From Planctomycetota bacterium (GTDB lineage Bacteria > Planctomycetota > J058 > J103), in the NCBI GenBank assembly GCA_026004615.1, contig BPJM01000005.1, positions 477 through 64,476 on the forward strand: DNA of 64,000 nt, in the 5' to 3' direction. Shown here piece after piece: positions 1-64,000 of the stretch. How positions within the stretch are numbered: position 1 is the first letter of the stretch; each line of letters begins with the position of its first letter. The notes under the pieces were generated by a model. It saw nothing but the letters and a program-made list of their open reading frames with translations. It did no database searches and was not told the DNA's origin. The position numbers and the translations under genes are program-made.

Positions 1-1910
1 GCGGTGGCGAGCGCGGCCTGCAGCGGCGTCACCAGCAGATCGCCTTGTCCGATCGCCAGGTTGCGGCTGTCGCCCTTGCGCCAGAACGCCTGCTCCTGCC
101 AGCGCGCGAGCCGGGCGGTGGCGCCCGCGAGCTCCCGCAGCCGCTGCTCGAGCGCCGCCGCGTGGATCGCGCTCCCGAGCCCGCCGGGCAGCGCGCCCCC
201 GAGGGCCGCCGCCGCCGCGCCGGCTGCCAGCCCGCCGAGCGCAGCCGCCAGCTCCGCGCGCAGCCGCTGCACCCGGAGCTGGGTGGCGGCGAGCTGCTCG
301 CGCTTCCACGCCGTTGTCGGCACCCGGCCCCGCGCCTCGCCGGGCAGCTCGATCCCGGTGGGCCGCCCGAGCCCGAAGCTGCGGTAGGCACGGACCAGTC
401 CGCCCTCGCCCAGCGCCTCGCCCAGCAGGTAGAAGTAGATGTTGCAGGAGCGCTCGAGCGCCTGCGCCAGATCGAGTGCGCCGTGTCCATGCCGGGCGTT
501 GCACTGGAAGGCGTGCCGGGTGTGCAGATAGCCGCGGCAGAATACGGTGCGCTCCGGCACGAGAGGTTCGCCCTCCAGCAGCAGGCCTTCGCTGCTGAGC
601 GCAGCTGCCGCCACCAGCGGCTTGACGATCGAGCCCGGCGCGAGCGCCGCCGCGATCGCGCGGTGTACCAGCGGGTGTGTCGGCTCCGAGGCGAGTCGCT
701 GCCAGTCGCGGCGCAGGGTGTTGGGGTCGTAGCGGGGCGAGCTGGCGAGCACCAGCAGCTCCCCGCTGCTGCCGTCCAGCAGCACCGCCGCGCCGCCGCG
801 GCCGCCGGCCCGCCGCACGGCCTCATCCAGCGCCTGTTCGACCGCGCGCTGCAGCTCCAGCTCGATCGTCAGCTCGACGTCCCGGCCGGGGATCGGCGGT
901 TCGGCGTCGATCACGCGCTGGGCGCCGCTGGTGCGATCGCGCTCCAGCAGCCGCCCGCCGGCCACACCGGCCAGCACCTGTTCCAGCGCCGCCTCCACGC
1001 CCTGGCGGCCGATCTCCGCATCGAGGAAGTAGGCCTGGCCGCGGATCGCCAGCAGCCGCTCCAGCGAGCGCCAGCTCCGCTCGCCGACCAGCAGCCGTCC
1101 CGCAGCCCGGAGTTCGGTCACCTCCTCCGGTCCGAGCGCGCCGGTATAGCCGAGCACGTGCGCGAGCGCGTCGCCGTACGGGTAGGCGCGCCGCGCCGCG
1201 ACCTCGACCACGACCCCCGGCAGCTCGGCGGCGCGCTCCTCCAGCCGCGCCACCGTGGCGAACTCGACCCCGCTCGCCACCACGACCGGGGTCTCGAGCC
1301 GCTGCGCGCGGTCCAGCCGGTTGTCGATCGCCAGCGCGCGGGCGATCTGCCCGGCGGCCAGCCGCTCCAGCTCCCTTGGCTCGCGGCCCAGCTCGACGGC
1401 GAGCTCGGCCAGCACCCGCGTGCGCCGCAGGAGCAGCGCGCGCTCCACGAGCAGCTCGGCTCCCTGTACCTGCAGGCCCGGCTCGGCGGCAGCCAGGCGC
1501 AGAAATAGCGCGCGCGAGGCCGCAGAGGGCGCGCGCGCGAGCACCAGCGGGCCGCCCGCCGGTTCGGCGAGCGCCTGCTGGCGGATCGCCTCCCAGCGCG
1601 CCTGGAGCTCGAGCCGCGGCCGCCGCAGGATGCGCGCCAGCTGCGCCGGCACCTCGGTGCCGCGCTCCAGCTCCGCCAGCCGCAAGCCCACCTGATAGGT
1701 CGGCACGTCGGCGGCGAGCACCCGCCCGAGGCGATCCCGGATCTGGCCGCGCGGCGCGCGCTGCAACTGGACCCGCAGCCGCGCGTCGCGGGCGCGGGCG
1801 CGATAGTACTGCCCCTCCGCCAGCTGCAGCCAGCCCAGCCGGCCGAGCAGCACCCCAAACGCCACGAGCAGTCCGGTGCCCAGCGCCACGAGCCGCTGCC
1901 GATAGCGCAT
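1..1910 (-). CDS. mrdA: Penicillin-binding protein 2 (peptidoglycan D,D-transpeptidase MrdA). The N-terminal ~636 aa are present; the gene runs off the window at coordinate 1.
   Basis: I translated the minus strand manually from the ATG at 1910..1908. It gives MRYRQRLVALGTGLLVAFGVLLGRL..., with the SxxK active-site motif (GSIVKP) and the SxN motif (ERSCNIYFY). It sits immediately downstream of mreD. The ORF track does not list it because there is no stop inside the window. Confidence 0.8.
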   Translation of the reverse strand, partial: MRYRQRLVALGTGLLVAFGVLLGRLGWLQLAEGQYYRARARDARLRVQLQRAPRGQIRDRLGRVLAADVPTYQVGLRLAELERGTEVPAQLARILRRPRLELQARWEAIRQQALAEPAGGPLVLARAPSAASRALFLRLAAAEPGLQVQGAELLVERALLLRRTRVLAELAVELGREPRELERLAAGQIARALAIDNRLDRAQRLETPVVVASGVEFATVARLEERAAELPGVVVEVAARRAYPYGDALAHVLGYTGALGPEEVTELRAAGRLLVGERSWRSLERLLAIRGQAYFLDAEIGRQGVEAALEQVLAGVAGGRLLERDRTSGAQRVIDAEPPIPGRDVELTIELELQRAVEQALDEAVRRAGGRGGAAVLLDGSSGELLVLASSPRYDPNTLRRDWQRLASEPTHPLVHRAIAAALAPGSIVKPLVAAAALSSEGLLLEGEPLVPERTVFCRGYLHTRHAFQCNARHGHGALDLAQALERSCNIYFYLLGEALGEGGLVRAYRSFGLGRPTGIELPGEARGRVPTTAWKREQLAATQLRVQRLRAELAAALGGLAAGAAAAALGGALPGGLGSAIHAAALEQRLRELAGATARLARWQEQAFWRKGDSRNLAIGQGDLLVTPLQAALAT

Positions 1911-1914
1911 CGGG

Positions 1915-2412
1915 TCAGCACGCCTCCCGGTTGCGGGCGAACGTGGCCACCGCGGCGAGGAGCAGCACCGGCACCGGGGCGAAGGCTGCGCTCAGCACGG
2001 CGGTGCAGAACACCAGCTCGGCGGCACGGCCCGGCGGCATGCCACACGCGAGCACCGCGTGCAGCGCGGCCGGCGCGTACGCCAGCGCGCAGGCCGGCGG
2101 CAGCAGCGCCAGCACCGGCGCGAGCGCCACCAGCCGGCGCCGCCCGACAAGCCGGCGCACCAGCGTGCCGGCGAGCAGAAAACCGGCGGCGAACAGCCCC
2201 GCCGGCCCGCCGCCCGTCGCGTCGCGGAGCGCGCCCAGCAGCACCGCCGCCCCCAGCCGCGCCCGGGGCTGCGCGGACGCGAGCACCAGCAGCGCCAGCA
2301 GCAGGTCGGGCCCCGCCCCGCCCAGCCGCAGCAGCGGGGGATAACGCGCCTCGAGCACGAGCGCGGCGAGTGCGAGCGCAGCTCCAGCGAGCGCGGGCGC
2401 GGGGCCGCTCAC
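1915..2412 (-). CDS. mreD: Rod shape-determining protein MreD (polytopic membrane protein, 165 aa).
   Basis: This is the C-terminal 165 codons of the long alternate-frame ORF 1915..3840. The translation is hydrophobic and multi-TM (VSGPAPALAGAALALAALVLEARYPPLL...). A GTG start at 2412..2410 overlaps the mreC TGA stop (GTGA). It lies between mreC and mrdA. Confidence 0.6.
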   Translation of the reverse strand: MSGPAPALAGAALALAALVLEARYPPLLRLGGAGPDLLLALLVLASAQPRARLGAAVLLGALRDATGGGPAGLFAAGFLLAGTLVRRLVGRRRLVALAPVLALLPPACALAYAPAALHAVLACGMPPGRAAELVFCTAVLSAAFAPVPVLLLAAVATFARNREAC

Positions 2413-3410
2413 CGCTCCGCCTCCGGGCTGTTGCCGCCGGGCGGAGCGGCGAGCTGGTCCGGGCCCGTGGCCAGCTGGCGTGCCGCGGGCTGCCGTAGCA
2501 GAACCTCCACCTCGTCGAGCCCCTGCAGCGGCACCGCTGGCGCGAGAGTCGCCTCCACCGCGCGCGTGCGCGGGTCGACCTCGACCTCGACCACGGTGCC
2601 GAGGAGCAGTCCGGCGGGCGCGACCTCGCTCCGGGGCGAGACGACCACCCGGTCGCCAGGGCGAGGGGCAGCAGTGCCGTCGGGGCGGAAGCGGAGCGCT
2701 CCCTGCCCGTCGCCACGCGCGATGCCCTCCAGTGGAGGCGGCGCTTCGGGTGCGGGCCCGGTCGCCCTCCCGCCGTCGGGCCCCTCGCCGGCGCGCTCGG
2801 GCGGACAGGCGCCCGGATCGGCGGGCCTCTCGCCGCCGGTCCCCGACGCTCCGCCGGGCGGCTCCAGGATGCGGGCGCGGACGCGGAACGCCGGAGCGGT
2901 GGCGAGCAGCACCTCGGAGCGATCGGGCGCGACGGCGGCCAGCCGGCCGAGCAGCGCGCTGCCGGCAGTGACCGGATCGCCCGGCGCAAGGCCCGCCTCC
3001 AGCCCGGCGTCGATCCGCAGCCGGCCCCCGCGATCCAGCGCCCCGCGGGCGGCACCGGCTGCCGCGGCGGCGCCGCCGAGCACGCGCGCGAGCACCACGT
3101 GCGGCACCGCGCGCGCCGGCACGGCCTCGCGCAGCGCTCCCAGGCGTGCGAGCGCCGCCACCAGCTCGGCGCGCTCCGCCTCGGCGTGCAACAGCTGCGC
3201 GCGCAGATACGCACAGCTTTCGCAGCGAGCCTGCGGACCGGCGTGCTCTGGCTGGCTGCCCGCCGCGGACGACGCCCGCGTGCCGCCCGCCAGCCGCTCC
3301 AGCCATCCCAGCAGTCCCAGCCGCAGCGCGTCCCAGGCCGGGCGCGGGCAGAGCAGCAGCCCCAGCAGCACCCCGAGGGCGAAGGCGTGATGTCTCGTCC
3401 ACCGCCACAT
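2409..3410 (-). CDS. mreC: Rod shape-determining protein MreC.
   Basis: N-terminal TM segment, then a coiled-coil segment, then C-terminal beta domains with GDxV...G motifs (GDPVTAGSALLGRL; GDRVVVSPRSEVAPAGLLLGTVVEV). It is immediately downstream of mreB. Confidence 0.8.
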   Translation of the reverse strand: MWRWTRHHAFALGVLLGLLLCPRPAWDALRLGLLGWLERLAGGTRASSAAGSQPEHAGPQARCESCAYLRAQLLHAEAERAELVAALARLGALREAVPARAVPHVVLARVLGGAAAAAGAARGALDRGGRLRIDAGLEAGLAPGDPVTAGSALLGRLAAVAPDRSEVLLATAPAFRVRARILEPPGGASGTGGERPADPGACPPERAGEGPDGGRATGPAPEAPPPLEGIARGDGQGALRFRPDGTAAPRPGDRVVVSPRSEVAPAGLLLGTVVEVEVDPRTRAVEATLAPAVPLQGLDEVEVLLRQPAARQLATGPDQLAAPPGGNSPEAER

Positions 3411-3458
3411 CGCGCCGCCCCGTCAGCTCACCGGACCGCGGCGCGCGCCGGCCGGGTC

Positions 3459-4511
3459 TCAGCCGAGGTCGTCCTCGCTCTCCAGGAAGGGCGCGTAGCG
3501 ATCGAGGTTTTCCAGGAAGATCGCGGTGCCCCGCGCAACGCAGGTCATCGGATCCTCGGCCAGCCGGACCGGCAGCCCGGTCTCGCGCGCGATGGCGCGG
3601 TCGAGCCCGCGCAGCTGCGAGCTGCCGCCGCACAGCACCAGGCCGTTGTCCACCAGATCGCCCGCCAGCTCCGGACCGGTCCGCTCCAGCACGCTGCGTA
3701 CCGCGGCGCAGATCTCGCCCACCGGTTTGAGCAGCGCCTCGCGGATCTCTTCCGAGGTCACGGTGGTCTGGCGCGGCAGGCCGGTCACCGTGTCCCGGCC
3801 CCGCACGTCCATCTCCAGCTCCTGCTCCAGCGGGGCGCACGAGCCGATCGCGATCTTGATGCGCTCGGCGGTCTGCTCCCCGATGTGGAGGTTGTGGGCG
3901 CGCTTGACGTGCTCGACGATGGCCTCGTCGAAATCATCGCCGGCCACGCGCAGCGACTCCGCACAGACGATCTCGGCCAGCGAGAGGACCGCGATCTCGG
4001 TCGTGCCGCCGCCGATGTCGACGACCATGCTGCCGACCGGCTGGTCCACCGGCAGCCCGGCCCCGATGCCGGCGGCGCGCGGCTCGCTGATCAGATAGAC
4101 CTTGCGTGCTCCGGCGCGCTCGGCCGAGTTGAACACCGCGCGCTTTTCCACCGCCGTGATCCCGCTCGGGACCGCCACCACCACCCGCGGGCGTACTCCC
4201 CACCGCCGGTCGTGGACCTTGCGGATGAAGTAGCTGAGCATCGCCTCGGTGATGTCGAAGTCGGCGATACGGCCCGACTTCATGGGGCGGATGGCCTGGA
4301 TGCCGGGCGGCGTCTTGGCCAGCATCGCCTTGGCGACGGCGCCGACCGCGTTGCCGTTGAGCAGCACCTGGTTGGTGCCCTTGCGCACCGCTACCACCGA
4401 CGGCTCGTTGAGCACGATGCCCTGACCGCTGACGGTGACCAGGGTGTTGGCCGTGCCGAGGTCGATCCCCATGTCGGTGGAGAACAGTCCCAGGAACCAG
4501 TCGAGGATCAT
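3459..4511 (-). CDS. mreB: Rod shape-determining actin homolog MreB (351 aa).
   Basis: From the internal ATG at 4511 the product is MILDWFLGLFSTDMGIDLGTANTLV...VVDIGGGTTEIAVLSL...LCGGSSQLRGLDRAIARETGLPV. This is unmistakably MreB. The upstream 70 codons of ORF 3459..4721 are non-protein-like. Confidence 0.95.
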   Translation of the reverse strand: MILDWFLGLFSTDMGIDLGTANTLVTVSGQGIVLNEPSVVAVRKGTNQVLLNGNAVGAVAKAMLAKTPPGIQAIRPMKSGRIADFDITEAMLSYFIRKVHDRRWGVRPRVVVAVPSGITAVEKRAVFNSAERAGARKVYLISEPRAAGIGAGLPVDQPVGSMVVDIGGGTTEIAVLSLAEIVCAESLRVAGDDFDEAIVEHVKRAHNLHIGEQTAERIKIAIGSCAPLEQELEMDVRGRDTVTGLPRQTTVTSEEIREALLKPVGEICAAVRSVLERTGPELAGDLVDNGLVLCGGSSQLRGLDRAIARETGLPVRLAEDPMTCVARGTAIFLENLDRYAPFLESEDDLG

Positions 4512-4892
4512 GCCGTCGCCAGCCTCGCCCACCGTGCCCGGCGCGGGCCAACCGCCCGCTCCTCTGTCTGTATCGGCGCGCTGCGGCCGCAGGTTCACAG
4601 CCCGGCGGGCGCGCGGTGCGGGGCCGGGCGGGCGGCAGGGCTCACCGCCCGCCGTGCGGGCCGCGAAGGGGGGCGGGACGCTGCCCGCGGGCGCTCGCAC
4701 CCCGCCGCCGCCCGATCGCACAGGCGCGCCGGCGAGCTGCTCGCGGCCGGGCGGTAGCTCGCGGCGAGAGGTCCGCCGATCCGGGCGGGGTGCGTGCGGG
4801 CGCGGGGCAGAAGGGAGCGGCAGCGCGCAAGTGCAGTTCCGGCGCCCGACCGGCCACTCCGCGGGCGCACGTTCCTGGCGGGGCAGCGGGCA

Positions 4893-5132
4893 CTATGTAC
4901 CGGGCTGTCGTTCCTCGGGGCGCAGGTCCGGGTAGCGCTGCTTGTCGAGCTGGAGCGGGGTGATCTGGAACTCGTTGGTCAGCCGGCGCGTCTCGGGATT
5001 CACGTACCAGCCGATCTGGCGCACGCTCAGCCAGATGCCGAGGATGAGCGCGATCGCGGTCACGATCAGCAGCGCCAGCGAGACGGGATCGCTGGGCTGC
5101 TTGTGCAGGATGTCATCGTCTTCGTAGGGCAC
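4893..5132 (-). CDS. Small single-TM membrane protein (79 aa), hypothetical.
   Basis: Protein-like composition and one TM helix (LALLIVTAIALILGIWLSV). Local GC is lower than in the flanking intergenic DNA. It lies between the coiled-coil gene and mreB. Confidence 0.35.
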   Translation of the reverse strand: MPYEDDDILHKQPSDPVSLALLIVTAIALILGIWLSVRQIGWYVNPETRRLTNEFQITPLQLDKQRYPDLRPEERQPGT

Positions 5133-5184
5133 CGGTTCGACCTCCGCCTGCTCCGCGCCCTGCTGGCGCGCCGCGCTGCTCCGC

Positions 5185-6058
5185 TCAGTCCAGCCGCGTG
5201 GCGGCCGTGTCGCCGGCGCGGATCTGCTGGCCGGGGGCGGTGAACAGCACCCGCGCGCCCGAGGAGTCGCGCATGGGCTTGGTCACCACCACCTTGCCGA
5301 TGAAGGTGTCGCGCCGGTAGATCGTGAACTGATAGCCCCGCTCCACGCCCTGATCCTTGCCCACGCTCAGCAGCACACTCGCCGGCTCGGTGCTGGTGTC
5401 GACCCCGGCCACCACGCCGTTGATCGCCGGCACCGGCGGGGGTACCGAGCACGATCTGGTACAGGTCGACGCCGTGCTCGGACTTGGCGGTGTCGATCAT
5501 GAGCTGCAGATCGAGCGCCTTCTGCTTGGCGTCGGCGTAGTCCTTGCGCGCCTGTCCGAGGTCCTTCTCCAGCGCCGTCTTCTGCTGGAGCAGCCGCGCC
5601 ACCTGCGCCTGGGCACGATCGAGGTTGTCCTTGGCGATCTTGAGCTCGCCATCGAGCTGGGTCACGCGCTGCAGGTAGTCGCGGATCTGGTCGTCCTTGG
5701 CCTGCAGGTTGGTGGACACCTCCTTGTGCGTCGCCTGCAGTTGCTCGAAGTCGCTGCGGAGGCGGTTGAACTCGGTGATGCGCTGCTGGGCGCTCAGCTC
5801 CAGTGCCTTGAGCTGGTCCTTGAGGTTGGTGACCAGCGCGTCGAGCTCGCCGATCTTGCGGTCCAGATCGCTGTTGGAACCGCGCAGGGCGGCGATCTGC
5901 GCCTCCTTGGCCTGGACCACCTGCTGGTGGTGCGAGCGGGCGCGCTCGTAGGCCTGGCGCCAGTTGTTCTCGTGATAGCTGAGCGTGGCCTGGGCGCCGA
6001 GGTAGATCAAGCTCAGCACCGTGACGATCACGATGAAGATCCTGCCGAGAAGGCTCAT
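5185..6058 (-). CDS. Protein with N-terminal TM, a long coiled coil and a C-terminal beta-rich domain. It is frameshifted in this assembly at about 5440-5460.
   Basis: ORF 5066..6058 gives MSLLGRIFIVIVTVLSLIYLG followed by a heptad-rich coiled coil. ORF 5185..5433, in another frame, gives a protein-like C-terminal domain (GVVAGVDTSTEPASVLLSVGKDQGVERGYQFTIY...). The two frames meet at a GGGGG/CCCCC run at 5447-5451. One indel there makes a single ~290 aa product. Confidence 0.5.
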
Positions 6059-6279
6059 CGACCTCCCCTCCCGTAGTCCGAGCGCGACGGCGCGTGCCCA
6101 GCCCCACGCGGCGCCCCTGACCAGCAGCCCCCGATTATAGGTGGCGGCAGGGGGGCGTCAAGCGCAACCGCTTGTGCCGCCTGACGATGACGGATCGATG
6201 ACAGAGCCGCGGCCCGCCGGTGACGAAGGCGCCCTGCGCGGCCCTCGAGGTGTGCCGGCGGCGCGGGCACCGGCAGCCT

Positions 6280-8016
6280 TCACGGGCGGGCGGCCGGCCG
6301 GTGACGCCGGTCCGGCGCGACCAGCGCCGCCAGCGCGCCCAGCACCGCCAGGCCGACCGCGCCCAGCCCGGGCCAGTCGCCGTACCGCACGTAGAAGGTG
6401 CGTTCAGGGCTGGAGAGCAACGGCGCGCGGAGCGCGCCCTCGATCTGCTTGCGCCGTCCGTCTGCCCGCACCAGATCGTAGATCCGGCCCGCCGGATCGA
6501 CCAGGTGGCTGATGCCGCCATTGACCGCGGCGAGCACGCCGCGCCGCGTCTCGATCGCGCGGAACATGCCGTGGATGCGTGCCAGGTCCAGCTCCGCGCT
6601 GTCCTCGAACCAGGCGTAGTTGGAGACGTTGACGATGGCATCCGCGCCGGCGAGCACGCCCAGGCGCACCGCGCTGCTGAACGTGATGTCGAAGCAGACG
6701 TTGGGCGCGATCCGGAAGCCATCCAGCTCGAACAGCACCGGGCCGCGCCCCCGCTCGAACTGGCTGAAGCCGGGGGTGAAGTTCTCGCGCACGTACCTGT
6801 AGAAGGCCGGCCAGGTGTGCTGCAGCGGGGTGTATTCGCTGACCGGCGCCAGGTGCATCTTGTCGTAGCGGCCGAGCACGGTGCCGCTGGCGTCGAGATA
6901 AAAGGCGCTGTTGTGCTCGACCGGCTCCTGGCGATCCTGGTCCCACGCCGCATGCAACGAGCCGGCGATCAGCCGGCGCGCCCCGGCCTCGCGGAGCACC
7001 GCGGCGAGCCGCCGTTGCAGCTCGGGCACCTGGTCGACCGCGGCATACGGCAGCCGCGCGTCGGAAGCGCGCCAGACCGGAAGCATGGTCTCGGGCCAGA
7101 CCACCAGGTCCGGCGGGCTGCCGCCCGAGCGCGCGTGCTGGCGGGTGAGCCGCTCCAGGTCGCGCAGGCGCCGCATGGGGTCGAAGTCGGTGGCATTCTT
7201 GAGCCGCTGCGGGATGTGGGGCTGGACGGCGAGCGCCTCCGGGCCGCGGACGAAGCTCTGCGGGGTGAGCGCGGCCAGCCGGCCGGCACCATACAGCCAG
7301 GCGGCCAGGGTGGCGGCCAGGGGCAGCCAACCCAGCCGAGCGAGCCGCCGCCACGCGGTGCGGGCGGGCGGCCGGGCACCGGCGGGCGCGCTCGGCGGCC
7401 GCCAGGCGTTCCACAGATCGAGCACCAGGCCGTTCCAGGCGGCCACGAGCAGCGAGACCAGCAGCTGTCCGCCCAGCTCGGCGACCTGCACCACCGCCTG
7501 GAGCGGATAGACCGCGTGTCCGAGGTAGAACCACGGAAACGCCCAGAAGAACAGCCGGCCGCGCAGGCTCTCGCATGCCACCCACGCCAGCGGCAGCCAC
7601 ACCAGCGCCGGCCAGCCCGCCCTCGCCATGGGGCGAGCGAGCGTGGCGAACAGCAGTCCGTACAACCCGAAGCCGAATGCGGTGGCCAGCCACGGCACCA
7701 GGCCGAACAGCGCCAGCCAGTGCACCGCCGCTCCGCCGCCGAGCAGGAATCCGGCGAAGCCGCCGAGCAGCGCCTGCCGCAAGCGGGCCGCGCCCACGAG
7801 CCGGCCGAGCGGCGCCGCGCAGAGGAACGCCAGCGGCCAGAGCGCTGCGGGGTGGAACGCGAGGGCGAACAGCGCCGCGTGCGCGAGCACCAGCGCCGCC
7901 CACCGCCTCCAGGGCAGGCGTGGCGGTGCCGCCGGCGCGCCTGCCGCCGGAGCGGGCGCAGCTGCCGCGGGCTGCGGCGCTCGCTGCTGTGCCGGGCCAG
8001 CAGATCGTGCCGTCAT
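6280..8016 (-). CDS. lnt: Apolipoprotein N-acyltransferase.
   Basis: Multi-TM N-terminus followed by a CN-hydrolase domain. It carries VVWPE, the catalytic Lys region (YDKMHL) and the NVCFD Cys motif. The length is typical at 578 aa. Confidence 0.85.
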   Translation of the reverse strand: MTARSAGPAQQRAPQPAAAAPAPAAGAPAAPPRLPWRRWAALVLAHAALFALAFHPAALWPLAFLCAAPLGRLVGAARLRQALLGGFAGFLLGGGAAVHWLALFGLVPWLATAFGFGLYGLLFATLARPMARAGWPALVWLPLAWVACESLRGRLFFWAFPWFYLGHAVYPLQAVVQVAELGGQLLVSLLVAAWNGLVLDLWNAWRPPSAPAGARPPARTAWRRLARLGWLPLAATLAAWLYGAGRLAALTPQSFVRGPEALAVQPHIPQRLKNATDFDPMRRLRDLERLTRQHARSGGSPPDLVVWPETMLPVWRASDARLPYAAVDQVPELQRRLAAVLREAGARRLIAGSLHAAWDQDRQEPVEHNSAFYLDASGTVLGRYDKMHLAPVSEYTPLQHTWPAFYRYVRENFTPGFSQFERGRGPVLFELDGFRIAPNVCFDITFSSAVRLGVLAGADAIVNVSNYAWFEDSAELDLARIHGMFRAIETRRGVLAAVNGGISHLVDPAGRIYDLVRADGRRKQIEGALRAPLLSSPERTFYVRYGDWPGLGAVGLAVLGALAALVAPDRRHRPAARP

Positions 8017-8141
8017 GGCAGACCAAGCCTACCGGCCGGGCGGGCACAGGTCCAGACGGCCGGCCCGGCTTGCCAGCGGCGGCCCCGGCACCGGAGCACC
8101 GGACAGCTGCGGCGCGCCGGCTCCGGGCGCGCGGTGCGCAC

Positions 8142-9131
8142 TCACGCTCCGCCTGGCAGCGGCCCGCCGGGCGGCGTGCGCGCCAGCGCGTCGATGATCG
8201 CCTCGAGATCGAGGGTGGGCTGCCAGCCGATCAGTTCGCGGGCCCGGCGCAAATCGGGGCGGCGGCGGGGCATGTCGTCGAAGCCGGGGCCGTAGGCCTC
8301 CGCATACGGCACGTACGCGATCGGAGCGGCGGGGTTGAGGCGCGCGCGCACCCGCTCCGCGAGCTCCCGGATCGTCACCTCCTCGTCGCTGCCGAGGTTC
8401 ACGACCTTGCCCCACGCGGCCTCGCAGCTCAGCAGCGCCTCGAGCCCGCGCACCACGTCTCCGACCCAGGTGAAGCACCGGCTCTGCGTGCCATCGCCAT
8501 ACACGGTGAGCGGGCCGCCGGCGCGCGCCTGCTCGATGAACCGCGGCAGCACCATGCCCCAGCGCCCGCTCTGCCGCGGGCCCACGGTGTTGAACAGCCG
8601 CACCACCACCGCGCGCAGTCCCCGCTCGCGCACCAGCGCCAGGGCCAGAAACTCATCCAGCAGCTTGGAGCAGGCGTATGCCCAGCGCGGCCTGCTCGGC
8701 GGACCCAGCACCAGGTCATCCTCTTCGTGGAAGCGCGCTCCTGCGGCGCGGCCGTACACCTCGCTGCTGGAGGCGAGCACCACCGGCAGCCCGCGGCGGG
8801 CGGCCTCGAACAGCACCACCCGCGTCGGCTCCAGGTTGCGCTCGATGCACTCGGCGGCTCGCTCGACCACCAGGCGCACTCCGACTGCCGCCGCCAGGTG
8901 TACCACCGCGTCTGCCTCGGCGAACAGCTCGCGGACCAGCCGCGGATCGGCCGCGTCGCCCTGGACGAAACGGCCTCCTCGCGCCAGGAAGGCCTGCAGG
9001 TTGGCGCGGCGCCCGGTGGACAGATCGTCCAGCACCGTCACCCGCGTGCCGCCCGCGAGCAGCCGCTCCGCCAGGTGCGAGCCGATGAAGCCCGCGCCGC
9101 CGGTGATCACTGCGTGGCGGTATGGGACCAT
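8142..9131 (-). CDS. NAD-dependent epimerase/dehydratase (SDR family), UDP-glucuronate decarboxylase-like.
   Basis: VITGGAGFIGSHLAERLLAGGTRVTVLDDLSTGRRANL and a YxxxK region (YACSKLL). I prefer the ATG at 9131 (MVPYRH...) because it does not overlap the upstream lipoprotein gene. The ORF as listed starts at 9206. Confidence 0.8.
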   Translation of the reverse strand: MVPYRHAVITGGAGFIGSHLAERLLAGGTRVTVLDDLSTGRRANLQAFLARGGRFVQGDAADPRLVRELFAEADAVVHLAAAVGVRLVVERAAECIERNLEPTRVVLFEAARRGLPVVLASSSEVYGRAAGARFHEEDDLVLGPPSRPRWAYACSKLLDEFLALALVRERGLRAVVVRLFNTVGPRQSGRWGMVLPRFIEQARAGGPLTVYGDGTQSRCFTWVGDVVRGLEALLSCEAAWGKVVNLGSDEEVTIRELAERVRARLNPAAPIAYVPYAEAYGPGFDDMPRRRPDLRRARELIGWQPTLDLEAIIDALARTPPGGPLPGGA

Positions 9132-9145
9132 GCAGCCACGGGGCG

Positions 9146-10405
9146 TCACTTCGCGCGCAGCGCGCGGGCGAGCGCCTCGGCGTGGGCGCGCGGCAGGATG
9201 AACCACTGATAGCCGCGCGCCTCGCCGACGTAGGCGGCACGCTCCGGGTCATCGGGCGAGCGCGCCATGCGCAGCTTCTCGCTGGGGTGCTGCGCGGCGC
9301 TGATCGCCCAGATGGTCGCGCGGCTGCCGTCGGCCAGCCGCACCAAAATCTCGCGCGAGCGCAGCAGGCCCGGCCAGCCCGGCGGGTGCAGCGTGTCGTC
9401 CTCGCGCGTGCGCACGCCCTCGATCGTCCAGCCCAGCTCGCGCGCCGCCTCGCGCAGCCGATCGAAGGCGAGGTCGAAGGCGGCCGCATCGGGTTCGATC
9501 GGCAGGGCTCGCACCGGGCTGGCCGCTTGCTCTTCACCGGTGCCGCCGCTGGTGGCGGGCGGCGCCGCGGCAGGTGCAGGGGGCGGGGCGGCGGATTCGC
9601 TGCTCGGGGGCGGCGGTGCCGGCGCGGGCGCGCCGTCCGTCCGGGCGGCGCCTGCTTCTTCGAGCTTGTGCACCAGCTGCTCGAGCCGCTCGATCTGTTC
9701 GCGCAGCCGGCGGCGGTCCTCCTGCTCGGGGGGGAAGTGCGCGGCGAGGCGACCGTCCAGCTCCTGGAGCCGCTCGATGGTCTCCAGCAGTTCGCGTCGC
9801 TTCTGCGTCAGCACCGGGTCACCGCCGGCGGCGGCCGGAGCAGGGCTCGCAGGGGCGCGGGTGAGGGTGGAAGACGGCGCTGGTCCGCTCGCCGGGGTGG
9901 CGAAACCCGCGAGGGCGGGCGCGCCGGCCGGCTGCAGCACCACCGCCAGGTCGGCCAGCCGCAGCTCCGCCGGCTCGAAGTCGCGCGATTCCGGGCGATA
10001 GCCTGCCTTGACCGCCTGCAACCGGAGCCGATCGTGCTTGCCGATCTCCGCCTCGCCGATCAACCGTCCGATGCCTTCGGGCGAACTCCGCTCGGCATAG
10101 CCGAGCTGCACCGGCTCGGCCTCCGGCTCGCCGCCTTGCGCGGCGGGCGGCGGTACCGCGTACAGGGTCAGCACCACCCCGTCGATGGGGATGGGCACCG
10201 GACGGCGCGCGCTCTCGCGCTCGTCGTGGAACCAGATGCCGGGCCTGTCATCCGGCTCGGTCGGCTCGGTGCAGATCGCGCTCACCGAGTAGCTGATCCG
10301 CTGCGTCGAGCTGCAGCCCGCCGCGGCCGCGCCCCACAGCGCCGCCAGTGCTGCAACCGCTGCCGCACCCCCGCGGGCGGGGCGCCCGTTGCTTGTCCCT
10401 CTCAT
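9146..10405 (-). CDS. Lipoprotein (419 aa) with a coiled-coil middle and a conserved-looking C-terminal domain, hypothetical.
   Basis: This is the real 3' part of the long alternate-frame ORF 9146..12319. It has a signal peptide with a lipobox (LWGAAAAGC|SST), a coiled coil (LETIERLQELDGRL...LEQLVHKLEE) and a Pro/Ala-rich linker. It starts 6 nt after the carB stop. Confidence 0.55.
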   Translation of the reverse strand: MRGTSNGRPARGGAAAVAALAALWGAAAAGCSSTQRISYSVSAICTEPTEPDDRPGIWFHDERESARRPVPIPIDGVVLTLYAVPPPAAQGGEPEAEPVQLGYAERSSPEGIGRLIGEAEIGKHDRLRLQAVKAGYRPESRDFEPAELRLADLAVVLQPAGAPALAGFATPASGPAPSSTLTRAPASPAPAAAGGDPVLTQKRRELLETIERLQELDGRLAAHFPPEQEDRRRLREQIERLEQLVHKLEEAGAARTDGAPAPAPPPPSSESAAPPPAPAAAPPATSGGTGEEQAASPVRALPIEPDAAAFDLAFDRLREAARELGWTIEGVRTREDDTLHPPGWPGLLRSREILVRLADGSRATIWAISAAQHPSEKLRMARSPDDPERAAYVGEARGYQWFILPRAHAEALARALRAK

Positions 10406-10410
10406 GCCGT

Positions 10411-13809
<3,399 letters not shown>

Positions 13810-14101
13810 ACCGGGCCTGTCCGGGCAATCGGGCGGGCGCCGCGGTGCCGCAACCCCATAGAAGAGATGCCCGCTCCTCTCGCCCGGCGGGGGCAGCGGC
13901 AGGCTGCGGGGCGATCGGCGCCGGGGAGCGGTGCGTGTGCCGGCGCGGTGCCGCGCGCTCCCGGCGGCCAGGACGGAAGCTCTATCCTCTCAGTAAGCAA
14001 GGGGTTGCTCTGCCGGCCGTCGTCCGTGCCGGCGCGTCCGGGCCCGGCTCGCCGCGGTGTCGTATCATGCGGGAGGACAGCAGCGGGACAGCCAGCGGAG
14101 G

Positions 14102-14473
14102 ATGGCGATGCGGCCCCGGGACGATCGGCAGGAGGAGCGCTACGAGGTCGAGGGCGAGGTGACCCTCAAGGTGCTCATGACCCGCAGCGAGGACGTACGC
14201 AGCGTGCGCGCGCGGCTGAAGAACGTGGGGATCGGCGGACTGTACGTGGAGACCGACGCCGAGATCCCGGTCGGCACCCTGGCCGATCTCGACCTGCGGC
14301 TGGAAGGGCGGCCGCTCGCCAACACGCTCGGTCTGGTCCGCTGGCTGCGCCCCGGCCAGGGCCTGGGCATCGAGTTCTTTTACTCGACCGAGGAGGAGCG
14401 CGACGCGCTGCGGGCCTACCTGGAGGGCTGGGTCCGCGAGCGCGGGCTCCGGCGCCAGGCCCCGCGCGCCTGA
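14102..14473 (+). CDS. PilZ-domain protein (c-di-GMP receptor family).
   Basis: An RxxxR-type motif (RPRDDRQEER) and a D/NxSxGG-like motif (NVGIGGLYVETD) in a ~120 aa protein. The ORF as listed begins at 14057. I chose the internal Met. Confidence 0.55.
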   Translation: MAMRPRDDRQEERYEVEGEVTLKVLMTRSEDVRSVRARLKNVGIGGLYVETDAEIPVGTLADLDLRLEGRPLANTLGLVRWLRPGQGLGIEFFYSTEEERDALRAYLEGWVRERGLRRQAPRA

Positions 14474-14539
14474 GCCGCTCCGCCGGCGAGCCCGCTGCCG
14501 AGCGCCAACCCGAAGGTCGCATGCGGATACGCGGTTCCC

Positions 14540-15328
14540 ATGCCGAGTTCGCCGGAGCAAGCTGCCCCCCTCTCCGGGCCCGGTTCGCCGTCCGGCGGCA
14601 GGCCCGCGTCCGAGCGCTGGCACCGGCTGTGCGAGCGGCTGGTCGCAGGACTCGCCCACGAGCTGAAAAATCCCCTGCATGCGCTCGCGCTCAGCCTGCA
14701 GCTGATCGAGCACGCGCTCGGCGGCGCGGCGGCCCCGGAACGGCTGCGGCGACTGCTCGCCGGGGCGGGCAGCGAGATCGAGCGGTGTCGCACGGTGCTG
14801 GACGCCGCCGTCGCGCTGGTGCGGCGTCCCCCGCCGCAGCCGCGTCCCATGGACCTGGTGCCGGTGGTGGCGGAACTCGTGCAGGCGCTGTCCCACCCCG
14901 AGCGCGGCCGGGCGGTGCGGCTCGAGCTGCCGCCCGCCGGCTCGCTCCGGGTGCTCGCCGACCCGGAGGCGGTGCGCGAGGCGACCGCGGCGCTGATCGA
15001 GAACGCCCTGGAGGCGCTGCCGGGCGAGAGGGGGGAGGTGCAGGTGCGGCTGTGCGCCTGCCCTGCGCCTGCCGCCGCCGGACGGACGGGAGCGTGGGCA
15101 CGCTGCGAGATCCGCGGGCCGGTGGCGGCGCCGCTGGGCGAGACGGTGCGCGCGCGCGCCTTCGAGCCGTTCTTCACCACCAAGCAAGGCCACCTCGGGC
15201 TCGGGCTCAGCCGCGCCCGGCTCGCGGTGGAGGCGCTCGGCGGCCGCCTCGAGCTGGAGGACGCTGCCGCCGGCACCACGCGTGCCTGGTTCGAGCTGCC
15301 GCTGGTGCAGCAGCCCCAGGGGAGCTGA
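14540..15328 (+). CDS. Cytoplasmic sensor histidine kinase (HisKA + HATPase).
   Basis: H-box LAHELKNPLHAL and G-box region GLGLGLSRARLAVEALGGRLE. No TM segments. Confidence 0.8.
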   Translation: MPSSPEQAAPLSGPGSPSGGRPASERWHRLCERLVAGLAHELKNPLHALALSLQLIEHALGGAAAPERLRRLLAGAGSEIERCRTVLDAAVALVRRPPPQPRPMDLVPVVAELVQALSHPERGRAVRLELPPAGSLRVLADPEAVREATAALIENALEALPGERGEVQVRLCACPAPAAAGRTGAWARCEIRGPVAAPLGETVRARAFEPFFTTKQGHLGLGLSRARLAVEALGGRLELEDAAAGTTRAWFELPLVQQPQGS

Positions 15329-15347
15329 GCGCGCGGCGGGTGGTGGG

Positions 15348-16169
15348 CTAGCGCCCCTCCCGCGTGATGAGCAGATTGAGCTTGCGCAGCGCCTCGTTCT
15401 CGATCTGGCGCACCCGCTCGCGCGACAGGTTGATGCGCTCGCCGATCTGCTGCAGCGTCATGGGCTCGCCGCCCCCGATCCCGTAGCGCATGCGCAGCAC
15501 CGTTGCGTCCCGCTCCGGCATCTCGTCGAGCAGCTGGCGCAGCCGGCTCACCTCCCAGTTCGCGAAGAACTCCTCTTCGGGGCGGTTCTGCGCATCCGCC
15601 GGCAGGCCCTCGAGCATGGACTCCTGCTCCGAGCCGTCGAGCGAGACCGTTTGCGCGATGGAGTTCGAGGTCCTGAGGGCGCTCTGGAAGATCGGGAACT
15701 TGTCGGCCGAGATCTGGCATTCCCGCGCCAGCTCGTGGATGGACGGCGGGCGGTTGAGCTTCATGGTCATGAAGGCGGCGGTGCGCTTCCAGCGCGCGAT
15801 CTTCGGCGCAAGGTAGCTCGGGATCCGAACCGGCTTGGCGGTGTCCACGAGCGCCCGCTTGATCGACTGGTGAATCCACCAGGTGGCGTAGGTCGAGAAG
15901 CGGCACCCCTCCTCGGAGCGGAAATGGTTCGCGGCCTTGATGAGCCCGAGGTTGCCCTCCTCGATGAGATCGAGCAGCGTCAGGCCTCGCCCCACGTACT
16001 GCTTCGCGATGCTGACCACCAGGCGCAGGTTGCAGCCGATCAGGTACGAGCGCGACTCGGCGCACCCCTCCTTCATCCGGGCGATCAACTCTTGTTCCTG
16101 CTCGCGGGTGAGCAGCGGGAACCGCTTGATCTCCCGGAAGTAGTCCTCGATTCCGTCCTCGCGGTACAT
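15348..16169 (-). CDS. RNA polymerase sigma-70 family sigma factor (group 2/3-like).
   Basis: Region 2 ([42 protein letters not shown]; [13 protein letters not shown]) and the region 4 HTH ([28 protein letters not shown]). Start taken at [14 protein letters not shown]. Confidence 0.85.
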
Positions 16170-16511
16170 CCCGGACCTCCCGCTCTCTGCCCCTCTCCGC
16201 AGCCCCGTGCAGCAACTGTCGTGCCTAGCCCAGAGATCGCGCGCGGGCGCGGGCTGCGGGCCCTCGGGCACGCCGTGTCGGAAAGAAATGGCTACATGGT
16301 GATGCCTTTCCGGATCCGTGAGCCGCTGGACGGCAATCCGCGTTCGGCCCGCGCGCGCCGCCGGTGTGTCCTGCCCGCCACGAGCCAGCCGGCTCCTGCC
16401 GGTTTGCGACCGCCGGCGCCGGTTCCCGGACCGCCGCCCGTATACCTCATCGTTCGGACGTGCGGGAGCGCGGGTTGAGAGGGTGAGCCCCGCCGGCCGC
16501 CACCGCGCGCC

Positions 16512-17078
16512 TCAGGCGGCTCCCGCCGGCCTCGGCTCGGGCAGCTGGCCTTCCTCCGGTACCCGCTCCCGCTTGCTCGTGATCTCGCGTGCGATGGCGT
16601 CGAAGACCGCGCTCCGGAACACGATTCCGACGATGCGGCCATCCTCGCGCACCGGCAGACTCTTGATGCGCTCGATGTGCATGAGGTAGGCGAGCTTGAC
16701 GATGGAGTCGCCGGGGTCGACCGCGATGAGCCGGCCTTCGGAGACCACCTCGCGGACCTTGCGCCGCCGCGCCGCGCGCGTCATGTGGAAGAGCACCTCG
16801 TCGAGCGATTGCTGCGGCAGGTCCTGCGCCAGCCAGCGGCTGATGTAGTCGACGAAGTTGGGGTCGCGAAAGACCTGCGGCAGGATCGCGCGGATCACGT
16901 CCGCCTCGGTCAACAGGTGCTGCGGCTCGCCCTGCGCGTCGGTGACCACCAGGCATCGGATGTCGATGTGGCCGGTGTCCAGCGGTCGCTGGAGCAGCTT
17001 CTGCACCGCTTCGACCAGATCGGCATCCTCGCCGATCGTGTCGAACTCGGTGACCATGAGATCGCGCGCTCGCATCAT
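16512..17078 (-). CDS. CBS-domain pair protein.
   Basis: Two CBS-like segments (MVTEFDTIGEDADLVEAV...; LAYLMHIERIKSLPVREDGRIVGIVFRSAVF). Its start overlaps the glutaredoxin stop (ATGA). Confidence 0.65.
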   Translation of the reverse strand: MMRARDLMVTEFDTIGEDADLVEAVQKLLQRPLDTGHIDIRCLVVTDAQGEPQHLLTEADVIRAILPQVFRDPNFVDYISRWLAQDLPQQSLDEVLFHMTRAARRRKVREVVSEGRLIAVDPGDSIVKLAYLMHIERIKSLPVREDGRIVGIVFRSAVFDAIAREITSKRERVPEEGQLPEPRPAGAA

Positions 17079-17509
17079 GGCGCTCCTCCTTCGGGTGGCA
17101 ACCCCCGATCCGACCGGAGGTCACCGGTTTGCGGGCTCCCGGCGATCGCCGTTGCCTGCTCCGCGGCGCTCCGTTCGGCGGCAGCCCTCGCACCGCGCTC
17201 GGCGAACAGTGGCTCCACCATGCGCTGCAGTTCTCCGCTCTGGTACAGCTCCAACACGATGTCGGAGCCGCCCACCAGCTTGCCACCGATGAAGACCTGC
17301 GGCGTCGTCGGCCACTTCGAGTATTGCACCAGCGCCGGCCGGATGCTCGGGTCGGCCAGCACGTCCACCGTCTCGAACGGCACGCCCAGCTGCTCCAGAA
17401 CCGCCAGCGCCCGCGCCGAGAAACCGCAGCGCGGGAACAGGCGCGTGCCCTTCATGAACAGCACCACCTTGTTCGACGCGACGATCTGCGCGACGTCTTC
17501 GGGCGTCAT
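17075..17509 (-). CDS. grxD: Monothiol glutaredoxin (Grx4/GrxD family, CGFS active site) with a ~35 aa C-terminal extension.
   Basis: KVVLFMKGTRLFPRCGFSARALAVLEQLGVPFETVDVL...KWPTTPQVFIGGKLVGGSDIV. Confidence 0.8.
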   Translation of the reverse strand: MTPEDVAQIVASNKVVLFMKGTRLFPRCGFSARALAVLEQLGVPFETVDVLADPSIRPALVQYSKWPTTPQVFIGGKLVGGSDIVLELYQSGELQRMVEPLFAERGARAAAERSAAEQATAIAGSPQTGDLRSDRGLPPEGGAP

Positions 17510-17591
17510 GGCGCTCCTCCCCGCTCGCCCTGTCCGGCGGTGCGCATCCTAGCACGGCTGCGGTCGGAGGCAAACCGAGGCGCGGTGCGGC

Positions 17592-19214
17592 TCAGCACGT
17601 GGGCGCGCAGCCCGGCTCGGCCAGGCGGGCCAGCAGCACGTCCAGTTCCGCCGCCACCAGATCCAGCACCCCGCCCAGCCGGTGGTCGTCCTCCACCACC
17701 ACCAGGCGCACGTGCCGCCGGCCGGCCGCGAAGCGCTCCACCGTTGCCAGCGGGACGAGGTCGTCGTGCCGCCCGTGGATGACCACCGCCGGGCAGTGCA
17801 CCTCGGGATAGCCCGGGTAGGCGCCTCCCTCCTCCAGCAGCCGCACGCCGATGCGGAGCGGCCCGCCCTCGGGTCCGGGGTGCGGCAGCTCGATCCAGCC
17901 GGTCTGTGCGGCGCGCGCGCGCTCCGCTGCCGGCAGCCACTGCTCGAGCCGGCGCACGAAGTCGAACGCCGGGGCCAGCAGCACCAGAGCGGCGATGCCG
18001 GGATCGCGCGCCGCGAGCAGCGCGGCCAGCCAGCCGCCGAAGCTGGAGCCGACCAGCACCACGGGCCCCTGGGCGCCGAGCCCGGCCAGCCGGCGCACCC
18101 GCTCGACCGCCGCCGCAGCGCGCGCGAGCGCCTCGCCCACCGTCGCGCCCGCGAGCCCCTGCTCGCCGTACAGCTCCGCCAGCTCCACCACCACGCCCCG
18201 CGCGCGCAGCCGCTCCGCGAGGTAGCGTCCCTTGTGCGAGCGCGGCCCGGACAACAGCCCATGCAGGTAGACCACCGCCGGCAGGCGCGCCCGCAGCTCC
18301 TCCTCGTCGGCCGGCGGCAGGCCCAGCCCGAGCGGCACGTGGTAGCCCGGCGCCCGGGTCCAGTGCAGCTTGCAGCGCAGCACCTCGAAGAACGAGCGCT
18401 GGCTGTGCGCCGCCAGCAGGAAGGGACGCGGTGCCCGGCGCACGCCGACGGGCGTGGCGACGTCCAGCGCGCAGCTCTCCTGGCCGTCGACCACCAGCGA
18501 CAGCGCGGGCGCCGCTCGCCGCACCCGGAAGGTCAGCTCCGAGCTGCCCTCCAGCACCAGCGGCCGGTTGGTCAGCGAGTGCGGTGCGATCGGGGTGACG
18601 ATGAGCGCGTTGGCGCCCGGCACCAGCAGTGGCCCGCCGAGGGATAGCGAATAGGCGGTCGAGCCGACCGGGGTCGAGACGACGACGCCGTCCGCGTTGT
18701 AGCGCGTGGCGCGCTCGCCTCCCACGTCCATCTCGATGGAGAGCAGGCGCGCCATCGGTCCCTGGGTGATCACCGCGTCGTTGAGCGCGTAGGTCGGCGG
18801 TCCCTGCCCGCAGCGGCACTCCAGCATGAGGCGTGGCACCAGCCGGAAGCGTGCCAGTTCGCCCTCCAGCCAGGCCCGGATGTCATCCAGGTCGAACTCG
18901 GCGAGAAAGCCGAGCTTGCCGAGGTTGACCCCGATCGTCGGCACGAGCAGCCCCGCGAGCAGCCGCGCCGTGCCGAGGATCGTGCCGTCGCCGCCGACCG
19001 CGATGACGAGATCCGCCGCCGCCGCCGCCTCGCGGGCGGCAGGCCCGCCCTCGGGGTGGAGCGAGGTCGCGATGCCCCGCGCCTGGAGCCGGGCCGCGAT
19101 GTCGGCGGCGAGCGGGTGCGCTTCCGGTTTGAAGCGCGAGGAGACCACGACCGCACGCCGTACCGCCGCCGGTGCGGGGAGCTCGCGCGGCTGCTCGCCC
19201 GGCCACGTATCCAT
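17592..19214 (-). CDS. nadK: NAD+ kinase (NadK/PpnK) fused in frame to a C-terminal alpha/beta-hydrolase domain.
   Basis: The N-terminal half has GGDGT, NDAVITQG and the C-terminal KLHW motif of NadK. With no stop, it continues into VVYLHGLLSG...VLVGSSFGGWLAALLA...HGRHDDLVPL, the alpha/beta-hydrolase nucleophile elbow GSSFGG. Start chosen at MDTWPGEQ (ATG 19214). Confidence 0.7.
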   Translation of the reverse strand: MDTWPGEQPRELPAPAAVRRAVVVSSRFKPEAHPLAADIAARLQARGIATSLHPEGGPAAREAAAAADLVIAVGGDGTILGTARLLAGLLVPTIGVNLGKLGFLAEFDLDDIRAWLEGELARFRLVPRLMLECRCGQGPPTYALNDAVITQGPMARLLSIEMDVGGERATRYNADGVVVSTPVGSTAYSLSLGGPLLVPGANALIVTPIAPHSLTNRPLVLEGSSELTFRVRRAAPALSLVVDGQESCALDVATPVGVRRAPRPFLLAAHSQRSFFEVLRCKLHWTRAPGYHVPLGLGLPPADEEELRARLPAVVYLHGLLSGPRSHKGRYLAERLRARGVVVELAELYGEQGLAGATVGEALARAAAAVERVRRLAGLGAQGPVVLVGSSFGGWLAALLAARDPGIAALVLLAPAFDFVRRLEQWLPAAERARAAQTGWIELPHPGPEGGPLRIGVRLLEEGGAYPGYPEVHCPAVVIHGRHDDLVPLATVERFAAGRRHVRLVVVEDDHRLGGVLDLVAAELDVLLARLAEPGCAPTC

Positions 19215-19301
19215 GTCGCGGGCCTCATGCCCCTGGCGGACCGCCACCGGGGTCCGCCGTCGCGATTCTGCCACAAAGGGCTGCCGGCGCACAGGGGCGA
19301 T

Positions 19302-20552
19302 TCACCCGCCGCCGCGCCGCTGGCCGGCCTCCACGGGTCGGGCGGACGCGCGGGGCGGTGGCGCCGCAGGGCCCACCAGCTCCGGTTCCAGCGCCGCCAG
19401 GCCGGCGAGGCTGTGGATGTCGGTCGCGCGCGCGCGCAGCTCGCGGTAGGCCAGTCGCTCGGCCTCTGCCTCTGCCCGCAGCGGCGCCAGATTTCGGCGG
19501 TCGGCGCTCGCCAGCGCGCGGAAGACGCCGAGTGCCGTGACGGCGTCCTCGGCCAGCCGCCGCTCGATGCCGAACGGCGCCAGCGCTGCGGCGAGTTCGG
19601 CCCCGAGGACGCGGCGCTGCTCTTGCTCGGCGAGCCGCTCGAGTTCCGGCAGCTGCTCGCCGAAGCCGGAGCGCACCCGGTTGGCGACGAAGCCCGCCAC
19701 CGGCATACGGTGCGCGCGCAGCTCGCGGTAGAAGTAGTACGCCTCGGCGATCGCATGCCGCGCCGGGCTGCTCACCACGATGAAGGCCGCCGTGCGGTGC
19801 TGGCCCAGCAGCGCCCGCACGTGCCGCGCCCGCTCGCGAAATCCGCCCCACAGCGTCTCCAGCGCAGCGAGGAACTCCGCCAGCGCCTGCAGGAGTTCGC
19901 CGCCGAACAGCCCGCCCAGCCCCGCCAGCACCCGCTCCGCGATCCGGCCGGCGATACCACGGCGTCCGCTCCCGTCCCGCCGGAACGGCGCCGCAAACCA
20001 TCGCACGACCGAGGTGTCGAAGAAACGTGCCAGCCTCTCGGGAGCCTGCAGGAAGTCGAGCGCGTGCCGGGTCGGCGGGGTGTCCAGCACCACCAGATCG
20101 AAGCGCCCGCTCTGGTGCAGCTCGTACAGCTTCTCCATCGCCATGTATTCCTGCGAGCCGGCGAGTTGAGAGCTGACACGCTGGTAGATGGGATTGGCGA
20201 GGATCCGCTCCCTCGTCTGGGGATCCGGTGCATGCCGCTCGATGAGCCGGTCGAAGGTCCGCTTGGTATCGAGCATCATGGCCGAGAGCGAGCCGCCGGG
20301 CGGCAATGCGATGCCGGCAGCCGCCAGGGTTTCGGCCTCGATCGGGACCTCCTCGCTGCCGAACGCGTCCAGCCCGAGCGCATTGGCCAGGCGCCGCGCC
20401 GGATCGATCGTGCAGACCAGGACCCGGCGGCCGCGCCGGGCGGCGGCCAGGGCGAGCGCGGCCGCCACCGTCGTCTTGCCGACGCCCCCCGCTCCCACCA
20501 GCACCAGCACCGCGCGCTCGCGGCACGCCTGTTCGAGGCCCGTCGGGTTCAC
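19302..20552 (-). CDS. ArsA/Get3-family P-loop ATPase, copy 2 (417 aa).
   Basis: Deviant Walker A VLVGAGGVGKTT and the A-loop/signature DTPPTRHALDFLQAP. A GTG start at 20552 overlaps the upstream paralog's TGA (GTGA). Confidence 0.75.
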   Translation of the reverse strand: MNPTGLEQACRERAVLVLVGAGGVGKTTVAAALALAAARRGRRVLVCTIDPARRLANALGLDAFGSEEVPIEAETLAAAGIALPPGGSLSAMMLDTKRTFDRLIERHAPDPQTRERILANPIYQRVSSQLAGSQEYMAMEKLYELHQSGRFDLVVLDTPPTRHALDFLQAPERLARFFDTSVVRWFAAPFRRDGSGRRGIAGRIAERVLAGLGGLFGGELLQALAEFLAALETLWGGFRERARHVRALLGQHRTAAFIVVSSPARHAIAEAYYFYRELRAHRMPVAGFVANRVRSGFGEQLPELERLAEQEQRRVLGAELAAALAPFGIERRLAEDAVTALGVFRALASADRRNLAPLRAEAEAERLAYRELRARATDIHSLAGLAALEPELVGPAAPPPRASARPVEAGQRRGGG

Positions 20553-21616
20553 GGCGCTGCCTCCGGCGCCGCTGCTCCGGCTGTCGCGCGCGGGGCTGGC
20601 ATGGCCTCGGCAAAGCCGCGCTCCAGGGCTGCCGCCACCGCCTCCAGGCTGCGGCGGTCGAAGTCGGCGTCGAGCAGGTAGGGGACGCGGACCTGAGGCA
20701 ACGGCACGCGGGCGGCCAGCTCCTGCAGCAACGCCTGTTGCAGGCTCGCCCGCGCGCACCGCCAGCGCGCGCATGCCCGCAGTGCGTCCAGGGCCGCCGG
20801 CCCTCCGAGCACGGCCGCGGCGGCGCTGCCGAGCGAGGGGTCCTGCTCCAGCCGGGCCGCCAGATGCTCGCAGAACCCGGGGGCGGGCGCCGGCAGCACC
20901 CCGTTGACGAAGCAGACCCCGAGCGGGATCTGCAGCCGCTCGCGCACCGCCGCGTACAGTTCCGCTGCCTCGTTGACCGGCATCTCCTCGGGCAGCGCGC
21001 AGATGTTGAGCACGGTGGCCGCGGGGTCGCGCAGCAGATCGCGGATCGCCTCGGCGTGCGATCGCATGGGCCCGAACAGCGTCTGGGCGGCGACGTCGGC
21101 GATGCCGAGGATGGCGAGGCCATGTCCGGTCGCCGGCGCATCGAGCACGATCGTGTCCCAGCGGGGCCGGCCATCGGGTTCGCGCTCGCCCAGCAGGCGC
21201 CACACCTTGCCGAGGCAGATCAGCTCGCGCAGCCCCGGCCCGGCCTCGTAGAACGTGCGCCACAGCCGCGAGCGCAGGATCTGCTGGTAGACCGCCCGTA
21301 CCCGCACGTGGGTGCGGAAGAAGTCCACCACGACCTGGTCGGGATCGAGGTTGAGCCCCCACAGCCCCTCGGCGAGCGGGCAGAGCTCGTAGCCGACGGG
21401 CGCGGCCAGCCCGAACAGCGCCGCGAACCGGTCCGGGGTGTCGACCTCGACCAGCAGCACCCGCCGGCCGCGGCGTGCCGCCACCAGCCCCAGCGCGGCC
21501 GAGAGCGTGGTGCGGCCGCTGCCACCCTTGCCGCCCTGGATGAGCAGCCGGCGCGCGAGCAGATCCTCGAGCCTCACCGGCTGCTCTCCGGCTCGCCCGC
21601 CCCGCTGCTCTGCCAA
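20549..21616 (-). CDS. ArsA/Get3-family P-loop ATPase, copy 1 (355 aa).
   Basis: LLIQGGKGGSGRTTLSAALG and DAPATGHGLAILG. Confidence 0.8.
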   Translation of the reverse strand: MAEQRGGRAGEQPVRLEDLLARRLLIQGGKGGSGRTTLSAALGLVAARRGRRVLLVEVDTPDRFAALFGLAAPVGYELCPLAEGLWGLNLDPDQVVVDFFRTHVRVRAVYQQILRSRLWRTFYEAGPGLRELICLGKVWRLLGEREPDGRPRWDTIVLDAPATGHGLAILGIADVAAQTLFGPMRSHAEAIRDLLRDPAATVLNICALPEEMPVNEAAELYAAVRERLQIPLGVCFVNGVLPAPAPGFCEHLAARLEQDPSLGSAAAAVLGGPAALDALRACARWRCARASLQQALLQELAARVPLPQVRVPYLLDADFDRRSLEAVAAALERGFAEAMPAPRATAGAAAPEAAP

Positions 21617-21641
21617 CTTGCTGCCCGGCTGCGCACGCCCC

Positions 21642-21785
21642 TCAGCGCACGACGCGACCGCGCCGGTTACCGGCGCCGCCGGGCTTGCGCTTGTGCTTGC
21701 GCCCGTGGTGGGACCAGGGCTTGGCGCGGAATCCGTGCTTGCGCTTCCACTTGATCGTCGACCTGCGCCCCTGGTTCTTCTTCAT
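21642..21785 (-). CDS. Small, highly basic 47 aa protein, possibly a divergent ribosomal protein bL34-like.
   Basis: MKKNQGRRSTIKWKRKHGFRAKPWSHHGRKHKRKPGGAGNRRGRVVR. The K/RxRxHGFRA core resembles bL34 (MKRTFQPS..KRxRxHGFRAR). It is not in the usual rpmH-rnpA context. Confidence 0.35.
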   Translation of the reverse strand: MKKNQGRRSTIKWKRKHGFRAKPWSHHGRKHKRKPGGAGNRRGRVVR

Positions 21786-22064
21786 GCTCGTCCGCCTCGT
21801 CGTCGTTGCCGCCAGGCCATGGCGAACCGCACCTGCCGCCCGAACCGGTCGCGGGGCGGCGGCGCACAAAACGGCGCGAGTGTACCCGGCGCGACGGCTT
21901 CTCGCAAGGGCAGTGGCGGTCGCGGGCTCGCTGCCCGCCTCGGCACGGCGCGCGCGGTGCTGACCGCACGGGCGGTGGAAGGGTGCGGCGGGAAGGGGTA
22001 TCGTTCGGGGAGGGGATCGCACGGGTCGCCTCGGTGCGACTTCATCCTGCAGGGGGTGGCGGCG

Positions 22065-22754
22065 ATGGCAGGCCAGGGGTTCAGCAAGCGGCGGCGGCTG
22101 CTCGTGGACGTGGGGCTGCAGTTTCGCGCCCTCCTGTTCATGTTCCTCATCACGCTCGTGGTGGTGGCGTTCCACACCGGGCTGTCGTACTGGAGCCTGG
22201 CAGGCGAGCCGCCGATCCCCAGCGGGCGGGCGATCGCGCGCGTGCTGGCGATCGATGTCGCGGTGACCACGCTGTTCACGGCGCTCGTCATCGGGTTCAT
22301 GGGCCTGGCCGGCTCGCACAAGCTCGCAGGCCCGCTGTACCGGATCACCCAGGTGCTGAAGCAGGTGCAGCAGGGTGATCTGTCGGCGCGCATCCGGCTG
22401 CGCAAGGGCGACCTGCTGATGGACTTCGCCGGCGAGGTCAACCTGGCGCTCGCCCATCTGCGCGAGCAGGTGGCCGCCGACCGGATGCGGGCGCAGAGCG
22501 CCGCCCTGCTCATCGCCGAGGTGCGCGACAGCGTGCCCGTGCCCGAGATCCGCGAGCGCTTGCAGCGGGCGCTCGAGGAACTGGCGCACGTCACCGCCCG
22601 CCTGCAGCTCGAACCTGCAGGCGGGGCGCGCCGGCTGGAGCCGGTCGCGCCGCCGCCGCGGGGTGCGCTGCCGGCCGCCGCGCCAGGCTTCGAGCCCCGC
22701 CGGGGCGAGGGCGCCGCGGCGGCCGGGCCTTTCCCCGCTCCCCCCGAGCGCTAG
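22065..22754 (+). CDS. Membrane protein with two TM helices and a HAMP-like linker.
   Basis: MAGQGFSKRRRLLVDVGLQFRALLFMFLITLVVVAF ... LFTALVIGFMGLAGSHKLAGPLYRITQVLKQVQQGDLSARIRLRKGDLLMDFAGEVNLALAHLR. This is the HAMP pattern. Confidence 0.55.
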   Translation: MAGQGFSKRRRLLVDVGLQFRALLFMFLITLVVVAFHTGLSYWSLAGEPPIPSGRAIARVLAIDVAVTTLFTALVIGFMGLAGSHKLAGPLYRITQVLKQVQQGDLSARIRLRKGDLLMDFAGEVNLALAHLREQVAADRMRAQSAALLIAEVRDSVPVPEIRERLQRALEELAHVTARLQLEPAGGARRLEPVAPPPRGALPAAAPGFEPRRGEGAAAAGPFPAPPER

Positions 22755-22953
22755 CGGGCAGCGGCGTGCGGTTTGACCGGCCTGGCGGCCGTGGGCTAGA
22801 CTCGCATCGCCGCATGCCGCCATGAGGCCGGGCGCGGCTCCGTTCGGCGCAACGGGCCCGGTCGGACCGCGAGGTGGGCCGCAGCCGGAGGCGAGCGGCG
22901 GGCCGCACGCGCTCGCGGGCGCGCACGGGCGGGGCGGCGGGAAGGGGAGAGGG

Positions 22954-26296
<3,343 letters not shown>

Positions 26297-26653
26297 GCCG
26301 GCAGCACGCTGCCAGGGTCCGGGGGGGCGAGCGCTGCGCGCGATCCGCGAGCCCTGGCAGCGCGCGCCCCTGGCGGGCGGTGCCCTCGCGTGCCGCCGGT
26401 CCGGCTCCAGCGGCGGGGTCTGCCGTTCGCCGGAACCGCGCGGGCGCGCCGCCGGTCCAAATCCTCTGGACAGAAGATGCCGGCGCGGTGGGCGCCACCG
26501 CCGGCGTCCGGACGGGCGAGCCCGCGGTTTGACGGTGTCGAGGCGTCCGTGCTAGGATCCGAGCTGCGGCAGGGATTCGCGCAACCTGTTACATGGCTTG
26601 GGGTTCACGGCCTCCATGCCGAGGCGCAACCGCGGGGGGCAAGGAGAGGGCTC

Positions 26654-28108
26654 ATGGTCGCAGCGCGAAGGCTCGCCACGCTCGCCCTGGCCGGTCTGCT
26701 GGGGCTGGCGCTGGGCTGTCGGTCGAGCATGTCCTATTACAACGAGGGCGTCGCGGAGCTGGAGCGGCGCAACTACGAGGCCGCGATCGAGCTGTTCACC
26801 GAGGCGCTGGATGCCGACCCGCGCAGCCATCTGGCGCTGGTGAACCGGGGCTATGCGTATCTGGAGACCCAGCGGCTGCACCAGGCGCTGGAGGACTACG
26901 ACCGCGCGATCCGGCTGCTGGAAGACAGCAACACCCCCAATCCGTGGTTTTACAACCGGCGCGGCGAGGCGTACTACATGCTCGGCCGCTACGCCGAGGC
27001 GCTCGCCGACTGGCGGCGTGCGAAGGACCTGGAGGACCGGCGCGCGGCGAAGGGCATCAAGGTGCGCGTCTCGGCAGACTACCTCGCGATGCAGCAGCGG
27101 CGCGAGGAGCTGATGGTGGACGCCGAGCGCCAGGTGGCGCTCGCGCCCCCGCTCGCCACCGCGATCCCGACCACGCCGCCGGTGCTCGAACCGGCGAGCA
27201 CGCCGGCGGCGCAGCCCTCGCCCGCACCGGAGATCGCTGCTGAGGTCGCGCGCGAGGTGCCGAGCCCGGAACAGGAGCTGGCGCTCGCCGAAGCGCGGCT
27301 GGCGCACGAGGCGGCCCGCCTGGAGGCCGAGGCGCGCGCCGCGGCGGCCGCCGCCCCGCCTGCGCCGCCGGCGCCGACTGGGGCCGAGATCGAGGCGGCG
27401 CTGGCGGAGGCGCGCGCTCTGCACGGGGCGGCGCGCGCCCAGGCCGAGGCGCGGGCGGCGGCGGCGCAGCCTGCACCGCCGCCGGCCGGCCCCAGCGCGG
27501 AGGAGGTCGAGCGGGCGCTGGCAGAGGCTCGGCTCGTGCACGGGGCGGCGCGGGCCGAGGCCGAGGCGCGGGCGGCGGCGGCGCAGCCCGCACCGCCGCC
27601 GGCCGGCCCCAGCGCGGAGGAGGTCGAGCGGGCGCTGGCAGAGGCTCGGCTCGTGCACGAGGCGGCGCGGGCCGAGGCCGAGGCGCGGGCGGCGCTCGCC
27701 GCGGCGCCTGCGGCTGCTGTCCCTGCGCCCGGCGAGGCCCAGCCTGCGGCGGCCGCGCCGCGCCCGCGCCCCATCGCGGATCTGAGCGGTACCTGGGTCC
27801 GGGATGACGAGTACACCTTCACCCTGCTCGATGACGGGCGCCGGGTCGTGGGCGAGATCGTCGGGACCGAGGATTTCTCGTTCTACGAGGTCACGCTGGA
27901 GTGGACGTCGGATCGCACCCTGACGGGCTACGCGGTGCTCAAGGAAAATCTCTCGCCGTGCAAGTTCGAGACCTCCATCGCCTGGTCCGTCGACGTGGTC
28001 GACGAGGGCACGCTCGCCGCGCGGACCGAGGAGGTCGGCTGGGACGCGGAGTGCCACGAGACCGAACGCACCTGGGGGCGCCACACGTTCACGCGGTTGC
28101 CCCGCTGA
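26654..28108 (+). CDS. Lipoprotein with N-terminal TPR-like repeats, a tandem Ala/Glu/Arg-rich repeat region and a C-terminal beta-rich domain.
   Basis: An AAGGAGAGG ribosome-binding site lies 3 nt before the ATG. Lipobox LALGC|RSS. TPR-like segments (YEAAIELFTEALDADP, YDRAIRLL, YAEALADWRRA). There are 3-4 copies of a 39-aa repeat. Confidence 0.7.
   Translation: MVAARRLATLALAGLLGLALGCRSSMSYYNEGVAELERRNYEAAIELFTEALDADPRSHLALVNRGYAYLETQRLHQALEDYDRAIRLLEDSNTPNPWFYNRRGEAYYMLGRYAEALADWRRAKDLEDRRAAKGIKVRVSADYLAMQQRREELMVDAERQVALAPPLATAIPTTPPVLEPASTPAAQPSPAPEIAAEVAREVPSPEQELALAEARLAHEAARLEAEARAAAAAAPPAPPAPTGAEIEAALAEARALHGAARAQAEARAAAAQPAPPPAGPSAEEVERALAEARLVHGAARAEAEARAAAAQPAPPPAGPSAEEVERALAEARLVHEAARAEAEARAALAAAPAAAVPAPGEAQPAAAAPRPRPIADLSGTWVRDDEYTFTLLDDGRRVVGEIVGTEDFSFYEVTLEWTSDRTLTGYAVLKENLSPCKFETSIAWSVDVVDEGTLAARTEEVGWDAECHETERTWGRHTFTRLPR
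27290..27710 (+). repeat. Tandem in-frame 117-nt (39-aa) coding repeat, 3 near-identical copies plus 1 diverged copy.
   Basis: gcacggggcggcgcg...gctcggctcgtgca recurs at 27421, 27538 and 27655. Protein unit AEARAAAAQPAPPPAGPSAEEVERALAEARLVHGAAR. Confidence 0.8.
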
Positions 28109-28179
28109 GCGGTAGGTGGGGCGGGAGACAACGTTGCTCGCCGCCTGGCGGCGGGCGCAGAGGTGAGGTGGACGGGAGC

Positions 28180-30621
28180 ATGGTCGGCTCGTTGCGAGGG
28201 GAGCACAAGGGCAGGCGGCGCGCGGGAGGCGTTCTGGCTGCGGCGCTGCTGGGTGTGGCACTCGCCGGCGGTTGCTCGACGCTCGGGCCCGCCCCGGACA
28301 ACGAGGCCATCCTCGCGGAGCTGCAGGACCTCAAGCGCGAGAGCCCCTTGCCGCAGGCGATCGCGGTCGCGCCGGTCCAGGTGGACCTGGTCTATGCCCG
28401 CGAGGCGGAGGAGGGTGAGGGCGAGCAGGCCGCATCCGAGGAGGGTGCGCCGCCTGCTGGCGGTGCCGGCGCCGAGCAACCGGCAGGGCAGCCGGGCGGG
28501 CCCCAGACCGGCATGGCGCCCCTGCCGGCCGGCGCCTCCCTCGCTGCGACCGACCTCCCTCGGCTGGCCACCCGGCTGGGGATCGAGGTCCGCTACCGCC
28601 GCCCGCTGTTCCGCGAACTGCTCTTCTCCCCGCGCGATCCCCTCGAGGGGGGGCCGGTCGAGCAGCCCGGCACCGAGGATGCGGGCGCCGGCGGGCAGCC
28701 GGGTGTGCTGTACGTCTGCCCGCGCTGCCAGAACGAGGTCTCGGCGACGATCGCGCGCTGTCCGTGGTGCGGTCTCGCCTTCGCTCCCGAGCTCCCGCCG
28801 GGTGAGCCCGCATCCGCGCCGCCGCAAGCGGTGGCGGAGCAGGCGCCACCCGCCGCGACGCCTGCGCCCGCGGGCGAGGCGGTGGCGGCGCGCGCGGAGG
28901 TCGACCGCTACATCTGCTACTTCTGCGAGAGTCCGATCGAGCCCACGGCGCTGGTCTGTCCGAACTGCGGCGTCGAACTGCAGCCCGTGCCCGGCCTGCA
29001 GGGCGAGCTGGCGCGGGAGGAGCAAGGGCCACCCGGCAAGGAGGAGCGCATCGGTCGCCTGACCGTCGGGGCGTTGAAACGGCTGGCACAGTCGCGGGCC
29101 GCCTTCGGCGTGGATCCGGTGGAGGTGCAGCGCGACCTCGCGCAGCTGGTCGAGGGGCTGGGCCTGTTCAGCGAGGTGACGGTGATCAGCGAGCAGACGC
29201 TCGTCGGCAAGACCGATGCGCTGCTCGACTGGGCGGCGGGCAACTACATCGACTATCTCATGATCCCGAGGCTTCGCCGCAACGAGATCCAGTTCGTGAA
29301 GACGAACGCCTCGTGGTGGGGCGGGCTGGCGCTCTGGGTGGCCGCCTGGGTGCCCTCGTTCTGGGTGGCAGGCGAGGACTACCAGGCGGATGTGGAGCTG
29401 GAGCTGGAGGTGTGGAGCGTCCGCGCCCGCAAGCCGATGCCGCAGTGGAATCCGACGGTCAGGGGCCGGGCGGTCGCGAGTGCGGATCAGCTCGACCGGC
29501 GCCTCAATCTGTTCCCGTGGCTCGGCTGGGACTTCATCGGGGTGCCCGCGGGTTTCGCCAACCTGACCGATGGCGGCTGGCTCAATCTCAACCGCTGGAT
29601 GACGCCCAACGCCTTCGCCGACATGAAGCGCAACCTGCTCAAGCAGCTGCACGAGTACTTCGCGGTGGCGGGCGCCTATCCGCCGCCGCCGGTCGACGTA
29701 CAGGAGGTGGCGCTGCTGGTCGGCGTCCACGAGGTGCGGCGCTCGCCCGGGGTGGGGGTGCAGCGCCAGCTGCAGTTCGCGATCAACGACCTCGAGGCGA
29801 TGAAGCTCTGCTTCACCCAGGTGACCGGCTGGGACCCCGGAGCAGCAGGCGCAGCGGGGCGCGCCGGGCGGCGCAGCCGCACCGTCGCGCTTCTTCCGGG
29901 CGCGGAGAACCCCGAGCTGCAGGCGACGACGCAGAACCTCCGCAACTGGCTCAACGTCGACCTGCAGCGGCTCGGCCCGAACGACACGTTCGTCTTCTAT
30001 TTCGCGGGCTATGGCGCCGCTCTGCCGGCACCTCCCGGTCAGCAACCATCCTGGGCGGACGGCTACGAGCGCTACCTGATCACGCACGACACCGACCCGA
30101 GCCGCATCCCGGAGACCGCGTTGAACGTCGTCGAGCTGATGAATGCGATCCGCAACTGCGCAGCGCGGCGCGTGCTGATCGTGCTGGATTGCTCGTTTGC
30201 CAAGGTGCCGGAGGATCAGTCCATCGGTTCCGGCCGCACCTGGCCGACGGGCATCGCCGAGGAGCAACTCGCCAATCTCAACGACGAGTTCCTCATCGAG
30301 CTGGCCAGGCGCACCGCACCGAAGAAGTGCGTGGTGTTCGCGGCCGCGGACATCCGGCACCCGGCATACGAGAGCCAGTTCACCCGGCCGCCCAACCACG
30401 GGCTGTTGACCGCGGCCTTCCTGGAGGGCGTGGCCGAGGGCCGGGCGGATGTCGAGGTGGGCGACGGCAACGGGGCGGTGACGCTGTTCGAGCTGGAGAA
30501 GTTCATCAGCTCGCGCTATCGGGCCTTCCAGGCGGCCTCCGGCGTGGCGGTGCGCTTCGTCTCCGGCGGCGATCTCGGCGACATGGAGATCGTGCTGCGC
30601 CCCAAGCCGGCGGAGCAGTGA
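28180..30621 (+). CDS. Lipoprotein with an acidic linker, a double zinc ribbon, a hydrophobic segment and a C-terminal caspase-like (peptidase C14 fold) domain whose catalytic His is replaced by Tyr.
   Basis: Lipobox LAGGC|ST. Zinc ribbons CPRCQNE..CPWCG and CYFCESP..CPNCG. Caspase pattern FVFYFAGYG...YLITHDTD...RRVLIVLDCSFA, which has Y in place of the His of the HG motif, and the Cys is retained. Confidence 0.7.
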   Translation: MVGSLRGEHKGRRRAGGVLAAALLGVALAGGCSTLGPAPDNEAILAELQDLKRESPLPQAIAVAPVQVDLVYAREAEEGEGEQAASEEGAPPAGGAGAEQPAGQPGGPQTGMAPLPAGASLAATDLPRLATRLGIEVRYRRPLFRELLFSPRDPLEGGPVEQPGTEDAGAGGQPGVLYVCPRCQNEVSATIARCPWCGLAFAPELPPGEPASAPPQAVAEQAPPAATPAPAGEAVAARAEVDRYICYFCESPIEPTALVCPNCGVELQPVPGLQGELAREEQGPPGKEERIGRLTVGALKRLAQSRAAFGVDPVEVQRDLAQLVEGLGLFSEVTVISEQTLVGKTDALLDWAAGNYIDYLMIPRLRRNEIQFVKTNASWWGGLALWVAAWVPSFWVAGEDYQADVELELEVWSVRARKPMPQWNPTVRGRAVASADQLDRRLNLFPWLGWDFIGVPAGFANLTDGGWLNLNRWMTPNAFADMKRNLLKQLHEYFAVAGAYPPPPVDVQEVALLVGVHEVRRSPGVGVQRQLQFAINDLEAMKLCFTQVTGWDPGAAGAAGRAGRRSRTVALLPGAENPELQATTQNLRNWLNVDLQRLGPNDTFVFYFAGYGAALPAPPGQQPSWADGYERYLITHDTDPSRIPETALNVVELMNAIRNCAARRVLIVLDCSFAKVPEDQSIGSGRTWPTGIAEEQLANLNDEFLIELARRTAPKKCVVFAAADIRHPAYESQFTRPPNHGLLTAAFLEGVAEGRADVEVGDGNGAVTLFELEKFISSRYRAFQAASGVAVRFVSGGDLGDMEIVLRPKPAEQ

Positions 30622-30699
30622 GCAGCGCGGGCGCAGCGGGACGCCCTGGCGCCTGGGGGCAGGCCGCAGCGGCGGAACCCGGCCGCGGTCGGGCCCGAC

Positions 30700-31578
30700 C
30701 TAGCGCAGCTCGATCACGCAGCGCAGCCCGTGCCACAGGTGCCGACTGGCGGGGGGCCAGCCGAGCCGCCCGCTGGTCGTGAGGACATCCCAGCAGGCAA
30801 AGGAGGTCGCATAGCCGCCGCCGCGGTCGGAGCGCTGCCGCAGGTCCAGTCCCAGGCGCGCGCGCAGTGCATCGTCCAGGCAGGGATCGACGTCCAGTCC
30901 GGCCTGGACGCACCAGCGGTAGAAGCCTTCCCAGTACCAGTCGCGGCACCAGTTGTTGACGTTGCCCGCCATGTCGGTCAGGCCGTAGGGGCTGCGGCCC
31001 TCGGGGTAGCGGCCGAGCTCGGAGGTCCGGCCGAGCCGCCCGTCGAAGTTGCACAGCTGCGATCGCGGCAGCGCCTCGCCCCAGGGAAAGCGCCGGCGGT
31101 CGGTGCCGCGCGCCGCTTTCTCCCACTGCGCCTCCGTGGGTAGCTGCTTGCCGGCCCAGCGGGCATACGCGTCCGCCTCGTACCAGGAGAGCCCCGCGGC
31201 CGGCTGCCGCTCGCCGTCGAACCCCACGGTGAGGAAGCTCAGCGGGCGGGTCACGCCGGTGGCGCTCCGCCACGCCCAGCCGTCCTCGCGCCACAGCTCG
31301 GGTCGCGTATAGCCGCCGTCGGCGATGAACTGGGCGAACTGGGCGTTGGAGACCGGGTCCCGATCGATCAGGTAGGCGCTCAGCCACACCACACGCCCGG
31401 GCAGCTCGTCCTCGGGGGCGAACAGATCGCCGGGCTCACGGCCGATGAAGACCTCGCCGGCAGGCACCAGCACCATGACCGCGCCGTCGCGCGGCGCGCG
31501 CCAGCACCCCCCGGCGCGCGCGATCTCGCGCGCGTCCGGCGCGGTGCCCGGTGTGCCTTCCCCGAGCTGCCCGCGCAT
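30700..31578 (-). CDS. FGE-sulfatase / SUMF1 family domain protein (formylglycine-generating-enzyme-like), 292 aa.
   Basis: MVLVPAGEVFIGREPGDLF...RVVWLSAYLIDRDPVSNAQFAQFIADGGY...LPTEAQWEKAARG...GNVNNWCRDWY. Only the 3' 879 nt of ORF 30700..32019 is real. Its ATG at 31578 follows the REC gene stop. Confidence 0.8.
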   Translation of the reverse strand: MRGQLGEGTPGTAPDAREIARAGGCWRAPRDGAVMVLVPAGEVFIGREPGDLFAPEDELPGRVVWLSAYLIDRDPVSNAQFAQFIADGGYTRPELWREDGWAWRSATGVTRPLSFLTVGFDGERQPAAGLSWYEADAYARWAGKQLPTEAQWEKAARGTDRRRFPWGEALPRSQLCNFDGRLGRTSELGRYPEGRSPYGLTDMAGNVNNWCRDWYWEGFYRWCVQAGLDVDPCLDDALRARLGLDLRQRSDRGGGYATSFACWDVLTTSGRLGWPPASRHLWHGLRCVIELR

Positions 31579-31583
31579 CGCGG

Positions 31584-32015
31584 TTACCTCCCCTCGGGGT
31601 GCTCGCCGCCCGGTGACGAGGTGGCACCGGCCGCCCGGGTCCGCCGCCCGATTGCCGCCTGCAGGCGCGCTGCGATCTCCATGATGGTGTGGGTGCCCTT
31701 GACGATGACCTCGTGTGCGCCAAGCGCGAGGGCGCGCTCCACGTTGCCCCGGATGGGGTGCGAGGTGTAGACCAGCACCGGCGGCGCGTCCGGTCGGCCG
31801 CGCAGGTGCTCCAGCACGCCGAATCCGTCGATCACCGGCATGGCGAGGTCGAGCAGCACCGCATCGATCGGCTCGCGCTCCAGCGCCTCGATCGCAGCCT
31901 GCCCGTCGGTGACCTCGATCACCCGATAGCCGCGGCGCTCCAGGATGAGGGCGAGCGGCCGCCGGACGATCGACAGATCCTCGGCTACCAGCACGCTCGG
32001 CCGCGGTCCGCTCAT
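31584..32015 (-). CDS. Single-domain response regulator (CheY-like receiver).
   Basis: VLVAEDLSIVRRPLALILERRGYRVIEVTDGQAAIEAL...DAVLLDLAMPVIDGF...VLVYTSH...K. Confidence 0.85.
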   Translation of the reverse strand: MSGPRPSVLVAEDLSIVRRPLALILERRGYRVIEVTDGQAAIEALEREPIDAVLLDLAMPVIDGFGVLEHLRGRPDAPPVLVYTSHPIRGNVERALALGAHEVIVKGTHTIMEIAARLQAAIGRRTRAAGATSSPGGEHPEGR

Positions 32016-33175
32016 GCACCGGCCGCTCCGGAAATGGCTGCCGCCTGGCGCGACGGCAGGGCGATCACGACGCGACAGGCCTCGGGGCTGGCCTGCAGCC
32101 GCAGCGTGCCGCCCAGCGCGGCCGCCGCGGCGCGCGCGAAACTCAGCTCCAGCTCATCGTTGAGCGCGACGCCGGCGGCCCGGAGCGCGCGCCGCGCCGC
32201 CGGATCCAGCAGCGCGCGCTCCAGGGTCGCCGAGCCGCCGGGCATGCCGGGCAGCGGCCCCAGCTCCAGCTGCACACCGCCGGCCTCGCTGCGCTCGACC
32301 GCGAGGACCGGCGGCGCCTGCGCGGCGCTGCCGGCGGCCGCCGCGTTCGCCCCCGCCCGCAGCAGGCACTCGCAGAGCCGGACGGCGAGCGCGCGGTCGG
32401 CTGCCAGCACCGCCGCCTCCAGGCCGGGCGCCACCCTGACCGGTACCGCCCCGGGGGCTGCCGGCCCGCGCTCCGCCGGCCCATCGGCGGCCTGCAGTCG
32501 TGCCACCGCCTGCCGCAATACCTCGGCGAGCGGCACCGGCTCGGGTCGATGGTACAGCTCGTCGCGCTCGAGCAGTTCCAGATCGTCCAGGTTCTCGACC
32601 AGGCGGTGCAACCGCGCTCCCTCTCGGCGCGCAAGCGCCACCAGCTCGCGTTGGGGCGGCGTCAGCGCGCCCGCCAGGCCCTGCTCCAGGGCCTCGAGGT
32701 TGCGGTGCAGCGCGCCGAGCGGGGTGCGCAGGTCCTCCGCCAGCATGTGGCGGAGCGTGGCGCGGCCAAGCGCAAGCTCGACCAGGCGCATGGCGTTGCG
32801 CAGCCGGCGCGTCAGTTCCGGCAGATCGAATGGCTTGGCCACATAGTCCATGGCGCCGTAGCGCAGCGCCTCGCGCGCGCTGTCCAGCTCTCCGTACGCG
32901 GTGACGATCACGAAGGCCGGTATCTCGCCGCTGGCGCGCTGCCGTACCGCGCGCAGCAGCTCCACGCCGCTCATCCCGGGCATCTTGAGATCGGACACCA
33001 CCAGTGCCGGCAGCGCCTTGTCCATCCGCGCCAGCGCCGGCTCCGCCGCCTCGAACGCCTCCACGCGCCATCCCTGGCGTTTGAGCTGGCGCATCAGGAC
33101 CTCGCGGATCACCGGCTCGTCGTCGACGACGAACACCAGGTCCCGCTCGACCAGTTGCAGCAGTCCGGGCTCCAT
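32012..33175 (-). CDS. Response-regulator receiver fused to a histidine-kinase-like domain. The phospho-accepting His is replaced (AEDLRTPL) and the ATPase boxes are degenerate, so this is a pseudo-histidine kinase.
   Basis: REC: LVFVVDDEPVIREVLMRQLKRQGWRV...VVSDLKMPGMSGVELL...VTAYG. DHp-like region: LAEDLRTPLGALHRNLEALEQG, where the consensus is sHELRTPL. I could not find clear N, G1 or G2 boxes. The stop overlaps the REC gene start (ATGA). Confidence 0.7.
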   Translation of the reverse strand: MEPGLLQLVERDLVFVVDDEPVIREVLMRQLKRQGWRVEAFEAAEPALARMDKALPALVVSDLKMPGMSGVELLRAVRQRASGEIPAFVIVTAYGELDSAREALRYGAMDYVAKPFDLPELTRRLRNAMRLVELALGRATLRHMLAEDLRTPLGALHRNLEALEQGLAGALTPPQRELVALARREGARLHRLVENLDDLELLERDELYHRPEPVPLAEVLRQAVARLQAADGPAERGPAAPGAVPVRVAPGLEAAVLAADRALAVRLCECLLRAGANAAAAGSAAQAPPVLAVERSEAGGVQLELGPLPGMPGGSATLERALLDPAARRALRAAGVALNDELELSFARAAAAALGGTLRLQASPEACRVVIALPSRQAAAISGAAGA

Positions 33176-33385
33176 GGGGCTCCGTTCTCCGCCGCCTCTG
33201 CCGCGGTGTTTCGCCAGGCAGCAGCGCCGTCCCGAATCATACGACACGCTCGGGCGCACCGCCGGGTCGGGGAGGGGGGCGACTGGGTGTCCGGCCAGTG
33301 CCGGCCCACGGCCCTCCAGCCTGCAGGAAGCGCCTGCACGGCTGCGCTGCCGCAGGTGCTCGGCCAGTCGCCGGCGCGCGGGGGA

Positions 33386-36106
33386 TCAGCGAGCAGGCGC
33401 GTGCGGGGACACCCGGCCACCGAGCAGCGTGAACAGCAGCACGCACAGGCACAGCGCCGCCAGCACGGGCACCAGCGGGTTGGCGCGCAGGAAACTGAGC
33501 AGCTTCTCGCGGCGGAACAGCTCCGGCGCCCAGCTCGCGGCCGCCCGGTACTGTTCGAAGGCCAGCCGCCAGTCGCCCGCGGCCATGGCCTCGGCGCCGC
33601 GCGCGCCATGGATGGCGGCGAGGCTCTGCGCCACCTGGGCCTCCAGGTTGGCATCCAGCGCGCGCGCCGCGTAGAGAAAACGGATCGCATCCTCCAGCGG
33701 CCGGCCCTCGCGCACCACCCGGTAGTCCCCGGTGGGCGCCAGGCGCTGCACCATGCTGGAGTGGACCCAGCCCTGCAGGCCGGCGGCGTCGACGACCTGC
33801 AGCCACGGCCCGACGGAACCACCACCCGGATGCGGCGCCAGGAGCTCGCCGGGCACCAGTGAGCGCGCGCTGCCGTACGCCTCACCCGGGCCGCGGCGCA
33901 GCAGTGGCTGCTCGCGCAGCTCCAGCCCGATAGTGTAGCACAGGCGCGCGAGCTGCCGGCGCAACTCTCCGTGCTCGGGTGCCAGGAAATACGCCCGCAG
34001 CAGCGCTCCGACCTTCCAGCGCCGCGCCTCCACTCGCGGCGGCGGGCTGTCCGCTGCCTCCAGCCAGCGCACGGCCAGGCGTTCCGCCTGATCCTGCAGG
34101 CGGCGCCGCGTTTCGGCCAGGCTCTGGAGCGCGTTCTGGGCCCAGGCGAGGTGTGTGCGGATCTCATCTGCCGTGCGGCCCCGCTGGTGGCTCACGATCT
34201 TGCCGAGGAGCTGGCGCCGGCGCTCCTGCTCGGGCAAGGCCGGCAGCACGGCGTCGAAGAAGTGGGAGTCGGCCTTCGGCAGCTCGAGCGCCTGGGCCAG
34301 CTCGAGCAGGGTGCCCGGGTGCACCTCCTCCAGCGCCAGCAGGACCTGCTGCGCCGCGCCAGGCTGCTCGTCCCGGAGCGCGTTCGCCAGCCACTGGACC
34401 GCCTGCAGTCGCCGCGCCTGGAAGACGGCGCGTGCCGCGAGCTGGACCTCGCGGTCGGGGTGCTGTGTGAGCGGCAGCGCGGCGCGAAAGGCGATCTCCG
34501 CCTCCGGGCGCAGCAGCTCCAGCAGCTCGAGCGCGCGCACAAGCTGCGTCTCGGTCCGCATCGCGCGCGGACTCGTGGCGCCGGCCGCGTCCGGCACCGC
34601 GATCGCTGCGGCGGGCTTCGCCAGCACGCCGAGCAGGTAGTCCTGCGCCTGGCGTCCGAACTGCGCGAACGCCTCCGCCAGCGGGCGGCTCGTCCCCGCT
34701 GCCCCCAGGCAGTAGTGGTAGAACAGCAGCGGCAGGTAGCTGGCGTTGCCGCTCTCGACCATGGCGGCCAGCGCCGCCCGGCGGAGCGACTGCTCGCCCC
34801 GCTCGTATGCCTGGACCAGCGCTGGCACGGCCCGCTCGTCCCCGAAGGGGACGAACTGCTCGGGCGCGTAGATCGGCTCGATCACGAGGTCCTGCGGTTG
34901 CAACAGACGGGTGCGCCAGCTCCAGGCGACCGGGGTCTCGGGCAGCATCGGCGGCAGTGTCAGCTGCTCGCTCTTTGCCTGCATGCCCACCTCGACCACC
35001 GTGGGCCGTCCCTCCAGCAGGACCGCGCGATGGTAGCTGCCCTGGTACGTGAACTGTCTTCCCAGCCGTGCCAGGCGCTCGAAGTCCTCGCCGTCGGCGG
35101 TCAGCTGAGCCCGGATGCGGACCAGCTGGTCAGGTTCGACCAGCAACTCTCCCCGGGCTGTCACGCGCAGCCGCGCTCCCACGAGCAGGTGCCCCGGGCG
35201 CCGGTGCACCGCTGTCCCGGTCACGACCCAGAGCTGTGCGGCCGGGTCCAGGCTGCCCTGGCCCACCTCCACCGCCACGGACAGCAACACCGGCTGGAGC
35301 GGGCGAGCGTCCCCGGGAGCGGTCGCGGGCCCGGCGAGCGCCCGGGGGTCGATTGCCTGGAGGCGGCGGATCTCGGCGCGCGGGATGGTGACGCTCCGCT
35401 CCTCGGCGGTCCGGAGCACGACCGCCTGCTCGGTCACCCGCTCGACGTAGCCGCGCACCCCGTCGATCTCGAGCGCTGCACCGACCTTCAACAGCTCGGC
35501 GAAAGCCTGCCCGGACGCCGGCTCCCCTTCCGTGCCCCCGCGCTCCGCGTCGCGTTCGAGCACTTCATACGCGCGGATATCCCCCAGTCCGAGCACGACC
35601 ACCCCCGCGCTGCGCCCCTCTGGATCGAGCAGGTACAGGTCCGGCGGATCGTAGCGCTGCAGCCGCCAGCGCACCGGGCCGCTGCCGCGGTCCACGACGA
35701 CCAGCGCTCCGGGCGGCGTCGCACGGATGCGGCGGTCCATCTCCACCGCCAGGGGCGAGGAGAGGGCGGCGTTGCCGGGGGCCGGCTCTGTTCCGCTCTG
35801 CTGGCCGAGCTGCACCTGCACCACGCGCTCGTGTTCGTCCAGCAGCAGCCGCACCGAGCGGCCGCGGGGCAGCAGCTCCGCGCGGTGCAGGCGCTGCAGT
35901 TCGGCGAGTGCCTCCGGGCTCAGCTCGAAGCTACGACCGCCGCGCAGCATAACGACCGGCCGCTCGCCTGGCTGGCGGGGGACGACGTGGAAGTCGTACT
36001 GGCCTTCGACCGCGGAGGGCGGTGGCTCGTCCTGGGCGAGGGCCGGGGACGCGCTACAGGTCAAGATCAAAAACGCCAGTAGGATGCGGAGCATACCGTA
36101 GAGCAT
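33386..36106 (-). CDS. Large (906 aa) secreted or membrane-anchored protein with a signal peptide and a C-terminal TM segment, hypothetical.
   Basis: Signal peptide MLRILLAFLILTCSASPALA|QDE. Long helical repeat-like regions. C-terminal TM LVPVLAALCLCVLLFTLLGG. Confidence 0.55.
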   Translation of the reverse strand: MLYGMLRILLAFLILTCSASPALAQDEPPPSAVEGQYDFHVVPRQPGERPVVMLRGGRSFELSPEALAELQRLHRAELLPRGRSVRLLLDEHERVVQVQLGQQSGTEPAPGNAALSSPLAVEMDRRIRATPPGALVVVDRGSGPVRWRLQRYDPPDLYLLDPEGRSAGVVVLGLGDIRAYEVLERDAERGGTEGEPASGQAFAELLKVGAALEIDGVRGYVERVTEQAVVLRTAEERSVTIPRAEIRRLQAIDPRALAGPATAPGDARPLQPVLLSVAVEVGQGSLDPAAQLWVVTGTAVHRRPGHLLVGARLRVTARGELLVEPDQLVRIRAQLTADGEDFERLARLGRQFTYQGSYHRAVLLEGRPTVVEVGMQAKSEQLTLPPMLPETPVAWSWRTRLLQPQDLVIEPIYAPEQFVPFGDERAVPALVQAYERGEQSLRRAALAAMVESGNASYLPLLFYHYCLGAAGTSRPLAEAFAQFGRQAQDYLLGVLAKPAAAIAVPDAAGATSPRAMRTETQLVRALELLELLRPEAEIAFRAALPLTQHPDREVQLAARAVFQARRLQAVQWLANALRDEQPGAAQQVLLALEEVHPGTLLELAQALELPKADSHFFDAVLPALPEQERRRQLLGKIVSHQRGRTADEIRTHLAWAQNALQSLAETRRRLQDQAERLAVRWLEAADSPPPRVEARRWKVGALLRAYFLAPEHGELRRQLARLCYTIGLELREQPLLRRGPGEAYGSARSLVPGELLAPHPGGGSVGPWLQVVDAAGLQGWVHSSMVQRLAPTGDYRVVREGRPLEDAIRFLYAARALDANLEAQVAQSLAAIHGARGAEAMAAGDWRLAFEQYRAAASWAPELFRREKLLSFLRANPLVPVLAALCLCVLLFTLLGGRVSPHAPAR

Positions 36107-36228
36107 TCAAGCACCCCGCACCGGCACTGTCAACGCGCGCCCAGGCGCGCCGGCTCCGTCCCCTGGCGGCGGAGGACAGCACGGCCTATCATGGCGGTGA
36201 GACGGCTCCACGGAGGGCCCCGAGCCCC

Positions 36229-37932
36229 ATGTCCATCTCGAAACTGCTGTTCGGCGAGATCGCGCTCAAGAAGAAGCTGGTCACCAAGGACCAGGTCGAG
36301 GAGTGCCTCGAGATCCAGAAGCGCCTCAAGGAGATGGGCATCAACAAGACGCTCGGCGCCATCATGCACGACAAGAAGTACCTCTCGATGGTGGAGATCA
36401 AGGAGATCCTTCGTGAGATGACCGGCACGAAGGACTGGAACGCCATCGAGGGCTACGAGATCCTCGGCAAGCTCGGCAAGGGCGGCATGGGCAGCGTGTA
36501 CAAGGCGCGCCATACCCGGCTGGACAAGCTGGTCGCGCTCAAGGTGTTGCCGCCGGAGCTGGCGGGCGACCAGGAGTACCTCGACCGGTTCATGCGCGAG
36601 GCCCACGCCGCCGCCAAGCTCAATCACCCCCACATCGTGCAGGCGCTCGATGTCGGCGAGAGCTACGGCTACCACTACTTCGTCATGGAGTACGTCGAGG
36701 GCCGCACGGTCAAGGAGATGATCGACGAGCAGGGCACGCTCGACGAGCTGACCTCGCTCCGCATCATCGCCCAGATGGCCGAGGCGCTGGAGCATGCGTG
36801 GCGCAACGAGATCGTGCACCGCGACATCAAGCCCTCGAACATCATCGTCACCCGGGCCGGGGTGGCCAAGCTGTGCGACCTGGGGCTGGCGAAGACGGTC
36901 GACGATGATTCCACGATCACCCAGACCGGCGTGATCATGGGGACCCCGTTCTACCTCTCGCCCGAGCAGGCACGCAGCGAACCGCTCGACTGCCGGAGCG
37001 ACATCTACTCGCTCGGAGTCACCCTGTTCCACATGGTGACGGGCCAGGTGCCTTTCACCGGCAACTCCGCGGCGACGATCCTGTACAAGCACATCTTCCT
37101 CGACCCGCCCAACCCCAAGAGCCTCAACCCGTCGCTGAGCGACGGGACGGTGAAGTTGCTGCGCCGCATGCTCGCCAAGCGCAAGGAGGACCGGTTCGCG
37201 GACCCGACCGAGCTGCTCGCTGCGGTGCGCGAGGTGATCGCACAGCTCCGTCCCGAGGCGGTCACCGAGCAGGTGCGCGGCGACGCCGAAGCGCACGGAG
37301 CGCTGCTCGCTTCCCGCGCGGAGGCGAGCGGAGCCAGCAGCGGTGCGCTCGCCCGCACCGTCGATCTCACCTCGCCCCACCCCTCGGTGGCGGCGGCGGA
37401 GGCGGGAGCGCCGCCAGGGCAGGGCAGCGCGGCGGTGACGGTGGGCGGGCGCTGGTCGCGCAGTCGCCTGGTGGCGGCGAGTTTTGCCACGCTGGGGCTG
37501 GCCGCCACCACCGCCCTGCTCGCCGCCAATGTGCTGCTTCCGGTCGAGCGCCCGGCCGCCGAGGCAGCCCTCGACCCCGTCGCCCTTCTCATGCCCCTGG
37601 ACCGGCCGCGGCCCGAGGTGGAGGCGGCACTGCGGCGCGGACAGGAGCTGCTGCAGGCACATCGCTATGCCGAGGCCCTGGCGGTGATCGATCAGCTGCC
37701 GGCCGAGCCGCCGCTCGAACCGGCGGAGCTGGGGGCCGTGCTCCGGCTGCGCGAGCAGGTGCTCCTGGCGGCCATGAGGCGGCCCGAGGAGCTTCGCCGG
37801 CGCCACGAAGCCGGCGAGGACGTGCTGGCCGAGGTGCGCGCCCTGGGGTTGTCGGCGCTGGCCGACGAGCTGCGCAGGCACGAGGAGTGGCTGGGGCGCC
37901 AGCGCCCGCCCGCCCCCATGCCCGAGCGCTGA
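36229..37932 (+). CDS. Ser/Thr protein kinase with an N-terminal MshEN/T2SSE_N-like domain and a C-terminal TM plus TPR-like tail.
   Basis: N-terminus: MSISKLLFGEIALKKKLVTKDQVEECLEIQKR...LGAIMHDKKYLSMVEIKEIL. Kinase: GKGGMGSVYKARH, HRDIKPSNI, DLGLAK, GTPFYLSPEQ. A GGAGGG ribosome-binding site precedes the ATG. Confidence 0.85.
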   Translation: MSISKLLFGEIALKKKLVTKDQVEECLEIQKRLKEMGINKTLGAIMHDKKYLSMVEIKEILREMTGTKDWNAIEGYEILGKLGKGGMGSVYKARHTRLDKLVALKVLPPELAGDQEYLDRFMREAHAAAKLNHPHIVQALDVGESYGYHYFVMEYVEGRTVKEMIDEQGTLDELTSLRIIAQMAEALEHAWRNEIVHRDIKPSNIIVTRAGVAKLCDLGLAKTVDDDSTITQTGVIMGTPFYLSPEQARSEPLDCRSDIYSLGVTLFHMVTGQVPFTGNSAATILYKHIFLDPPNPKSLNPSLSDGTVKLLRRMLAKRKEDRFADPTELLAAVREVIAQLRPEAVTEQVRGDAEAHGALLASRAEASGASSGALARTVDLTSPHPSVAAAEAGAPPGQGSAAVTVGGRWSRSRLVAASFATLGLAATTALLAANVLLPVERPAAEAALDPVALLMPLDRPRPEVEAALRRGQELLQAHRYAEALAVIDQLPAEPPLEPAELGAVLRLREQVLLAAMRRPEELRRRHEAGEDVLAEVRALGLSALADELRRHEEWLGRQRPPAPMPER

Positions 37933-37944
37933 GCGCGCCCGGAC

Positions 37945-40341
37945 CTAGCGGTTGGCGCGCCGCTCGATCGCCTCGATCGCCTGCTTGAGCTTGTTCTTGA
38001 TGTAGTGGTGGGCCTCGCGCTCGTAGGCCGCCTGGAGCATGGGCAGGTCGCTGGTCTCGCCCACCCGCGCCAGGTACCTCGCAGCCTCGGCACGATTGTT
38101 GAGCCGATCGTCGCGTTGCAGCACGTCGGTGAAGAACGCCATCGCCTCGCGGCCCGCCTTGCCAGCCAGAGCCCGGATGGCGGTCGAGCGCACGGAGGCA
38201 TTCTGCTCCTGGCGCGCCAGGTCGGCCAGAAATGCGGTATCCTGGGGGCCCGCCGCCTTGCCCTCCAGCGCGCGGATCGCCTCTATACGCGCATTCGGAT
38301 CGGAATCGCCGCGCGCGATGTCCTGCAACGCCGCCACGCCCGCACCGCCCTCGGCCGAGCCCAGGGCGCGGATGAGGTACTTCTTGATGCGTGCGTCCTG
38401 CTCGCTCCTGGCCAGCGCCTCTAGCTCGGCGACGTCCTCGGGCCGGTCGAGCTTCTGCAGCATGAACAGCAGGCGCAGCTTCTCGCCCGCATCCTGCGTG
38501 GTGCGGATCGCATCGATGAGGTCGCGCGTGCTCGCGCGCCCCTCGATCGCGCGCAGCACGTAGCCGAGCGAGACCTTGACGTTGAACTGGCGTTCGTTGT
38601 CGTAGGCCTGTTTGAGCGCATCGGCGATCTCGCGGCCGCGAGCGACCAGCGCCTGCTCTTCACGGCGGATCGCTTCCTGGTCGCGCGCACGGTGGGCGCG
38701 CCGCAATCCCTCCAGGAGGTCCCCCGGCACCGGTTCGGCCTCGCTGTCTTCCTGGGGCGCCGCCTCCGGGTCGGGTTCTGCCGCCGCGCCGAGCGCGGGC
38801 TGCGCCGCCGGCGCGGCGGCCGCCCGCACCGGCGGGGCGGGCGCCGCTGCAGCGGCCGGCGGCGCCGGCGCCCGGGATGGCTGCTCGGCACGGCGCAGGC
38901 TCTGGACGGACAGCGGCTCGACGGGCCGGAACGCCGCCGGCGGCACGGGTGCGGCGATCCGCGTGCTGCTCGCCCGCAGCGGCTGGATGTCGTCCGCGCC
39001 GATGAGCTTGTACACCATGTACACGCACGCGATGAGCACGACCCCGGCTGCGGCGTATCCGAACCACTCGCGCCGCCGCGCCCAGCGCCCGCCGAGCGGC
39101 GCCACCGGTTGCGCGGCGAAGGGGCCCGCAGCAAGCGCGGCGGTCGCCTCGCTCTGCGGCTCGCCGCCGCTGGCGGCGGGGGCGGCTGCGGCCGCGCCGC
39201 CCCCGCCCGCACCTGCAAGGGCCACCGCCGGCCGAATCCCGCTCTGCACCGCGGCCTCGGCAGCGCTCTCCTCGGCGGCCGGGGCGGTCAGCAGCGCCGC
39301 GAGCGCCGGCCGCTCGGCCCGCGCCTCGGCCAACAGCCGTGCGTAGGCCTTCGCCTTGCCGCGCAGCACGCGATCCATCTCCTCGAAGTCGCGCCGCACC
39401 GCCTCGAGCTTCTCCAGCAGCCCCGCGACGCGCCGATCGGCTACCTCCTCGGTCTGGCGCAGCTGCTCGCGCAGCCGCGCGATCTCCTCGTCGCGCTGGC
39501 GCAGCAGCTGCTCGGTTTCGGCGTACCGCTTGGCGAAGCTGTGGATGCGCTCCTTGGCCCGCTCGAGCTGTTCGACGAAGGACTCGGTGGCCAGGCTCAG
39601 CCCGTCGCGCTTGCGTCGCAGCTCCTGCTCCAGCTCCTGCAGGCGCGCGCGCAGATCGACGTTCTCCTCGCGCTCGCGCTCCAGCTCCGCGCGCAGGCGA
39701 TCCAGCTCGGCAGCACTCCCTGCCGCCTCGAGGGGGGGCGGGGCCGGAGCGGGGGCGGCAGCCGGCTCGTCCGCCTGCTCGGGCGCGGCGGCAGCCTCCA
39801 CGCCCGCCGTCGCAGCCATGGGGTCGATGCCCGCGGGCGGCGAAAGGGGCGGAGCGGCAGGCGCTGCCGCCGGCGCGCTCGCCCCCTGCGGCGCCGCTGG
39901 CGGCGCGGAGCCGCTGCGCGCGAGCAGCGCCTGCACGGCCGTTGCGGCGTCGGAGCCCTCTTGCGCGGCCGCAGCGCCTGTCGCCGCCGCCGCCCCGGCT
40001 GGCTCTTGTCCCGCCGCGGCACCTGCCGGCGCGGCCTGCAGCGGTACGGACCCGGCCTGGGCGGCGAAGACAAGCTCCACCTGGCCGATGCGGATGCGAT
40101 CCCCATCGCTGAGCGCCTTGTGCAGGACGCGGCGATCGTTCACCTCCACGCCGCCCCGGCTCTGCAGGTCCTCCACCCAGTACCGCCCGCCGCGGTGGTA
40201 CACCCGGGCGTGGCTCCACTCGACACCGGGGTCCGTGCAGGTGAGCCCGGAGGCCTCATCGCTGCCGATGATCACGCTGCCGTCGCCGAGTCGGACGGAG
40301 TGCCCGCGGCGACTACCGGAGACGACGTGGAGCGCTGCCAT
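37945..40341 (-). CDS. FHA-domain protein with a coiled coil, one TM segment and C-terminal HEAT (PBS-lyase-like) repeats.
   Basis: FHA: LHVVSGSRRGHSVRLGDGSVIIGSDEASGLTCTDPGVEWSHARVYHRGGRYWVEDLQSRGGVEVNDRRV. Coiled coil: ELDRLRAELEREREENVDLRARLQELEQELRRK. TM: WFGYAAAGVVLIACVYMVYKLI. HEAT-like: ARIKKYLIRALGS..NARIEAIRALEG..SVRSTAIRALAG. Start at the ATG at 40341. Confidence 0.8.
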   Translation of the reverse strand: MAALHVVSGSRRGHSVRLGDGSVIIGSDEASGLTCTDPGVEWSHARVYHRGGRYWVEDLQSRGGVEVNDRRVLHKALSDGDRIRIGQVELVFAAQAGSVPLQAAPAGAAAGQEPAGAAAATGAAAAQEGSDAATAVQALLARSGSAPPAAPQGASAPAAAPAAPPLSPPAGIDPMAATAGVEAAAAPEQADEPAAAPAPAPPPLEAAGSAAELDRLRAELEREREENVDLRARLQELEQELRRKRDGLSLATESFVEQLERAKERIHSFAKRYAETEQLLRQRDEEIARLREQLRQTEEVADRRVAGLLEKLEAVRRDFEEMDRVLRGKAKAYARLLAEARAERPALAALLTAPAAEESAAEAAVQSGIRPAVALAGAGGGGAAAAAPAASGGEPQSEATAALAAGPFAAQPVAPLGGRWARRREWFGYAAAGVVLIACVYMVYKLIGADDIQPLRASSTRIAAPVPPAAFRPVEPLSVQSLRRAEQPSRAPAPPAAAAAPAPPVRAAAAPAAQPALGAAAEPDPEAAPQEDSEAEPVPGDLLEGLRRAHRARDQEAIRREEQALVARGREIADALKQAYDNERQFNVKVSLGYVLRAIEGRASTRDLIDAIRTTQDAGEKLRLLFMLQKLDRPEDVAELEALARSEQDARIKKYLIRALGSAEGGAGVAALQDIARGDSDPNARIEAIRALEGKAAGPQDTAFLADLARQEQNASVRSTAIRALAGKAGREAMAFFTDVLQRDDRLNNRAEAARYLARVGETSDLPMLQAAYEREAHHYIKNKLKQAIEAIERRANR

Positions 40342-40587
40342 GGCTCGCTCGGTCCTCGCCCTGGGGCTCGCGGTGGCCTCGGTCACGGTCGAACTGCCCC
40401 CTTCATCATCCTGATCCGACCCGCCCGAACACGGGGCGCGCCGGCAGCACGCCGGGCCAACCCGCGGGCGGCACCGGCCCCGAGTGTGCACCGGTTGGGA
40501 CGCCCCGGGCGCGCACCGGGTTCAGCGGCCGGCACCGGGCATGCTTGCGCCGGCGGCTGGCCTGCCCTGGCCGCAGGTGGCGCAGTG

Positions 40588-41184
40588 CTAGCGCAACCGG
40601 GGCGCCAGCTGCCGGAACAGCGGGGTGCCCGCCCGCTTCATGACCTGAAACGCTACGGTCTCCGATGAGGTGACGATCGCCCCTGCCGCCCGGAGCATGT
40701 CCAGGGCCGCCTCCTGGTCGCGCCGCTCGCGCGACAGCACCCCGTCCCAGGGCACGAACACCCGCCGTCCCGCCCCGAGCAGATCGAGCGCCGTCTCCAG
40801 CACGCAGATGTGCGCCTCCATACCGCACAGCACCGCGGCCTCCGCCTCGCCGAGCGCCTGCCCGAAGCCGTCGGCGGCGCAGGCGCTGAAGCAGAGCTTC
40901 TCCAGCCGCTGGCAGGCGCGTGCGCCCTCCAGCTCCGCGCGCAGCTCCGGCACCGTCGGCCCCAGGCCCTGCGGGTACTGTTCGGTCAGTACGATCGGCC
41001 ATTCGACCGCGCGCGCCAGCGCCACCAGATTGGTCACCGCCTTGAGGAAGCGCGGGCGCCGGGCCGCTTCCATGGCGGCGAACAGCCGCTCCTGCACGTC
41101 GATGACGATCAGCGCGGTGCCCGGACCATCGGGCCGCAGCGCCTCCACCTCCAGGGGCAGTGCTCGTTCGCCCACTTCCCTCAC
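40588..41184 (-). CDS. Isochorismatase-family cysteine hydrolase.
   Basis: ALIVIDVQERLF...VLCGMEAHICVLETALDLL. Confidence 0.8.
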   Translation of the reverse strand: MREVGERALPLEVEALRPDGPGTALIVIDVQERLFAAMEAARRPRFLKAVTNLVALARAVEWPIVLTEQYPQGLGPTVPELRAELEGARACQRLEKLCFSACAADGFGQALGEAEAAVLCGMEAHICVLETALDLLGAGRRVFVPWDGVLSRERRDQEAALDMLRAAGAIVTSSETVAFQVMKRAGTPLFRQLAPRLR

Positions 41185-41355
41185 CGGTCGTCCTCCGCCG
41201 AACCGCTCTGGCCTCGAGCCTGCCAGTATAGCAGGTAGCTCCTCCGCTGGCGGGGCTGCCGCGCTGCCGCGGGCGTGCAGGTGCCGGACGCGGCGTTGCC
41301 CTCGCCCGGCGGGCCGCTAAGATGGCGCTCTTGCAAGCGGAGGACGAACGGACGC

Positions 41356-42840
41356 ATGGCGAAGGACAGACGGGCCGGCATCACACCCCGGGCGGAGGAC
41401 TACGCGCGCTGGTACCTGGAGGTCGTCCAGCGCGCCGAGCTGGCGGACTACGCGCCGGTCAAGGGCTGCATGGTCATCAAGCCCTACGGGTATGCGATCT
41501 GGGAGGCGATCCAGCGCACGCTCGACGGCATGATCAAGGAGACCGGGCACGTCAATGCCTATTTCCCGTTGCTGATCCCGGTCTCCTTCCTGCAGAAGGA
41601 GGCGGAGCACGTCGAGGGCTTCGCCATGGAGTGCGCAGTCGTCACCCACAGCGGGCTCTACAAGGATGAGGACGGGCGGCTGCGCGCGCGCGGCGAGCTG
41701 GAAGAGCCGCTGATCGTGCGCCCGACCTCGGAGACGATCATCTGGCACACCGTGCGCAACTGGATCCAGTCCTGGCGCGACCTGCCGCTGCTGCTCAACC
41801 AGTGGGCGAACGTCATGCGCTGGGAGATGCGGCCGCGGTTGTTTTTGCGCACGCTCGAGTTCCTCTGGCAGGAGGGGCACACCGCCCACGCCACCCACCA
41901 GGAGGCGCGCGAGGAGACCCTGCGCATGCTCGGGGTGTACCGGCGGCTGTTGGAGGAACACTTCGCCATCCACGTGGTGGCCGGTCGCAAGAGCGAGGCC
42001 GAGAAGTTCCCCGGCGCGCTCTCCACCTTCACCGTCGAGGCGATGATGCAGGACGGGCGCGCCCTGCAGGCCGGTACCTCGCACGATCTGGGCCAGAACT
42101 TCAGCCGGGCCTTCGAGGTCACCTTTCAGGACCGGGACGGCACGCTCCAGCACGTCTGGACCACCTCGTGGGGTGTGTCCACGCGTCTGGTCGGCGCGCT
42201 GGTCATGGCGCACGGCGATGACAGCGGCCTGGTGTTGCCGCCGCGGCTGGCACCCGTCCAGGTGGTGGTGGTCCCGTTCCTGCGCCGGCCGGAAGACCGG
42301 GCACGGGTGGAGCCGGCGCTCGCGCGCCTGGTCGACGGGCTGCGCGCCCAGGGTGTGCGGCTGCACGTGGACGCGCGCGATCACGTCTCGCCCGGCGCCA
42401 AGTTCTACGAGTGGGAGGGCAAGGGGGTACCGCTGCGGGTCGAGCTCGGCCCGCGCGAGGTGGAGCGGGGCGAGGTGGTCGAGGTCCGGCGGTACGACGG
42501 CCGCCGGCGCGCGCTGTCGCTGGAGGCGTTCGTGCAGGGTGTCGTGCCGGCCCTGGAGGAGATCCAGCGCGACCTGCTGGTGCGGCACCGGGCGTTCACC
42601 GAGGCGCGGCTCCACCGGTGCCAGAGCTACGCCGAGCTGCAGGATGTCATCGAAGGAGATCGAGGGTGGGTTCTGGCATGGTGGTGCGGGGGGGCGCCGT
42701 GCGAGGCGCGCGTCAAGGAGCAGACCAAGGCCACGATCCGGTGCATCCCGCTGGAGGGCGAGATGCCAGGCGCGGCCGCGCGCTGTATCGTATGTGGCGA
42801 AGGGGCTGCCGAGCGCGTCGTGTTCGCCAGGGCCTATTGA
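41356..42840 (+). CDS. proS: Prolyl-tRNA synthetase (archaeal/eukaryote-like class II type, ~494 aa).
   Basis: GITPRAEDYARWYLEVVQRAELADYAPVKGCMVIKPYGYAIWEAIQR... The class II motifs, anticodon-binding domain and the C-terminal Zn-binding-like domain of archaeal-type ProRS are present. Confidence 0.9.
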   Translation: MAKDRRAGITPRAEDYARWYLEVVQRAELADYAPVKGCMVIKPYGYAIWEAIQRTLDGMIKETGHVNAYFPLLIPVSFLQKEAEHVEGFAMECAVVTHSGLYKDEDGRLRARGELEEPLIVRPTSETIIWHTVRNWIQSWRDLPLLLNQWANVMRWEMRPRLFLRTLEFLWQEGHTAHATHQEAREETLRMLGVYRRLLEEHFAIHVVAGRKSEAEKFPGALSTFTVEAMMQDGRALQAGTSHDLGQNFSRAFEVTFQDRDGTLQHVWTTSWGVSTRLVGALVMAHGDDSGLVLPPRLAPVQVVVVPFLRRPEDRARVEPALARLVDGLRAQGVRLHVDARDHVSPGAKFYEWEGKGVPLRVELGPREVERGEVVEVRRYDGRRRALSLEAFVQGVVPALEEIQRDLLVRHRAFTEARLHRCQSYAELQDVIEGDRGWVLAWWCGGAPCEARVKEQTKATIRCIPLEGEMPGAAARCIVCGEGAAERVVFARAY

Positions 42841-42927
42841 GCGGCGCGCCCTGCTGCCCGGGCCGCAGCTGGCCGGTGGCCGGGCCCGGGCGGGCAGCCC
42901 CAGGCGGGCAGGGCGAGGAGACAGGCG

Positions 42928-44148
42928 GTGGGGGTTGAGCCGAGGGGGACAGGTGGCCGTACCCCGCCCGCGGGCGGCCAGGTGCGGGACGACGGCGCAC
43001 CACCGGCCTGGCAGGAGTGGGTGCAGGCCGGTCGCCTGGCCTCGCTCGGCAACCTGATCGCCGGCATCACCCATGAGCTGAACAACCCCCTCGCGGTCAT
43101 CTCGGGCTTCGCCGAGTTGCTCCTCGCCCAGACGCCACCCGGTGCCGAGACCCGCGAGATGATCGAGGCCATCCACGCCGAAGCGCAGCGCTGCACCCGC
43201 ATCGTCCACAACCTGATGACCTTCGCGCGCCAGCGCCGGCCCACCCTGACGCCGCTCGATCTGAACGAGATCGTGCGCGATGTGCTGGAGCTGTACCGCT
43301 TCAAGCTGTCGCTCGAGGACATCACGACCCGGGTGGAACTGGCGCCGGAGCTGCCGCTCACGCTCGGCGATCTGGCGCAGCTGCAGCAGGTGGTGCTCCA
43401 CCTGGTCGGCCATGCTCAGGCGGCGCTGCACGAGACGACCGGCACGCGCGAGATCCGCATCGCGACCCGAAGTGAGGCCGACAGCGGCGAGGTGGTGCTG
43501 GAGGTCGAGCACACCGGGGCCAGCATCCCGGAGGAGCGGCTGCTGGAGCTCTTCGAGCCCTTTCCGCCCCTCGGGGCCGCCGAGGAGGAGTGGCAGGTGG
43601 GGCTGGCGCTGTGCTACGTCCTGGTGCGCCAGCACCGCGGGCGCCTGGAGGCAGGGCCGCGCGCGGGCGGCGGGATGCGGTTCGCGGTGCGGCTTGCCGC
43701 CGGGACGCCAGGCGAGCGGGGCACGCCGCCGGACGTCGCCCGGCGCCGGGCCCTGGCGGCCGGCAAGGGGGTGCTCATCGTCGACGACGAACCGCGCTTT
43801 CTGGGCCTGATCCAGCGCGTGCTGACGGCCGAGGGCTACCGGTGTGCGACCGCACGCGACGGCGCCGAGGCGCTGCGCATGCTGGCCAGCCGGGCCTACG
43901 ACTTGATCGTGCTCGACATCCGGATGCCGACCCTGGACGGAATCGCATTCTTCCGCGAGGTGGAACGCCAGTTTCCCGAGCTGGCGCCCCGCATCCTCAT
44001 CACCTCGGGCGACACCGCGACCGAGGAGACGAAGCGGTTCTGCGCCAGCTTGCCCAATCCGGTGCTGCACAAACCGTTCGAGGTGGAGCAGCTGGTGCGC
44101 GCGATCGCCGAACTCGCCGCCACCGCCGGGCCGCGCCGCCCGGCATAG
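42928..44148 (+). CDS. Hybrid sensor histidine kinase (HisKA-HATPase-REC).
   Basis: H-box ITHELNNPLAV. ATPase: GASIPEERLLELFEPF..GLGLALCYVLVRQHRG. C-terminal REC: VLIVDDEPRFLGLIQRVLTAEGYRC...LIVLDIRMPTLDG. Confidence 0.8.
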   Translation: MGVEPRGTGGRTPPAGGQVRDDGAPPAWQEWVQAGRLASLGNLIAGITHELNNPLAVISGFAELLLAQTPPGAETREMIEAIHAEAQRCTRIVHNLMTFARQRRPTLTPLDLNEIVRDVLELYRFKLSLEDITTRVELAPELPLTLGDLAQLQQVVLHLVGHAQAALHETTGTREIRIATRSEADSGEVVLEVEHTGASIPEERLLELFEPFPPLGAAEEEWQVGLALCYVLVRQHRGRLEAGPRAGGGMRFAVRLAAGTPGERGTPPDVARRRALAAGKGVLIVDDEPRFLGLIQRVLTAEGYRCATARDGAEALRMLASRAYDLIVLDIRMPTLDGIAFFREVERQFPELAPRILITSGDTATEETKRFCASLPNPVLHKPFEVEQLVRAIAELAATAGPRRPA

Positions 44149-44191
44149 GGGCGCGCCGGGGCGCAGCGCACGCTCGCTTCGCTTCGGATTG

Positions 44192-45550
44192 CTATCCCTC
44201 CGCTGGCGTCGCCGAAGGGGTCGGCGGCGGCACCAGGCGCAGCCGCGTGATGCGCAGCCGCCGCATCCGCACGACCTCGATCCGCCAGCCCTCCACCTCC
44301 ACCACGTCGCCCACCCTGGCCAGCCGGCCGAGCCGTTGCATGACATAGCCGCCCAGGGTGTCGACCGTGGCGTCCGGAGCCTCGATTCCGAACCGCCGGC
44401 GCACCTCCGCGAGCGGGATCGCCCCGTCCACGAGCGCCACCCCGTCCGGTCCGACGCGCACCAGCCGCTCCGCCTCGCTGGCGTCGAACTCGTCGCGGAT
44501 GTCGCCGACCAGCTCCTCGAGCACGTCTTCCAGCGTCACCAGCCCCACCACCCCGCCCCACTCGTCGACCACGATCGCCATGTGGATGCCCCCGCGCTGG
44601 AACATGCGGAGCACCCGGTCGATCGTCGCGACCTCGGGCACGAAGGGAATCGGGCGCGCCAGCTTCTCCAGCGCGTCCGCTCCCAGCGCGGCGACCATCT
44701 GCTGCAGCGACGCCGCGCTGGCGGCGGTCGTCAGGTCCTTGACGTGCACCATGCCGACGATCTGCTCGATCTCGCCGCGCGCGAGCGGATAGCGGGTGTG
44801 GGCATGCCGCCGGACGGTCTCGATGTTCTCCGCGAGCGGCCGGTCGGCGAACAGGCAGTGCATGTCCGGCCGCGGCACCATGATCTCCCGGACGCAGCGC
44901 TGGCTCAGCGCCAGGGCGTTGGCGACCAGGCGCCGCTGCTGCGTGTTGAGCAGGCCCTGGGCGGCGCTCGATTCGACGAGCATGTGCAGCTCCGCGGGCG
45001 AGTGGGCCCGCTCGGCCTCGCGCGCGGGCGGCAATCCGAGCGCTCGCAGCAGCAGGTTGGCGGTACCGTTGAGCGCGACGATGGCGGGATACAACAGCAG
45101 GTAGAAGCCATGCAGCGGCCAGGCGGTCAGCAGCGTCACCGGCTCGGAGCGCTGGATGGCGAGCGACTTCGGGGCCAGTTCGCCCAGCACCACGTGCAGG
45201 AAGGTGATGATCACAAACGCGACCACCAGCGCCGTGCCGTGCACCGCGGCCGGCGAGGCCATGCCCAGTTCGCCGAGCCATGGCTCGATCAGGCGCGCGA
45301 TGGCCGGTTCACCCACCCAGCCGAGGCCTAGCGAGGCGATCGTGATCCCGAGCTGGGTCGCCGACAGATACGCATCGAGGTTGTCGATCAGGCGCCGCGC
45401 CATGCGGGCCGCTGCGCGCCCCTCGCGCACCAGCTGCTCGATGCGCGTGCGCCGCACCTTCACGATGGCGAACTCCGCGGCCACGAAGAAGCCGTTCAGC
45501 AGTACGAGCAGCAAGGCGAACACCAGCAGCAGAAACTGCGACAGATCCAT
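44192..45550 (-). CDS. CNNM/TlyC/CorC-family protein (DUF21 membrane domain + CBS pair + CorC_HlyC).
   Basis: MDLSQFLLLVFALLLVLLNGFFVAAEFAIVKVRRTRIEQL..., tandem CBS segments, and the C-terminal transporter-associated domain (GDVVEVEGWRIEVVRMRRLRITRLRL). Confidence 0.85.
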   Translation of the reverse strand: MDLSQFLLLVFALLLVLLNGFFVAAEFAIVKVRRTRIEQLVREGRAAARMARRLIDNLDAYLSATQLGITIASLGLGWVGEPAIARLIEPWLGELGMASPAAVHGTALVVAFVIITFLHVVLGELAPKSLAIQRSEPVTLLTAWPLHGFYLLLYPAIVALNGTANLLLRALGLPPAREAERAHSPAELHMLVESSAAQGLLNTQQRRLVANALALSQRCVREIMVPRPDMHCLFADRPLAENIETVRRHAHTRYPLARGEIEQIVGMVHVKDLTTAASAASLQQMVAALGADALEKLARPIPFVPEVATIDRVLRMFQRGGIHMAIVVDEWGGVVGLVTLEDVLEELVGDIRDEFDASEAERLVRVGPDGVALVDGAIPLAEVRRRFGIEAPDATVDTLGGYVMQRLGRLARVGDVVEVEGWRIEVVRMRRLRITRLRLVPPPTPSATPAEG

Positions 45551-45731
45551 GAGCGGTCTCCAGCAGGATTCAAAACCGGCGCCAGCACGGCAGCGCGGGC
45601 GAACGGACCGGGCGCCGGGGGGCGGATGGCGGCCAGGACGCGAGCTCCTCCCGGGCGCACCGCAAGCCGCTGGCGGGCTGCCGCGCTCGCCCCAGGCTGC
45701 GGTCGGGCCGCCGTGCTGCCCTCACCGGCGA

Positions 45732-46772
45732 TCAGGCCTCGAGCTGCGCATCGGCGGCCACCCGCGCGCGCATCGCGCTCAGGTGGGCATGCAGCGCTTC
45801 GCGAACCTCGGCGGGCTCCAGCACCTCGGCGCCCGGACCGTAGCGGAGGATCTCGTTGAGCAGCCAGGTCAGGCTCTTGGCGGGGATGGTGACGATGAGC
45901 GAACCGTCGGGCGCCTCCTCGCGCAGCGGCGCCGGCACCTGCTCGCGGATCCAGCGCACCTGCTCGCCCCGTACCCGCACCCGGGCGCGATAGCGTACGT
46001 CGCGGGTGAAGTCCATGGCGCGCCGTTCGTAGCGCGCGAGATCGAAGCCCGCGGGCGGACGGAAGCGCTGCTCGAGCGCGCGTGCCGCCCGCAGCCGGTC
46101 GACGCGGAAGCTGCGCACCTCTTCGGAGCGCTTGCAGTAGGCCACCAGATAGTACTCGCCGCCCTTGTCCACGAAGCCCAGCGGCTGGACCACCCGCGGG
46201 GCGGTCGCATCCGAGGAGGCGGAGTAGTATTCGATCTCGACCTCGCGCCGCTGCTCGACCGCCGGCACCAGGACCTCGAGGACCTCTTTGATGCGGGTGC
46301 GCCAGGGAGGCACGCCGAACGCCGGTCCCTTGCCGGCCTGGGTCGCGAGCCGCGCGGCCGCTGCCTCCTCGCGGGTGGTACGCGCCAGCAGACCGCCAGA
46401 CCGCCCCAGGATCGCGTGGATACGGTCGAGCAGTGAGCGCCGCGCCTCTGCGTAGACCGGGTCGCCCCCCGGTGGCAGCGACTCGATGGCGAGCTTGAGC
46501 GCCAGCGCTTCGGTGAGGGTGAAGCGGATCGGCCGGCGGAAGTGCTCGGCGAACCGGATCTCGACCCGGCCATCCTCGACGTAGACCCCGATGTAGTCGT
46601 CGGGCAGGTAGGGCGGCACCCCGCACAACAGCACCCGGTCGAGATCCGCCATGATCTCCGCGGGCGAGGCACCGAGGTAGCGCGCCAGGTCCTCCAGCGC
46701 CACGCCCTGGTGCTTGCGCACGTAGGGGATGAGCGCCAGGATGCGCTGGATGCGGTGCTTGGGATCGCTCAC
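45732..46772 (-). CDS. WYL-domain transcriptional regulator (HTH-WYL-WCX, PafB/PafC-like), copy 2.
   Basis: wHTH: RIQRILALIPYVRKHQGVALEDLARYLGASPAEIMADL. WYL: EYYSASSDATAPRVVQPLGFVDKGGEYYLVAYC...RSFRVDRL. A GTG start at 46772 overlaps the upstream paralog's TGA (GTGA). Confidence 0.8.
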   Translation of the reverse strand: MSDPKHRIQRILALIPYVRKHQGVALEDLARYLGASPAEIMADLDRVLLCGVPPYLPDDYIGVYVEDGRVEIRFAEHFRRPIRFTLTEALALKLAIESLPPGGDPVYAEARRSLLDRIHAILGRSGGLLARTTREEAAAARLATQAGKGPAFGVPPWRTRIKEVLEVLVPAVEQRREVEIEYYSASSDATAPRVVQPLGFVDKGGEYYLVAYCKRSEEVRSFRVDRLRAARALEQRFRPPAGFDLARYERRAMDFTRDVRYRARVRVRGEQVRWIREQVPAPLREEAPDGSLIVTIPAKSLTWLLNEILRYGPGAEVLEPAEVREALHAHLSAMRARVAADAQLEA

Positions 46773-48001
46773 GTCCGCCCCGCTCTGCGCTCGCCCCCTC
46801 CCGCGTGCGGTGCGGCCTGCTGCGGGCGCTCCTTGCCGGCAGCCCCGCCGGCGGCCGCCTCCGGCCGGTGCCGCTCGAGCAGCTGATCGAGCGCTGCCAG
46901 CAGCTCGCGCCGCATGCTCTCGGGCTCGACGATGCGCACATGGCGCAGCTTGGGCAACACCCACGCGATGAAGGCTTCGCGCCGGCGCACCTCGAAGACC
47001 ATCCGCACCCCGCCGCCGGGCAACGGCTCCAGCGAGCGGCGGGAGATCGGGCCCTGCAGGAACCAGCCGATGTGGGCATCCGCCTCGATCACGACCTCGG
47101 TCGGTGGCGCATCGGAGTACTCCCACGGCGGGCGCTCGAGGTAGTCGTGGAGGCGGAACTCCTCGGGCACCGAAAACGCGTGGGGTTCGCTGATCGTCGC
47201 CACGCCGCCCCGGATCCGGTCGAGCCGGAACGACTGCACCCGGTCGCGCCAGTGATCGCGTCCCACCAGGTACCAGGCGCCGCGCGCATAGCCGAGCCCA
47301 TACGGATCGACGGTACGCCGGCGCGTCTCGTCGCGGCTCATGCTGTAGTAGTCGAACGCCACGGTGCGGCTCGCCAGCGCCGCCGCCACCAGCGCTGGGA
47401 GGTTGGGATCGGCGCGCAGCCCGGCGATCAGATCGAGGTGGAGCACCGCCGAACGCCAGGCGCTTCCCTCGCTCCCCTGCTCCTGGGGGAGCGGGGCGGC
47501 ACGGCGCGGCCGCCCCCGCCGGCGCCGCGGGGGGGCGGGCACCGCAGGCCGCCCGCCGCCGGCCGCCTCCAGATCGACATCGAACGACAGCTTGCGCAGC
47601 GCCGAGATCAGATCGGGCAGGAACTCGCTCCGGTTGCGGATCGCATGCTCGCTGATCAGGTTGAGCAACGCGACCTCGTGCGGCAGCAGATCCACCTCGT
47701 CCAGGAACACCGCCTCGCGCGGGATCATGTAGCCCTCGGTCTCGAAGGCCCCCGGCGGGCAGTAGCGGATGGGGATGCCCATCTCCTTGAGCGCCGCCTT
47801 GTCACGCTCGAAGCGGCGCTCCAGCGACTTGGGATCGCTGCCATCGTCGTAGCCGACGACGCGGCCGGCGATGTCGCGCCAGGGGACCGGCTGGCGCTCC
47901 TTGAGCAGGTAGCTGACGAGGTTGAGCAGCCGCTCGGTCTTGGAGATCCGCGCCACCGGCGCCCCCTCGACGACCGCGCCCGGTCGGTGTGCGCTGGCCA
48001 A
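46769..48001 (-). CDS. WYL-domain transcriptional regulator (PafB/PafC-like), copy 1.
   Basis: RISKTERLLNLVSYLLKERQPVPWRDIAGRV... then WYL: AFDYYSMSRDETRRRTVDPYGLGYARGAWYLVGRDHWRDRVQSFRLDRI. Confidence 0.8.
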   Translation of the reverse strand: MASAHRPGAVVEGAPVARISKTERLLNLVSYLLKERQPVPWRDIAGRVVGYDDGSDPKSLERRFERDKAALKEMGIPIRYCPPGAFETEGYMIPREAVFLDEVDLLPHEVALLNLISEHAIRNRSEFLPDLISALRKLSFDVDLEAAGGGRPAVPAPPRRRRGRPRRAAPLPQEQGSEGSAWRSAVLHLDLIAGLRADPNLPALVAAALASRTVAFDYYSMSRDETRRRTVDPYGLGYARGAWYLVGRDHWRDRVQSFRLDRIRGGVATISEPHAFSVPEEFRLHDYLERPPWEYSDAPPTEVVIEADAHIGWFLQGPISRRSLEPLPGGGVRMVFEVRRREAFIAWVLPKLRHVRIVEPESMRRELLAALDQLLERHRPEAAAGGAAGKERPQQAAPHAGGGERRAGRT

Positions 48002-48124
48002 CCGCTGGCGAATGTAGCCGTCGGGCGCGATGGCATCAAGCGCCGCCGGCGAAGCGCCGCCGGCCGCTGCCCGGCGAGCGGACGGGCGCTGTCGGGTGCG
48101 CAGAACCGTAACGCGGGCCCGGTC

Positions 48125-48823
48125 CTACCGGTGCTCCCCTTCGCCGTCCCGGCTCGGGCCGGCGGGCAACTCCGCCCCGGGCTGTTCCGTCACGGCGGTG
48201 ACCTGCCAGCTCGGCGGCGCCGGCGTCTCGGCGGCGACGGTGCCGCCGCCCAGCAGCGTCTCGCTGACGGAACGCAGCAGGCTTGCCGGCTGCAACGCGA
48301 GCAGCGCGCCCACCGCGAGCAGCGCCGCCGCCACCGCTCCGGCCAGCGCGCCGGAGCGCCGCCGTTGCCGCCGCTCCCACGCTGCCAGGCGCTCTTCGGC
48401 CCGCACCTGCGCCTCCGCCTGCACCATGCCGAAGCGGTCGGCGAGCACGCGCGTCGCCTCCGACCAGCGCTGCTCCAGGCGCGCGCTGCTCTCGCGGATC
48501 GCCCGCACCACCTCGGGCAGGCTGTGGTGCAGCTCGCGGCGCAGCAGCTCGCCGGGACGAGCGGCGCACCGGCCGGACCGTTCGATCGAGCGCTGCACGG
48601 CGTCCAGGGCCTCGAGCTGGCGCTCCGCCTCCAGCGGCAGGACCTCGAGCGAGCGCGCCAGCCCCTCCAACCGCTCCATGAGGCGCTGCGCGCGCTGGTT
48701 CTGCGCCTCCAGCGTGCGGCCGACCTCTTCGATCAGCTCGGTGACCCGCCGGAAGCTGTGCCCGAGCGAGATGATGTCGGTGGGGCTCCAGGCGGCCTCC
48801 AGCTGCGCGGGCAACAGCGGCAT
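48125..48823 (-). CDS. Hypothetical coiled-coil protein with a C-terminal TM segment.
   Basis: Helical heptad-like N-terminus. TM: ALAGAVAAALLAVGALLAL. Weak evidence; the ORF is protein-like in composition. Confidence 0.4.
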   Translation of the reverse strand: MPLLPAQLEAAWSPTDIISLGHSFRRVTELIEEVGRTLEAQNQRAQRLMERLEGLARSLEVLPLEAERQLEALDAVQRSIERSGRCAARPGELLRRELHHSLPEVVRAIRESSARLEQRWSEATRVLADRFGMVQAEAQVRAEERLAAWERRQRRRSGALAGAVAAALLAVGALLALQPASLLRSVSETLLGGGTVAAETPAPPSWQVTAVTEQPGAELPAGPSRDGEGEHR

Positions 48824-49088
48824 TCGATCCGCCGGGGGGGCTGCCCGGCGCCAACGCCCGCCGGCATGCCACCCGCTCGTGCGCCCGCGGGACGGCCCCC
48901 ATCCGCTTCCGCCCGTACCGCGTGCCGGCGCTGCGATCGCGACCGCTTCGAGCGCTCCCTGCCCATCGCCTGTTCCCCCGATCCGGCGCGGCCGGCGAGG
49001 CCGCCTGCAGGGAGGATCGACACGGCGGGAGGCAGGCCTTTAGCGGCGCGAGCGCCGGGCGGGCGAACTGCTCTGGCCGGGGGCCTGC

Positions 49089-51056
49089 CTACTGGATCCC
49101 CAGCCGCTGGCGCACCTGGGCGAGCAGGCGCTCGCGCCGCAGCTCCAGCCCGGGATCGTCGGTGGGGACGGCGTCCCGCAGGTAATCGAAGGCGACCTCG
49201 GGCTTGCCCGCGGCGAGCGCCTGTTCGGCCAGTTCCACCGCCCGGCGCATGGCCTCGCGCGCTGCGGCGTCGACGTGCGAGCGCAGCCGTGCGACCTCCG
49301 CGGCATGCGAGGTGCCCTGGGCCTCGCGCGCCAGTTCCGCCAGGCGCTGGCGCGCCTCGGCGAAGCGTTCCTGGGCCAGCAGCTCGGCCAGCTCCCCCGC
49401 CTGCAGCGCGGCCAGCCGCCCGCCCACCCACCGCTCGCGCACCTCGTCGGGCGCGGGCAGCGCGGCCCGGGCCTGCTCCGCCGTGGACTGCGTGTGCCGC
49501 GCCGCCTCACCGGCGCCTGGACGCCGATTCTGCAGCAGCGCCAGCGCCAGCGCCGCGGCGACGGTACCTGCCACCAGCACCGCGGCCAGCAGCCCCCGCC
49601 GGCCCACGCGGGCGGGCGGCCCTCCGAGCCGCCGCTCCTCGGGCGAGGCGAGCGGCAGCCGCCGCGCGCGTGGCAGGGCGAGCCGGCCGCTGGCCGAGTC
49701 CGCGCGCCGCTCGGCGGCAAAGGGGTTCTTGCCCTTGCGGATGGCGATGATGTCCCGCACCAGCTCCTCGGCGGTCTGGTAGCGGCGCTCGGGGTCCTTG
49801 TGCATCATGCGCTCGAGCAGTTTCGCCACCGGACGGCTCACCCCCGGGGCGCGGCGGCGGATGGGGATCGGCTCCTCGGCGATGTGGCGCGCCATGATGG
49901 TGGCGGGGTTGTCGCCGACGAACGGCGGTTCGCCCGCGAGCATGTGGTAGAGAGTGGCGCCGAGGCTGTAGATGTCGCTCCGCACGTCGACGTCGGTCAC
50001 CCCCCGCGCCAGCTCCGGCGAGACGTAGTAGGGCGTGCCGAGCGTCTTGCCCTCGGTGGTCAACGAGCAATCGCTGGTCAGCTGCTTGGACAGGCCCAGG
50101 TCGGTCAGCTTCGCCACCCCGTTCGGGGTGACGAGGATGTTCTCCGGTTTGACGTCGCGGTGCACGATATGTCGGGACGAGGCGTGCGCGAGCGCCTTGG
50201 CGACCTGCAGCACGATCGCCAGCGCCTCGTCCTCGTCGAACGGACCGTCCTCCTTGATCATCTCGGCGACCGACCAGCCGTCGACGTATTCCATGGCGTA
50301 GTAGTACAGCCCGTTGGATTCCCCGACATCGATCGCCGAGACGATGTTGGGGTGGTTCAACGAACCGGCGAGCTTGGCCTCGCGCACGAACCGCTTGAGG
50401 AAGCGGGCATGGGAGGCGTAGCGCGGCGCCAGCACCTTGAGCGCCACCTCCCGCCGCAGCGACTTCTGCACCGCGCGGTAGACCACCCCCATGCCGCCCT
50501 GTCCGCGGCGCTCCAGCAGCTTGTAGCCCGCGATGGGATCCCGGGTGCGCTGCAGCCGCAGCACGTACTTGGCCTGGGTGGCGGTGAGCAGGCCCAGCTT
50601 GACCGCGATCTTGCCGATCTTGTGCCGCCTGCCCTCCGCGCGGAGCCGCCGCTGCACCCGCAGCGCCTCCTCGATCTGCGGCGCCGTGCAGAAACGCTGC
50701 AGCACCGCGAGCTCCCCGAACAGCAGCTCGCCCTCGGCGCCGACGGCGGGCGCCGGCTCGACCGGGGCGCGAGCAGCGGAGCCGGCGGGCAGGGGCGGCA
50801 GGGTGGCCGCAGCGGAGCTGCTGCCGCCGCGCAGCGCCTCCATCTCGCCGTCGGAGGAGTACAGGGGAGGCGGTGCGAGGTGCGCCACCGCGTCGCTGCC
50901 GTCACGGTCCTCCTCGGCGCCGGCGGGCTCCGCGGCCCCGCCCGCGTGCGCCGGCACGGCGGGCCCACCCTGCTCCGGCGGCGGGCTGTCCGTGCTGGCG
51001 CGCGCCGCCAGACCGTCGGTCCCGGTCGTGCTCTGCGGTTGCGGGTCGTCTCGCAT
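49089..51056 (-). CDS. Ser/Thr protein kinase, a paralog of the 36229 kinase. It has an N-terminal MshEN/T2SSE_N-like domain, then the kinase, then a TM segment and a helical tail.
   Basis: LLFGELAVLQRFCTAPQIEEALRVQRRL...IGKIAVKLGLLTATQAKYVL. Kinase: GQGGMGVVYRAVQ, HRDVKPENI, DLGLSK, GTPYYVSPE. TM: GLLAAVLVAGTVAAALALALL. Confidence 0.85.
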   Translation of the reverse strand: MRDDPQPQSTTGTDGLAARASTDSPPPEQGGPAVPAHAGGAAEPAGAEEDRDGSDAVAHLAPPPLYSSDGEMEALRGGSSSAAATLPPLPAGSAARAPVEPAPAVGAEGELLFGELAVLQRFCTAPQIEEALRVQRRLRAEGRRHKIGKIAVKLGLLTATQAKYVLRLQRTRDPIAGYKLLERRGQGGMGVVYRAVQKSLRREVALKVLAPRYASHARFLKRFVREAKLAGSLNHPNIVSAIDVGESNGLYYYAMEYVDGWSVAEMIKEDGPFDEDEALAIVLQVAKALAHASSRHIVHRDVKPENILVTPNGVAKLTDLGLSKQLTSDCSLTTEGKTLGTPYYVSPELARGVTDVDVRSDIYSLGATLYHMLAGEPPFVGDNPATIMARHIAEEPIPIRRRAPGVSRPVAKLLERMMHKDPERRYQTAEELVRDIIAIRKGKNPFAAERRADSASGRLALPRARRLPLASPEERRLGGPPARVGRRGLLAAVLVAGTVAAALALALLQNRRPGAGEAARHTQSTAEQARAALPAPDEVRERWVGGRLAALQAGELAELLAQERFAEARQRLAELAREAQGTSHAAEVARLRSHVDAAAREAMRRAVELAEQALAAGKPEVAFDYLRDAVPTDDPGLELRRERLLAQVRQRLGIQ

Positions 51057-51090
51057 CGCCGCCGTCCGCTGCCGGTTGCAGCCGGCCTCT

Positions 51091-51981
51091 TCAGTCTAGC
51101 ACGCAGCCGACGCCGCGGGCCTGCTGCCCCGCGCTCGGGCCGGCCGCGACACCGCCGCGCTGCGGCGGGGGATCGACCGGGGGTGCCAGCACCGCCACCA
51201 GTTCGTGCTCCGCGCGCTCGAGTTCTCCCTCGACCAGCTGCCAGCCCAGACGCGCGGCAAACGCGGCGCGCAGTGCTGCCGCCAGTTCGGCCCGGCTCAC
51301 CGGGCGGCCGGCGGCGAGCCGCACCGTGGTCGCCGCCGGCGCGTTGGGGCGGGCGCCGAGCGGTATCGCCCCGTGCATGAGCAGCGCCCGGCCGGCGTGG
51401 CGCTGCGCGCTCGCGATGAGCTTGCGCCCGCCGGCGAAGATCGCCGCGCCGCGCGCCCGCTCGTAGCACAGTGCCGGTTCGTCGCCCGCCCCGGGTCGGG
51501 GCGCGGCCGGCAGCGGCTCGCAGCCTCCGGACGCCTGGGCGCCGCCGGCCGGTCCGCGAGCCGGCGCCATCTCCGCGGCGCACCGTCCAGTGGCGCCGTT
51601 GCGCAGCTCCGCCGCGATCCCCAGCCGGTCGAGCGCCTCCAGCAGCGCCGCGTGCACCGCGGCGATCGCCGCCCGCAGTGCGCCGCGGCGGGGCCGCCCG
51701 CCGCCGAGCGCGGCGAGGGGGGCGGCGATCGCATAGGTCAGTTCGTCCCGATGCAGCACCGCTCCCCCCCCGCTGGGTCGCCGCACCCACGGCAGGCTCC
51801 GCAGCGCCGGCGGCGCCTGATCGCGCGCGAGCTGCTGGAAGCGGCCCAGCGAGACCGCCGGCTCCCTCCATCCGTACACCCGCAGGGTCGGACGGCGTTC
51901 CGCCCCGGCGAGCAGCGCCGCATCCAGACCCATGTTCCAGCCCGGGGCGCCCTCACCGGTGTCCAGGTAGCGCACGCGCAT
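51091..51981 (-). CDS. Lipoate-protein ligase / octanoyltransferase family protein (BPL/LPL catalytic domain) with an Ala/Gly-rich insertion.
   Basis: RRPSGGGAVLHRDELTYAIAAP and a catalytic Lys region (AGGRKLIASAQRHAGRALLMHGAI). Confidence 0.6.
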   Translation of the reverse strand: MRVRYLDTGEGAPGWNMGLDAALLAGAERRPTLRVYGWREPAVSLGRFQQLARDQAPPALRSLPWVRRPSGGGAVLHRDELTYAIAAPLAALGGGRPRRGALRAAIAAVHAALLEALDRLGIAAELRNGATGRCAAEMAPARGPAGGAQASGGCEPLPAAPRPGAGDEPALCYERARGAAIFAGGRKLIASAQRHAGRALLMHGAIPLGARPNAPAATTVRLAAGRPVSRAELAAALRAAFAARLGWQLVEGELERAEHELVAVLAPPVDPPPQRGGVAAGPSAGQQARGVGCVLD

Positions 51982-52132
51982 CTCCGCCCAACCGCCTCGG
52001 ATCCGAAACAGGGGATGGTAGCACTGCGGTCAAGGGCGTGGCGGCCCAGACCGCCTCCAGCCCCGGGCTGCAGGAGCGGGGGGGCGCGAGGGGCCGGCGC
52101 TCCGGGGCGGCTCGGGCGCGGCAAGCGCGCGC

Positions 52133-52648
52133 TTGCAAGCGCGGTGCGGATGCCCGATGCTGCGGAGCGGCGACGGCGGGGCAGCGGAGGAGCTGCCGGT
52201 GCGGCGAGCGGCGATCGCGCTGGTGGCGCTGGTGGCGCTCGGGCTCGGCTGGCGAGCGCTGTTTTCGCGGCCGCAGGACGAGGCGGCGCGGGTGCGGGAG
52301 GTGATCGACGCCGTGATCGCGGCGCTGGAGGACAAGGCCACCGGCAGGGTGCTGGAGCACCTCGCACCGGACTACCGCGACGCCGGCGGACTCGATCGGG
52401 CCGGCGTCCACCGGGTGCTGGTCGCCACCTTTTTGCGGCGCCGCGCGATCGCGGTGAACAGGCTGACTCCGACCCGGGTCGAGCTGCGTCCCGATCGTAC
52501 CGCCACCGCCTCGTTCACCGTGGCGGTGAGCGAGGGGCTGTCAGCCGGCGCCCTGGCCGATGCGGGGATCTGGGACGTCGAGGTGGAGCTGGCGGAGCGC
52601 GAGGGCGCCTGGCGGATCACCGGGCACCGGCGCGTGCGCAGGCGCTAG
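52133..52648 (+). CDS. Hypothetical membrane-anchored protein (possibly an NTF2-like fold).
   Basis: N-terminal TM: AAIALVALVALGLGW. The soluble domain shows alternating beta-like segments. Weak. Confidence 0.4.
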   Translation: MQARCGCPMLRSGDGGAAEELPVRRAAIALVALVALGLGWRALFSRPQDEAARVREVIDAVIAALEDKATGRVLEHLAPDYRDAGGLDRAGVHRVLVATFLRRRAIAVNRLTPTRVELRPDRTATASFTVAVSEGLSAGALADAGIWDVEVELAEREGAWRITGHRRVRRR

Positions 52649-52663
52649 GCGGGAGCGGGTGCG

Positions 52664-54757
52664 GTGGGCGGCGCGCGGCGCTCGTCAGGTTCGGGGCGGC
52701 TGCGATTCGCCGAGCCCGGCACCGTCACACCGCCCTGGCACGTGCGCGCAAGCCATATGCTCGCCGAGGCGGGGCAGCGGGTGTTGCTGGCAGCGCAGGC
52801 GCGGCGCCGGGGCCTGGCGTGGGCGGCGATCGTCCTGCTGCTGTCGGGGCTGCTGGCCGCCGACGCGTACCTGCTCCTGCAGGACGCGCACATCGCGCGG
52901 CGGCTGGAGGCCGCAGCGCGCCGCCGGCTGGGCTGCGAGGTCGTGCTCGAGGGCCTGGAGCTGTCGCTCGGGGGCACGGGCAGCGTGGCAGCGGCGTCGC
53001 TGGTGCTCGCGCCGCCGCGCTCAGGCGCCAGACCGACGGTGCTGCGCGCTGCCCGGGTGCGGTTCACGCACGCACCGCTGGCCCTGCTGCGCGGGAGCCT
53101 GCGCCTGGAGGCGGTGCGCGTCGCGGAGGTGCAGATCACGGTCGATGCACCGCTGGTGTTGCTGGAGGCGGTGCAGGTATTGTGGCGCGCGCTGGGCGCG
53201 GAGACCTCGGGCGAGGACGGCTTCAGCCTCGAGGTCGCGCGCCTGGTGTTCGCCCCGGCTGCCGAGGACGGACTCGGGGGGCAAGGGCCGGTCGCGGAGC
53301 CGGCTCCGGCCTCCGGCCGCGGCGCCGCCGGGCAGCTGCCCGCCGCGGTGGTGCTCGAAGGGGTCGAGGTCCGGCCGGCCGGCCGGGGCGCCGCCGCGCT
53401 CCGCTTCCGGGCGCGCTACCGTGCGGCGGCGATGGAGACGCTCGGTCTGGAGGGCACGATCGACTTCGAGACCCAGACCGCGCGGCTGGACGTGCGCGCC
53501 TCCAACCTGCCGGTGCATTCGCCGGCACTCGCCGCACTGGCCCCGGCGCTGGCGCCCTTGATCGCGGCGCTGGGGGCGCACGGGCCGGTCGATCTCGACC
53601 TCGACGTCGATTACCCGTGGCAGGCACCCGCCGCTGCCGAGGTCGCGGGCACGATCGAGTGTTATGCGCTGGCGCTGGAGCCGCCGCTGCTCGCAGCTGC
53701 GGTCACCAACGTCGCCGGTCAGCTGCGGCTGGAGGGCCGGCGGCTGGCGGTGACGGGGCTGCGCGGGGTGTACGGCGGCGGCGTGATCCGGGTGCGGGGC
53801 GAGCTCGGCGACCTGGTCACGGGCAGCGGGGTGCGCCTCGACGTGACGGCGACGCGGCTGCAGCTCGAGGCGCTGGCCGGGCTGAAGCTCGGCCCCTGGG
53901 CGCGGGCGCTGGGCGCGCTCCAGCTCGGCGGCCAGGGTGGCGGGCGGCTGAGCCTGGCGAGCGAGCCGGGCGTGCCGCTCGCCAGGGCGCAGTTCGACGG
54001 GGAGTTGCTGCTCGAGCAGGCGCAGGTCCTGGGCGGGGCGCTCGGCAACGTGCACGGTGCGGTGCGTTTCGCGGGGCGGCTGGGGGCCGGCGAGCCGCTG
54101 CGGGGCGCGCTCGTGCTCGACCGGGCACAGCTGGCGGACGACGTCCCGCTGCGCGGGCTCGGCGCCGAGCTCGCCTTCGGGCCGGCGGGTCTGGTGCTGG
54201 AGCGCGGCAGCGGGCGGCTCGCCGGGGGGACGATCCGGTTCGCAGCCGAGGTACGACCGGCGGCGGCGAAGCCCGCGGTGCGGGTGGAGCTCGAGGCGGA
54301 GGGGGTGGACGCGCTGCCGGTGTTGCGCGCGCTCGGGATCGAGACGCGGCTGGAGGCCATGCGGCTCCGCGGCGAGCTGCGCTATCGGGGGGGCGGCTCC
54401 CAAGAGCCCGGCCTGGCCGTCGAGGTGCGGTTCGGCGGGCTCGAGCTGGGCGAGCTGCCCCCCCTCCGGCCGCTGGTCGAGCTGTTGCAGGAAGCGGGGG
54501 TGGCGGCGACGCGGTTCGAGCGCGGGACCGCGCAGCTCGCTCTCGGCGCCTTCGATCCCGAGCCGCTAGGTGGGTATGCCCTGCGCCTGAGTCTGTTCTC
54601 CGAGCCCTATGACCTCGGACTCGCCGCACGCCTGCGTCCCGGGGGGCGCCTGGAGGGGACCGCCACCGCGCTCCGCCGAGACGCAGGCCGCGCCGAGCGC
54701 TACCACATCGCCGGCACCCTGGCGCACCCGCTGTTCACCAGCCCCTTCGAACCCTGA
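52664..54757 (+). CDS. AsmA/TamB-like large envelope protein (N-terminal TM anchor plus a long beta-rich region).
   Basis: TM: LAWAAIVLLLSGLLAADAYLLL. Repetitive beta-strand-like segments follow (LEGLELSLGG; LRLEAVRV; LEGRRLAVTGLRGVYGGGVIRVRGEL...). The true start may be the Met at about 52757. Confidence 0.5.
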   Translation: MGGARRSSGSGRLRFAEPGTVTPPWHVRASHMLAEAGQRVLLAAQARRRGLAWAAIVLLLSGLLAADAYLLLQDAHIARRLEAAARRRLGCEVVLEGLELSLGGTGSVAAASLVLAPPRSGARPTVLRAARVRFTHAPLALLRGSLRLEAVRVAEVQITVDAPLVLLEAVQVLWRALGAETSGEDGFSLEVARLVFAPAAEDGLGGQGPVAEPAPASGRGAAGQLPAAVVLEGVEVRPAGRGAAALRFRARYRAAAMETLGLEGTIDFETQTARLDVRASNLPVHSPALAALAPALAPLIAALGAHGPVDLDLDVDYPWQAPAAAEVAGTIECYALALEPPLLAAAVTNVAGQLRLEGRRLAVTGLRGVYGGGVIRVRGELGDLVTGSGVRLDVTATRLQLEALAGLKLGPWARALGALQLGGQGGGRLSLASEPGVPLARAQFDGELLLEQAQVLGGALGNVHGAVRFAGRLGAGEPLRGALVLDRAQLADDVPLRGLGAELAFGPAGLVLERGSGRLAGGTIRFAAEVRPAAAKPAVRVELEAEGVDALPVLRALGIETRLEAMRLRGELRYRGGGSQEPGLAVEVRFGGLELGELPPLRPLVELLQEAGVAATRFERGTAQLALGAFDPEPLGGYALRLSLFSEPYDLGLAARLRPGGRLEGTATALRRDAGRAERYHIAGTLAHPLFTSPFEP

Positions 54758-54795
54758 ACCGCAGTCTCGCCCGCCGCCGCGGGGCAACCGGCGGC

Positions 54796-56336
54796 TCAGT
54801 AGGTGCGTGCCGCGTCGAGCACGGCGCGGGTGGTGAACGTCTGGGGATCGACGAGCACGCCGATCGTGCCGACGAAAGCGTCGGGTCCCTGGAAGTCGCG
54901 CCCGGGCAGTCCGGGGCGCAGTGCGAGCACCGAGGCGTTGGGACCGAAGGTGTCCGCGGTCTCGTTGCCGCGGCTGAGCCGGTGCTGGCGGCGGAAGACC
55001 GGGGTGCGGCCACGGCGGGCATCGAACACATTCAGCGTCGAGTCGTTGAACGAGACGGCGAGCAGCCGCCGGCCGCCGTCGTTGCTGTAGGCGAGCGCAC
55101 TGGTGAAGCGGCCCGTCGGCGGTTTGTCCGGGTTGGCGAACGGGATCGTGATCGGGTTGGCGACGCCGTTGAGGATCGCCCCGGTGAGGTCGGCCGGGGC
55201 CTGGATCGTGCCGTCGAGCACCAGGTCGAGCTCGAGCAGCGACACGCGGAAGATCTCCGCCAGTCCGAAACCGAAGTCGCCGCGGCCCACCACCGCCTCC
55301 AGGCCGTCCGGCCGCACCGCGGCCGCATGGCGCGCCGCGGCCGGCCCGAAGGGGAAGAACGCGACCAGCTGCGCCTTGTTCGGGTCGATCACCTCGAGGA
55401 AGGCGTGGTCGGCCTCGGGGGGCGAGGCGCCGAAGAGCACCCGCCCGGCGCCGCTCGTCGTGACGTACAGCACCGGGCGGCCGTCCGGGGTGCGGGCGGC
55501 GCGCAGCCCGGTGACGTTGAACCCGCGGGTGAAGACCACGTGAGCCGGCTGCGGCACCCCCGGCTCGAAGCGGGTGTGATCGAGCGGGTCGAGCGCGAAG
55601 CCGAGCACGAGCCCGGGGAAGTTGTCGAGGAAGCTCGCGGAGGGGTCGGCGCTCGACATGAGGTTGGCGCAGCCGACCCAGAGGGTGTCCCCGAGCACCG
55701 CCAGCGCCTGCGCGCCGGGGTCGGTGGGGGCGAAGCTCGGGTCCGCGGTGCCGGTGGAGGTCATGAGTCCACTCGCGGTGAGCTGCAGGCTCGTCAGCTC
55801 GAACTCCGCGCTGGGGCCCGTGCCCGCCAGCGCGTCGAACAGATAGACCTTGTGCTGGCTCTGGCCGGTGAGGCTCCGGCCGGTCGAGGTCGCGAAGCCG
55901 GCCAGCTTGCCGCCACGCCGCTCGGTGTCGATCACAAGTCCGGCGGCTGCGGGTCGGAAAACCGCTCGCATCGAAGGTGCCGATCACGAGGGTCGCGCTC
56001 GAGCGCGGGGGGGCTGTTGGGCGACATCGAGCACGCGCAGTGTCCCGCCCTGCTGCAGGGCGAACAGCAGCTCGGGTGCCGCCGGCGTGGGTCGCGAGTG
56101 CGGTCAGCGAGTCGCCGTCGGCGAAGGCGAACGCATCTTCGGTGACCGTGAGCGCCGGAAACCCACCGGGCTCGGAGCGCGAGCAGCCGGCGAGCGCCAG
56201 CAGCAGGGCGGCCCCCGAGCACCGCGGCGCGCCGCAGCGCGGCGGGCGAGCCCTTCGCCCCGCAGGGGGGCCGGTGCGCGAATGCACCTGGAGGAACGAT
56301 CGGGAGAGATGAATGGGGCGGGTTGCGATGGAACAC
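54796..56336 (-). pseudogene. Lipoprotein with YVTN/beta-propeller-like repeats, disrupted by about 2-3 frameshifts in its first 120 codons. It lies directly downstream of a cobalamin riboswitch.
   Basis: An AGGAGG ribosome-binding site lies 8 nt before the GTG at 56336. The lipoprotein signal is readable only in another frame (RCGAPRCSGAALLLALAGC|SRSEP, ORF from 56287). The sequence passes through two further frames around the C6 run at 56264-56269 and the C7 run at 56007-56013. The long clean frame 54796..55971 has blade-like repeats (DGRPVLYVTTSGAGRVLF; RRLLAVSFNDSTLNVFD). Confidence 0.5.
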
Positions 56337-56439
56337 GGCCAGGACCTCCTTCCCGTCCGCGCGGGTCGAGGGTTGCGGGGATCCGCCGCCGGGCGGCGGG
56401 CCCGTGTGCGGTCGCGGGGAACGGGTCTTCTGGCTTCCG

Positions 56440-56650
56440 GATCGCCCTACTCGCCGCGCCTTCCCGTGTGCCCGCTCCGAGCGGACCGCACAGTGGCCGC
56501 CTGCGGCTTTCGTCCCCGGTCACAGCGGCGGGACCGCGACGGACTCGCACCGTCTTCCCCCGGCTTCCCGGACCGACCGAACCGATTGTCGAGCGCGCCA
56601 TGATAGCGGGGGCTAGCGCCGCATCAAGCCTCTTTTCAAGTGCAGGCGCG
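56440..56650 (-). promoter_or_regulatory. Cobalamin (AdoCbl) riboswitch.
   Basis: Minus-strand RNA reads GGGAAGCCGGGGGAAGAC-GGUGCGAGUCC-GUC-GCGGUCCCGCCGCUGUGACCGGGGACGAAAGCC-GCAGGCG-GCCACUG-...-GGGAAGGCG. That matches the conserved GGUGnnAnUCC, CCCGCnGCUGUGAcCGGGGA, B12-box GCCACUG and 3' GGGAAGGC elements. A GC-rich hairpin follows (CCGCCGCCCGGCGGCGG, about 56395-56420), then AGGAGG and a GTG. Confidence 0.8.
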
Positions 56651-56659
56651 GTGGGTCTC

Positions 56660-57432
56660 TCAGCCGAACAGCACGCAGGGCCGGCCGGTGCGCGGGTGGC
56701 GGATGACCTCCGGGGGGCGACGCCGAAGGCGCGCTCGAGCGGCTCGGGGCGGAGCACCTGCTCGGGGCTGCCCGTGGCGATCAACCGCCCGCTGGCCAGC
56801 AACGCCATGCCGGTCGCGTACTGTGCCGCCAGGTCGAGGTCGTGCGAGGTGGCGAGGATGGCGAGCCCTTGCTCCCGCCGCAGCCGGTCCAGCAGCCCGA
56901 ACAGCGCCACCCGGTGCCGCACGTCGAGGAACGCCGTCGGTTCGTCGAGCAGGAGCAGGCGCGGCTGCTGGCACAGCGCGCGCGCGATCGCGACCCGGCG
57001 CCGCTCGCCGCCGGAGAGCCGATCGAGGGGGCGGTCGGCGAGCGGCTCCAGCTCCAGCGCCGCCAGCGCCGCGCGCGCCTGCGCCACGTCCTCGGGACCC
57101 TCCAGCACCAGCCGGCCCAGGTGCGGCGCCCGACCCATGAGCACGATCTCGCCGACGGTGAAGGCGAAGCCGAACGGCGCCTCCTGCGGCACCACCGCGA
57201 CGGCGCGCGCCAGCTCCCGCCGGCCCCAGGCGCCGAGCGGCCGCCCCTCGAGCGCGATCGTTCCCGCCTGGGGGCGCAGCTCGCCCGCCAGCAGCCGCAG
57301 CAGGGTGGACTTGCCGGCGCCGTTGGCGCCGCCGAGCACCACGAACTCGCCGCGTCCGAGCTGCAGATCGACCCCGTCCAGCACCGGCGGTGCGCCGGGA
57401 TAGCCCAAAGCGCAGTCCGTGCGCCGCGATCA
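56660..57432 (-). pseudogene. ABC transporter ATP-binding protein, BtuD/FepC/FecE family, with two apparent frameshifts.
   Basis: Main frame: LGYPGAPPVLDGVDLQLGRGEFVVLGGANGAGKSTLL...LSGGERRRVAIARAL...LLLLDEPTAFLD...ILATSHDL. The N-terminal [10 protein letters not shown] is in another frame from a GTG at 57432, overlapping the btuC stop. The family-typical C-terminus EVIRHPRTGRPCVLFG* is in a third frame ending at 56660. One extra C in the C6 run at 56712-56717 restores it. The 434-aa ORF 56104..57408 is a read-through artifact. Confidence 0.7.
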
Positions 57433-58516
57433 CGTCTGCGCCTCCGCGAGCGGCACGCGCTGGCGATGCAGCAGCAGCCACAGAAACAGCGGTCCGCCGG
57501 CCAGTGCCGTCACCACCCCGACCGGCAGTTCCTCGGGGGCGAGCGCGCTGCGCGCCGCCGCGTCCGCCAGCACGAGCAGTGCCGCCCCGGCGAGCATGCT
57601 CGCCGGGACCAGCAGCCGGTGATCCGGTCCACACACCAGGCGCAGCAGGTGGGGCACCACCAGCCCGACGAAGCCGACCAGCCCGCTCAGCGCCACGGCG
57701 ACCGCCGTCACCAGCGAGCCGGTGAAGAACAGCGCCACCCGGACCGCGCGCACCGCCACCCCGAGGCTGCCCGCGACCGTCTCGCCCAGGGCTAGCAGGT
57801 TGAGATCGCGGGCCAGCCACTGCAGGACGAGCCCGCCTCCCAGCGTCACCGCGGCCGCCGCTCCCAGGCCGGCCGGCCCCACCGCGACCTGGCCGAGGCT
57901 GCCGGTCAGCCAGGCGAGGATGCGCAGCCGCTCGCTCGGCGGGACCAGGTGGGCGAGGAGCAGGATCCACGACGACAGGATCGCGTTGACGACCACGCCG
58001 AGCAACAGCAGCGTCGCGCCCGCGGTGCCGAAGCTGCGCCGGCCCAGCACGAAGATCAGCGCCGCGACCAGCAGGGCCCCGGCGAACGAACACGCCGGCA
58101 TCCAGAGCGGAGCGGCAACCCCGAGAGCCAGCACCGCGAGCGCCGCCCCGAGCGCGGCGCCGCTGGAGACGCCGAGGAGGAACGGATCGGCCAGCGGGTT
58201 GCGCAGCAGCGCCTGGAAGGCGACGCCGGCGCCGGCGAGGGCGGCGCCCACGATGGCGCCGGCGAGCACGCGCGGCGCGCGGTGGTGGGAGCACGATCTG
58301 GCCTTCCGGGCTGAGTTCGCCCTGGCGGGGCGCGCGCCAGCGCCTCGCCCCCAGCCCGTGTGCCCGCGCGAGGGCGGCGAGCTCGCGCGCGAGCCGGAGC
58401 GGCCCGGCGCCGGGTGCGGGCCCGCTGGTGAGGCCGGCCGCGAGCGCCACCACGAGCAGGGCCGCCAGCGCCCCGGTCCAGCCGAGCCAGCGCCGGCGGG
58501 TCAGCCGCCGCCTCAC
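57430..58516 (-). CDS. FecCD-family ABC permease (BtuC-like), with one frameshift near 58290.
   Basis: ORF 57430..58269 gives [41 protein letters not shown]...[36 protein letters not shown]...[19 protein letters not shown]. The N-terminal TM part ([26 protein letters not shown]...[14 protein letters not shown]) is in the frame of ORF 56660..58516. Confidence 0.75.
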
Positions 58517-59535
58517 CGCGGATCCGCTCCGCTCGGGGGCCGGTGCGCGCTCGCCGCCGCCTCCGGTTCACCGGGGAACGCCTCCGGGTGGAGCGCGCGG
58601 GCGAGCGCCTGCAGACCGTCGACCAGGCGCGGGCCGGGGCGCACCAGCAGCTCGGGTGGCAGCGCATGCACGCGGCCGCTCCGCACCGCCGGCACCCCGC
58701 TCAGGCGCTCCCAGAAGCGCGCGCGGGGCGGCGGCCGCGGTCGCGGCGGTGCCGGGCGGTGCCATGCTGAGCTCGATGACCACCTCCGGCGCCAGCGCCA
58801 CGATCGCCTCCTCGCCGATCTCGGGCCAGCGCCGGCCGCTCGCCTGCAGCACATTGCTTCCGCCTGCGATCTCGAGCAGCGCGCCGAGGAAGGAGCCCGG
58901 TCCGGCGGCAATCGTCGGGTGGCGGTCGACGACGATGAGGGTGCGGGGGTCGCGGCCGACTGGCGACGGCGCGGCGTATCGCCTCGGTGCGCGCGCGCAG
59001 CGTCGCGGCGAGGGGTGCGCGCGCGCAGCTCGGTCTTCTCCCCGAGCAACGTCCCCAGCCGTTCGACGGCGGCGAACAGATCGGGCAGCGCCGTGACCGT
59101 CACCGCCTCGAGCCGCACACCGAGCCGGCGCAGCGCGAGCGCCGGCGCCAGGAGCGTGCCCTCTGCCGGCACGAGCACGAGATCCGGCCGGCACGCGAGC
59201 ACCAGCTCCACGTTGGGGCTGCCGTAGCCGCCCACCCGCGGCAGCGCGCGCGCGGCCGGCGGAAAGTCGCAGTGCGAGGTCACCCCGACCAGCCGCTCGC
59301 CCGCGCCGAGCGCGAACACGATCTCGGTGAGCGAGGGGGCGAGCGAGACCACGCGGCGGGGCGGCGCCGGGCTGCGGGGACGCTGGGGCGCGCTCGCCGC
59401 CGCCGGTGCGGTGGCTGGCCCGCCGGCGCCCTCACAGCCCGGCCCCGCCAGCGCAGCGGCGGTGGCCATCGCGACGCCCAGGCCCACCAGCAGCAGCGGG
59501 CGCGGCACCTGCGGCCGGACGGGCGCGCGCCTCAC
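58513..59535 (-). pseudogene. Periplasmic substrate-binding protein of a TroA/BtuF-like class (cobalamin/siderophore-type), signal peptide present. It is split over two frames, so there are two frameshifts.
   Basis: N-terminus in frame 0: signal peptide, then [33 protein letters not shown]...RPDLVLV. The middle is in the frame of ORF 58568..59194: [34 protein letters not shown]...[20 protein letters not shown]. The C-terminus is back in frame 0: [32 protein letters not shown]. Confidence 0.7.
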
Positions 59536-59945
59536 GGCGCCACCAGCTCCACCTTGATGCGGTCCGGATCCTCGAAATACACCGCGTAGTGGCCGGGACC
59601 GCCGGCGTACGGGTGCCGATCCTCGTACAGCACGGTCACCCCGCGCGCCCGGAGCAGACGCGTCACCTCATCGACCTGCTCGCGCGAGGCGGCGTGCAGG
59701 GCGAGGTGGTTGAGCCCGACCCGCTTGCGATGATAGGGCGGCTCGAGATAGGCCCCTTCGGCCTGCACCAGGACGAGATAGCTCGGGCCGAGCCGCCAGC
59801 TCCGCCCGCCCTCCCAGCGCTGGAACGGCCGGTAGCCGAGCAGCTCCAGCAACCATCCCCAGAACGCCGCCGACCGCTCGAGGTCGGAGACGTACAGCTC
59901 CAGGTGGTGCAGGGTCCCGACCCGTGGCGCCGCGGGCTGCATCAC
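59532..59945 (-). CDS. VOC/glyoxalase-family protein (137 aa).
   Basis: [30 protein letters not shown]...[64 protein letters not shown] overlaps occur at both ends (proC stop and btuF start). Confidence 0.75.
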
Positions 59946-60763
59946 AGGCGGTCCTTCGTCAGGTTGCGCGCGCGCTCGGCGGCCTTGACCACCGCCTTGA
60001 CCAGGGTGACGCGGAGTTTCCCGTCCTCCAGCTCGAGCAGCCCGTCGATCGTGCAGCCCGCGGGGGTGGTCACCACGTCCTTGAGCAGCGCGGGGTGCTC
60101 GCCCAGCTCGAGCACCATGCGCGCCGCTCCGAGCACCGTCTGGGCTGCGAGCAAAGTCGAGACCTCGCGCGGGATGCCGAGCTTGACCCCCGCCTCGGCG
60201 AGGCTCTCGATGACGAGGTAGATGTACGCCGGCCCGCTGCCGCTGAGTCCGGTCACCGCGTCCAGATGCTGTTCGTCCAGCACCGCCGTGCGGCCGACCG
60301 CGCCGAAGATGCGCTCGGCGGTCGCGAGGTGCTCCGGGGAGGCGAAGCGCCCGCGCGCCAGCACCGACATCCCGGCGCCGACCAGAACCGGGGTGTTGGG
60401 CATGACGCGCACCACCGCGGGCTCGCCGCCGAGAGCCTTCTCGATCGCGGCGGTGCTGACCGAGGCGCAGGCCGAGATGAGGAGCTGGCCTGCTCGGAGC
60501 ACGGGCGCGATCTCGGCCAGCACGGCCGGCACGACCTGGGGCTTGACCGCGAGCAGCACCGTATCGGAGCGCTCGACCACCGCGCGGTTGTCGGTCAGCA
60601 CCTCGAGGCCGGATCGCCGCCGCGCTCGCTCGGCCGAGGCAGCGCTGCGCACGCTGGCCGTGATCCGTTCCCGCGCCAGCACGCCGCTGCCGAGCAGGCC
60701 CAGCGCGACCGCCTCGCCGAGCTTGCCGAAACCGATGATCCCGAACCGCCCCGTCTCCGCCAT
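59942..60763 (-). CDS. proC: Pyrroline-5-carboxylate reductase.
   Basis: RFGIIGFGKLGEAVALGLL...LLAVKPQVVPAVLAEI...GSGPAYIYLVIESLAEAGVKLGIPRE...TTPAGCTIDGL. Start at the ATG at 60763. Confidence 0.85.
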   Translation of the reverse strand: MAETGRFGIIGFGKLGEAVALGLLGSGVLARERITASVRSAASAERARRRSGLEVLTDNRAVVERSDTVLLAVKPQVVPAVLAEIAPVLRAGQLLISACASVSTAAIEKALGGEPAVVRVMPNTPVLVGAGMSVLARGRFASPEHLATAERIFGAVGRTAVLDEQHLDAVTGLSGSGPAYIYLVIESLAEAGVKLGIPREVSTLLAAQTVLGAARMVLELGEHPALLKDVVTTPAGCTIDGLLELEDGKLRVTLVKAVVKAAERARNLTKDRL

Positions 60764-60857
60764 GATCGCACCCGCCGCACGCCTGCCGCCATGCGCCACG
60801 GCCGCGATCCTACCCCAACCGGGGCGAGCGGTGCGATACCGGCACGCGGGGCGGGGG

Positions 60858-61196
60858 TCAGATCGCCACCGGAGCCTCGAGCAGCTCGAACAGCCGTTCG
60901 GCCAGCTCCGTCGCCTCCGCCGCCAGGGCCGAGGCCTCGACCGCGAGGGCGGGCCACTGGCGAGCCAGTGCATCGAGGCCGCCCACGGCGTCGGCGACGA
61001 AGCGGAACGCCGCAGCGAGCTGGCTGCGCTCCTGCTGCGGAGAGCCGCCGGCCGGCACCCGGCGCAGCATCGCGCGCACCAGCGCGCACAGCCGCGCGGC
61101 CTGCCATCCACCTCCGGCGCGATCCGCCAGGTCGAAGACGCGCCGGCCCAGAAGCCGCGTCTCCTGCAGCACGTCCATGCGCAGGGTCTCGGTCAT
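60858..61196 (-). CDS. Hypothetical helical protein (112 aa).
   Basis: MTETLRMDVLQETRLLGRRVFDLADRAGGGWQAARLCALVRAMLRRVP... Protein-like, with no recognisable motif. Confidence 0.3.
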   Translation of the reverse strand: MTETLRMDVLQETRLLGRRVFDLADRAGGGWQAARLCALVRAMLRRVPAGGSPQQERSQLAAAFRFVADAVGGLDALARQWPALAVEASALAAEATELAERLFELLEAPVAI

Positions 61197-61338
61197 GACG
61201 TCTCCTCGATCCCGGTTTGCGGCAGGGTCGAAACGAACTATACTACAGCGCCCGCTGCCCGGTGCAACCCGCATGCGGAGCCCTGCCGGGCAGCCGGCCC
61301 ACGAGGCGATCGTTGCGCCTGCGGGCGCGGAGAGCGCG

Positions 61339-61542
61339 ATGCCGGTTCCGACCCGACCTCAGCCCCATCCGATCTGTGCGCTCTGCGGCGGCCTGCTCGT
61401 CCGCGGCGTGCAGCCACGGCTCGGCCACGTCCTGATCTGCACCGCCTGCCTGGACACCCGGCGCGTGCTGCCCGACCGCAGCGACTCCCAGGACGCGCCC
61501 GCGGGCGCTCCCCCGCATACCCCGCGCCAGACGACGGCCTGA
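61339..61542 (+). CDS. Possible small zinc-ribbon protein (67 aa).
   Basis: MPVPTRPQPHPICALCGGLLVRGVQPRLGHVLICTACLD has a CxxC...CxxC arrangement. Weak. Confidence 0.25.
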   Translation: MPVPTRPQPHPICALCGGLLVRGVQPRLGHVLICTACLDTRRVLPDRSDSQDAPAGAPPHTPRQTTA

Positions 61543-61888
61543 GCGCTGCGGGCGGCCCGCCACCGCGCCGGTTGGTGGCTTGCGGGGGGTGGTGCCGGTC
61601 GGTGGCGGCGGCTCGCCGGAGCGTTGCGTGTCGCGTCCGGGACCGAGCTTCGACGCAACCGGCACGTACCGCTCCGTTGCGAGCCGGCGCCGGCGTGGCC
61701 TGGTGGGGCGGGGGGGAACCCAGGCCTCGGCCCACCGCAGCTGCGGGCAAGCGAGCGCGGGGCCGGAGCCGGACGGCACGTGCCGTGCTTGCTCGTGCCG
61801 GGCGAAGGGGCTAGGATCGCATCGCCGGGACGCGGCGGTCGCGGGGCGCCGAGGCAGGTTCCGCCGCGCTGCCAAGGGGGTGACGGGC

Positions 61889-63769
61889 ATGTCGGGGATC
61901 GCGGGTGTCAGCGGGATGCGGCCGCCGGTCGGCGGCGGAACGGCCGGGGAACTGCGCAGCGCCGGGCTGGCGAGCGATCCGGCGATCGCCGGCATCGCCG
62001 CGGGAGAAGGAGTGCCTCTGGGGCGGGGGGCCCGCGGGGAGTCGGTGCGCACGCTGCAGCGCGCGCTCTTGGAGCTCGGATACGAGCTGCCCCGCTACGG
62101 TGCGGACGGCGGTTTCGGCGCGGAGACCGAGGCGGCGCTGCGGGCCTTTCAGCGCGACGCCGGGCTGCAGCCGACCGGCCGGCTGGACCAGGCCACGGTG
62201 CGGGCGCTGGATGCGAGACTGGCGGGTGGGGGCGGCGCGGAGGGGGCGCCCGGTGCGGCGGGTCCGGCGCTCCACGGGCCCTTGGCGGGCGAGCCCACGC
62301 TGGCGCGCGTCGCCGCGGGCGAGTTGACGCTGGCCAGCGGCTCGCGCGGGCCGGCGGTCCGCATCCTGCAGGAGCAGCTGAATGCGCTCGGCATGGACGC
62401 GGGTCGGGCCGACGGCTGGTACGGCAACCGCACGGCGGGGGCGGTCCGGCGGCTGCAGGCCGCCGCGGGTCTGCCGCAGACCGGTGTGCTCGATGCGGCG
62501 ACGGTGCGCGCCCTCGATGCGCGCCTGGCGGCTACCGGCAGCGACTCTCCGGCCGCGGTCGAGGACGGCACGAGCTACCCCGGGGCCGGTGCCCCCGGGA
62601 TCCAGAACCCGCGCTTTGCCGGCGCCGATCTGGCGGCGGTGGCCGCCGGCCGGACCACGCTGGGCCCGGGCGCGCGCGGCGAGGGTGTGCGCCAGCTGCA
62701 GCAGGCGCTGCTCGACCTGGGCTTCCGCCTGCCGCGCTACGGGGCCGACGGCGGCTACGGCGCCGAGACCGTACATGCCGTCCGGCAGTTCCAGCTCGAG
62801 ATGGGACTGCCGCGAACCGGTCGCGTCGATCGCGCCACGCTCGAGGCTCTGGACCGGGTGGCGCCGCCGCCGGGCAAGATGCTCGAGCGGCGGCCGGATT
62901 ACGAGGCGCTGTTCGAGGACGGCCGGCTCGACATGACGATCGCCTTCGGCTACGACGAGCATGGCACCACCCCGGGCACGGTGCGCAGCACGCTGCGGGG
63001 GCTGACCGAGCAGGGATTCCGCCGCATCGATCCGCAGGCACTCGCTGCGGAGGAGCGCGAGCGGCTGGGCCTGAGCGGTGAGCGGTATCTGCCGGGGGCC
63101 AGCTACTATCACCGGCGGTTCACCGATCCGGAGACCGGCCGCCCCATCGATGCGGTGGTGCGGGTGATCACCCCGGACTCCGATCCCGATCCGGCCAACG
63201 TGGCCGCCATGTTCCGGCGGGCGCTCGAGCAGGACGAGGTCGTGATCTACGACGGACACGCCCGCTATGGCACCGGGCCGGACTTCGACGATATCCATTC
63301 GGGGCGTGGCAACTTCGTGATCGACGAGCGGGGCAACCCCCCCGACAGCCATGCCAGCCGGCCGCCGGACTATTTGCGGAACGCCATCCGCGGGCGGGAC
63401 ACCGACCTGGCGGGCACCGGCGGTCCCGGGCGTTACCAGCTGCTCTACTTCAATGCCTGCTCGACGGAGAACTATCTGCCGAATCTGCGCGAGCGCTTCC
63501 CGGGGCGCAACACCGCCAATACCGACATCGTGACGACGACCCTGCCCACCTATATCGCCAGCGGGCCCGAGCACGTGCTCAACTTCGTGTCGGGGTTGAC
63601 GGGCCGGGCCTCGATGAACGCGATCGAGGAGCGTGCGGCGCGGGTGGAGGTGGGCTGGATGGACTACTTCGACGAGCGGGACGCGGTCCGCCGCGCATAT
63701 GGGGAGAACACCCTGGTCGGCTCCGGCTTCATCGGCAATCGGGGCAATCGCGTGGTCGATCGCCCGTAG
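61889..63769 (+). CDS. Protein with three peptidoglycan-binding (PG_binding_1) domains and a C-terminal clan-CD (caspase/legumain-like) cysteine-peptidase-like domain.
   Basis: Three copies of GxxVxxLQxxLxxLGxxLPRYGADGGxGAETxxAxRxFQxxxGLxxTGxxDxATxxALD. At the C-terminus, VVIYDGHARYGTG is the His-Gly motif and YQLLYFNACSTENY is the Ala-Cys motif. A GGGGG ribosome-binding site precedes the ATG. Confidence 0.7.
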   Translation: MSGIAGVSGMRPPVGGGTAGELRSAGLASDPAIAGIAAGEGVPLGRGARGESVRTLQRALLELGYELPRYGADGGFGAETEAALRAFQRDAGLQPTGRLDQATVRALDARLAGGGGAEGAPGAAGPALHGPLAGEPTLARVAAGELTLASGSRGPAVRILQEQLNALGMDAGRADGWYGNRTAGAVRRLQAAAGLPQTGVLDAATVRALDARLAATGSDSPAAVEDGTSYPGAGAPGIQNPRFAGADLAAVAAGRTTLGPGARGEGVRQLQQALLDLGFRLPRYGADGGYGAETVHAVRQFQLEMGLPRTGRVDRATLEALDRVAPPPGKMLERRPDYEALFEDGRLDMTIAFGYDEHGTTPGTVRSTLRGLTEQGFRRIDPQALAAEERERLGLSGERYLPGASYYHRRFTDPETGRPIDAVVRVITPDSDPDPANVAAMFRRALEQDEVVIYDGHARYGTGPDFDDIHSGRGNFVIDERGNPPDSHASRPPDYLRNAIRGRDTDLAGTGGPGRYQLLYFNACSTENYLPNLRERFPGRNTANTDIVTTTLPTYIASGPEHVLNFVSGLTGRASMNAIEERAARVEVGWMDYFDERDAVRRAYGENTLVGSGFIGNRGNRVVDRP

Positions 63770-63842
63770 CCAGCCGAGGGCATGTGCCGGCGGGTGCGCG
63801 GCGCCGCACAGAGGCCAGCACGAGCAGCGGGAGGCCAGGAGC

Positions 63843-64000
63843 ATGGACGTGGACGAGGCGCTGGCGGTACTCGCCGACGACACCCGGGATGAACCGGCGC
63901 GTCTCGGGGCCGTCGCCGTTCTCAGGACCGGCGCCCGCATCGAGCACCTCGACCGCATGTTCGCGGTGCTGGAACGCGCCGAGACCGAGCTCGCCCTCGC
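63843..64000 (+). CDS. Hypothetical protein, the 5' part only; it runs off the window.
   Basis: An ATG at 63843 with a GGAG ribosome-binding site upstream. It reads MDVDEALAVLADDTRDEPARLGAVAVLRTGARIEHLDRMFAVLERAETELAL, which looks like a HEAT-like helical repeat. Confidence 0.3.
   Translation, partial: MDVDEALAVLADDTRDEPARLGAVAVLRTGARIEHLDRMFAVLERAETELAL

Follow-up and report, generated by a model that had tools for sequence, protein, structure and literature searches.

A predicted envelope lipoprotein of Planctomycetota with a Tyr/Ser pseudo-orthocaspase domain

A 64,000-nt stretch of DNA from a Planctomycetota bacterium (hereafter the window) contains a gene for an 813-aa predicted lipoprotein, the C-terminal domain of which has the caspase-hemoglobinase fold (Peptidase_C14, clan CD), a resemblance that goes beyond chance. 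Because both dyad residues are replaced, His by Tyr611 and Cys by Ser672, the protein is classified from its dyad, its pocket and its p20-type domain as a Tyr/Ser pseudo-orthocaspase (Phe/Ser in orthologs). Pseudo-orthocaspases of the Tyr/Ser type have already been described, whereas the domain architecture found here has not: the conserved lipobox, the N-terminal domain with an invariant Trp-rich hairpin and the insertion with two zinc ribbons are absent from the published accounts consulted. Our preferred reading, to which we assign a probability of about 0.6, is that of an exported, lipid-anchored envelope protein whose dead caspase domain serves as a non-catalytic, periplasmic, peptide-binding receptor or scaffold. 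The features on which the analysis relies are listed in Table 1.

Table 1. Position of the gene, its domains and key residues, and the neighbouring genes in the window.
Feature	Position (nt)	Strand	Basis
Membrane Ser/Thr kinase; C-terminal FGE-sulfatase (C-type-lectin-like) domain beyond one TM helix	23099..26296	+	Pkinase E=7e-45, FGE-sulfatase E=6e-45
Sole sigma-70-like promoter match in 26200-30900, upstream of the TPR gene	26529..26558	+	consensus-level
TPR lipoprotein, 39-aa x3.6 repeat, conserved two-Cys C-terminal domain	26654..28108	+	TPR_1 E=6e-20
Complete gene, 813-aa predicted lipoprotein with C-terminal Tyr/Ser pseudo-caspase domain	28180..30621	+	ORF from ATG 28180
Predicted signal peptide and lipobox: RRR, hydrophobic core, LAGG-C32	28180..28275	+	read directly from sequence
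First strands of lipoprotein domain, including conserved P.P...AVAPV motif	28276..28407	+	pLDDT 84-98, strands 57-63 and 70-73
Subfamily-specific insertion: acidic and Pro/Ala-rich disordered linkers, two zinc ribbons	28408..29034	+	pLDDT, comparison with ~500-aa members
Zinc ribbon 1, CPRC-x11-CPWC, aa 178-198	28711..28773	+	sub-cut-off Pfam DZR and Zn_ribbon matches; Cys conservation
Zinc ribbon 2, CYFC-x11-CPNC, aa 244-264	28909..28971	+	Pfam matches, ortholog comparison
Main body of N-terminal alpha/beta lipoprotein domain, then long linker helix (aa 464-496)	29035..29679	+	pLDDT mostly >90
Trp-rich uncharged 20-residue segment WWGGLALWVAAWVPSFWVAG, aa 379-398	29314..29373	+	ortholog identity, family consensus, model
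Caspase-fold (Peptidase_C14) pseudo-protease domain, aa 505-808	29692..30603	+	Pfam, Foldseek, profile against PDB
Asp537, first S1-pocket Asp (N-D motif)	29788..29790	+	invariant 36/36; aligns with CVND motif of AtMC4
Tyr611 at catalytic His position	30010..30012	+	alignment column, family profile
Asp670-Cys671-Ser672: second S1-pocket Asp, variable x, Ser at catalytic Cys position	30187..30195	+	alignment
Convergent stand-alone FGE-sulfatase-domain protein	30700..31578	-	FGE-sulfatase E=1.4e-46
Conserved ~900-aa secreted protein, signal peptide and C-terminal hydrophobic tail	33386..36106	-	orthologs, same position

The reading frame is preceded by GGTGGA/GGGAG, has a GC3 of 0.86 and encodes a product identical to the NCBI protein KatS3mg102_1722, annotated in a Planctomycetota MAG. 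The three peptides quoted in the initial annotation of this DNA all lie in this frame: FVFYFAGYG at aa 604-612 (nt 29989-30015), YLITHDTD at aa 632-639 (nt 30073-30096) and RRVLIVLDCSFA at aa 663-674 (nt 30166-30201). The protein had also been called a lipoprotein, and this is borne out by the N-terminal lipobox: a hydrophobic core of 15 residues separates RRR from LAGG-C32, so that, by the criterion of a signal peptide with a Cys lipobox, it is a bacterial lipoprotein with predicted lipidation at Cys32. An [AGS]-C lipobox likewise ends the N-terminal hydrophobic segment in 14 of the 16 family members inspected. Export by the Tat pathway was considered in view of the RRR and of the Tat-like signals of cyanobacterial YS proteins and was not adopted, because several orthologs (P0005, P0006 and P0007) are devoid of twin arginines.

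The caspase fold was recognised by several searches. Pfam Peptidase_C14 (PF00656) matched aa 509-682 with 27.7 bits (E=2.7e-6), above its curated cut-off of 21.4, and matched 28/36 family members. The AlphaFold2 model has a mean pLDDT of 80.5, rising above 90 across the caspase domain, and when submitted to Foldseek it retrieved metacaspase 9 (E=2.3e-10) together with metacaspase 4, GSU0716, MALT1 and a Candida metacaspase, all with probability 1.00 and the set spanning about 1e-10 to 1e-7. A single-sequence phmmer search of the PDB returned only noise (nanobodies, RNF41, E>0.1), and the family profile was needed to reach metacaspases, at E=2e-7. Aa 700-808 supply the C-terminal half of the fold, which is similar to its counterpart in bacterial HC orthocaspases. 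The caspase fold had been proposed in the initial annotation with structure and profile searches as its refuting test, and this refutation fails because both Pfam and Foldseek return the caspase-hemoglobinase fold.

The dyad columns were read from 168 aligned domains, including those of 78 canonical His/Cys relatives. As previously noticed, Tyr611 aligns with the catalytic His: it stands where the G-H-G after strand beta-3 is expected, the family profile sets YFaGYG against HYSGHG of AtMC4, and the column holds H in 83 domains, Y in 43, L in 10 and F in 6. By contrast, the earlier statement that the Cys is retained proved incorrect. The canonical motif is D-x-C, with the catalytic Cys two residues past the strand-terminal Asp/Gln; Cys671 lies at the variable x, one residue upstream of the catalytic position, and the nucleophile column is occupied by Ser672. 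Column 671 is composed of A57/T53/C26/S22, and column 672 contains Cys in 81 domains, all 78 with a His/Cys dyad among them, and Ser in 50. Read as pairs, the dyads are HC (78), YS (29), YA (7), LS (7) and FS (6). All 14 closest relatives fit [YF]...D[CT]SF with an invariant Ser672, the His position being Phe in five of them and position 671 being Cys in nine and Thr in five (P0006, P0008, P0009, P0012 and P0015).

The pocket and the scaffold are conserved. D537, G610 and D670 are invariant in the 36 family members, and the S1-pocket role of the two Asp is deduced from D95 and D211 of TbMC2 (PMC6426788). The pseudo and HC groups both keep D602, D637, R686, E731, HG.FT and AD..DG..E. Among the hallmarks of the YS type, a p20-type domain with a Tyr and Ser dyad and both S1-pocket Asp are found in this protein.

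The family was assembled by an exhaustive search of representative proteins; a word-indexed homologue search retrieved nothing besides the query, a single ortholog and a few caspases that are unrelated, and a contig search using the zinc-ribbon peptides as patterns gave only haloarchaeal zinc-ribbon loci, which are irrelevant here. A non-HC dyad was observed in 70 of the 73 relatives sampled that possess the N-terminal domain, whereas an HC dyad was observed in 74 of the 80 proteins without it. Regarding the ancestry of Tyr or His, a question raised in the initial annotation, Tyr/Phe with Ser is fixed throughout the clade sharing this architecture, and the more distant relatives are His/Cys, including three with the same N-terminal domain.

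Bacterial YS/FS pseudo-orthocaspases were described by Klemencic, Asplund-Samuelsson, Dolinar & Funk 2019 (PMC6426788). They represent ~9% of bacterial caspase homologues, 90% of those described come from Alphaproteobacteria and Cyanobacteria, and no molecular function is known, a link to photosynthesis being the published hypothesis (PMC6426788); SyOC of Synechocystis has been studied experimentally (PMC7889975). The protein reported here shares with them the p20-type fold, the replacement of His by Tyr/Phe and of Cys by Ser, and both S1-pocket Asp, the acidic pocket being conserved in YS pseudo-orthocaspases (PMC6426788). An export signal is also common to both, Tat-like in the cyanobacterial YS forms (PMC6426788). 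In the alphaproteobacterial FS forms TPR repeats are part of the same polypeptide; here they are found in a lipoprotein encoded by the adjacent gene. More generally, the described architectures comprise C-terminal extensions, TPR, or trypsin with DUF4384, unlike the N-terminal lipoprotein domain with its Trp-rich hairpin and the subfamily zinc-ribbon insertion of this Planctomycetota MAG protein. Active bacterial orthocaspases and GSU0716 (PDB 3bij) have the same fold (Foldseek E=4e-10) and the scaffold motifs YFAG.G, D-x-., HG.FT and AD..DG, but in them both the His-Cys pair and the turn C-[YH]-S-G are kept, and most of them are without an N-terminal lipoprotein domain. Metacaspase 4 of Trypanosoma brucei (TbMCA4) was reportedly found by Proto et al. 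in 2011 to be a lipid-anchored membrane protein. It is a YS pseudo-metacaspase, with Tyr/Ser for His/Cys (PMC6426788). Unlike the predicted exported lipoprotein studied here, TbMCA4, which is of eukaryotic type I, has a p10 region and no related N-terminal domain; its acylation is on the cytoplasmic face, and active TbMCA3 processes it.

A further possibility, which we consider rather improbable, is that the pseudo-caspase partners a true His/Cys orthocaspase encoded elsewhere in the genome and acts as its decoy, dimerisation partner or substrate. Such pairs have precedents in cFLIP with caspase-8 and TbMCA4 with TbMCA3 (PMC6426788), a decoy role has been suggested for inactive enzyme domains of bacterial conflict systems (PMC7159879), and the closest relatives outside the family are HC orthocaspases with 33-39% identity. 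Against a partner of this kind, no other caspase-like ORF was found within the 64-kb window and no second caspase gene in the conserved neighbourhoods of the orthologous loci examined.

The P.P...AVAPV motif that opens the N-terminal domain is also kept in the ~500-aa relatives. The insertion that follows contains acidic low-complexity linkers, in agreement with the acidic linker previously noticed, and pLDDT falls below 50 at aa 80-122, 146-171 and 210-241. The two Cys4 zinc ribbons reported upstream of the caspase domain are likewise present. All eight of their Cys are conserved in orthologs; the four of ribbon 1 are invariant in the ortholog, and the CPRC ribbon is found in all long orthologs, whereas both ribbons are absent from the ~500-aa members. 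The two CxxC...CxxC knuckle pairs make up the DZR motif, with a sub-threshold Pfam DZR score of 24.4 versus a cut-off of 27.3. It should be noted that zinc ribbons are unusual in Sec-exported proteins, which counts against the exported-lipoprotein model.

Within aa 286-500, no Pfam or NCBIfam model matched even at E<=1, those of CsgG and LptE included. The best Foldseek match of the N-terminal model, a weak one, was the CsgG pre-pore 4uv2 (E=2.6e-4), and further weak matches were obtained with an LPHT ring, LptE, FlgT, PelC, GNA1162 and LpoB; target-normalised TM-scores within the CsgG/LptE/PelC class were 0.3-0.47, with <15% identity. Lipoproteins of the CsgG/LptE/PelC/FlgT/LpoB class, which belong to the outer membrane and face the periplasm, share with the 813-aa protein an N-terminal lipobox and, to judge from these weak matches, perhaps an alpha/beta sandwich opening with an 'AVAPV'-type strand, but none of them carries a caspase domain. 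A CsgG-like outer-membrane pore built from the long hairpins was also considered; no support for it and no evidence of ring or pore formation were found.

The Trp-rich segment WWGGLALWVAAWVPSFWVAG of this domain is extremely conserved: an ortholog with 46% overall identity shares 16 of its 20 residues, the uninterrupted stretch ALWVAAWVPSFWVAG among them, and the family consensus reads LW...W.PS.WV.DE.Y. The initial annotation had described a 20-residue hydrophobic segment: a stretch of 20 uncharged, Trp-rich residues is indeed there, but AlphaFold2 models it as a helix (377-389) between the long strands 359-375 and 399-413, that is, at the tip of a beta-hairpin and not across a membrane. A true transmembrane helix, with the zinc ribbons and the N-terminal half on one side and the caspase domain in the cytoplasm, is in our view quite unlikely, even if the uncharged composition of aa 379-398 and its extreme conservation would suit it and zinc ribbons are more usual in cytoplasmic proteins. 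The two strands that the helix joins belong to a domain modelled with pLDDT 85-97 and, if they pair in one sheet, as their adjacency suggests, both ends of the helix would lie on the same side. Furthermore, the segment in P0001 stays below the 1.3 threshold in a 19-residue Kyte-Doolittle scan, and the domain matches periplasmic lipoprotein folds.

Two readings would preserve catalysis at the altered dyad. An active caspase-fold serine hydrolase, with Ser672 as the nucleophile and an aromatic or other residue assisting, appears very unlikely. Ser672 does not vary among the 14 closest relatives, which could point to a chemical rather than a structural role still being kept; where the family has lost Cys, Ser most often takes its place (50 domains); and purifying selection acts on the S1-pocket Asp residues as well as on the scaffold as a whole. 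Nevertheless, no general base is conserved at the His position, since 5/14 of the closest relatives have Phe there and others have Leu, Val or Ala; no conserved residue specific to the pseudo group, and absent from the HC group, could supply one. In addition, many proteins with this architecture have Ala or Gly in the nucleophile column (YA in seven; LG, VG and HG pairs), and conservation is relaxed at the Gly of the C-x-S-G turn, which in HC relatives comes after the nucleophile. The second reading, a Cys-dependent protease that lost only its His and uses Cys671 with a Tyr partner or as a shifted nucleophile, is hardly credible: LDCSFA superficially resembles DxCxSG and Cys671 is kept in nine of the 14 closest relatives, but across the 168 aligned domains no indel separates the invariant Asp from the nucleophile, the motif of canonical relatives is D-[ATSC]-C, which places Cys671 at x and Ser672 at Cys, and residue 671 is Thr in five close orthologs and A/T/G in the wider family, so that the alignment contradicts it. 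The Cys of LDCSFA being neither catalytic nor conserved, with Ser in the nucleophile column and Phe at the His position in 5/14 relatives, these observations argue against the enzyme with non-canonical chemistry offered as one option in the initial annotation; the other option, a pseudo-protease scaffold, is the best explanation.

Regarding the genomic context, the TPR lipoprotein gene placed upstream in the initial annotation was confirmed as to its orientation, repeats and lipoprotein nature, with a gap of 71 nt (the TPR gene ending at 28108). The likely operon formed by these two genes also holds, no terminator-like site having been found between them. The GC[RG]SS lipobox and the C-terminal domain of the TPR protein are conserved in four orthologous loci, and its gene adjoins that of the pseudo-caspase in L002, L007, L009 and L013. 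The kinase-FGE gene is kept upstream in L002, L006, L009 and L013. The stand-alone FGE protein (60-67% identity) occupies the same position in L002, L006 and L009 and is also found in L013, and orthologs of the ~900-aa protein, whose only profile match is a marginal one to MS_channel_2nd, occur with 28-36% identity at the same position in L002, L006 and L009. The order of kinase-FGE, TPR lipoprotein, pseudo-caspase, FGE-sulfatase and ~900-aa protein recurs in L002, L006, L009 and L013, the last despite a pseudo-caspase ortholog that is only 31% identical. Since the synteny reaches housekeeping genes (ArsA, isochorismatase and ProRS), part of this order may stem from the collinearity of related genomes and not from a functional link. 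The ~500-aa relatives lie in gene contexts other than the kinase-TPR-FGE one.

A role in defence was considered and rejected: PADLOC gave only a weak generic caspase match, and the PD-T4-6 matches to the neighbouring gene are of the generic kinase-domain kind. The EACC1-associated caspase (NF047832) was the best NCBIfam match (E=8.4e-9), but with 35.2 bits against a cut-off of 140, and no EACC1, STAND, vWA-MoxR or other defence partner was found in the neighbourhood.

Taken together, the data suggest the following model. The signal peptide would export the 813-aa protein and anchor it in the envelope, where the invariant Trp-rich hairpin tip of the weakly CsgG/LptE/PelC-like alpha/beta domain probably dips into the membrane. 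This domain, interrupted by what is predicted to be a disordered acidic insertion holding the two Cys4 zinc ribbons, would be connected by the long linker helix to the complete caspase-fold domain. With Tyr611 and Ser672 in place of His-Cys, peptide cleavage is most likely impossible; the invariant Asp pair, corresponding to a basic-residue S1 pocket, suggests that an Arg/Lys-containing peptide or protein loop is probably still bound, and the caspase domain would act as a periplasmic receptor or scaffold. We infer non-catalytic ligand binding and an envelope localisation, as well as a partnership with the TPR lipoprotein encoded next to it and with the nearby Ser/Thr kinase, through the extracytoplasmic FGE-sulfatase domain of the latter.

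A broader proposal, which we regard as doubtful, is that of an undescribed and widespread family of envelope lipoproteins in which a CsgG/PelC-like, possibly ring-forming domain is joined to a dead caspase that keeps its Arg/Lys pocket, yielding a periplasmic "pseudo-protease receptor" that in Planctomycetota would relay through the TPR lipoprotein to the FGE-lectin domain of the kinase. If true, this receptor would bind the tail of a protein or a peptide of basic character. Concrete candidate partners are encoded in the locus: the TPR lipoprotein, the stand-alone FGE protein and the kinase with the FGE domain. For annotation, the case calls for caution, as a Cys adjoining the nucleophile position can be mistaken for the catalytic one. 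The Tyr/Ser (Phe/Ser) dyad of the described pseudo-orthocaspases recurs here in a non-phototrophic lineage, where a large clade of metagenomic lipoproteins has it fixed, and its tight coupling to the N-terminal envelope domain in such a lineage points to a general, non-photosynthetic extracytoplasmic binding module.

The motifs flagged in the initial annotation all fall within a single open reading frame, most plausibly initiated at the ATG at 28180, just upstream of which lies GGTGGA/GGGAG. The GC3 of this frame (0.86) is typical of real genes of the window (GC about 73%), and its product, called here the pseudo-caspase, is identical over its 813 aa to KatS3mg102_1722, a Planctomycetota MAG protein annotated as hypothetical. 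Its N-terminal signal closes in LAGG-C32, as expected of the predicted lipoprotein. The two Cys4 zinc ribbons and the acidic linker described initially were both found, the linkers being acidic and Pro-rich, and the reported 20-residue hydrophobic segment corresponds to an uncharged, Trp-rich stretch.

Features of the pseudo-caspase and of its genomic neighbourhood (residue counts at alignment columns are for 168 caspase domains, from the best 150 of 626 HMMER matches plus P0002-P0004)
Feature	Window position	Residues (aa)	Strand	Description
Pseudo-caspase ORF	28180-30621	1-813	+	all flagged motifs in one ORF
Cys4 ribbons		178-198, 244-264	+	two zinc ribbons
Trp-rich stretch		379-398	+	WWGGLALWVAAWVPSFWVAG, uncharged
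FVFYFAGYG	29989-30015	604-612	+	in pseudo-caspase frame
YLITHDTD		632-639	+	in pseudo-caspase frame
RRVLIVLDCSFA	30166-30201	663-674	+	in pseudo-caspase frame
Column 611		611		Tyr in window protein; H 83, Y 43, L 10, F 6
Column 670		670		Asp in window protein; invariant
Column 671		671		Cys in window protein; A 57, T 53, C 26, S 22
Column 672		672		Ser in window protein; C 81, S 50, G 17, A 9
Ser/Thr kinase	23099-26296		+	single TM helix, long helical region, FGE-sulfatase domain at the C-terminus
TPR lipoprotein	26654-28108		+	upstream of pseudo-caspase
FGE-sulfatase-domain protein	30700-31578		-	stand-alone, no obvious signal peptide
Response regulator	31584-32015		-	receiver domain only
Response regulator	32012-33175		-	with HisKA domain
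~900-aa protein	33386-36106		-	predicted secreted
Second Ser/Thr kinase	35953-37932		+	stop-to-stop ORF
FHA-HEAT protein	37945-40521		-	stop-to-stop ORF

The C-terminal domain of the pseudo-caspase adopts the caspase fold, as first proposed, since Pfam, structure and profile searches all returned caspases. Pfam Peptidase_C14 matched aa 509-682 (E=2.7e-6, 27.7 bits versus a curated cut-off of 21.4), and the best NCBIfam match was a caspase model, far under its cut-off (35 versus 140 bits). The AlphaFold2 model, for which the input alignment comprised 36 family sequences, had a mean pLDDT of 80.5 and exceeded 90 throughout aa 505-808. Foldseek against the PDB returned Arabidopsis metacaspase 9 (E=2.3e-10) and GSU0716 (E=4e-10), together with metacaspase 4, MALT1 and the Candida metacaspase, all with a probability of 1.00, and at the sequence level the family profile retrieved metacaspases from the PDB at E=2e-7.

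An exhaustive HMMER search yielded 626 relatives at E<=1e-3, of which the best 150 were aligned to a profile together with P0002-P0004 (153 proteins, 168 caspase domains). The YFAGYGA and LDCSFAK motifs of the window protein align without any indel to YFAGHGA and LD[ATSC]C[YH]SG of canonical relatives, so Tyr611 stands in for the catalytic His, as had been claimed; the pairing of the family YFaGYG with HYSGHG of AtMC4 in a profile alignment confirms this position. The catalytic Cys, however, is not retained as the initial annotation stated: Cys671 occupies the variable x of D-x-C and the nucleophile column holds Ser672. Both residues of the dyad are thus lost. The 14 closest relatives carry [YF] and D[CT]SF, with Phe at the His position in 5/14 and Thr at position 671 in 5/14. 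Among the best 150 of 626 matches plus P0002-P0004, the dyad pairs were His/Cys (78), Tyr/Ser (29), Tyr/Ala (7), Leu/Ser (7) and Phe/Ser (6), others being rarer. P0003 and P0004, which combine a signal peptide, Peptidase_C14 and DUF4384, represent another pseudo-caspase architecture with a Leu/Ser dyad; their motifs (FYFAGLG ... VIDASMTA) point to D-x-[C/S] as the canonical register.

In 36 proteins of the same architecture the sole invariant residues were D537, G610 and D670, and Y607, G612, D602, D637, F673 and E771 were conserved in at least 90%. D537, within an N-D motif, pairs with CVND of AtMC4 in the profile alignment. In TbMC2, D95 and D211 are cited in PMC6426788 as the two Asp of the basic-residue S1 pocket of metacaspases, and D537 and D670 correspond to this pair, leaving the acidic S1 pocket of the pseudo-caspase intact. 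A column-wise comparison of 42 proteins with Tyr/Phe and Ser/Ala at the dyad with 78 His/Cys proteins revealed scaffold motifs common to both groups, changes being confined to the dyad and the S-G following the Cys. Such a pattern is the signature of a pseudo-enzyme with a preserved binding site.

Neither aa 33-76 nor aa 286-500 was covered by a Pfam or NCBIfam model. A separate model of aa 33-500 (pLDDT 78, >90 in folded parts) consists of an alpha/beta domain formed by N-terminal strands, with a conserved P.P...AVAPV motif, and aa 286-460; the long strands span 359-375, 399-413 and 426-435, the first two are connected at their tip by the Trp-rich segment, which is modelled as a helix, and a further helix of 33 residues (aa 464-496) links this domain with the caspase domain. 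Foldseek ranked the CsgG pre-pore form first (4uv2, E=2.6e-4), with further matches to the flagellar LPHT ring, CT253, XCC0632, LptE, FlgT, PelC, GNA1162 and LpoB. These scores are modest (target-normalised TM-score 0.3-0.47), and the CsgG/LptE/PelC-like assignment is thus one of fold class, not of family membership. The best matches are mostly bacterial lipoproteins or envelope-associated proteins, CsgG, LptE, PelC and LpoB being periplasm-facing outer-membrane lipoproteins. Of 16 relatives inspected, 14 have a lipobox Cys at the end of their N-terminal hydrophobic segment; together with the fold matches, this supports a predicted extracytoplasmic, lipid-anchored location of the entire protein. 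An insertion in the alpha/beta domain is made up of the zinc ribbons and the acidic linkers (linker pLDDT <50); ribbons are restricted to the ~800-1100-aa subfamily and never occur in the ~500-aa relatives. Their number varies from 1 to 8, since P0017 (1128 aa) carries eight consecutive CPRC-type ribbons.

The N-terminal domain was present in 73 of the 153 proteins (best 150 of 626 plus P0002-P0004), 70 of which have a non-His/Cys dyad, whereas 74 of the 80 proteins devoid of this domain have His/Cys. The caspase domains of the three exceptions, His/Cys proteins bearing the N-terminal domain, are nearest to those of other His/Cys proteins. This distribution points to His/Cys as the ancestral, deeper state; Tyr(Phe)/Ser is fixed in the clade that includes the window protein.

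The co-oriented TPR lipoprotein gene ends at 28108, leaving a gap of 71 nt and not 72 as first given. The sole sigma-70-like match of the region lies upstream of this gene and no terminator-like site was found between it and the pseudo-caspase gene, which is weakly consistent with the suggested operon. The order kinase-FGE, TPR lipoprotein, pseudo-caspase, FGE and ~900-aa protein is also found in four metagenomic loci, whose pseudo-caspases are 31-46% identical to the window protein and whose TPR partners all possess a GC[RG]SS lipobox and a conserved two-Cys C-terminal domain. This conservation may be partly phylogenetic, because collinearity extends to the ArsA, isochorismatase and ProRS genes. 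The genes next to those of the ~500-aa relatives are different and encode large FG-GAP, NHL or peptidase proteins: on the L012, P0023 and P0036 contigs a protein of >1000 aa (FG-GAP/TcdB_toxin_midN, NHL/TEN_NHL or Peptidase_S11+GH172) directly follows, its start overlapping the pseudo-caspase stop in two of three cases (P0021, P0023), so that this subfamily may have a conserved partner of another kind.

Within the TPR lipoprotein gene, a 117-nt unit is repeated in 3.6 tandem copies (27275-27694, 82% matches), encoding an Ala/Glu/Pro-rich repeat of 39 aa (EEVERALAEARLVHGAARAEAEARAAAA-QPAPPPAGPS) that separates the TPR region from the conserved C-terminal domain. The C-terminal ~120 aa (27740-28105) are the best-conserved part (72% identity to metagenomic locus L002, 61% to L006/L007, versus ~49% in the TPR region); they match no Pfam model, contain two invariant Cys (SPCKFET...WDxxC) and may form a disulfide-bonded periplasmic domain. 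The ~900-aa protein, syntenic in L002, L006, L009 and L013, has a cleavable-looking signal peptide (ALA-QD), a C-terminal hydrophobic tail and only a marginal MS_channel_2nd match (E=2e-4). The locus lies between two FGE-sulfatase domains: the first is fused to the Ser/Thr kinase beyond its TM helix, at aa 819-1059, and the second stands alone. Neither appears to retain the catalytic Cys pair of genuine formylglycine-generating enzymes such as human FGE, and both may therefore serve in binding. The fold of FGE-sulfatase domains is that of C-type lectins, and a role as modules for ligand binding or neutralisation, often alongside caspases, has been suggested for them (PMC7159879). Signalling genes abound nearby (second Ser/Thr kinase, FHA-HEAT protein, response regulator, receiver-HisKA protein) and the region may be a phospho-signalling hub.

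Taken together, these results make the pseudo-protease reading the most probable one, both dyad residues being lost from a complete caspase fold that keeps its pocket Asp. The pseudo-caspase would sit on the periplasmic face of a membrane through its lipid anchor, probably also through the Trp-rich hairpin, and bind, but not cleave, a peptide or protein segment that contains Arg/Lys. Together with the TPR lipoprotein it would act as a receptor or scaffold, possibly passing a signal to the neighbouring kinase through the extracytoplasmic FGE domain of the latter. Alternatively, the pseudo-caspase may pair with a true orthocaspase encoded elsewhere in the genome, or serve as its decoy; no second caspase-like ORF was found within the 64-kb window. 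The non-canonical chemistry envisaged initially is unlikely. An active hydrolase with Ser672 as nucleophile is disfavoured by the Phe at the His position and the Ala/Gly at the nucleophile position of relatives. The structure models speak against a transmembrane topology that would place the caspase domain in the cytoplasm, and a nucleophile shifted to Cys671 is contradicted by the alignment.

By its fold, Tyr/Ser dyad and retained pocket Asp, the pseudo-caspase encoded here belongs with the pseudo-orthocaspases (Tyr/Ser, Phe/Ser, Tyr/Ala) catalogued by Klemencic et al. 2019 (PMC6426788). These represent 858 of 9,994 bacterial orthocaspases, 90% of them from Alphaproteobacteria and Cyanobacteria; Tyr/Ser is the commonest variant, the acidic pocket is kept, cyanobacterial Tyr/Ser forms have a Tat-like signal and alphaproteobacterial Phe/Ser forms are fused to TPR repeats. 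The supplementary alignment of that study includes a few planctomycete members with other substitutions, such as FFAGRG. Among planctomycete caspase homologues only 64% keep the dyad, Ser and Tyr being its commonest replacements, and FGE-sulfatase is a frequent fusion partner of caspase homologues (Asplund-Samuelsson et al. 2012, PMC3501461). A His-to-Tyr change of this kind was thus already known. Having found no description of them in the literature consulted, we consider as apparently new the lipoprotein architecture with its CsgG-like domain and zinc ribbons, the tight association of this architecture with loss of the dyad, and the kinase/FGE/TPR neighbourhood of a pseudo-caspase in planctomycetes.

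Follow-up and report, generated by a model that had tools for sequence, protein, structure and literature searches.

A receiver-controlled histidine pseudokinase translationally coupled to a partner receiver in rare Planctomycetota

Gene organization of the locus

The window, i.e. the whole stretch of 64,000 nucleotides analysed here, derives from a metagenome-assembled genome of a Planctomycetota bacterium. We found in it a gene for a Rec-controlled histidine pseudokinase, followed by genes for a single-domain receiver (REC2) and for a stand-alone protein of the FGE-sulfatase fold (Table 1). The pseudokinase consists of three parts, an intact N-terminal receiver (REC1), a DHp of the HisKA type and a CA-like domain. 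Its open reading frame begins with ATG and shows a GGAG-rich stretch 5' of the start codon. The same product was called by NCBI and Logan, and the N-termini of the orthologues align to the same start, which further supports the start position. A scan of positions 30400-33600 for promoters and terminators found none, and none were expected at a GC content of 74%.

Table 1. Genes, domains and key codons of the pseudokinase locus, with positions in the window
Feature	Position	Strand	Remarks
Ser/Thr kinase - TM - extracytoplasmic FGE-sulfatase fusion	23099..26296	+	TM segment aa 409-427; same architecture and position in L008/L009
TPR protein	26390..28108	+	same position in L006, L008
Caspase-like (C14) lipoprotein with zinc ribbons	28180..30621	+	convergent; same position in L006, L008, L062
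Stand-alone cytoplasmic FGE-sulfatase-fold protein	30700..31578	-	292 aa; PF03781 at 1.4e-46
Single-domain receiver REC2	31584..32015	-	143 aa; start overlaps pseudokinase stop (ATGA)
Rec-controlled histidine pseudokinase gene	32012..33175	-	387 aa; NCBI GIW72183.1, KatS3mg102_1725
Degenerate CA-like α/β domain (predicted)	32045..32560	-	aa 206-377; box alignments and AF2 fold
Signalling helix αS and DHp hairpin	32561..32824	-	aa 118-205; AF2 helices 118-164 and 173-203
His190 codon (CAC), DHp helix α2	32606..32608	-	family column HHHHHHRH
Glu147 codon (GAG), phospho-accepting His position	32735..32737	-	sequence read directly; alignments
N-terminal receiver REC1	32825..33151	-	aa 9-117 of AF2 model; Pfam
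906-aa protein, signal peptide and C-terminal TM anchor	33386..36106	-	210 nt upstream of pseudokinase
Membrane Ser/Thr kinase	36229..37932	+	divergent from 906-aa gene; same position in L004, L008
FHA-HEAT protein	37945..40491	-	same position in L008/L009
Soluble hybrid HisKA-HATPase-REC kinase, nearest histidine kinase	42928..44148		about 10 kb from pseudokinase

REC2 was encoded downstream of the pseudokinase in all eight loci with a visible downstream gene, mostly with overlaps of 1 or 4 nt, and its orthologues (52-69% identical) were more conserved than the pseudokinase. Residues D13, D56 and K106 as well as a V17-R18-R19-P20 motif in helix α1 were invariant, Thr or Ser was retained at the end of β4, and the active site was intact. 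Both the translational coupling to a single-domain receiver (ATGA) and the FGE-sulfatase gene starting 5 nt past it (TAA-CCGCG-ATG), which had been claimed in an earlier sequence-only reading of this DNA, were read directly in the sequence. The same reading had proposed a three-gene arrangement with an FGE-type output, and this held for one part of the family. The FGE-like gene follows REC2 in five lineages (window, L004, L006, L008 and L062), but the closest homologue of the pseudokinase (P0121 in L003) is accompanied by an Rce1-like protease in its place, and the FGE link is therefore a feature of one clade and not of the module. In L011 the contig stops directly behind REC2, and the genes upstream are different, with a PilT-like ATPase among them. 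The conserved core of the module is the pseudokinase together with the translationally coupled REC2.

The orthologues of the FGE-like protein were 63-66% identical, and its relatives in the PDB were EgtB and FGE. Neither a TM segment nor a signal peptide was found in this protein. In human and T. curvata FGE, the catalytic cysteine pair that binds Cu(I) lies in GGS-x-x-C-x-x-x-x-C. The corresponding region reads RGGGYATSFACWD in four of four orthologues, with Thr and Trp apparently at the two Cys positions and a single Cys one position off. Since the protein appears to lack the Cys pair found in genuine formylglycine-generating enzymes, a sulfatase-modifying chemistry is unlikely.

For the 906-aa protein encoded upstream, no confident Pfam domain was found and a single-sequence AF2 model was unusable (pLDDT 37.6). 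Its orthologues (926-1086 aa, 27-30% identity) occupied the same position in L004, L006 and L008, and none was present upstream in L003 and L011. A phmmer search of the caspase-like domain against the PDB returned noise only; by motif comparison alone, this lipoprotein may be read as a Tyr/Ser pseudo-caspase. The pseudokinase operon encoded no phosphodonor kinase. The nearest hybrid histidine kinase showed no visible synteny at other loci, and in L002 a catalytically intact Rec-HisKA-HATPase protein was encoded divergently beside the pseudokinase. We rejected these two kinases as recent paralogues of the pseudokinase, since only their REC domains aligned with it. PADLOC matched the cluster to generic Ser/Thr kinases only, and we therefore do not regard it as a catalogued defence system.

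Family and distribution

An exhaustive HMMER search identified seven other proteins of the same architecture with 40-49% identity. The eight known clusters all come from metagenomes, so that statistics on conservation are thin, and the family is known from a rare group of Planctomycetota. Mean pairwise identity within the family was 0.54 for the DHp, 0.52 for the REC domain and 0.32 for the CA-like domain, and the DHp was thus conserved to the same degree as the receiver. Word-indexed searches recovered little of this family: with the whole protein they returned the query itself and REC-level matches, with nothing on the C-terminal part, and with profiles of the C-terminal or DHp alignment they returned two of the eight members or none. 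A locus search with pseudokinase alignments gave no confirmed relative in GTDB genomes or metagenomes. With the conserved REC2 motif, one true orthologue was found among 185,579 species representatives (L012, on the contig already listed as L003) and two in metagenomes (L062 and L063). The other matches to this motif (25-47% identity) were generic receivers and were left out.

The receiver and the DHp hairpin

The pseudokinase matched Pfam Response_reg at residues 14-125 (6e-26). The active-site residues D18, D19, D62, T92 and K114 were present and invariant in 8/8 family members, and the switch residue Y111 was present as well. REC1 thus retains every residue needed for its phosphorylation. 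The AF2 model of the whole protein had a pLDDT of 82.7 and a pTM of 0.69, with pLDDT values of about 90 or more across most of REC1. In this model one continuous helix joins REC1 to the DHp and is followed by the second helix of the hairpin. The spacing between the KP of the receiver and the canonical His position was exactly 33 residues in all eight members.

The HisKA domain was matched at residues 144-203 with 33.6 bits, above the gathering threshold of 26.9. The H-box of the pseudokinase reads H143-MLAEDLRTPLGA-155. Glu147 aligned with the phospho-accepting His in MAFFT alignments with 11 REC-HisKA-HATPase proteins and with further canonical kinases, and in HMMER comparisons with solved kinases 'LAEDLRTPL' paired with 'LSHELKTPL' (9m08) and 'LSHDLRTPL' (KdpD, 6lgq). 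The replacement of the phospho-accepting His by Glu, as first noticed in the sequence alone, was thus recovered in three independent comparisons. Across the family this column reads E, D, E, E, E, G, E, G, without a single His. About 0.9% of HisKA domains are described as lacking the His (PMC12632262). The sequence-only reading had itself raised the possibility that an indel had shifted the His, and no member had a His at or near the canonical position. A shift of the acceptor to H143, at -4 relative to Glu147, was rejected because this residue is not conserved; apart from H143 of the window protein, DHp helix α1 contained no His in any member. The idea of a phosphomimetic Glu can be kept only in part. 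An acidic side chain is common (Glu in five members, Asp in one), but it is not required, because two members have Gly.

The most conserved part of the DHp was the stretch just past position 147 (P152, G154, A155, N159, L160, A162 and L163). In canonical kinases the stretch after the phospho-His is the region of response regulator specificity. The only His conserved in the family was His190 on helix α2 (7/8, with Arg in P0126), at a column where canonical kinases have V, I, T, L, Q or A. Judged from the helix limits in the AF2 model (164/173), it is predicted to lie roughly level with residue 147 in the hairpin. A pure scaffold model does not account for this conserved, family-specific residue.

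The phosphatase motif of HisKA proteins is D/E-x-x-T/N (PMC12963549). The window protein keeps this motif as D148-L-R-T151. The H+4 residue in the other seven members is A, V, S, V, V, V and L, and the motif is absent from six or seven of them. Since the others do not keep Thr or Asn at H+4, neither kinase nor phosphatase chemistry appears to be conserved in the family.

The CA-like domain

No HATPase_c match was obtained in the pseudokinase by Pfam even at E<=1. At the G1 site (DxGxG) the protein reads 'GPLPGMPGG' and at the G2 site (GxGLGL) 'NDELEL', and a box-by-box alignment found no F-box. The N-box Asn was retained in the window member alone, and we list the N, G1, F and G2 boxes as lost; the G1 and G2 boxes were absent in 8/8 members. 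The CA-like region has a low-complexity, Ala-rich sequence. AF2 predicted a CA-like α/β fold, and the model matched histidine kinase cores including KdpD (6lgq, TMt 0.75) and DivL (4q20, TMt 0.66), the histidine kinase region of RetS (6dk7) and GacS (7z8n), with LvrB (8vc9, E 5e-13) as the best match in the PDB. According to the model, the fold of this domain is kept while its ATP-binding motifs are gone. The earlier failure to find the ATPase boxes was borne out by the alignments and by the missing HATPase_c match. With the His and the ATP-binding boxes absent and the fold retained, the suspected pseudo-kinase is judged, from its sequence and predicted fold, to be a genuine histidine pseudokinase.

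Origin from a metagenome-assembled genome and the low-complexity, Ala-rich CA-like region would both be compatible with a gene in decay, or with an ordinary Rec-histidine kinase distorted by assembly or indel errors. We assign this explanation a negligible probability. A separate Logan assembly (run DRR290133) yielded an identical protein, eight diverged and intact orthologues show the same losses with the same 33-residue linker, the AF2 model is confident, and the translational coupling to a conserved partner is itself conserved. Assembly error and decay were rejected on the identical independent assembly and on the absence of the His from 7/7 homologues of the same architecture. The presence of eight clusters with intact open reading frames and conserved synteny shows that the pseudokinase is kept by selection and is no recent pseudogene.

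Proposed function of the pseudokinase

Most likely, the pseudokinase signals by binding rather than by catalysis. We favour, with a probability of about 0.55, the reading that it is a catalytically dead descendant of a Rec-histidine kinase (Rec-αS-DHp-CA) which acts as a DivL-like binder of REC2 and is switched by REC1. A kinase from outside the operon would phosphorylate REC1 at Asp62, and phosphorylated REC1 would re-pack the αS helices and free the CA-like domain from the DHp bundle in the manner of LvrB. The DHp surface exposed in this way might then bind REC2 or let it go. The kinase core would thus serve as a phosphorylation-dependent docking or sensing module in the style of DivL and DivK~P, and not as an enzyme, by which REC2 would be sequestered or presented. 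In the clade of the window, the FGE-fold protein of the cytoplasm and the surrounding envelope-spanning cluster of Ser/Thr-kinase, FHA and caspase-like proteins might receive the signal from REC2. In known complexes of histidine kinases with response regulators, helix α1 of the regulator docks onto the DHp. The pairing of the two genes, the conserved DHp stretch and the conserved α1 of REC2 suggest that REC2 may bind at this docking surface.

Other functions of the pseudokinase are conceivable. A receiver, a DHp bundle element, a CA-like domain that does not bind ATP and a second receiver also make up the layout of a phosphorelay. Spo0B and ChpT are proteins composed of a DHp and a pseudo-CA domain. 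The pseudokinase might thus be a histidine phosphotransferase that passes phosphate from REC1 to His190, as a replacement on α2 for the α1 His, and on to REC2, in a relay of the Spo0F-Spo0B-Spo0A type. His190 is the sole conserved and family-specific His, the end of α1 at 164 and the start of α2 at 173 place it about level with position 147, and the active sites of REC1 and REC2 are both complete. However, the Arg of P0126 shows that this His is not universal, its exposure is uncertain beside the hydrophobic core positions L189 and L192, and an alternation of Arg and His would equally fit a role in structure or electrostatics close to the acidic residues 147 and 148. We know of no DHp protein that uses a His on α2, and consider such a relay quite unlikely. 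An equally low probability applies to a dedicated, His-independent phosphatase of phosphorylated REC2, in which phosphorylation of REC1 would move the DHp into or out of a phosphatase conformation. With D148-x-x-T151 intact, the window protein could still dephosphorylate REC2; the His is dispensable for the phosphatase activity of HisKA proteins (PMC12632262; bioRxiv 2025.06.23.661182), and the symmetric state of LvrB has been proposed as a phosphatase state. Against this, the same work notes a contribution of the His to the phosphatase reaction of HisKA proteins (PMC12632262), and the presence of Thr at H+4 in the window member alone means that the family cannot share this activity as its conserved function.

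The similarity of the model to the RetS kinase region and to GacS would suit a decoy, whose dead DHp would form a heterodimer with the DHp of a true histidine kinase from another locus and so block or modulate that kinase, with REC2 as a further substrate or phosphate sink of the latter. Candidate partners would be the intact Rec-HisKA-HATPase protein adjoining the pseudokinase in L002 and the soluble hybrid kinase of the window. These real kinases are, however, neither close paralogues of the pseudokinase nor syntenic across loci, and direct binding of REC2 better explains why its gene is so strictly coupled to the pseudokinase and why the regulator-docking stretch is conserved. We consider a decoy very unlikely. 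Beyond the preferred DivL-like binding of REC2, a bolder view can be stated, which we regard as improbable even when its two versions are taken jointly. In the one, the pseudokinase and REC2 would form the cytoplasmic hub of a conserved, envelope-spanning island of ~17 kb in rare Planctomycetota, made up mostly of non-catalytic versions of enzymes (the dead Rec-histidine kinase, the putative Tyr/Ser pseudo-caspase lipoprotein and two FGE-fold domains without the Cys pair) together with two membrane Ser/Thr kinases and an FHA protein, and would couple Asp phosphorylation to Hanks-kinase signalling. In the other, His190 on α2 would be a relocated phospho-acceptor, and the pseudokinase would, if this were true, be the first phosphotransferase of the DHp kind with its acceptor on helix α2.

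Comparison with known systems

Although histidine pseudokinases are an acknowledged class, few of them, chiefly DivL and PsmA, have been investigated, and the present finding overturns no current concept. The family provides a clean case of a Rec-controlled scaffold in which kinase chemistry and, family-wide, phosphatase chemistry appear to have been lost, while the input receiver, a signalling helix of fixed length and a dedicated co-translated partner receiver have been retained. It thereby offers a compact system for what a histidine kinase core does with a conformational switch and a docking surface alone. The surrounding gene island, conserved and apparently rich in pseudoenzymes, may connect Ser/Thr-kinase signalling with two-component systems in Planctomycetota that are themselves little known.

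In its order of domains (Rec, long αS, HisKA DHp, CA), its length of about 380 aa and its intact receiver active site, the pseudokinase resembles the Rec-histidine kinases, also termed hybrid response regulators, with LvrB of Leptospira (8vc9) as their prototype and PhcR of Ralstonia as another example. In LvrB, phosphorylation of the receiver leads to formation of the αS coiled coil and sets the CA domain free (PMC13269768). With His161 and a functional CA domain, LvrB autophosphorylates and passes the phosphate on to LvrC (PMC13269768), whereas the pseudokinase has Glu for the His, has lost the G1, F and G2 boxes and shows no detectable HATPase_c domain.

With DivL of Caulobacter (4q20) it shares a histidine kinase core without the phospho-His that is paired with a single-domain receiver. 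The DivL core has neither kinase nor phosphatase activity and binds phosphorylated DivK via the canonical docking surface for response regulators (PMC4211667). Unlike the pseudokinase, DivL still possesses its N, G1, F and G2 boxes, with Tyr standing in for the phospho-His, and it carries PAS domains and a membrane anchor instead of an N-terminal receiver. The divL and divK genes lack translational coupling, and DivL and the pseudokinase have no sequence relationship beyond the histidine kinase superfamily. The Streptomyces pseudokinase PsmA shows a likewise variable His position (E/D/Q/V/Y), degenerate ATP-binding motifs and conservation within one lineage, and it has been proposed to act as a scaffold (PMC12963549). 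PsmA has also lost D/ExxT/N, which most members of the present family other than the window protein lack as well. PsmA differs in its architecture (PAS-HK-long IDR-REC, with a C-terminal receiver whose Asp is dispensable), in binding DivIVA, in having no partner REC gene and in belonging to a different phylum.

Spo0B and ChpT combine a DHp-like hairpin with a CA-like domain unable to bind ATP and act between two receivers, a layout that the pseudokinase is predicted to share. They keep a phosphorylatable His on α1, in place of which the pseudokinase family has Glu, Asp or Gly, with His190 on α2 as its only candidate (7/8). RetS and RcsD are similar in using a histidine kinase fold for protein-protein regulation in two-component networks without His phosphorylation of their own. 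RetS, however, acts on GacS by heterodimerisation of the DHp, RcsD carries a separate HPt domain, and neither has an N-terminal receiver together with a co-translated REC protein. Histidine pseudokinases as such are thus already known, and it is the combination of a Rec-controlled pseudokinase with a co-translated receiver that is a new arrangement.

A receiver-linked histidine kinase core without the acceptor His

The window has a GC content of 73.6% and encodes a 387-aa protein, deposited as hypothetical protein KatS3mg102_1725 (GIW72183.1) from a Planctomycetota MAG and here termed the pseudokinase (see table). An identical protein was present in a separate Logan assembly of run DRR290133, so that mis-assembly or indels cannot explain its oddities. 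Pfam domains identified were a receiver (REC1, residues 14-125, 6e-26) and a HisKA domain (residues 144-203, 33.6 bits against a gathering score of 26.9), with no HATPase_c match even at E<=1. The H-box reads H143-M-L-A-E147-D-L-R-T-P-L-G-A155. Direct reading of the Glu147 codon gave ctc on the forward strand and GAG on the coding strand, and Glu147 fell in the phospho-His column in MAFFT alignments with eleven REC-HisKA-HATPase proteins and with five further canonical kinases. In pairwise HMMER comparisons with kinases of known structure, LAEDLRTPL aligned with LSHELKTPL (9m08) and LSHDLRTPL (KdpD, 6lgq).

The KdpD alignment spanned the whole C-terminal domain and matched NLLENAVKY of KdpD to CLLRAGANAA, DNGPGLPPG to G-PLPGMPGG, and GVGLGLAI to NDELELSF. 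This indicates that the pseudokinase keeps a CA-like domain in which the nucleotide-binding motifs are lost. The sequence-only reading had proposed both the His to Glu replacement and the missing ATP boxes, and these three independent placements of Glu147 together with the degenerate boxes bear it out.

A usable AF2 model (pLDDT 82.7, pTM 0.69, eight-sequence alignment) predicted the fold of a histidine kinase core behind a (βα)5 receiver: an uninterrupted helix 118-164 comprising αS and DHp α1, a return helix 173-203 and an α/β domain 212-377. The best PDB match by Foldseek was LvrB of Leptospira (8vc9, E 5e-13), followed by the kinase cores of KdpD (6lgq, TMt 0.75), CusS, HK853 and GacS; the catalytically silent DivL (4q20) and RetS (6dk7) were matched as well.

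Coordinates of features in window numbering, or on homologous loci (L numbers), with order in the syntenic neighbourhood
Feature	Position	Strand	Order
Syntenic neighbourhood, ~17 kb	23099..40491		
FHA-HEAT protein			1
Membrane Ser/Thr kinase			2
900-1086-aa protein, signal peptide and C-terminal TM anchor			3
906-aa protein	33386..36106	-	
Pseudokinase, 387 aa	33175..32012	-	4
Glu147 codon	32737..32735	-	
His190 codon	32606..32608	-	
REC2, single-domain receiver, 143 aa	32015..31584	-	5
FGE-like protein, 292 aa	31578..30700	-	6
Caspase-like lipoprotein, convergent	28180..30621	+	7
TPR protein			8
Ser/Thr-kinase-TM-FGE fusion	23099..26296	+	9
FGE domain of the fusion	25553..26293	+	
Hybrid histidine kinase, 406 aa	42928..44148	+	
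Rec-HisKA-HATPase_c protein, 386 aa	L002:6654-7814	-	
REC protein, 260 aa	L002:5860-6642	-	
Rce1-like CPBP protease	L003:2463-3182	+	
PilT-like T2SSE ATPase fragment	L011:2-598	+	
Caspase-like orthologue	L062:1552-3312	-	

A maintained family

Searches with the whole protein returned receiver-level matches only. When the C-terminal 259 residues were used in an exhaustive HMMER search, seven further cluster representatives emerged that match in length and layout (P0121-P0126 and P0131, 332-392 aa; E-values 1e-36 to 8.5e-10); their full-length identity to the window protein is 40-49%. The family is rare: clustering at 90% identity gives eight clusters, each of 1-3 sequences, and a single orthologue was found among 185,579 GTDB species representatives; both named members are Planctomycetota MAGs.

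None of the eight members has His in the canonical column (E, D, E, E, E, G, E, G), which, with the independent assembly, disposes of the earlier caveat that an indel had shifted it. The suggestion of a phosphomimetic Glu is not needed given Gly in two members, although an acidic residue is still preferred (6/8). No member has a G1 or G2 box, and the second N-box Asn is retained in the window protein only. Receiver residues D18, D19, D62, T92 and K114 are invariant, and exactly 33 residues separate the receiver K-P from the 'H' position in 8/8 members. By analogy, this fixed linker length suggests that LvrB-type mechanical coupling is retained in the family.

Between pairs of members, identity averaged 0.52 in the receiver and 0.54 in the DHp, against 0.32 in the CA-like domain. 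The DHp is thus constrained as strongly as the receiver, and the CA-like domain is kept as a folded module with its sequence free to drift; this pattern marks a pseudoenzyme maintained by selection. The best-conserved DHp stretch (P152, G154, A155, N159, L160, A162, L163) lies directly C-terminal of position 147. In canonical kinases the residues for response regulator specificity lie just C-terminal of the phospho-His position, and the conserved stretch is consistent with a preserved putative interface for REC2.

A conserved gene pair with a variable third gene

We compared the contigs coding for each family member plus two extra loci found via REC2. REC2 directly followed the pseudokinase wherever a downstream gene was visible, that is in the window locus (L001) and eight homologous loci (L002, L003, L004, L005, L006/L007, L008-L010/L063, L011). 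The genes overlap by 4 nt or 1 nt except in L011 (52-nt gap). In the window, as had been read earlier, the pseudokinase stop overlaps the REC2 start (ATGA), and 5 nt (CCGCG) separate the REC2 TAA from the ATG of the FGE-sulfatase-fold gene. REC2 orthologues are 52-69% identical and better conserved than the pseudokinase, with D13, D56 and K106 invariant, Thr/Ser retained at the β4 end and an invariant V-R-R-P motif in helix α1. In solved complexes of histidine kinases with response regulators, regulator α1 docks on the DHp.

An FGE-fold protein is the third gene in five lineages (window, L004, L006, L008, L062; 63-66% identity). The locus of the closest homologue (P0121 in L003, Planctomycetota MAG J103) carries a CPBP protease gene instead. 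In L011 the contig stops after REC2, and an ATPase fragment lies upstream, ending 2 nt short of the pseudokinase start. As the third gene varies, the conserved module consists of the pseudokinase and REC2, with the FGE link limited to one clade; of the three-gene module proposed earlier, only the pair holds throughout. The FGE domain fused to a kinase does exist, on a Ser/Thr protein kinase and not a histidine kinase.

The stand-alone FGE-like protein is the most conserved operon gene. The FGE Cys pair is absent from both FGE-fold domains of the cluster, the corresponding region reading RGGGYATSFACWD in the stand-alone protein and RGGSFAINNFIPK in the fusion. The former has no signal peptide and is predicted to be cytoplasmic; the FGE domain of the fusion lies beyond the TM helix and is predicted to be extracytoplasmic.

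The wider neighbourhood

A comparison of the window with L008/L009 (1-21119), L006 and L004 revealed a syntenic neighbourhood in the FGE clade with protein identity of only about 40%. PADLOC returned generic Ser/Thr-kinase matches only, so the neighbourhood does not correspond to any catalogued defence system. The 906-aa protein carries a signal peptide and one C-terminal TM helix, and its C-terminal two thirds are predicted to be helical; it had no confident Pfam domain (marginal MS_channel_2nd β-domain match, 2e-4), its orthologues are 27-30% identical, and a single-sequence AF2 model was unusable (pLDDT 37.6).

The caspase-like lipoprotein (Peptidase_C14) carries FYFAGYGAA and LIVLDCSFAK at the catalytic sites of p20, and its L062 orthologue shares GYG and DCSF. 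The counterparts in active (meta)caspases are ..SGHG.. and D-x-C-H-S-G, which we take, by motif comparison, to mean that Tyr has replaced His and Ser has replaced Cys. Such changes are the 'pseudo-orthocaspase' pattern (PMC6426788). A phmmer search of the domain against PDB gave no usable alignment.

Just after prolyl-tRNA synthetase, ~10 kb from the operon, lies a soluble hybrid histidine kinase (HisKA-HATPase_c-REC, no sensor domain). It is not closely related to the pseudokinase and may be considered a candidate phosphodonor of either REC1 or REC2. In L002 a catalytically intact Rec-HisKA-HATPase_c protein divergently adjoins the pseudokinase-REC2 pair of P0126 and aligns to the pseudokinase in the REC domains alone; a divergent REC protein lies beside the same pair.

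Proposed mechanism and alternatives

We propose, with a probability of roughly 55%, that the kinase core is a phosphorylation-gated binding module and not an enzyme. The model combines an intact receiver, a fixed-length helix, a DHp without acceptor His, a dead CA and a co-translated intact receiver, with LvrB as analogy for input and DivL for output. A kinase would phosphorylate Asp62 of REC1; αS and DHp would then be re-packed and the CA-like domain freed, as in LvrB, and the freed state would alter binding of REC2 or REC2~P to the DHp docking surface, as in DivL.

A Spo0B/ChpT-like relay from REC1 via a relocated His190 to REC2 would suit the gene layout well. His190 is the sole family-conserved His (7/8), lies on DHp helix α2 about level with residue 147 by helix geometry, and is replaced by V/I/T/L/Q/A in canonical kinases; no DHp protein is known to use an acceptor on α2, however, and P0126 has Arg in this column, so we consider a relay unlikely. 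It is likewise improbable that the window protein dephosphorylates REC2: its HisKA phosphatase motif D/E-x-x-T/N is intact (D148...T151), but the H+4 residue in the other seven members is A, V, S, V, V, V and L, and phosphatase chemistry therefore cannot be the conserved function of the family. Slightly less probable still is a RetS-like heterodimer with a real kinase, as the kinases encoded nearby are not closely paralogous to the pseudokinase and show no visible synteny. A pseudogene or artefact is excluded by the identical independent assembly and the maintained eight-member family.

Comparison with known systems

By architecture and predicted fold the pseudokinase is a descendant of Rec-controlled histidine kinases. 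Their His and ATP-binding CA domain are missing here, and without these two defining features it is not to be classed among them. By function it falls among the histidine pseudokinases, a class already recognised and reviewed by Collins and Childers as cited in PMC12632262; HisKA domains without His made up 0.9% (722/76,471) of those in a recent survey (bioRxiv 2025.06.23.661182 / PMC12632262). DivL has no kinase or phosphatase activity and binds DivK~P via the canonical docking interface (PMC4211667), and is the precedent for a kinase core as binder of a single-domain receiver. PsmA of Streptomyces resembles our family in its variable His position (E/D/Q/V/Y), degenerate ATP motifs and loss of D/ExxT/N (PMC12963549). 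In the literature searched we found no published description of a Rec-controlled pseudokinase. Three aspects are new: an N-terminal controlling receiver joined to a dead kinase core and accompanied by a dedicated co-translated receiver, the conservation of this combination as a family, and its position in a conserved signalling island.

Follow-up and report, generated by a model that had tools for sequence, protein, structure and literature searches.

K1, a Hanks-type Ser/Thr kinase encoded in the analysed stretch of Planctomycetota DNA (64,000 nt, in the following the window), carries an N-terminus that is well supported, by profile matches and by its predicted fold, as a genuine MshEN_N-type domain. 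In our preferred reading, to which we assign a probability of roughly 60%, K1 is an MshEN_N bundle on a kinase, the family it belongs to is likely gated by c-di-GMP and the copy found in K1 itself is degenerate. The gene and its parts are as follows.

36229-37932, + strand: K1, Hanks-type Ser/Thr kinase, 567 aa (ORF call; Pfam Pkinase E 3e-55)
36247-36318, + strand: MshEN_N motif I, residues 7-30, in register with VcMshE residues 9-32
36319-36348, + strand: spacer, residues 31-40 (KRLKEMGINK), where profile alignments show a 6-residue insertion
36349-36420, + strand: MshEN_N motif II, residues 41-64 (profile alignments, motif scan)
36421-36453, + strand: linker, residues 65-75 (TGTKDWNAIEG), running up to the conserved GY at the start of kinase strand b1
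36454-37200, + strand: kinase catalytic domain, residues 76-324 (Pfam PF00069 and motif inspection)
37468-37545, + strand: single predicted TM helix, residues ~414-439 (Kyte-Doolittle scan)
37546-37929, + strand: helical C-terminal domain after the TM helix, 128 aa

The K1 ORF runs from an ATG at 36229 to 37932, with a GGAGG 12 nt upstream of the ATG, and the K1 orthologues have the identical start methionine (M[SHQ]ISKLLFGE...). Residues 1-64, i.e., exactly positions 36229-36420, comprise two 24-residue helix-turn-helix motifs in tandem. The protein is 100% identical to KatS3mg102_1727 (P0002) from a Planctomycetota MAG. All catalytic motifs are present, namely GKGGMGSV, VALK, HRDIKPSN, DLG and TPFYLSPE (residues 83, 102, 197, 217 and 239, respectively), such that K1 shows the Gly-rich loop, VAxK, HRDxKxxN, DxG and (S/A)PE of a Hanks-type Ser/Thr kinase. 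Hydropathy predicts a membrane-anchored kinase, and by its inferred topology the C-terminal helical domain presumably lies outside the cytoplasm. For residues 1-340, AF2 gives a model with a pLDDT of 89.6, which drops to 62 in the linker region (residues 61-70), and how the bundle is oriented towards the kinase is thus not predicted with confidence. G75 and Y76, at the junction to the kinase, are at least 90% conserved.

With regard to the N-terminal module, the preliminary description had proposed an MshEN/T2SSE_N-like domain, to be checked with Pfam T2SSE_N and an MshEN profile. The former (PF05157) does not match K1 at E≤10. We consider this silence uninformative, because the model begins within motif II and mainly spans the N1 subdomain (Wang 2016 Suppl. 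Fig. 3c, PMC5013675), which is absent from K1, where the kinase begins at residue 76. The MshE-motif model NF053729.1 of NCBIfam ("c-di-GMP_motif, MshE-related"), on the other hand, matches the isolated N-terminus significantly (E 2.3e-6), aligning residues 8-63 with model positions 2-52 of 53; its score of 27.3 bits (21.9 bits for the full protein) is below the curated cut-off of 38 bits. Searching the PDB by phmmer with the K1 N-terminus alone resulted in noise only (E>1), and therefore a family profile was needed; a word-indexed search for homologues, for which the 75-aa module alone is too short a query, returned one 90%-identical fragment. When the family profile is aligned by hhalign with 14 bona fide MshEN_N domains, we observe a probability of 98.6% and an E-value of 1.2e-15 with both motifs in register. 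Within the PDB, the profile matches TtPilF (6F8L, 8e-15), VcMshE (5HTL, 4.5e-5) and Geobacter PilB (~1e-4).

The same picture is seen on the structural level. AF2 predicts four helices for the module (residues 3-14, 20-35, 42-48 and 54-71; pLDDT 81.7), and the best nine Foldseek matches of this predicted structure in the PDB are all MshE/PilF GSPII domains with rmsd values of 0.8-2.6 Å (0.8-1.3 Å for the eight crystal structures). For 5htl_B, the rmsd is 0.8 Å over 59 columns (TM 0.70). That the module is just some PPR-like or FumaraseC_C-like helical hairpin, resembling MshEN by chance, is in our view very improbable. Such a hairpin would account for the designer PPR proteins that top the PDB profile matches by total score, for a weak FumaraseC_C Pfam match and for Foldseek E-values above 0.1, the last of which arise because the domain is short. 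However, the PPR scores are sums of ~10-bit partial matches (query 16-42) over 9-11 identical repeats, while the MshE/PilF matches extend in register over both motifs and are significant by their E-values for a single stretch, and the structural ranking noted above consists of GSPII domains throughout its best nine. We thus rejected the PPR identity as repeat-summed and the FumaraseC_C identity as generic helical-hairpin resemblance. NF053729, hhalign, PDB profile and Foldseek results all support an MshEN-type N-terminal module fused to a Hanks kinase.

Motif I of K1 is LFGEIALKKKLVTKDQVEECLEIQ (residues 7-30; layout L-F-G-EI-AL-KK-K-LV-TKDQ-V-EEC-L-EI-Q), i.e., a hairpin of helix a1, turn and helix a2. 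It agrees with the strict Wang 2016 consensus at 6/11 specified positions and with the extended consensus, which has (R/K/L) at position 1 (PMC11731258), at 7/11. The hydrophobic, Gly3 and Gln24 positions all fit, and position 10 is K, not G. As contact residues of motif I we considered (R/K/L)1, a hydrophobic residue at 2, G3, hydrophobic residues at 17 and 21, and Q24, all of which are found in K1 (L7, F8, G9, V23, L27, Q30); across the kinase family, conservation reaches at least 90% at F8, G9, A12 and Q30. The spacer comprises 10 residues instead of the 5 of MshE, with helix a2 extending to residue 35 in the AF2 model and with G37 almost invariant in the family. It is followed by the second half-repeat that had already been noticed, which is indeed present as motif II, TLGAIMHDKKYLSMVEIKEILREM (residues 41-64; layout T-L-G-AI-MH-DK-K-YL-SMVE-I-KEI-L-RE-M), a hairpin of helix a3, turn and helix a4. 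Here, only 4/11 positions agree with the strict consensus, and the motif is degenerate at positions 1 (T41), 7 (H), 10 (K50) and 24 (M64). Given the contact residues (R/K/L)1, hydrophobic 2, G3, G10, hydrophobic 17 and 21, and Q24, motif II of K1 keeps L42, G43, I57 and L61 and has lost the others. Gly3 and every hydrophobic cluster residue are retained in both motifs.

A motif regex applied to the 507 six-frame ORFs of the window matches only two kinases, K1 and its paralogue K2, which speaks for more than a chance resemblance. Features of the window outside K1 are listed below.

49089-51056, - strand: K2, paralogous kinase with uncertain start codon (Pfam, motif comparison)
50550-50723, - strand: K2 MshEN_N module, residues 112-169 (family HMM, regex, NF053729)
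14057-14473, + strand: PilZ-domain protein (PF07238 E 2.7e-9; RQEER and NVGIGG motifs)
14540-15328: HisKA/HATPase_c gene downstream of the PilZ gene

Both the paralogue of the same architecture and the PilZ gene (near 14102) of the preliminary description are real. K2 shows the part order of K1, i.e., module, kinase (residues 178-433), TM helix (~487-509) and helical tail. Its motif I is LFGELAVLQRFCTAPQIEEALRVQ, its spacer RRLRAEGRRH (10 residues) and its motif II KIGKIAVKLGLLTATQAKYVLRLQ, which is a full fit to the relaxed and extended consensus. Against a family HMM built without K2, the module scores 51.5 bits (E 4.6e-16). NF053729 ranks K1 above K2 (27.3 vs 19.8 bits, the latter with E 4.9e-4 and also below the 38-bit cut-off). 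Given that K2 keeps L..Q in motif I and K..G..Q in motif II, it appears to be the better candidate for a c-di-GMP sensor when only the key-contact positions are compared. The PilZ gene is the sole further c-di-GMP-related gene found within the window; we found no GGDEF, EAL or HD-GYP genes there and, among riboswitches, a cobalamin but no c-di-GMP riboswitch.

Whether the bundle of K1 can bind c-di-GMP is best discussed in the light of published mutants. In PilF GSPII-A constructs, Ser at motif II position 1 causes a complete loss of binding, and binding also required Gln24 to be put back in both motifs (PMC12002112). In PilF GSPII-B, the combined change Q190E+Q218E knocks out binding completely, while K167L binds with a Kd of 2 nM, i.e., Leu at motif I position 1 is compatible with binding (PMC11731258). 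In MshE, single changes at Arg9 or Gln32 cost at most ~5-fold (Wang 2016, PMC5013675). Since T41, K50 and M64 in motif II of K1 stand in place of the stacking residue, the turn glycine and the phosphate/ribose-binding glutamine, respectively, K1 is most likely a weak or non-binder of c-di-GMP, as judged from its residues and by analogy to PilF. The c-di-GMP binding inferred for K1 in the preliminary description is therefore not supported when these three residues are compared with the GSPII-A/-B mutants.

We thus regard it as unlikely that K1's own bundle binds physiological c-di-GMP and renders K1 c-di-GMP-responsive. Fold and register agree with MshEN, the half-site of motif I is complete and starts with a Leu that in PilF goes along with very high affinity, both motifs retain Gly3 and the hydrophobic cluster, and the PilZ gene of the window indicates that the organism uses c-di-GMP. 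Furthermore, the GSPII-A comparison construct had Ala at motif II position 3, which K1 does not, and single polar-residue changes in MshE cost ≤5-fold, so the combined penalty in K1 could still leave micromolar binding. However, T41 and M64 sit at two positions that needed restoration for any GSPII-A binding, the turn glycine is replaced by K50 and the NF053729 score is under its curated cut-off. In addition, the T/P (position 1) and M/V (position 24) substitutions of motif II are fixed throughout the K1 subfamily, with K/R and Q elsewhere in the family, and look like a functional shift. Judged by motif resemblance alone, c-di-GMP binding would thus be over-predicted for K1, since it lacks key positions that were defined by experiment.

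This difference of K1 from its relatives also manifests in the family statistics. The module is present in 115/122 homologues, and the architecture of module plus kinase is common to more than 110 Planctomycetota homologues and to K2. Among 114 kinase modules, position 24 is Gln in 105 for motif I (92%) and in 90 for motif II (79%), and motif II starts with K/R in 84. The family majority at motif II positions 1, 7, 10 and 24 is K/R, V/L/I, G and Q; in the K1 subfamily, positions 1, 10 and 24 are T, K and M, of which T and M are subfamily-specific. Most family members retain the c-di-GMP contact signature in both motifs, i.e., hydrophobic-Gly at positions 2-3, hydrophobic residues at 17/21, Gln24, and K/R at position 1 of motif II. 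NF053729.1 matches 65/67 family modules at E≤1e-3, and about 19 of the 67 reach approximately its curated cut-off.

In the mechanism we propose, residues 1 to ~65 of K1 would fold as an MshEN_N four-helix bundle, which we equate with the GSPII N-subdomain and the 'alpha-clip' and which a linker of ~10 residues connects to a Hanks-type kinase that is intact and membrane-anchored. In canonical family members, one c-di-GMP would likely be clamped between the N-termini of a1/a3 and the Gln residues of a2/a4. Binding may alter the bundle, and this change may pass via helix a4 and the linker to the kinase and affect its activity or dimerisation, such that the kinase would combine a cytoplasmic second-messenger input with a signal sensed by the extracytoplasmic C-terminal domain. 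For K1, the half-site of motif I appears intact and that of motif II lost, and its bundle is probably a ligand-independent regulatory or docking element. A further-reaching version, for which we see somewhat less than even odds, is that the receptor-type Hanks kinases with this module form a family across the Planctomycetota that c-di-GMP gates directly, with K2 and the canonical members as sensors and K1 as an offshoot. Under a c-di-GMP-gated family, the K1 subfamily might bind with one half-site, perhaps with altered ligand specificity, or be released from c-di-GMP control.

Across the whole family, the module could also, like the PATAN alpha-clip, serve protein-protein interaction or dimerisation independently of any nucleotide, in which case its MshEN-like signature would be purely structural; we consider this rather improbable. 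Such a role is suggested by the family profile, which matches positions 36-76 (alpha-clip) of the DUF4388/PATAN profile in 43/80 representative proteins, with many multi-copy proteins among the matches, and by PATAN regulators that work through PilB/PilC binding (bioRxiv 2021.06.11.447907). It would also suit the Ser found at motif I position 1 in about a third of the family members and the MshEN homologues that do not bind c-di-GMP (XpsE, PilF GSPII-A). In contrast, the conserved, surface-exposed Gln24 residues of both motifs are ligand contacts for which a structural role is not obvious, and the share of modules around the cut-off of NF053729 (19/67) relates to a model of the c-di-GMP motif. 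The alpha-clip, according to the summary of Makarova et al. 2006 given in bioRxiv 2021.06.11.447907, consists of two repeated units of two antiparallel helices, like the K1 module. Neither K1 nor K2 matches DUF4388 (PF14332); K1 lacks the PATAN core and shares with PATAN only the alpha-clip-like module, for which no ligand is known.

Among characterised systems, V. cholerae MshE (MshEN, PDB 5HTL; PMC5013675) likewise forms a four-helix bundle from two tandem 24-residue motifs, and K1 shares with it Gly3 in either motif, hydrophobic residues at positions 2, 17 and 21, and the Gln24 of motif I. K1 differs by L7/T41 for R9/R38, by K for both turn glycines, by M64 for Q61 and by F-G..A where MshE has L-G..L in motif I, and it has neither the MshEN_C/T2SSE_N1 subdomain nor the T2SSE ATPase. 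For T. thermophilus PilF (GSPII-A/-B/-C: PDB 8PDK, 9G1W, 6F8L; PMC11731258, PMC12002112), the family profile finds its best sequence match in the motif I+II pair of GSPII-C, which has a 7-residue spacer and scores 38 bits over one stretch. GSPII-B binds at nanomolar level with Leu or Lys at position 1, while GSPII-A kept the fold and lost binding via changes at motif II position 1 and at position 24, which is the pattern shown by K1. The PilF domains reside on a traffic ATPase with a C-terminal subdomain that contacts the ligand, whereas the K1 bundle is directly followed by the kinase. MshEN_N without the N1 subdomain is also known from (MshEN_N)2 of Cyanothece cce_1044, and MshEN_N-containing constructs are reported to bind c-di-GMP (Wang 2016, PMC5013675); in contrast to K1, MshEN_N-only proteins are stand-alone or joined to other outputs.

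The idea of a c-di-GMP-sensing Ser/Thr kinase is not new and was put forward by Wang et al. 2016 (PMC5013675), where MshEN-Ser/Thr kinase fusions are listed on bioinformatic grounds only. One of these is Stigmatella aurantiaca PKN11 (STAUR_4477, Pkinase-MshEN-UNK-REC; Wang 2016 Suppl. Table 4), an MshEN-type domain on a Hanks-type kinase that was proposed to link c-di-GMP to protein phosphorylation (PMC5013675). By its description, it has the kinase first, a full MshEN plus REC, and belongs to the Myxococcales rather than the Planctomycetota. Our literature search on c-di-GMP and Hanks-type kinases found no characterised Hanks-type Ser/Thr kinase that is a c-di-GMP receptor. If the family is c-di-GMP-gated, its members would be the first Ser/Thr kinases under control of c-di-GMP; if the canonical members bind c-di-GMP, the second messenger would be tied directly to Ser/Thr phosphorylation, in a phylum where signalling has hardly been studied.

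Beyond the kinases, the family profile matches 12,842 cluster representatives at E≤1e-3. Gln24 is found in 475/582 (motif I) and 370/582 (motif II) module copies of other proteins, and the named examples of module-bearing representatives are annotated as 'hypothetical protein'. Two kinase homologues (P0115 and P0116) have two tandem copies each, and other representative proteins have 2-8 copies according to a recount (the search itself lists up to 9 matched stretches). A calibrated model would improve annotation, because the module is common and unannotated, with most copies under the curated cut-off. Finally, the synteny comparison of homologue neighbourhoods revealed no operon partner that would explain K1 function. 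Synteny is confined to close orthologues (L004, 86% identity) and gone at 55-57% identity, and the divergent HEAT/SH3 gene is likewise retained at 72% identity.

K1, the Hanks-type Ser/Thr kinase gene at 36229-37932 (forward strand), encodes 567 aa and has a GGAGG 12 nt upstream of its ATG at 36229. The start methionine is common to its orthologues, and KatS3mg102_1727 from a Planctomycetota MAG is 100% identical; the G+C content of the window is 73.6%. A Pfam scan assigns residues 76-324 to Pkinase (E 3e-55) and yields no match for residues 1-75. The catalytic motifs are complete (GKGGMGSV, VALK, HRDIKPSN, DLG, TPFYLSPE), and the GY that opens kinase strand b1 is conserved. The only hydrophobic segment (about 414-439) precedes a helical tail of 128 aa. 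From N- to C-terminus, K1 consists of MshEN_N, a linker of about 10 residues, the kinase, TM and a C-terminal domain. Given the intact kinase motifs, the single hydrophobic segment and the helical tail, we read K1 as a membrane-anchored Hanks kinase of the receptor type, in which the kinase domain and the 75 residues before it would be cytoplasmic.

The N-terminal module of K1 is homologous to MshEN_N (two tandem 24-residue motifs, I and II, forming helices a1-a4), and four independent lines agree on this. The preliminary description had proposed an MshEN-like N-terminus at 36229-36420 (residues 1-64), which we can confirm: the isolated K1 N-terminus matches NF053729.1, a 53-position NCBIfam model ('cyclic di-GMP-binding domain-containing protein, MshE-related'), with E 2.3e-6 and 27.3 bits (residues 8-63 to model positions 2-52), i.e., below the curated cut-off of 38 bits. 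This cut-off is reached by about 19 of 67 family modules, 65 of which match at E<=1e-3; the paralogous kinase K2 matches with E 4.9e-4. When compared with PDB sequences, the profile of these 67 modules (A1) finds T. thermophilus PilF (E 8e-15), VcMshE 5HTL (E 4.5e-5), Geobacter PilB (about 1e-4) and the c-di-GMP-binding domain of PilF GSPII-B (7e-4), with both motifs in register and a 6-residue insertion in the spacer. Aligned by hhalign to 14 bona fide MshEN_N domains (7 exact PDB sequences and 7 taken from OCR text of the Wang et al. 2016 supplement), A1 reaches a probability of 98.6% and E 1.2e-15 over 56 columns. AlphaFold2 models the K1 module as four helices (pLDDT 81.7), for which the nine best PDB matches from Foldseek are all MshE or PilF GSPII domains (5htl_B: rmsd 0.8 Å, 59 columns, TM 0.70, probability 1.00), with weak E-values because the domain is only 60 residues long.

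The match to T2SSE_N (PF05157) that the preliminary description led us to look for is absent from K1 even at E<=10. This follows from the Pfam model, whose range begins within motif II and consists mainly of the N1 subdomain (alignment of Wang et al. 2016, PMC5013675), since K1 has no N1 and falls in their 'MshEN_N only' class. We discarded designer-PPR matches that outscored MshE and PilF, as their scores add up partial matches of about 10 bits each from 9-11 identical repeats. Positions 16-42 of A1 (about K1 15-41; a2 and loop, Glvt.eqveEaleiqkkmrelGv.P) resemble the PPR consensus with about 10 bits per repeat, which inflates the whole-protein E-values against designer PPR proteins. We judge this resemblance to be a convergent helical-hairpin pattern.

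A homologue search with K1 residues 1-340 returned kinases in the thousands. Among the best 120, 115 (K2 included) carry the module directly upstream of the kinase, and all named ones stem from Planctomycetota or Brocadiae MAGs. Within the family consensus (..SFGeIAvelGlvTeeQveEaLeIQkklkelGv.pKkLGEILvEKGYLTeeQveeIlreQ..), conservation reaches 90% or more at F8, G9, A12, Q30 and G37. Among 1.84 billion cluster representatives, A1 detects 12,842 proteins at E<=1e-3 and 2,900 at E<=1e-10, the best of which hold 2-8 tandem copies by our recount (up to 9 matched stretches in the search listing); the top 150 include 25 with the kinase HRDxKP motif and one PilT-like ATPase cluster. In Pfam, a module copy registers only as the DUF4388/PATAN alpha-clip (43 of 80 scanned proteins) or as a weak FumaraseC_C hairpin, and the named proteins with copies are annotated 'hypothetical protein'. 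Some kinases (homologues P0115, P0116) have two tandem MshEN_N modules, and many non-kinase Planctomycetota proteins among the representatives P0122-P0271 have 2-8 MshEN_N copies by our recount, often with zinc ribbons (Zn_ribbon_8, DZR).

Fusions of MshEN with Ser/Thr protein kinases were already stated by Wang et al. (2016), who include Stigmatella PKN11 (Pkinase-MshEN-UNK-REC) in their list and suggest that c-di-GMP plays a part in protein phosphorylation (PMC5013675). No tested MshEN-kinase fusion is apparent in the literature on c-di-GMP and Hanks-type kinases. New are the N-terminal, MshEN_N-only architecture on a kinase, its abundance in Planctomycetota, and the family signature, i.e., F-G..A in motif I plus a spacer of 10-11 residues in which one Gly is invariant. 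Proof that canonical members bind c-di-GMP and regulate kinase activity would add to the significance of these findings.

In characterized domains, the guanine is contacted by the backbone amides of Gly3 and the next residue, the hydrophobic residues at positions 2, 17 and 21 lie beneath the bases in two triangular clusters, and Gln24 of each motif binds ribose and phosphate (PMC5013675, PMC11731258). Position 1 stacks on the base, for which R, K or L is suitable (K167L in PilF GSPII-B: Kd 2 nM; PMC11731258). The GSPII-B mutation Q190E shifts the Kd from about 6 nM to the MshEN range (about 500 nM), and Q190E+Q218E abolishes binding (PMC11731258). For the non-binder GSPII-A, measurable binding needed both Gln restored and the Ser at II-1 (motif II, position 1) replaced, and Ser at II-1 in GSPII-A constructs caused complete loss of binding (PMC12002112); XpsE lost binding through changes of a similar kind.

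Site residues of K1 and VcMshE (K1/VcMshE)
Motif I (K1 residues 7-30): L7/R9, F8/L10, G9/G11, K16/G18, V23/L25, L27/L29, Q30/Q32
Motif II (K1 residues 41-64): T41/R38, L42/L39, G43/G40, K50/G47, I57/L54, L61/L58, M64/Q61

The motif-I half-site of K1 is complete, with a favourable Leu at position 1, and the motif-II half-site has neither the stacking residue nor the Gln. Lys takes the place of both turn glycines, and the spacer counts 10 residues. Most of the 114 kinase-family modules show K or R at II-1 (84), G at II-10 (79) and Q at II-24 (90), and it is K1 with its closest relatives that accounts for the variants T (12), K (13) and M (12) at these positions. In these relatives, whose identity to K1 ranges from 86% to about 48%, II-1 is always T or P, and II-24 always M or V. 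Q is the residue of the outgroups (MshE, PilF, PilB) and of most of the family, so the motif-II change is most simply read as a loss within the K1 subfamily. Judged from these residues and the NF053729.1 score below the cut-off, physiologically relevant c-di-GMP binding by K1 appears unlikely (probability about 0.25). The N-terminal region is very strongly conserved inside the K1 subfamily, which argues for a bundle that is still functional in some way. We propose that in K1 it serves as a ligand-independent regulatory or docking element.

For the family at large, the strong conservation of the two surface Gln supports ligand binding; 582 module copies in other proteins have Q at I-24 in 475 and at II-24 in 370 cases. 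Physiologically relevant binding by canonical members seems about even to slightly favoured, and the odds for K2 look about even. K2 keeps L..Q and K..G..Q and carries R at I-10 and A at II-17. In canonical members, c-di-GMP would unwind the first turn of a1, as its binding does in PilF (PMC11731258), and would staple a1/a3 to a2/a4; a repositioning of a4 and linker could then modulate the kinase N-lobe or dimerisation. This allosteric route from bundle to kinase is hypothetical. In the AF2 model of K1 residues 1-340 (pLDDT 89.6, pTM 0.78), the linker has a pLDDT of only 62, which does not support a fixed bundle-kinase interface.

The paralogue previously placed at 49089-51056 exists and lies on the reverse strand:

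49089-51056, reverse strand: K2 kinase, Pkinase domain at residues 178-433
K2 residues 112-169, reverse strand: MshEN_N module, LFGELAVLQRFCTAPQIEEALRVQ + RRLRAEGRRH + KIGKIAVKLGLLTATQAKYVLRLQ

The N-terminal modules of K1 and K2 match each other (E 2e-7, phmmer within the window), and a family HMM built without K2 scores it at 51.5 bits (E 4.6e-16). With the first ATG (51056), K2 has 655 aa, and residues 1-111 (50724-51056, reverse strand) place a Pro/Ala/Gly-rich extension of about 105 residues ahead of the module; GTG 50957, GTG 50888 and ATG 50843 are alternative starts. The true start is uncertain because GC3 is high all along this extension. In most homologues the module lies at most about 20 residues from the start, with longer extensions in a few. 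The region of a WYL/WCX-domain regulator gene (46769-48001, reverse strand) is followed just downstream by K2 and by a coiled-coil ORF of 232 aa (48125-48823).

K1 is flanked by two genes:

33386-36106, reverse strand: HEAT/SH3-like protein, 906 aa, weak HEAT, SH3 and MS-channel beta-domain matches; divergent from K1 with a 122-bp intergenic region
37945-40491, reverse strand: FHA-coiled-coil-TM-HEAT protein, converging on K1

The stop codon of the FHA gene begins 13 bp downstream of the last base of K1 (12-bp gap). Both genes keep these positions in the 86%-identical orthologue (locus L004), only the divergent HEAT/SH3 gene still adjoins the kinase at 72% identity (contig of homologue P0007), and neither does at loci of 55-57% identity. 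The FHA protein is a plausible, weakly linked candidate for a phospho-Thr reader or substrate of K1. The HEAT/SH3-like protein is a possible functional partner, since it is the sole neighbour still adjoining at 72% identity.

The PilZ gene mentioned earlier is real (14057-14473, forward strand; PF07238, E 2.7e-9; RQEER and NVGIGG motifs present). A HisKA/HATPase_c histidine kinase gene (14540-15328, forward strand) comes 66 bp after it, and both may form a pair (14057-15328). Pfam scans of the other likely genes of the window found no GGDEF, EAL or HD-GYP domain. A third Hanks-type kinase (23099-26296, forward strand, about 1065-1112 aa; Pkinase at residues 140-427) has a C-terminal FGE-sulfatase (SUMF1-like) domain and no MshEN_N module. 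A caspase-like (Peptidase_C14) protein with double zinc ribbons is encoded at 27901-30621 (forward strand). The Rfam scan of the window found only a cobalamin riboswitch (56424-56559, reverse strand; RF00174, 73.7 bits), with FecCD (57430-58269) and a periplasmic binding protein (58513-59535) upstream on the same strand. The ORF that comes next downstream of the riboswitch (54796-55971, 391 aa) has no Pfam match and so may be an uncharacterized B12-regulated gene.

Follow-up and report, generated by a model that had tools for sequence, protein, structure and literature searches.

A cobalamin riboswitch precedes a single lipoprotein gene on the minus strand of the 64,000-nucleotide stretch of DNA analysed here (the window), and genes resembling btuD, btuC and btuF lie on its upstream side (Table 1). 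The NCBI record assigns the DNA to a Planctomycetota MAG (KatS3mg102), which corrects the 'Myxococcota-like' label given in the first-pass annotation. The Rfam covariance model RF00174 matches the leader at 73.7 bits (E = 2.7e-16), where the gathering score is 31.5, and no other match in the 64-kb window reaches gathering level, so that this aptamer is the single one. The riboswitch had initially been recognized from four conserved elements, GGUGCGAGUCC, CCCGCCGCUGUGACCGGGGA, GCCACUG and GGGAAGGC; all of them are contained in the RF00174 alignment, in which the core junctions also align. The 3' end of the aptamer lies 88 nt from GTG 56336, and the orthologous aptamers of two related loci score 75.9 bits (L001) and 81.1 bits (L005). 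The element is thus a genuine, class-typical cobalamin riboswitch in the same-strand 5' leader of one lipoprotein gene.

Table 1. Features of the riboswitch–lipoprotein locus and adjoining genes (window coordinates)
Feature	Position	Strand	Evidence and remarks
Convergent hypothetical gene, bounding the lipoprotein transcription unit	52649..54757	+	Synteny conserved among relatives
Beta-propeller lipoprotein gene	54796..56336	-	GTG start 56336; 3' ORF 54796-55971 intact
Lipobox L-A-G-C, Cys codon 56185-56183	56183..56194	-	Cys nearly invariant in alignment A4
Expression platform	56337..56423	-	MFE folds; SD/start alignment with L001 and L005
Cobalamin riboswitch aptamer (RF00174) with B12 box GCCACUG	56424..56559	-	Rfam score
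Predicted sigma-70-like promoter TTGATG-16-TATCAT of the riboswitch-lipoprotein transcript	56600..56627	-	0.0 expected in shuffles
BtuD-like ABC ATPase gene, not behind the riboswitch	56660..57440	-	ABC_tran 4e-35; 66% identity to L001 ortholog; 2 disruptions near 57410, 56715
BtuC-like FecCD permease gene	57430..58516	-	FecCD 7.8e-72; 1 disruption near 58330
BtuF-like periplasmic binding protein gene	58513..59535	-	Peripla_BP_2; HSPs against L001 in frames -2/-1/-2; 2 disruptions near 58940, 58740
VOC/glyoxalase gene	59532..59945	-	Glyoxalase match; 4-nt overlap with btuF
proC (P5CR)	59942 to about 60763, ORF to 61111	-	4-nt overlap with VOC gene

The lipoprotein gene is monocistronic, as had been suggested, since its end faces that of a convergent gene across the short interval from 54796 to 54757. 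Its product carries an LAGC lipobox and models as a 7-bladed beta-propeller, which bears out its earlier description as a YVTN-type propeller lipoprotein, the likeness to YVTN proteins being distant; no Pfam or NCBIfam family covers it. The single gene behind the riboswitch therefore encodes a lipoprotein built around a 7-bladed beta-propeller. On the other side of the riboswitch, genes for P5CR/proC, Glyoxalase/VOC, Peripla_BP_2, FecCD and ABC_tran follow one another toward it on its own strand, overlapping by 4 nt. The btuFCD-like genes are indeed coupled to proC and the VOC gene and leaderless: an Rfam scan of the 64-kb window places no riboswitch upstream of the proC-VOC-btuF-btuC-btuD string. 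Among NCBIfam models, BtuF (98 bits, cut-off 234) and BtuC (214 bits, cut-off 461) rank first for the respective L001 orthologs, and heme and corrinoid ATPase models lead for BtuD; all scores stay below the cut-offs. A tblastn search of the window detected no gene for a TonB-dependent receptor.

The leader has the predicted layout of a translational switch. One sigma-70-like site lies before the riboswitch, compared to 0.0 expected in shuffles, and L005 has a counterpart (TTGACA-16-TATCAT) upstream of its own riboswitch. A search of the riboswitch-lipoprotein leader for terminator-like sites found none, and a U-tract terminator is absent. The AGGAGG site originally noted was located at 56350-56345, 8 nt upstream of the GTG, and both it and the start codon align with the start regions of the L001 and L005 orthologs. 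In the MFE fold, the predicted partner of the SD region GGGAAGGAGG (56354-56345) is a C-rich segment that directly follows the aptamer on its 3' side; the expression platform includes a lineage-specific GC hairpin. Predicted folds enclose the SD in a helix in the leaders of the window, L001, L005, L007, L025 and L028; the z-scores for SD sequestration in these GC-rich leaders are non-significant save that of L007 (z = -2.7). The missing terminator and the SD in a predicted helix imply an OFF switch that would act on translation. The arrangement resembles the E. coli btuB leader and other translational cobalamin riboswitches, which combine an RF00174 aptamer and B12 box with an SD in a predicted helix and no intrinsic terminator. 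In contrast to those systems, the riboswitch here controls a lipoprotein gene that stands alone, in place of btuB, btuFCD, a cob gene or a B12-independent isozyme gene.

Frame disruptions are concentrated in the uptake genes of the window. At least nine fall within 55950-59350 and affect four of four such genes (btuF, btuC, btuD and the propeller gene) but none of ten neighbours, namely the nine flanking genes common to the window and L001 and the VOC gene, each of which keeps one reading frame. Four to five single-base disruptions (near 56216, 56085, 56010, 55995 and 55952) lie in the first ~390 nt of the propeller gene. The start initially assigned to this gene stands, but the reading frame behind it requires as many repairs before the intact ORF is reached; similarly, the btuD stop at 56660, which delimits the interval to the lipoprotein gene, is correctly placed but reached only after frame repair. 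All disruptions are one-base changes in C/G runs, and they reflect either local assembly error or recent decay. Their confinement to the uptake genes would fit a B12-uptake cluster that is decaying in this genome, so that the riboswitch fronts a pseudogene while the family is functional elsewhere. We regard such decay as possible and lean against it. One-base changes in C/G runs are typical of long-read consensus error, and the riboswitch, the promoter-like site and the SD are unbroken. Amino-acid identity to the L001 orthologs is 60–77% for the disrupted genes and 62–74% for their intact neighbours; relaxed selection is therefore not apparent. Judging by its name, the MAG was probably assembled with metaFlye from HiFi reads > Q20 (PMC9671151), in which a thinly covered patch could yield the pattern.

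To place the locus among its relatives, we compared gene order around homologous propeller genes. A cobalamin riboswitch heads the operon in about 15 loci, comprising 7 in which it directly precedes the propeller gene and 8 that are receptor-linked. The direct arrangement occurs in the window, L001, L005, L007, L008, L025 and L028, which are of Planctomycetota type, and in none of them does a receptor gene adjoin the propeller gene. In L001 the pair is placed after btuFCD, whereas no btuFCD lies upstream of it in L005, L025, L007, L008 or L028. The riboswitch-lipoprotein pair is thus conserved in six other loci, five of them without upstream btuFCD. This recurrence argues that the riboswitch serves the lipoprotein gene rather than btuFCD, in line with the first-pass annotation. 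Among the receptor-linked loci, the order is riboswitch, TonB-dependent receptor, propeller in L016, L019, L020, L023, L024 and L029, and a DUF4465 (BtuJ-like) gene is inserted between riboswitch and receptor in L026 and L031. The propeller gene often overlaps the receptor gene, by 4-7 nt, and TonB-B12 TIGR01779 is the best NCBIfam match for three of three receptors tested. The L024 operon runs on into two Peripla_BP_2 genes, ABC_tran and FecCD (BtuF/BtuCD-type), which are homologous to btuFCD of the window. A riboswitch leads the family genes almost always where upstream DNA suffices. Riboswitch and btuFCD are both missing from the close ortholog lineage P0003 (L002-L004), and not even a degenerate riboswitch was detected upstream of its ortholog at E<=10. 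At E<=0.1, no riboswitch was detected in L010 and L021, or in L009 and L011, where receptor and propeller genes are present and the operon heads may fall outside the loci.

The lipoprotein belongs to a hitherto unannotated family. An exhaustive profile search gave about 100 clusters of relatives at 50% identity, found in Planctomycetota, Myxococcota and other high-GC contigs; a search of genome contigs gave one locus, and word-seeded protein searches with profiles added nothing further. The stand-alone and receptor-linked classes align over 429 columns with an hhalign probability of 100% (E 1.8e-41), which makes the two architectures one family. In a 25-sequence alignment (A4) the lipobox cysteine is nearly invariant; P0002-P0005 and P0010 have canonical lipoboxes, and the residue before the cysteine is non-canonical in many receptor-linked members. 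A C-terminal signature, RPGxPGxD[FY]xGPD, is the family's own. The pI is 4.0-5.0 in 18 of 20 sampled members. Acidity is widespread among exported proteins. Our survey of the literature on BtuG-like proteins, on cobalamin riboswitches with YVTN/YncE proteins and on Planctomycetes/Myxococcota found no earlier description.

The closest known parallel is BtuG, which has been reported as exclusive to Bacteroidetes (PMC6143338); in BtuG2 the propeller face that binds B12 is negatively charged (PMC10404256). As references we used Pfam PF16819/DUF5074, with BT1954 (PDB 3DSM/8BMX) as an example, and the BtuB-BtuG complexes 8BM0 and 8BLW; test sequences were taken from the eLife supplement. None of 25 family members matched PF16819 at E<=10, whereas 10 of 11 true BtuG sequences did, and hhalign of the family against BtuG gave probabilities of 18.5% and 3.2%. 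On these results BtuG homology was rejected as not detectable in sequence, and no BtuG chain appeared among the PDB sequence matches. The proposed structural comparison with BtuG yielded the 7-bladed propeller fold but no specific similarity: fold matches were generic, with no particular likeness to BtuG or BtuK. The parallel lies in architecture and gene context. Like the new family, BtuG is an acidic, 7-bladed propeller lipoprotein, and it is encoded in cobalamin-riboswitch operons directly after a BtuB-type receptor, together with DUF4465/BtuJ- and BtuF/BtuCD-type genes, as are many of the relatives. The analogy drawn in the first-pass annotation has therefore gained strength from relatives that directly follow BtuB-like receptors in riboswitch operons, some of which also carry DUF4465/BtuJ-like genes or, in the case of L024, BtuF/BtuCD-type genes; DUF4465 proteins are proven B12 binders (PMC13398666, PMC13616437). 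Unlike BtuG, which adjoins btuB, the window's subfamily has no adjacent receptor, and the new family lacks the Bacteroidota lipoprotein export signal.

Other propellers are less similar in context or build. At E<=0.01, TIGR02276 repeats were detected in 7 of 25 members, all outside the window's subfamily, and the family profile matched the YVTN S-layer domain 1L0Q at 9.4e-16. The likeness to YVTN-type propellers (TIGR02276; Methanosarcina S-layer 1L0Q; E. coli YncE 3VGZ) is one of blades and superfamily only; in contrast to the new family, YncE and S-layer YVTN proteins have no known B12-regulon context. BtuK1 and BtuK2 of Bacteroides are propeller lipoproteins of a B12-uptake locus (B12 locus 1), as here, and BtuK1 binds cyanocobalamin (PMC13616437). 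They combine a PKD domain with a 7-bladed propeller, whereas the new family lacks a PKD domain and gave no sequence match to 4R5O.

By analogy, the propeller lipoprotein probably serves in B12-repressed capture and hand-off of corrinoids outside the cytoplasm, as a functional counterpart of BtuG without detectable sequence kinship. An unannotated propeller family that sits in the B12-uptake operons of many non-Bacteroidota bacteria is a probable new kind of B12-capturing protein. With abundant adenosylcobalamin, the aptamer would fold, the SD would be held in a helix with the C-rich anti-SD segment and translation would stop. When B12 is scarce, the lipoprotein would be made, exported and lipid-anchored outside the cytoplasm, where one face of the acidic propeller may capture corrinoids. 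These could then be passed to the BtuB-like receptor in receptor-linked relatives, or toward BtuF-BtuCD, encoded next door in the window.

Alternatively, the protein might belong to the B12 regulon without binding corrinoids, acting as a receptor partner or lid, an assembly factor, or an enzyme for corrinoids or another need of B12 scarcity. Lactonases or redox subunits make up several propeller families, yet matches to such families fall far below their cut-offs and no catalytic motif was identified. A role as a receptor lid only is at odds with the 7 loci where the gene stands alone behind the riboswitch, and the slot after btuB mirrors that of BtuG, a B12 binder. We therefore consider a non-binding role unlikely. 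Far less credible still is a riboswitch left over from a rearrangement, once controlling btuFCD or btuB and placed before the lipoprotein gene by accident: the btuFCD-like genes do adjoin it without a leader of their own, but it follows btuD and is transcribed away from that gene, the pair recurs at 25-65% protein identity mostly without btuFCD upstream, and promoter, SD and start codon align among orthologs, so that orientation and synteny rule out a misplaced btuFCD riboswitch.

So far, surface capture of B12 by propeller lipoproteins has been regarded as a trait peculiar to gut Bacteroidota. Our data indicate that the genetic slot of BtuG is taken by a sequence-unrelated propeller family in Planctomycetota, Myxococcota and other high-GC bacteria of the environment, in some cases with no outer-membrane receptor. 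Beyond the capture role itself, we tentatively suggest, at slightly less than even confidence, that this is an unrecognised and widespread non-Bacteroidota family of corrinoid-capturing propeller lipoproteins that arose independently of BtuG and was recruited beside BtuB; its solitary place behind the riboswitch in Planctomycetota-type genomes would imply a receptor-independent B12 route to BtuF-BtuCD. Lacking a Pfam or NCBIfam family, the clusters escape neighbourhood surveys like the DUF4465 study. If binding holds true, B12 scavenging would have convergent solutions, some 100 protein clusters would gain a name, and corrinoid auxotrophy and competition could be traced by a further marker gene in sediments, hot springs and marine metagenomes.

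A cobalamin riboswitch in the window heads a one-gene unit that encodes a propeller lipoprotein. An Rfam scan of the whole window returned RF00174 (cobalamin riboswitch) as the sole gathering-level match, at 73.7 bits against a threshold of 31.5 (E 2.7e-16), and its alignment contains all four sequence elements on which the first-pass annotation had based its riboswitch call. The same-strand genes upstream encode P5CR, Glyoxalase/VOC, Peripla_BP_2, FecCD and ABC_tran domains and show 4-nt coordinate overlaps. The scan found no RNA element before this string, which confirms that the riboswitch lies after the btuFCD-like genes and not before them. With these genes upstream and the end of a convergent gene at 54757 facing the lipoprotein stop at 54796, the riboswitch heads a single gene, as had been proposed.

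Riboswitch control is most likely translational, as judged by analogy. No terminator-like site was found at the riboswitch leader. A predicted helix pairs the Shine–Dalgarno (SD) sequence with a C/U-rich segment 3' of the aptamer in the window and in the related loci L001, L005, L007, L025 and L028, the paired sequences varying from locus to locus. Because fold z-scores are unremarkable in the GC-rich leaders, with L007 as the exception, the proposed SD-sequestration step draws on the E. coli btuB leader. The window leader also carries a perfect GC hairpin, CCGCCGCC/GGCGGCGG, at 56375-56400 (-), which has no U-tract and is lineage-specific, being missing from the L001 and L005 leaders.

Features of the window and of syntenic loci, with frame disruptions per gene
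Feature	Position	Strand	Frame disruptions	Remark
Sigma-70-like promoter	56627-56600	-		TTGATG-16-TATCAT; upstream of aptamer; none in shuffles
Cobalamin riboswitch aptamer	56559->56424	-		RF00174
Leader, 87 nt	3' of aptamer	-		contains GGGAAGGAGG at 56354-56345
Propeller lipoprotein start codon	56336	-		GTG; end of 87-nt leader
btuF			2	
btuC			1	
btuD			2	
Propeller gene, 5' end			4-5	
Nine flanking genes common to L001, plus VOC			0	
Conserved downstream block	window 46800-54757; L001 11481-19188; L002 11448-20075			
Apolipoprotein N-acyltransferase (Lnt)	6280-8028	-		
MreB	3459-4892	-		
Ser/Thr kinase-FGE-sulfatase fusion	22958-26296	+		

The intact portion of the propeller gene is a 391-aa open reading frame (54796-55971), identical to NCBI 'hypothetical protein KatS3mg102_1740' from a MAG labelled Planctomycetota. 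Full-length orthologs span 477-486 aa, and comparison with them reveals four or five changes of frame in the first ~390 nt, each located in a C/G run and repaired by removal of one base. The repaired N-terminus contains RRAAVLGGALLLALAGCSRSEP, a lipoprotein signal with the lipobox LAGC. The Lnt gene in the window suggests that lipoproteins of this organism are triacylated. Relative to L001, a syntenic close relative with btuFCD, the interval 55950-59350 contains at least nine single-base homopolymer frame disruptions, all falling in btuF, btuC, btuD or the 5' portion of the propeller gene; identity of the disrupted genes to their L001 orthologs is not below that of neighbouring genes. Either a patch of low coverage in the assembly or a recent decay affecting the entire B12-uptake cluster would fit these disruptions; to judge by its name, the MAG probably stems from the Katase hot-spring HiFi/metaFlye study (PMC9671151).

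Gene order 3' of the propeller gene is kept in close orthologs even without btuFCD and the riboswitch, both of which are absent in the lineage of the relative P0003 (L002-L004). This downstream block comprises convergent hypothetical genes of ~600-700 aa and ~150 aa, an LplA-B_cat gene, a Ser/Thr kinase and WYL regulators.

To place the unit in context, we fetched 31 related loci and scanned them with Rfam. The riboswitch is carried by 15 of them in addition to the window, counting only loci with a visible operon start, and these cover at least about ten lineages with <50% identity between them. It lies directly 5' of the propeller gene in the window, L001, L005, L007 (another Planctomycetota MAG), L008, L025 and L028; within this stand-alone class, btuFCD is upstream only in the window and L001, and the genes upstream of the L005 riboswitch are divergent. 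In a receptor-linked class, the order is riboswitch, TonB-dependent receptor, propeller (L016, L019, L020, L023, L024 and L029), with a DUF4465 gene between riboswitch and receptor in L026 and L031. The L024 operon further carries two Peripla_BP_2 genes, an ABC ATPase and a FecCD permease. Six more loci have the receptor directly 5' of the propeller (L009, L011, L012, L013, L017 and L022), their operon heads being truncated or lying outside the fetched sequence; no riboswitch was found in the fetched sequence of L009 and L011. The reading frames of receptor and propeller share a few bases, and a TonB-dependent B12 receptor model was the best NCBIfam match for all three receptors tested, at scores below the cut-off. 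One receptor-linked member comes from a Myxococcota MAG.

Both classes encode one family: hhalign aligns their profiles over 429 columns with 100% probability (E 1.8e-41), and the aligned region takes in the N-terminal Cys as well as the C-terminal motif RPGxPGxD[FY]xGPD. Word-seeded searches had yielded only seven relatives of the window propeller; an exhaustive profile search yielded 101 cluster representatives at E<=1e-3, of which 50 reached E<=1e-10. The family profile matched the YVTN S-layer domain 1L0Q (9.4e-16) and 7 of 25 members weakly matched the YVTN repeat model, so the description as a YVTN-type propeller holds at the superfamily level. In most members, a signal peptide is followed by Cys and a Gly/Ser-rich linker, and 18 of 20 sampled proteins have a pI of 4.0-5.0 (the remaining two, 5.6 and 6.0). 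Many receptor-linked members (P0016, P0036, P0046 and P0047 among them) lack a canonical lipobox, having K, R or D just before the conserved Cys (for example GAKCGGG or GADCGGG), and carry several additional conserved cysteines; judging from sequence, their anchoring may differ from that of the stand-alone class.

BtuG, reported to be exclusive to Bacteroidetes (PMC6143338), belongs to Pfam family PF16819 (PMC13398666). DUF4465 proteins (BtuJ) are experimentally shown B12 binders, and in Bacteroides BtuB-BtuG is a capture-and-transfer complex (PMC13398666, PMC13616437, PMC10404256). PF16819 matched 10 of the 11 BtuG sequences that we took from the eLife supplement but none of 25 propeller-family members, even at E<=10, and profile-profile probabilities between the families were 18.5% and 3.2%. 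PDB sequence matches of the family profiles included no BtuG or BtuK chain; a generic YVTN protein weakly matched BtuG1 (8BLW_B, deposited as 'YncE family protein') at E 0.24. While not a BtuG member, the family resembles BtuG by context, sharing its operon position, operon composition and riboswitch as well as its fold class, lipid anchor and acidity. From this analogy we infer that these lipoproteins capture corrinoids or hand them on outside the cytoplasm; their partner would be the BtuB-like receptor in the receptor-linked class and the BtuF-BtuCD system in the stand-alone class, as in the window. The comparison of related loci supports the interpretation given in the first-pass annotation. 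Our literature searches turned up no account of such a family beyond the Bacteroidota; the system is of the riboswitch-controlled corrinoid-uptake accessory lipoprotein kind, to which the propeller family would add a new variant.

Several receptor-linked loci contain additional genes. At L016 (5761-7675; also L012, L014, L019 and L020), two conserved genes without a Pfam family come after the propeller gene; one encodes a 309-aa protein without a match, the other a 341-aa protein weakly matching the ScyD/ScyE family, and both may be further unannotated components of that B12 operon. The riboswitch-receptor interval of L029 (1494-2911) encodes two proteins, one of 189 aa that ends in a PEP-CTERM-like tail and one of 282 aa that resembles a lipoprotein, and a 141-aa gene (6560-6985) overlaps the propeller-gene end. 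L013 carries a second cobalamin riboswitch (88.3 bits) at 5162-5345 (-), 3' of the receptor-propeller pair, on the opposite strand and reading towards the pair. Finally, a shorter second propeller-like gene is located ~1 kb upstream of the receptor in L009 (133-1251) and at the equivalent position in L011.
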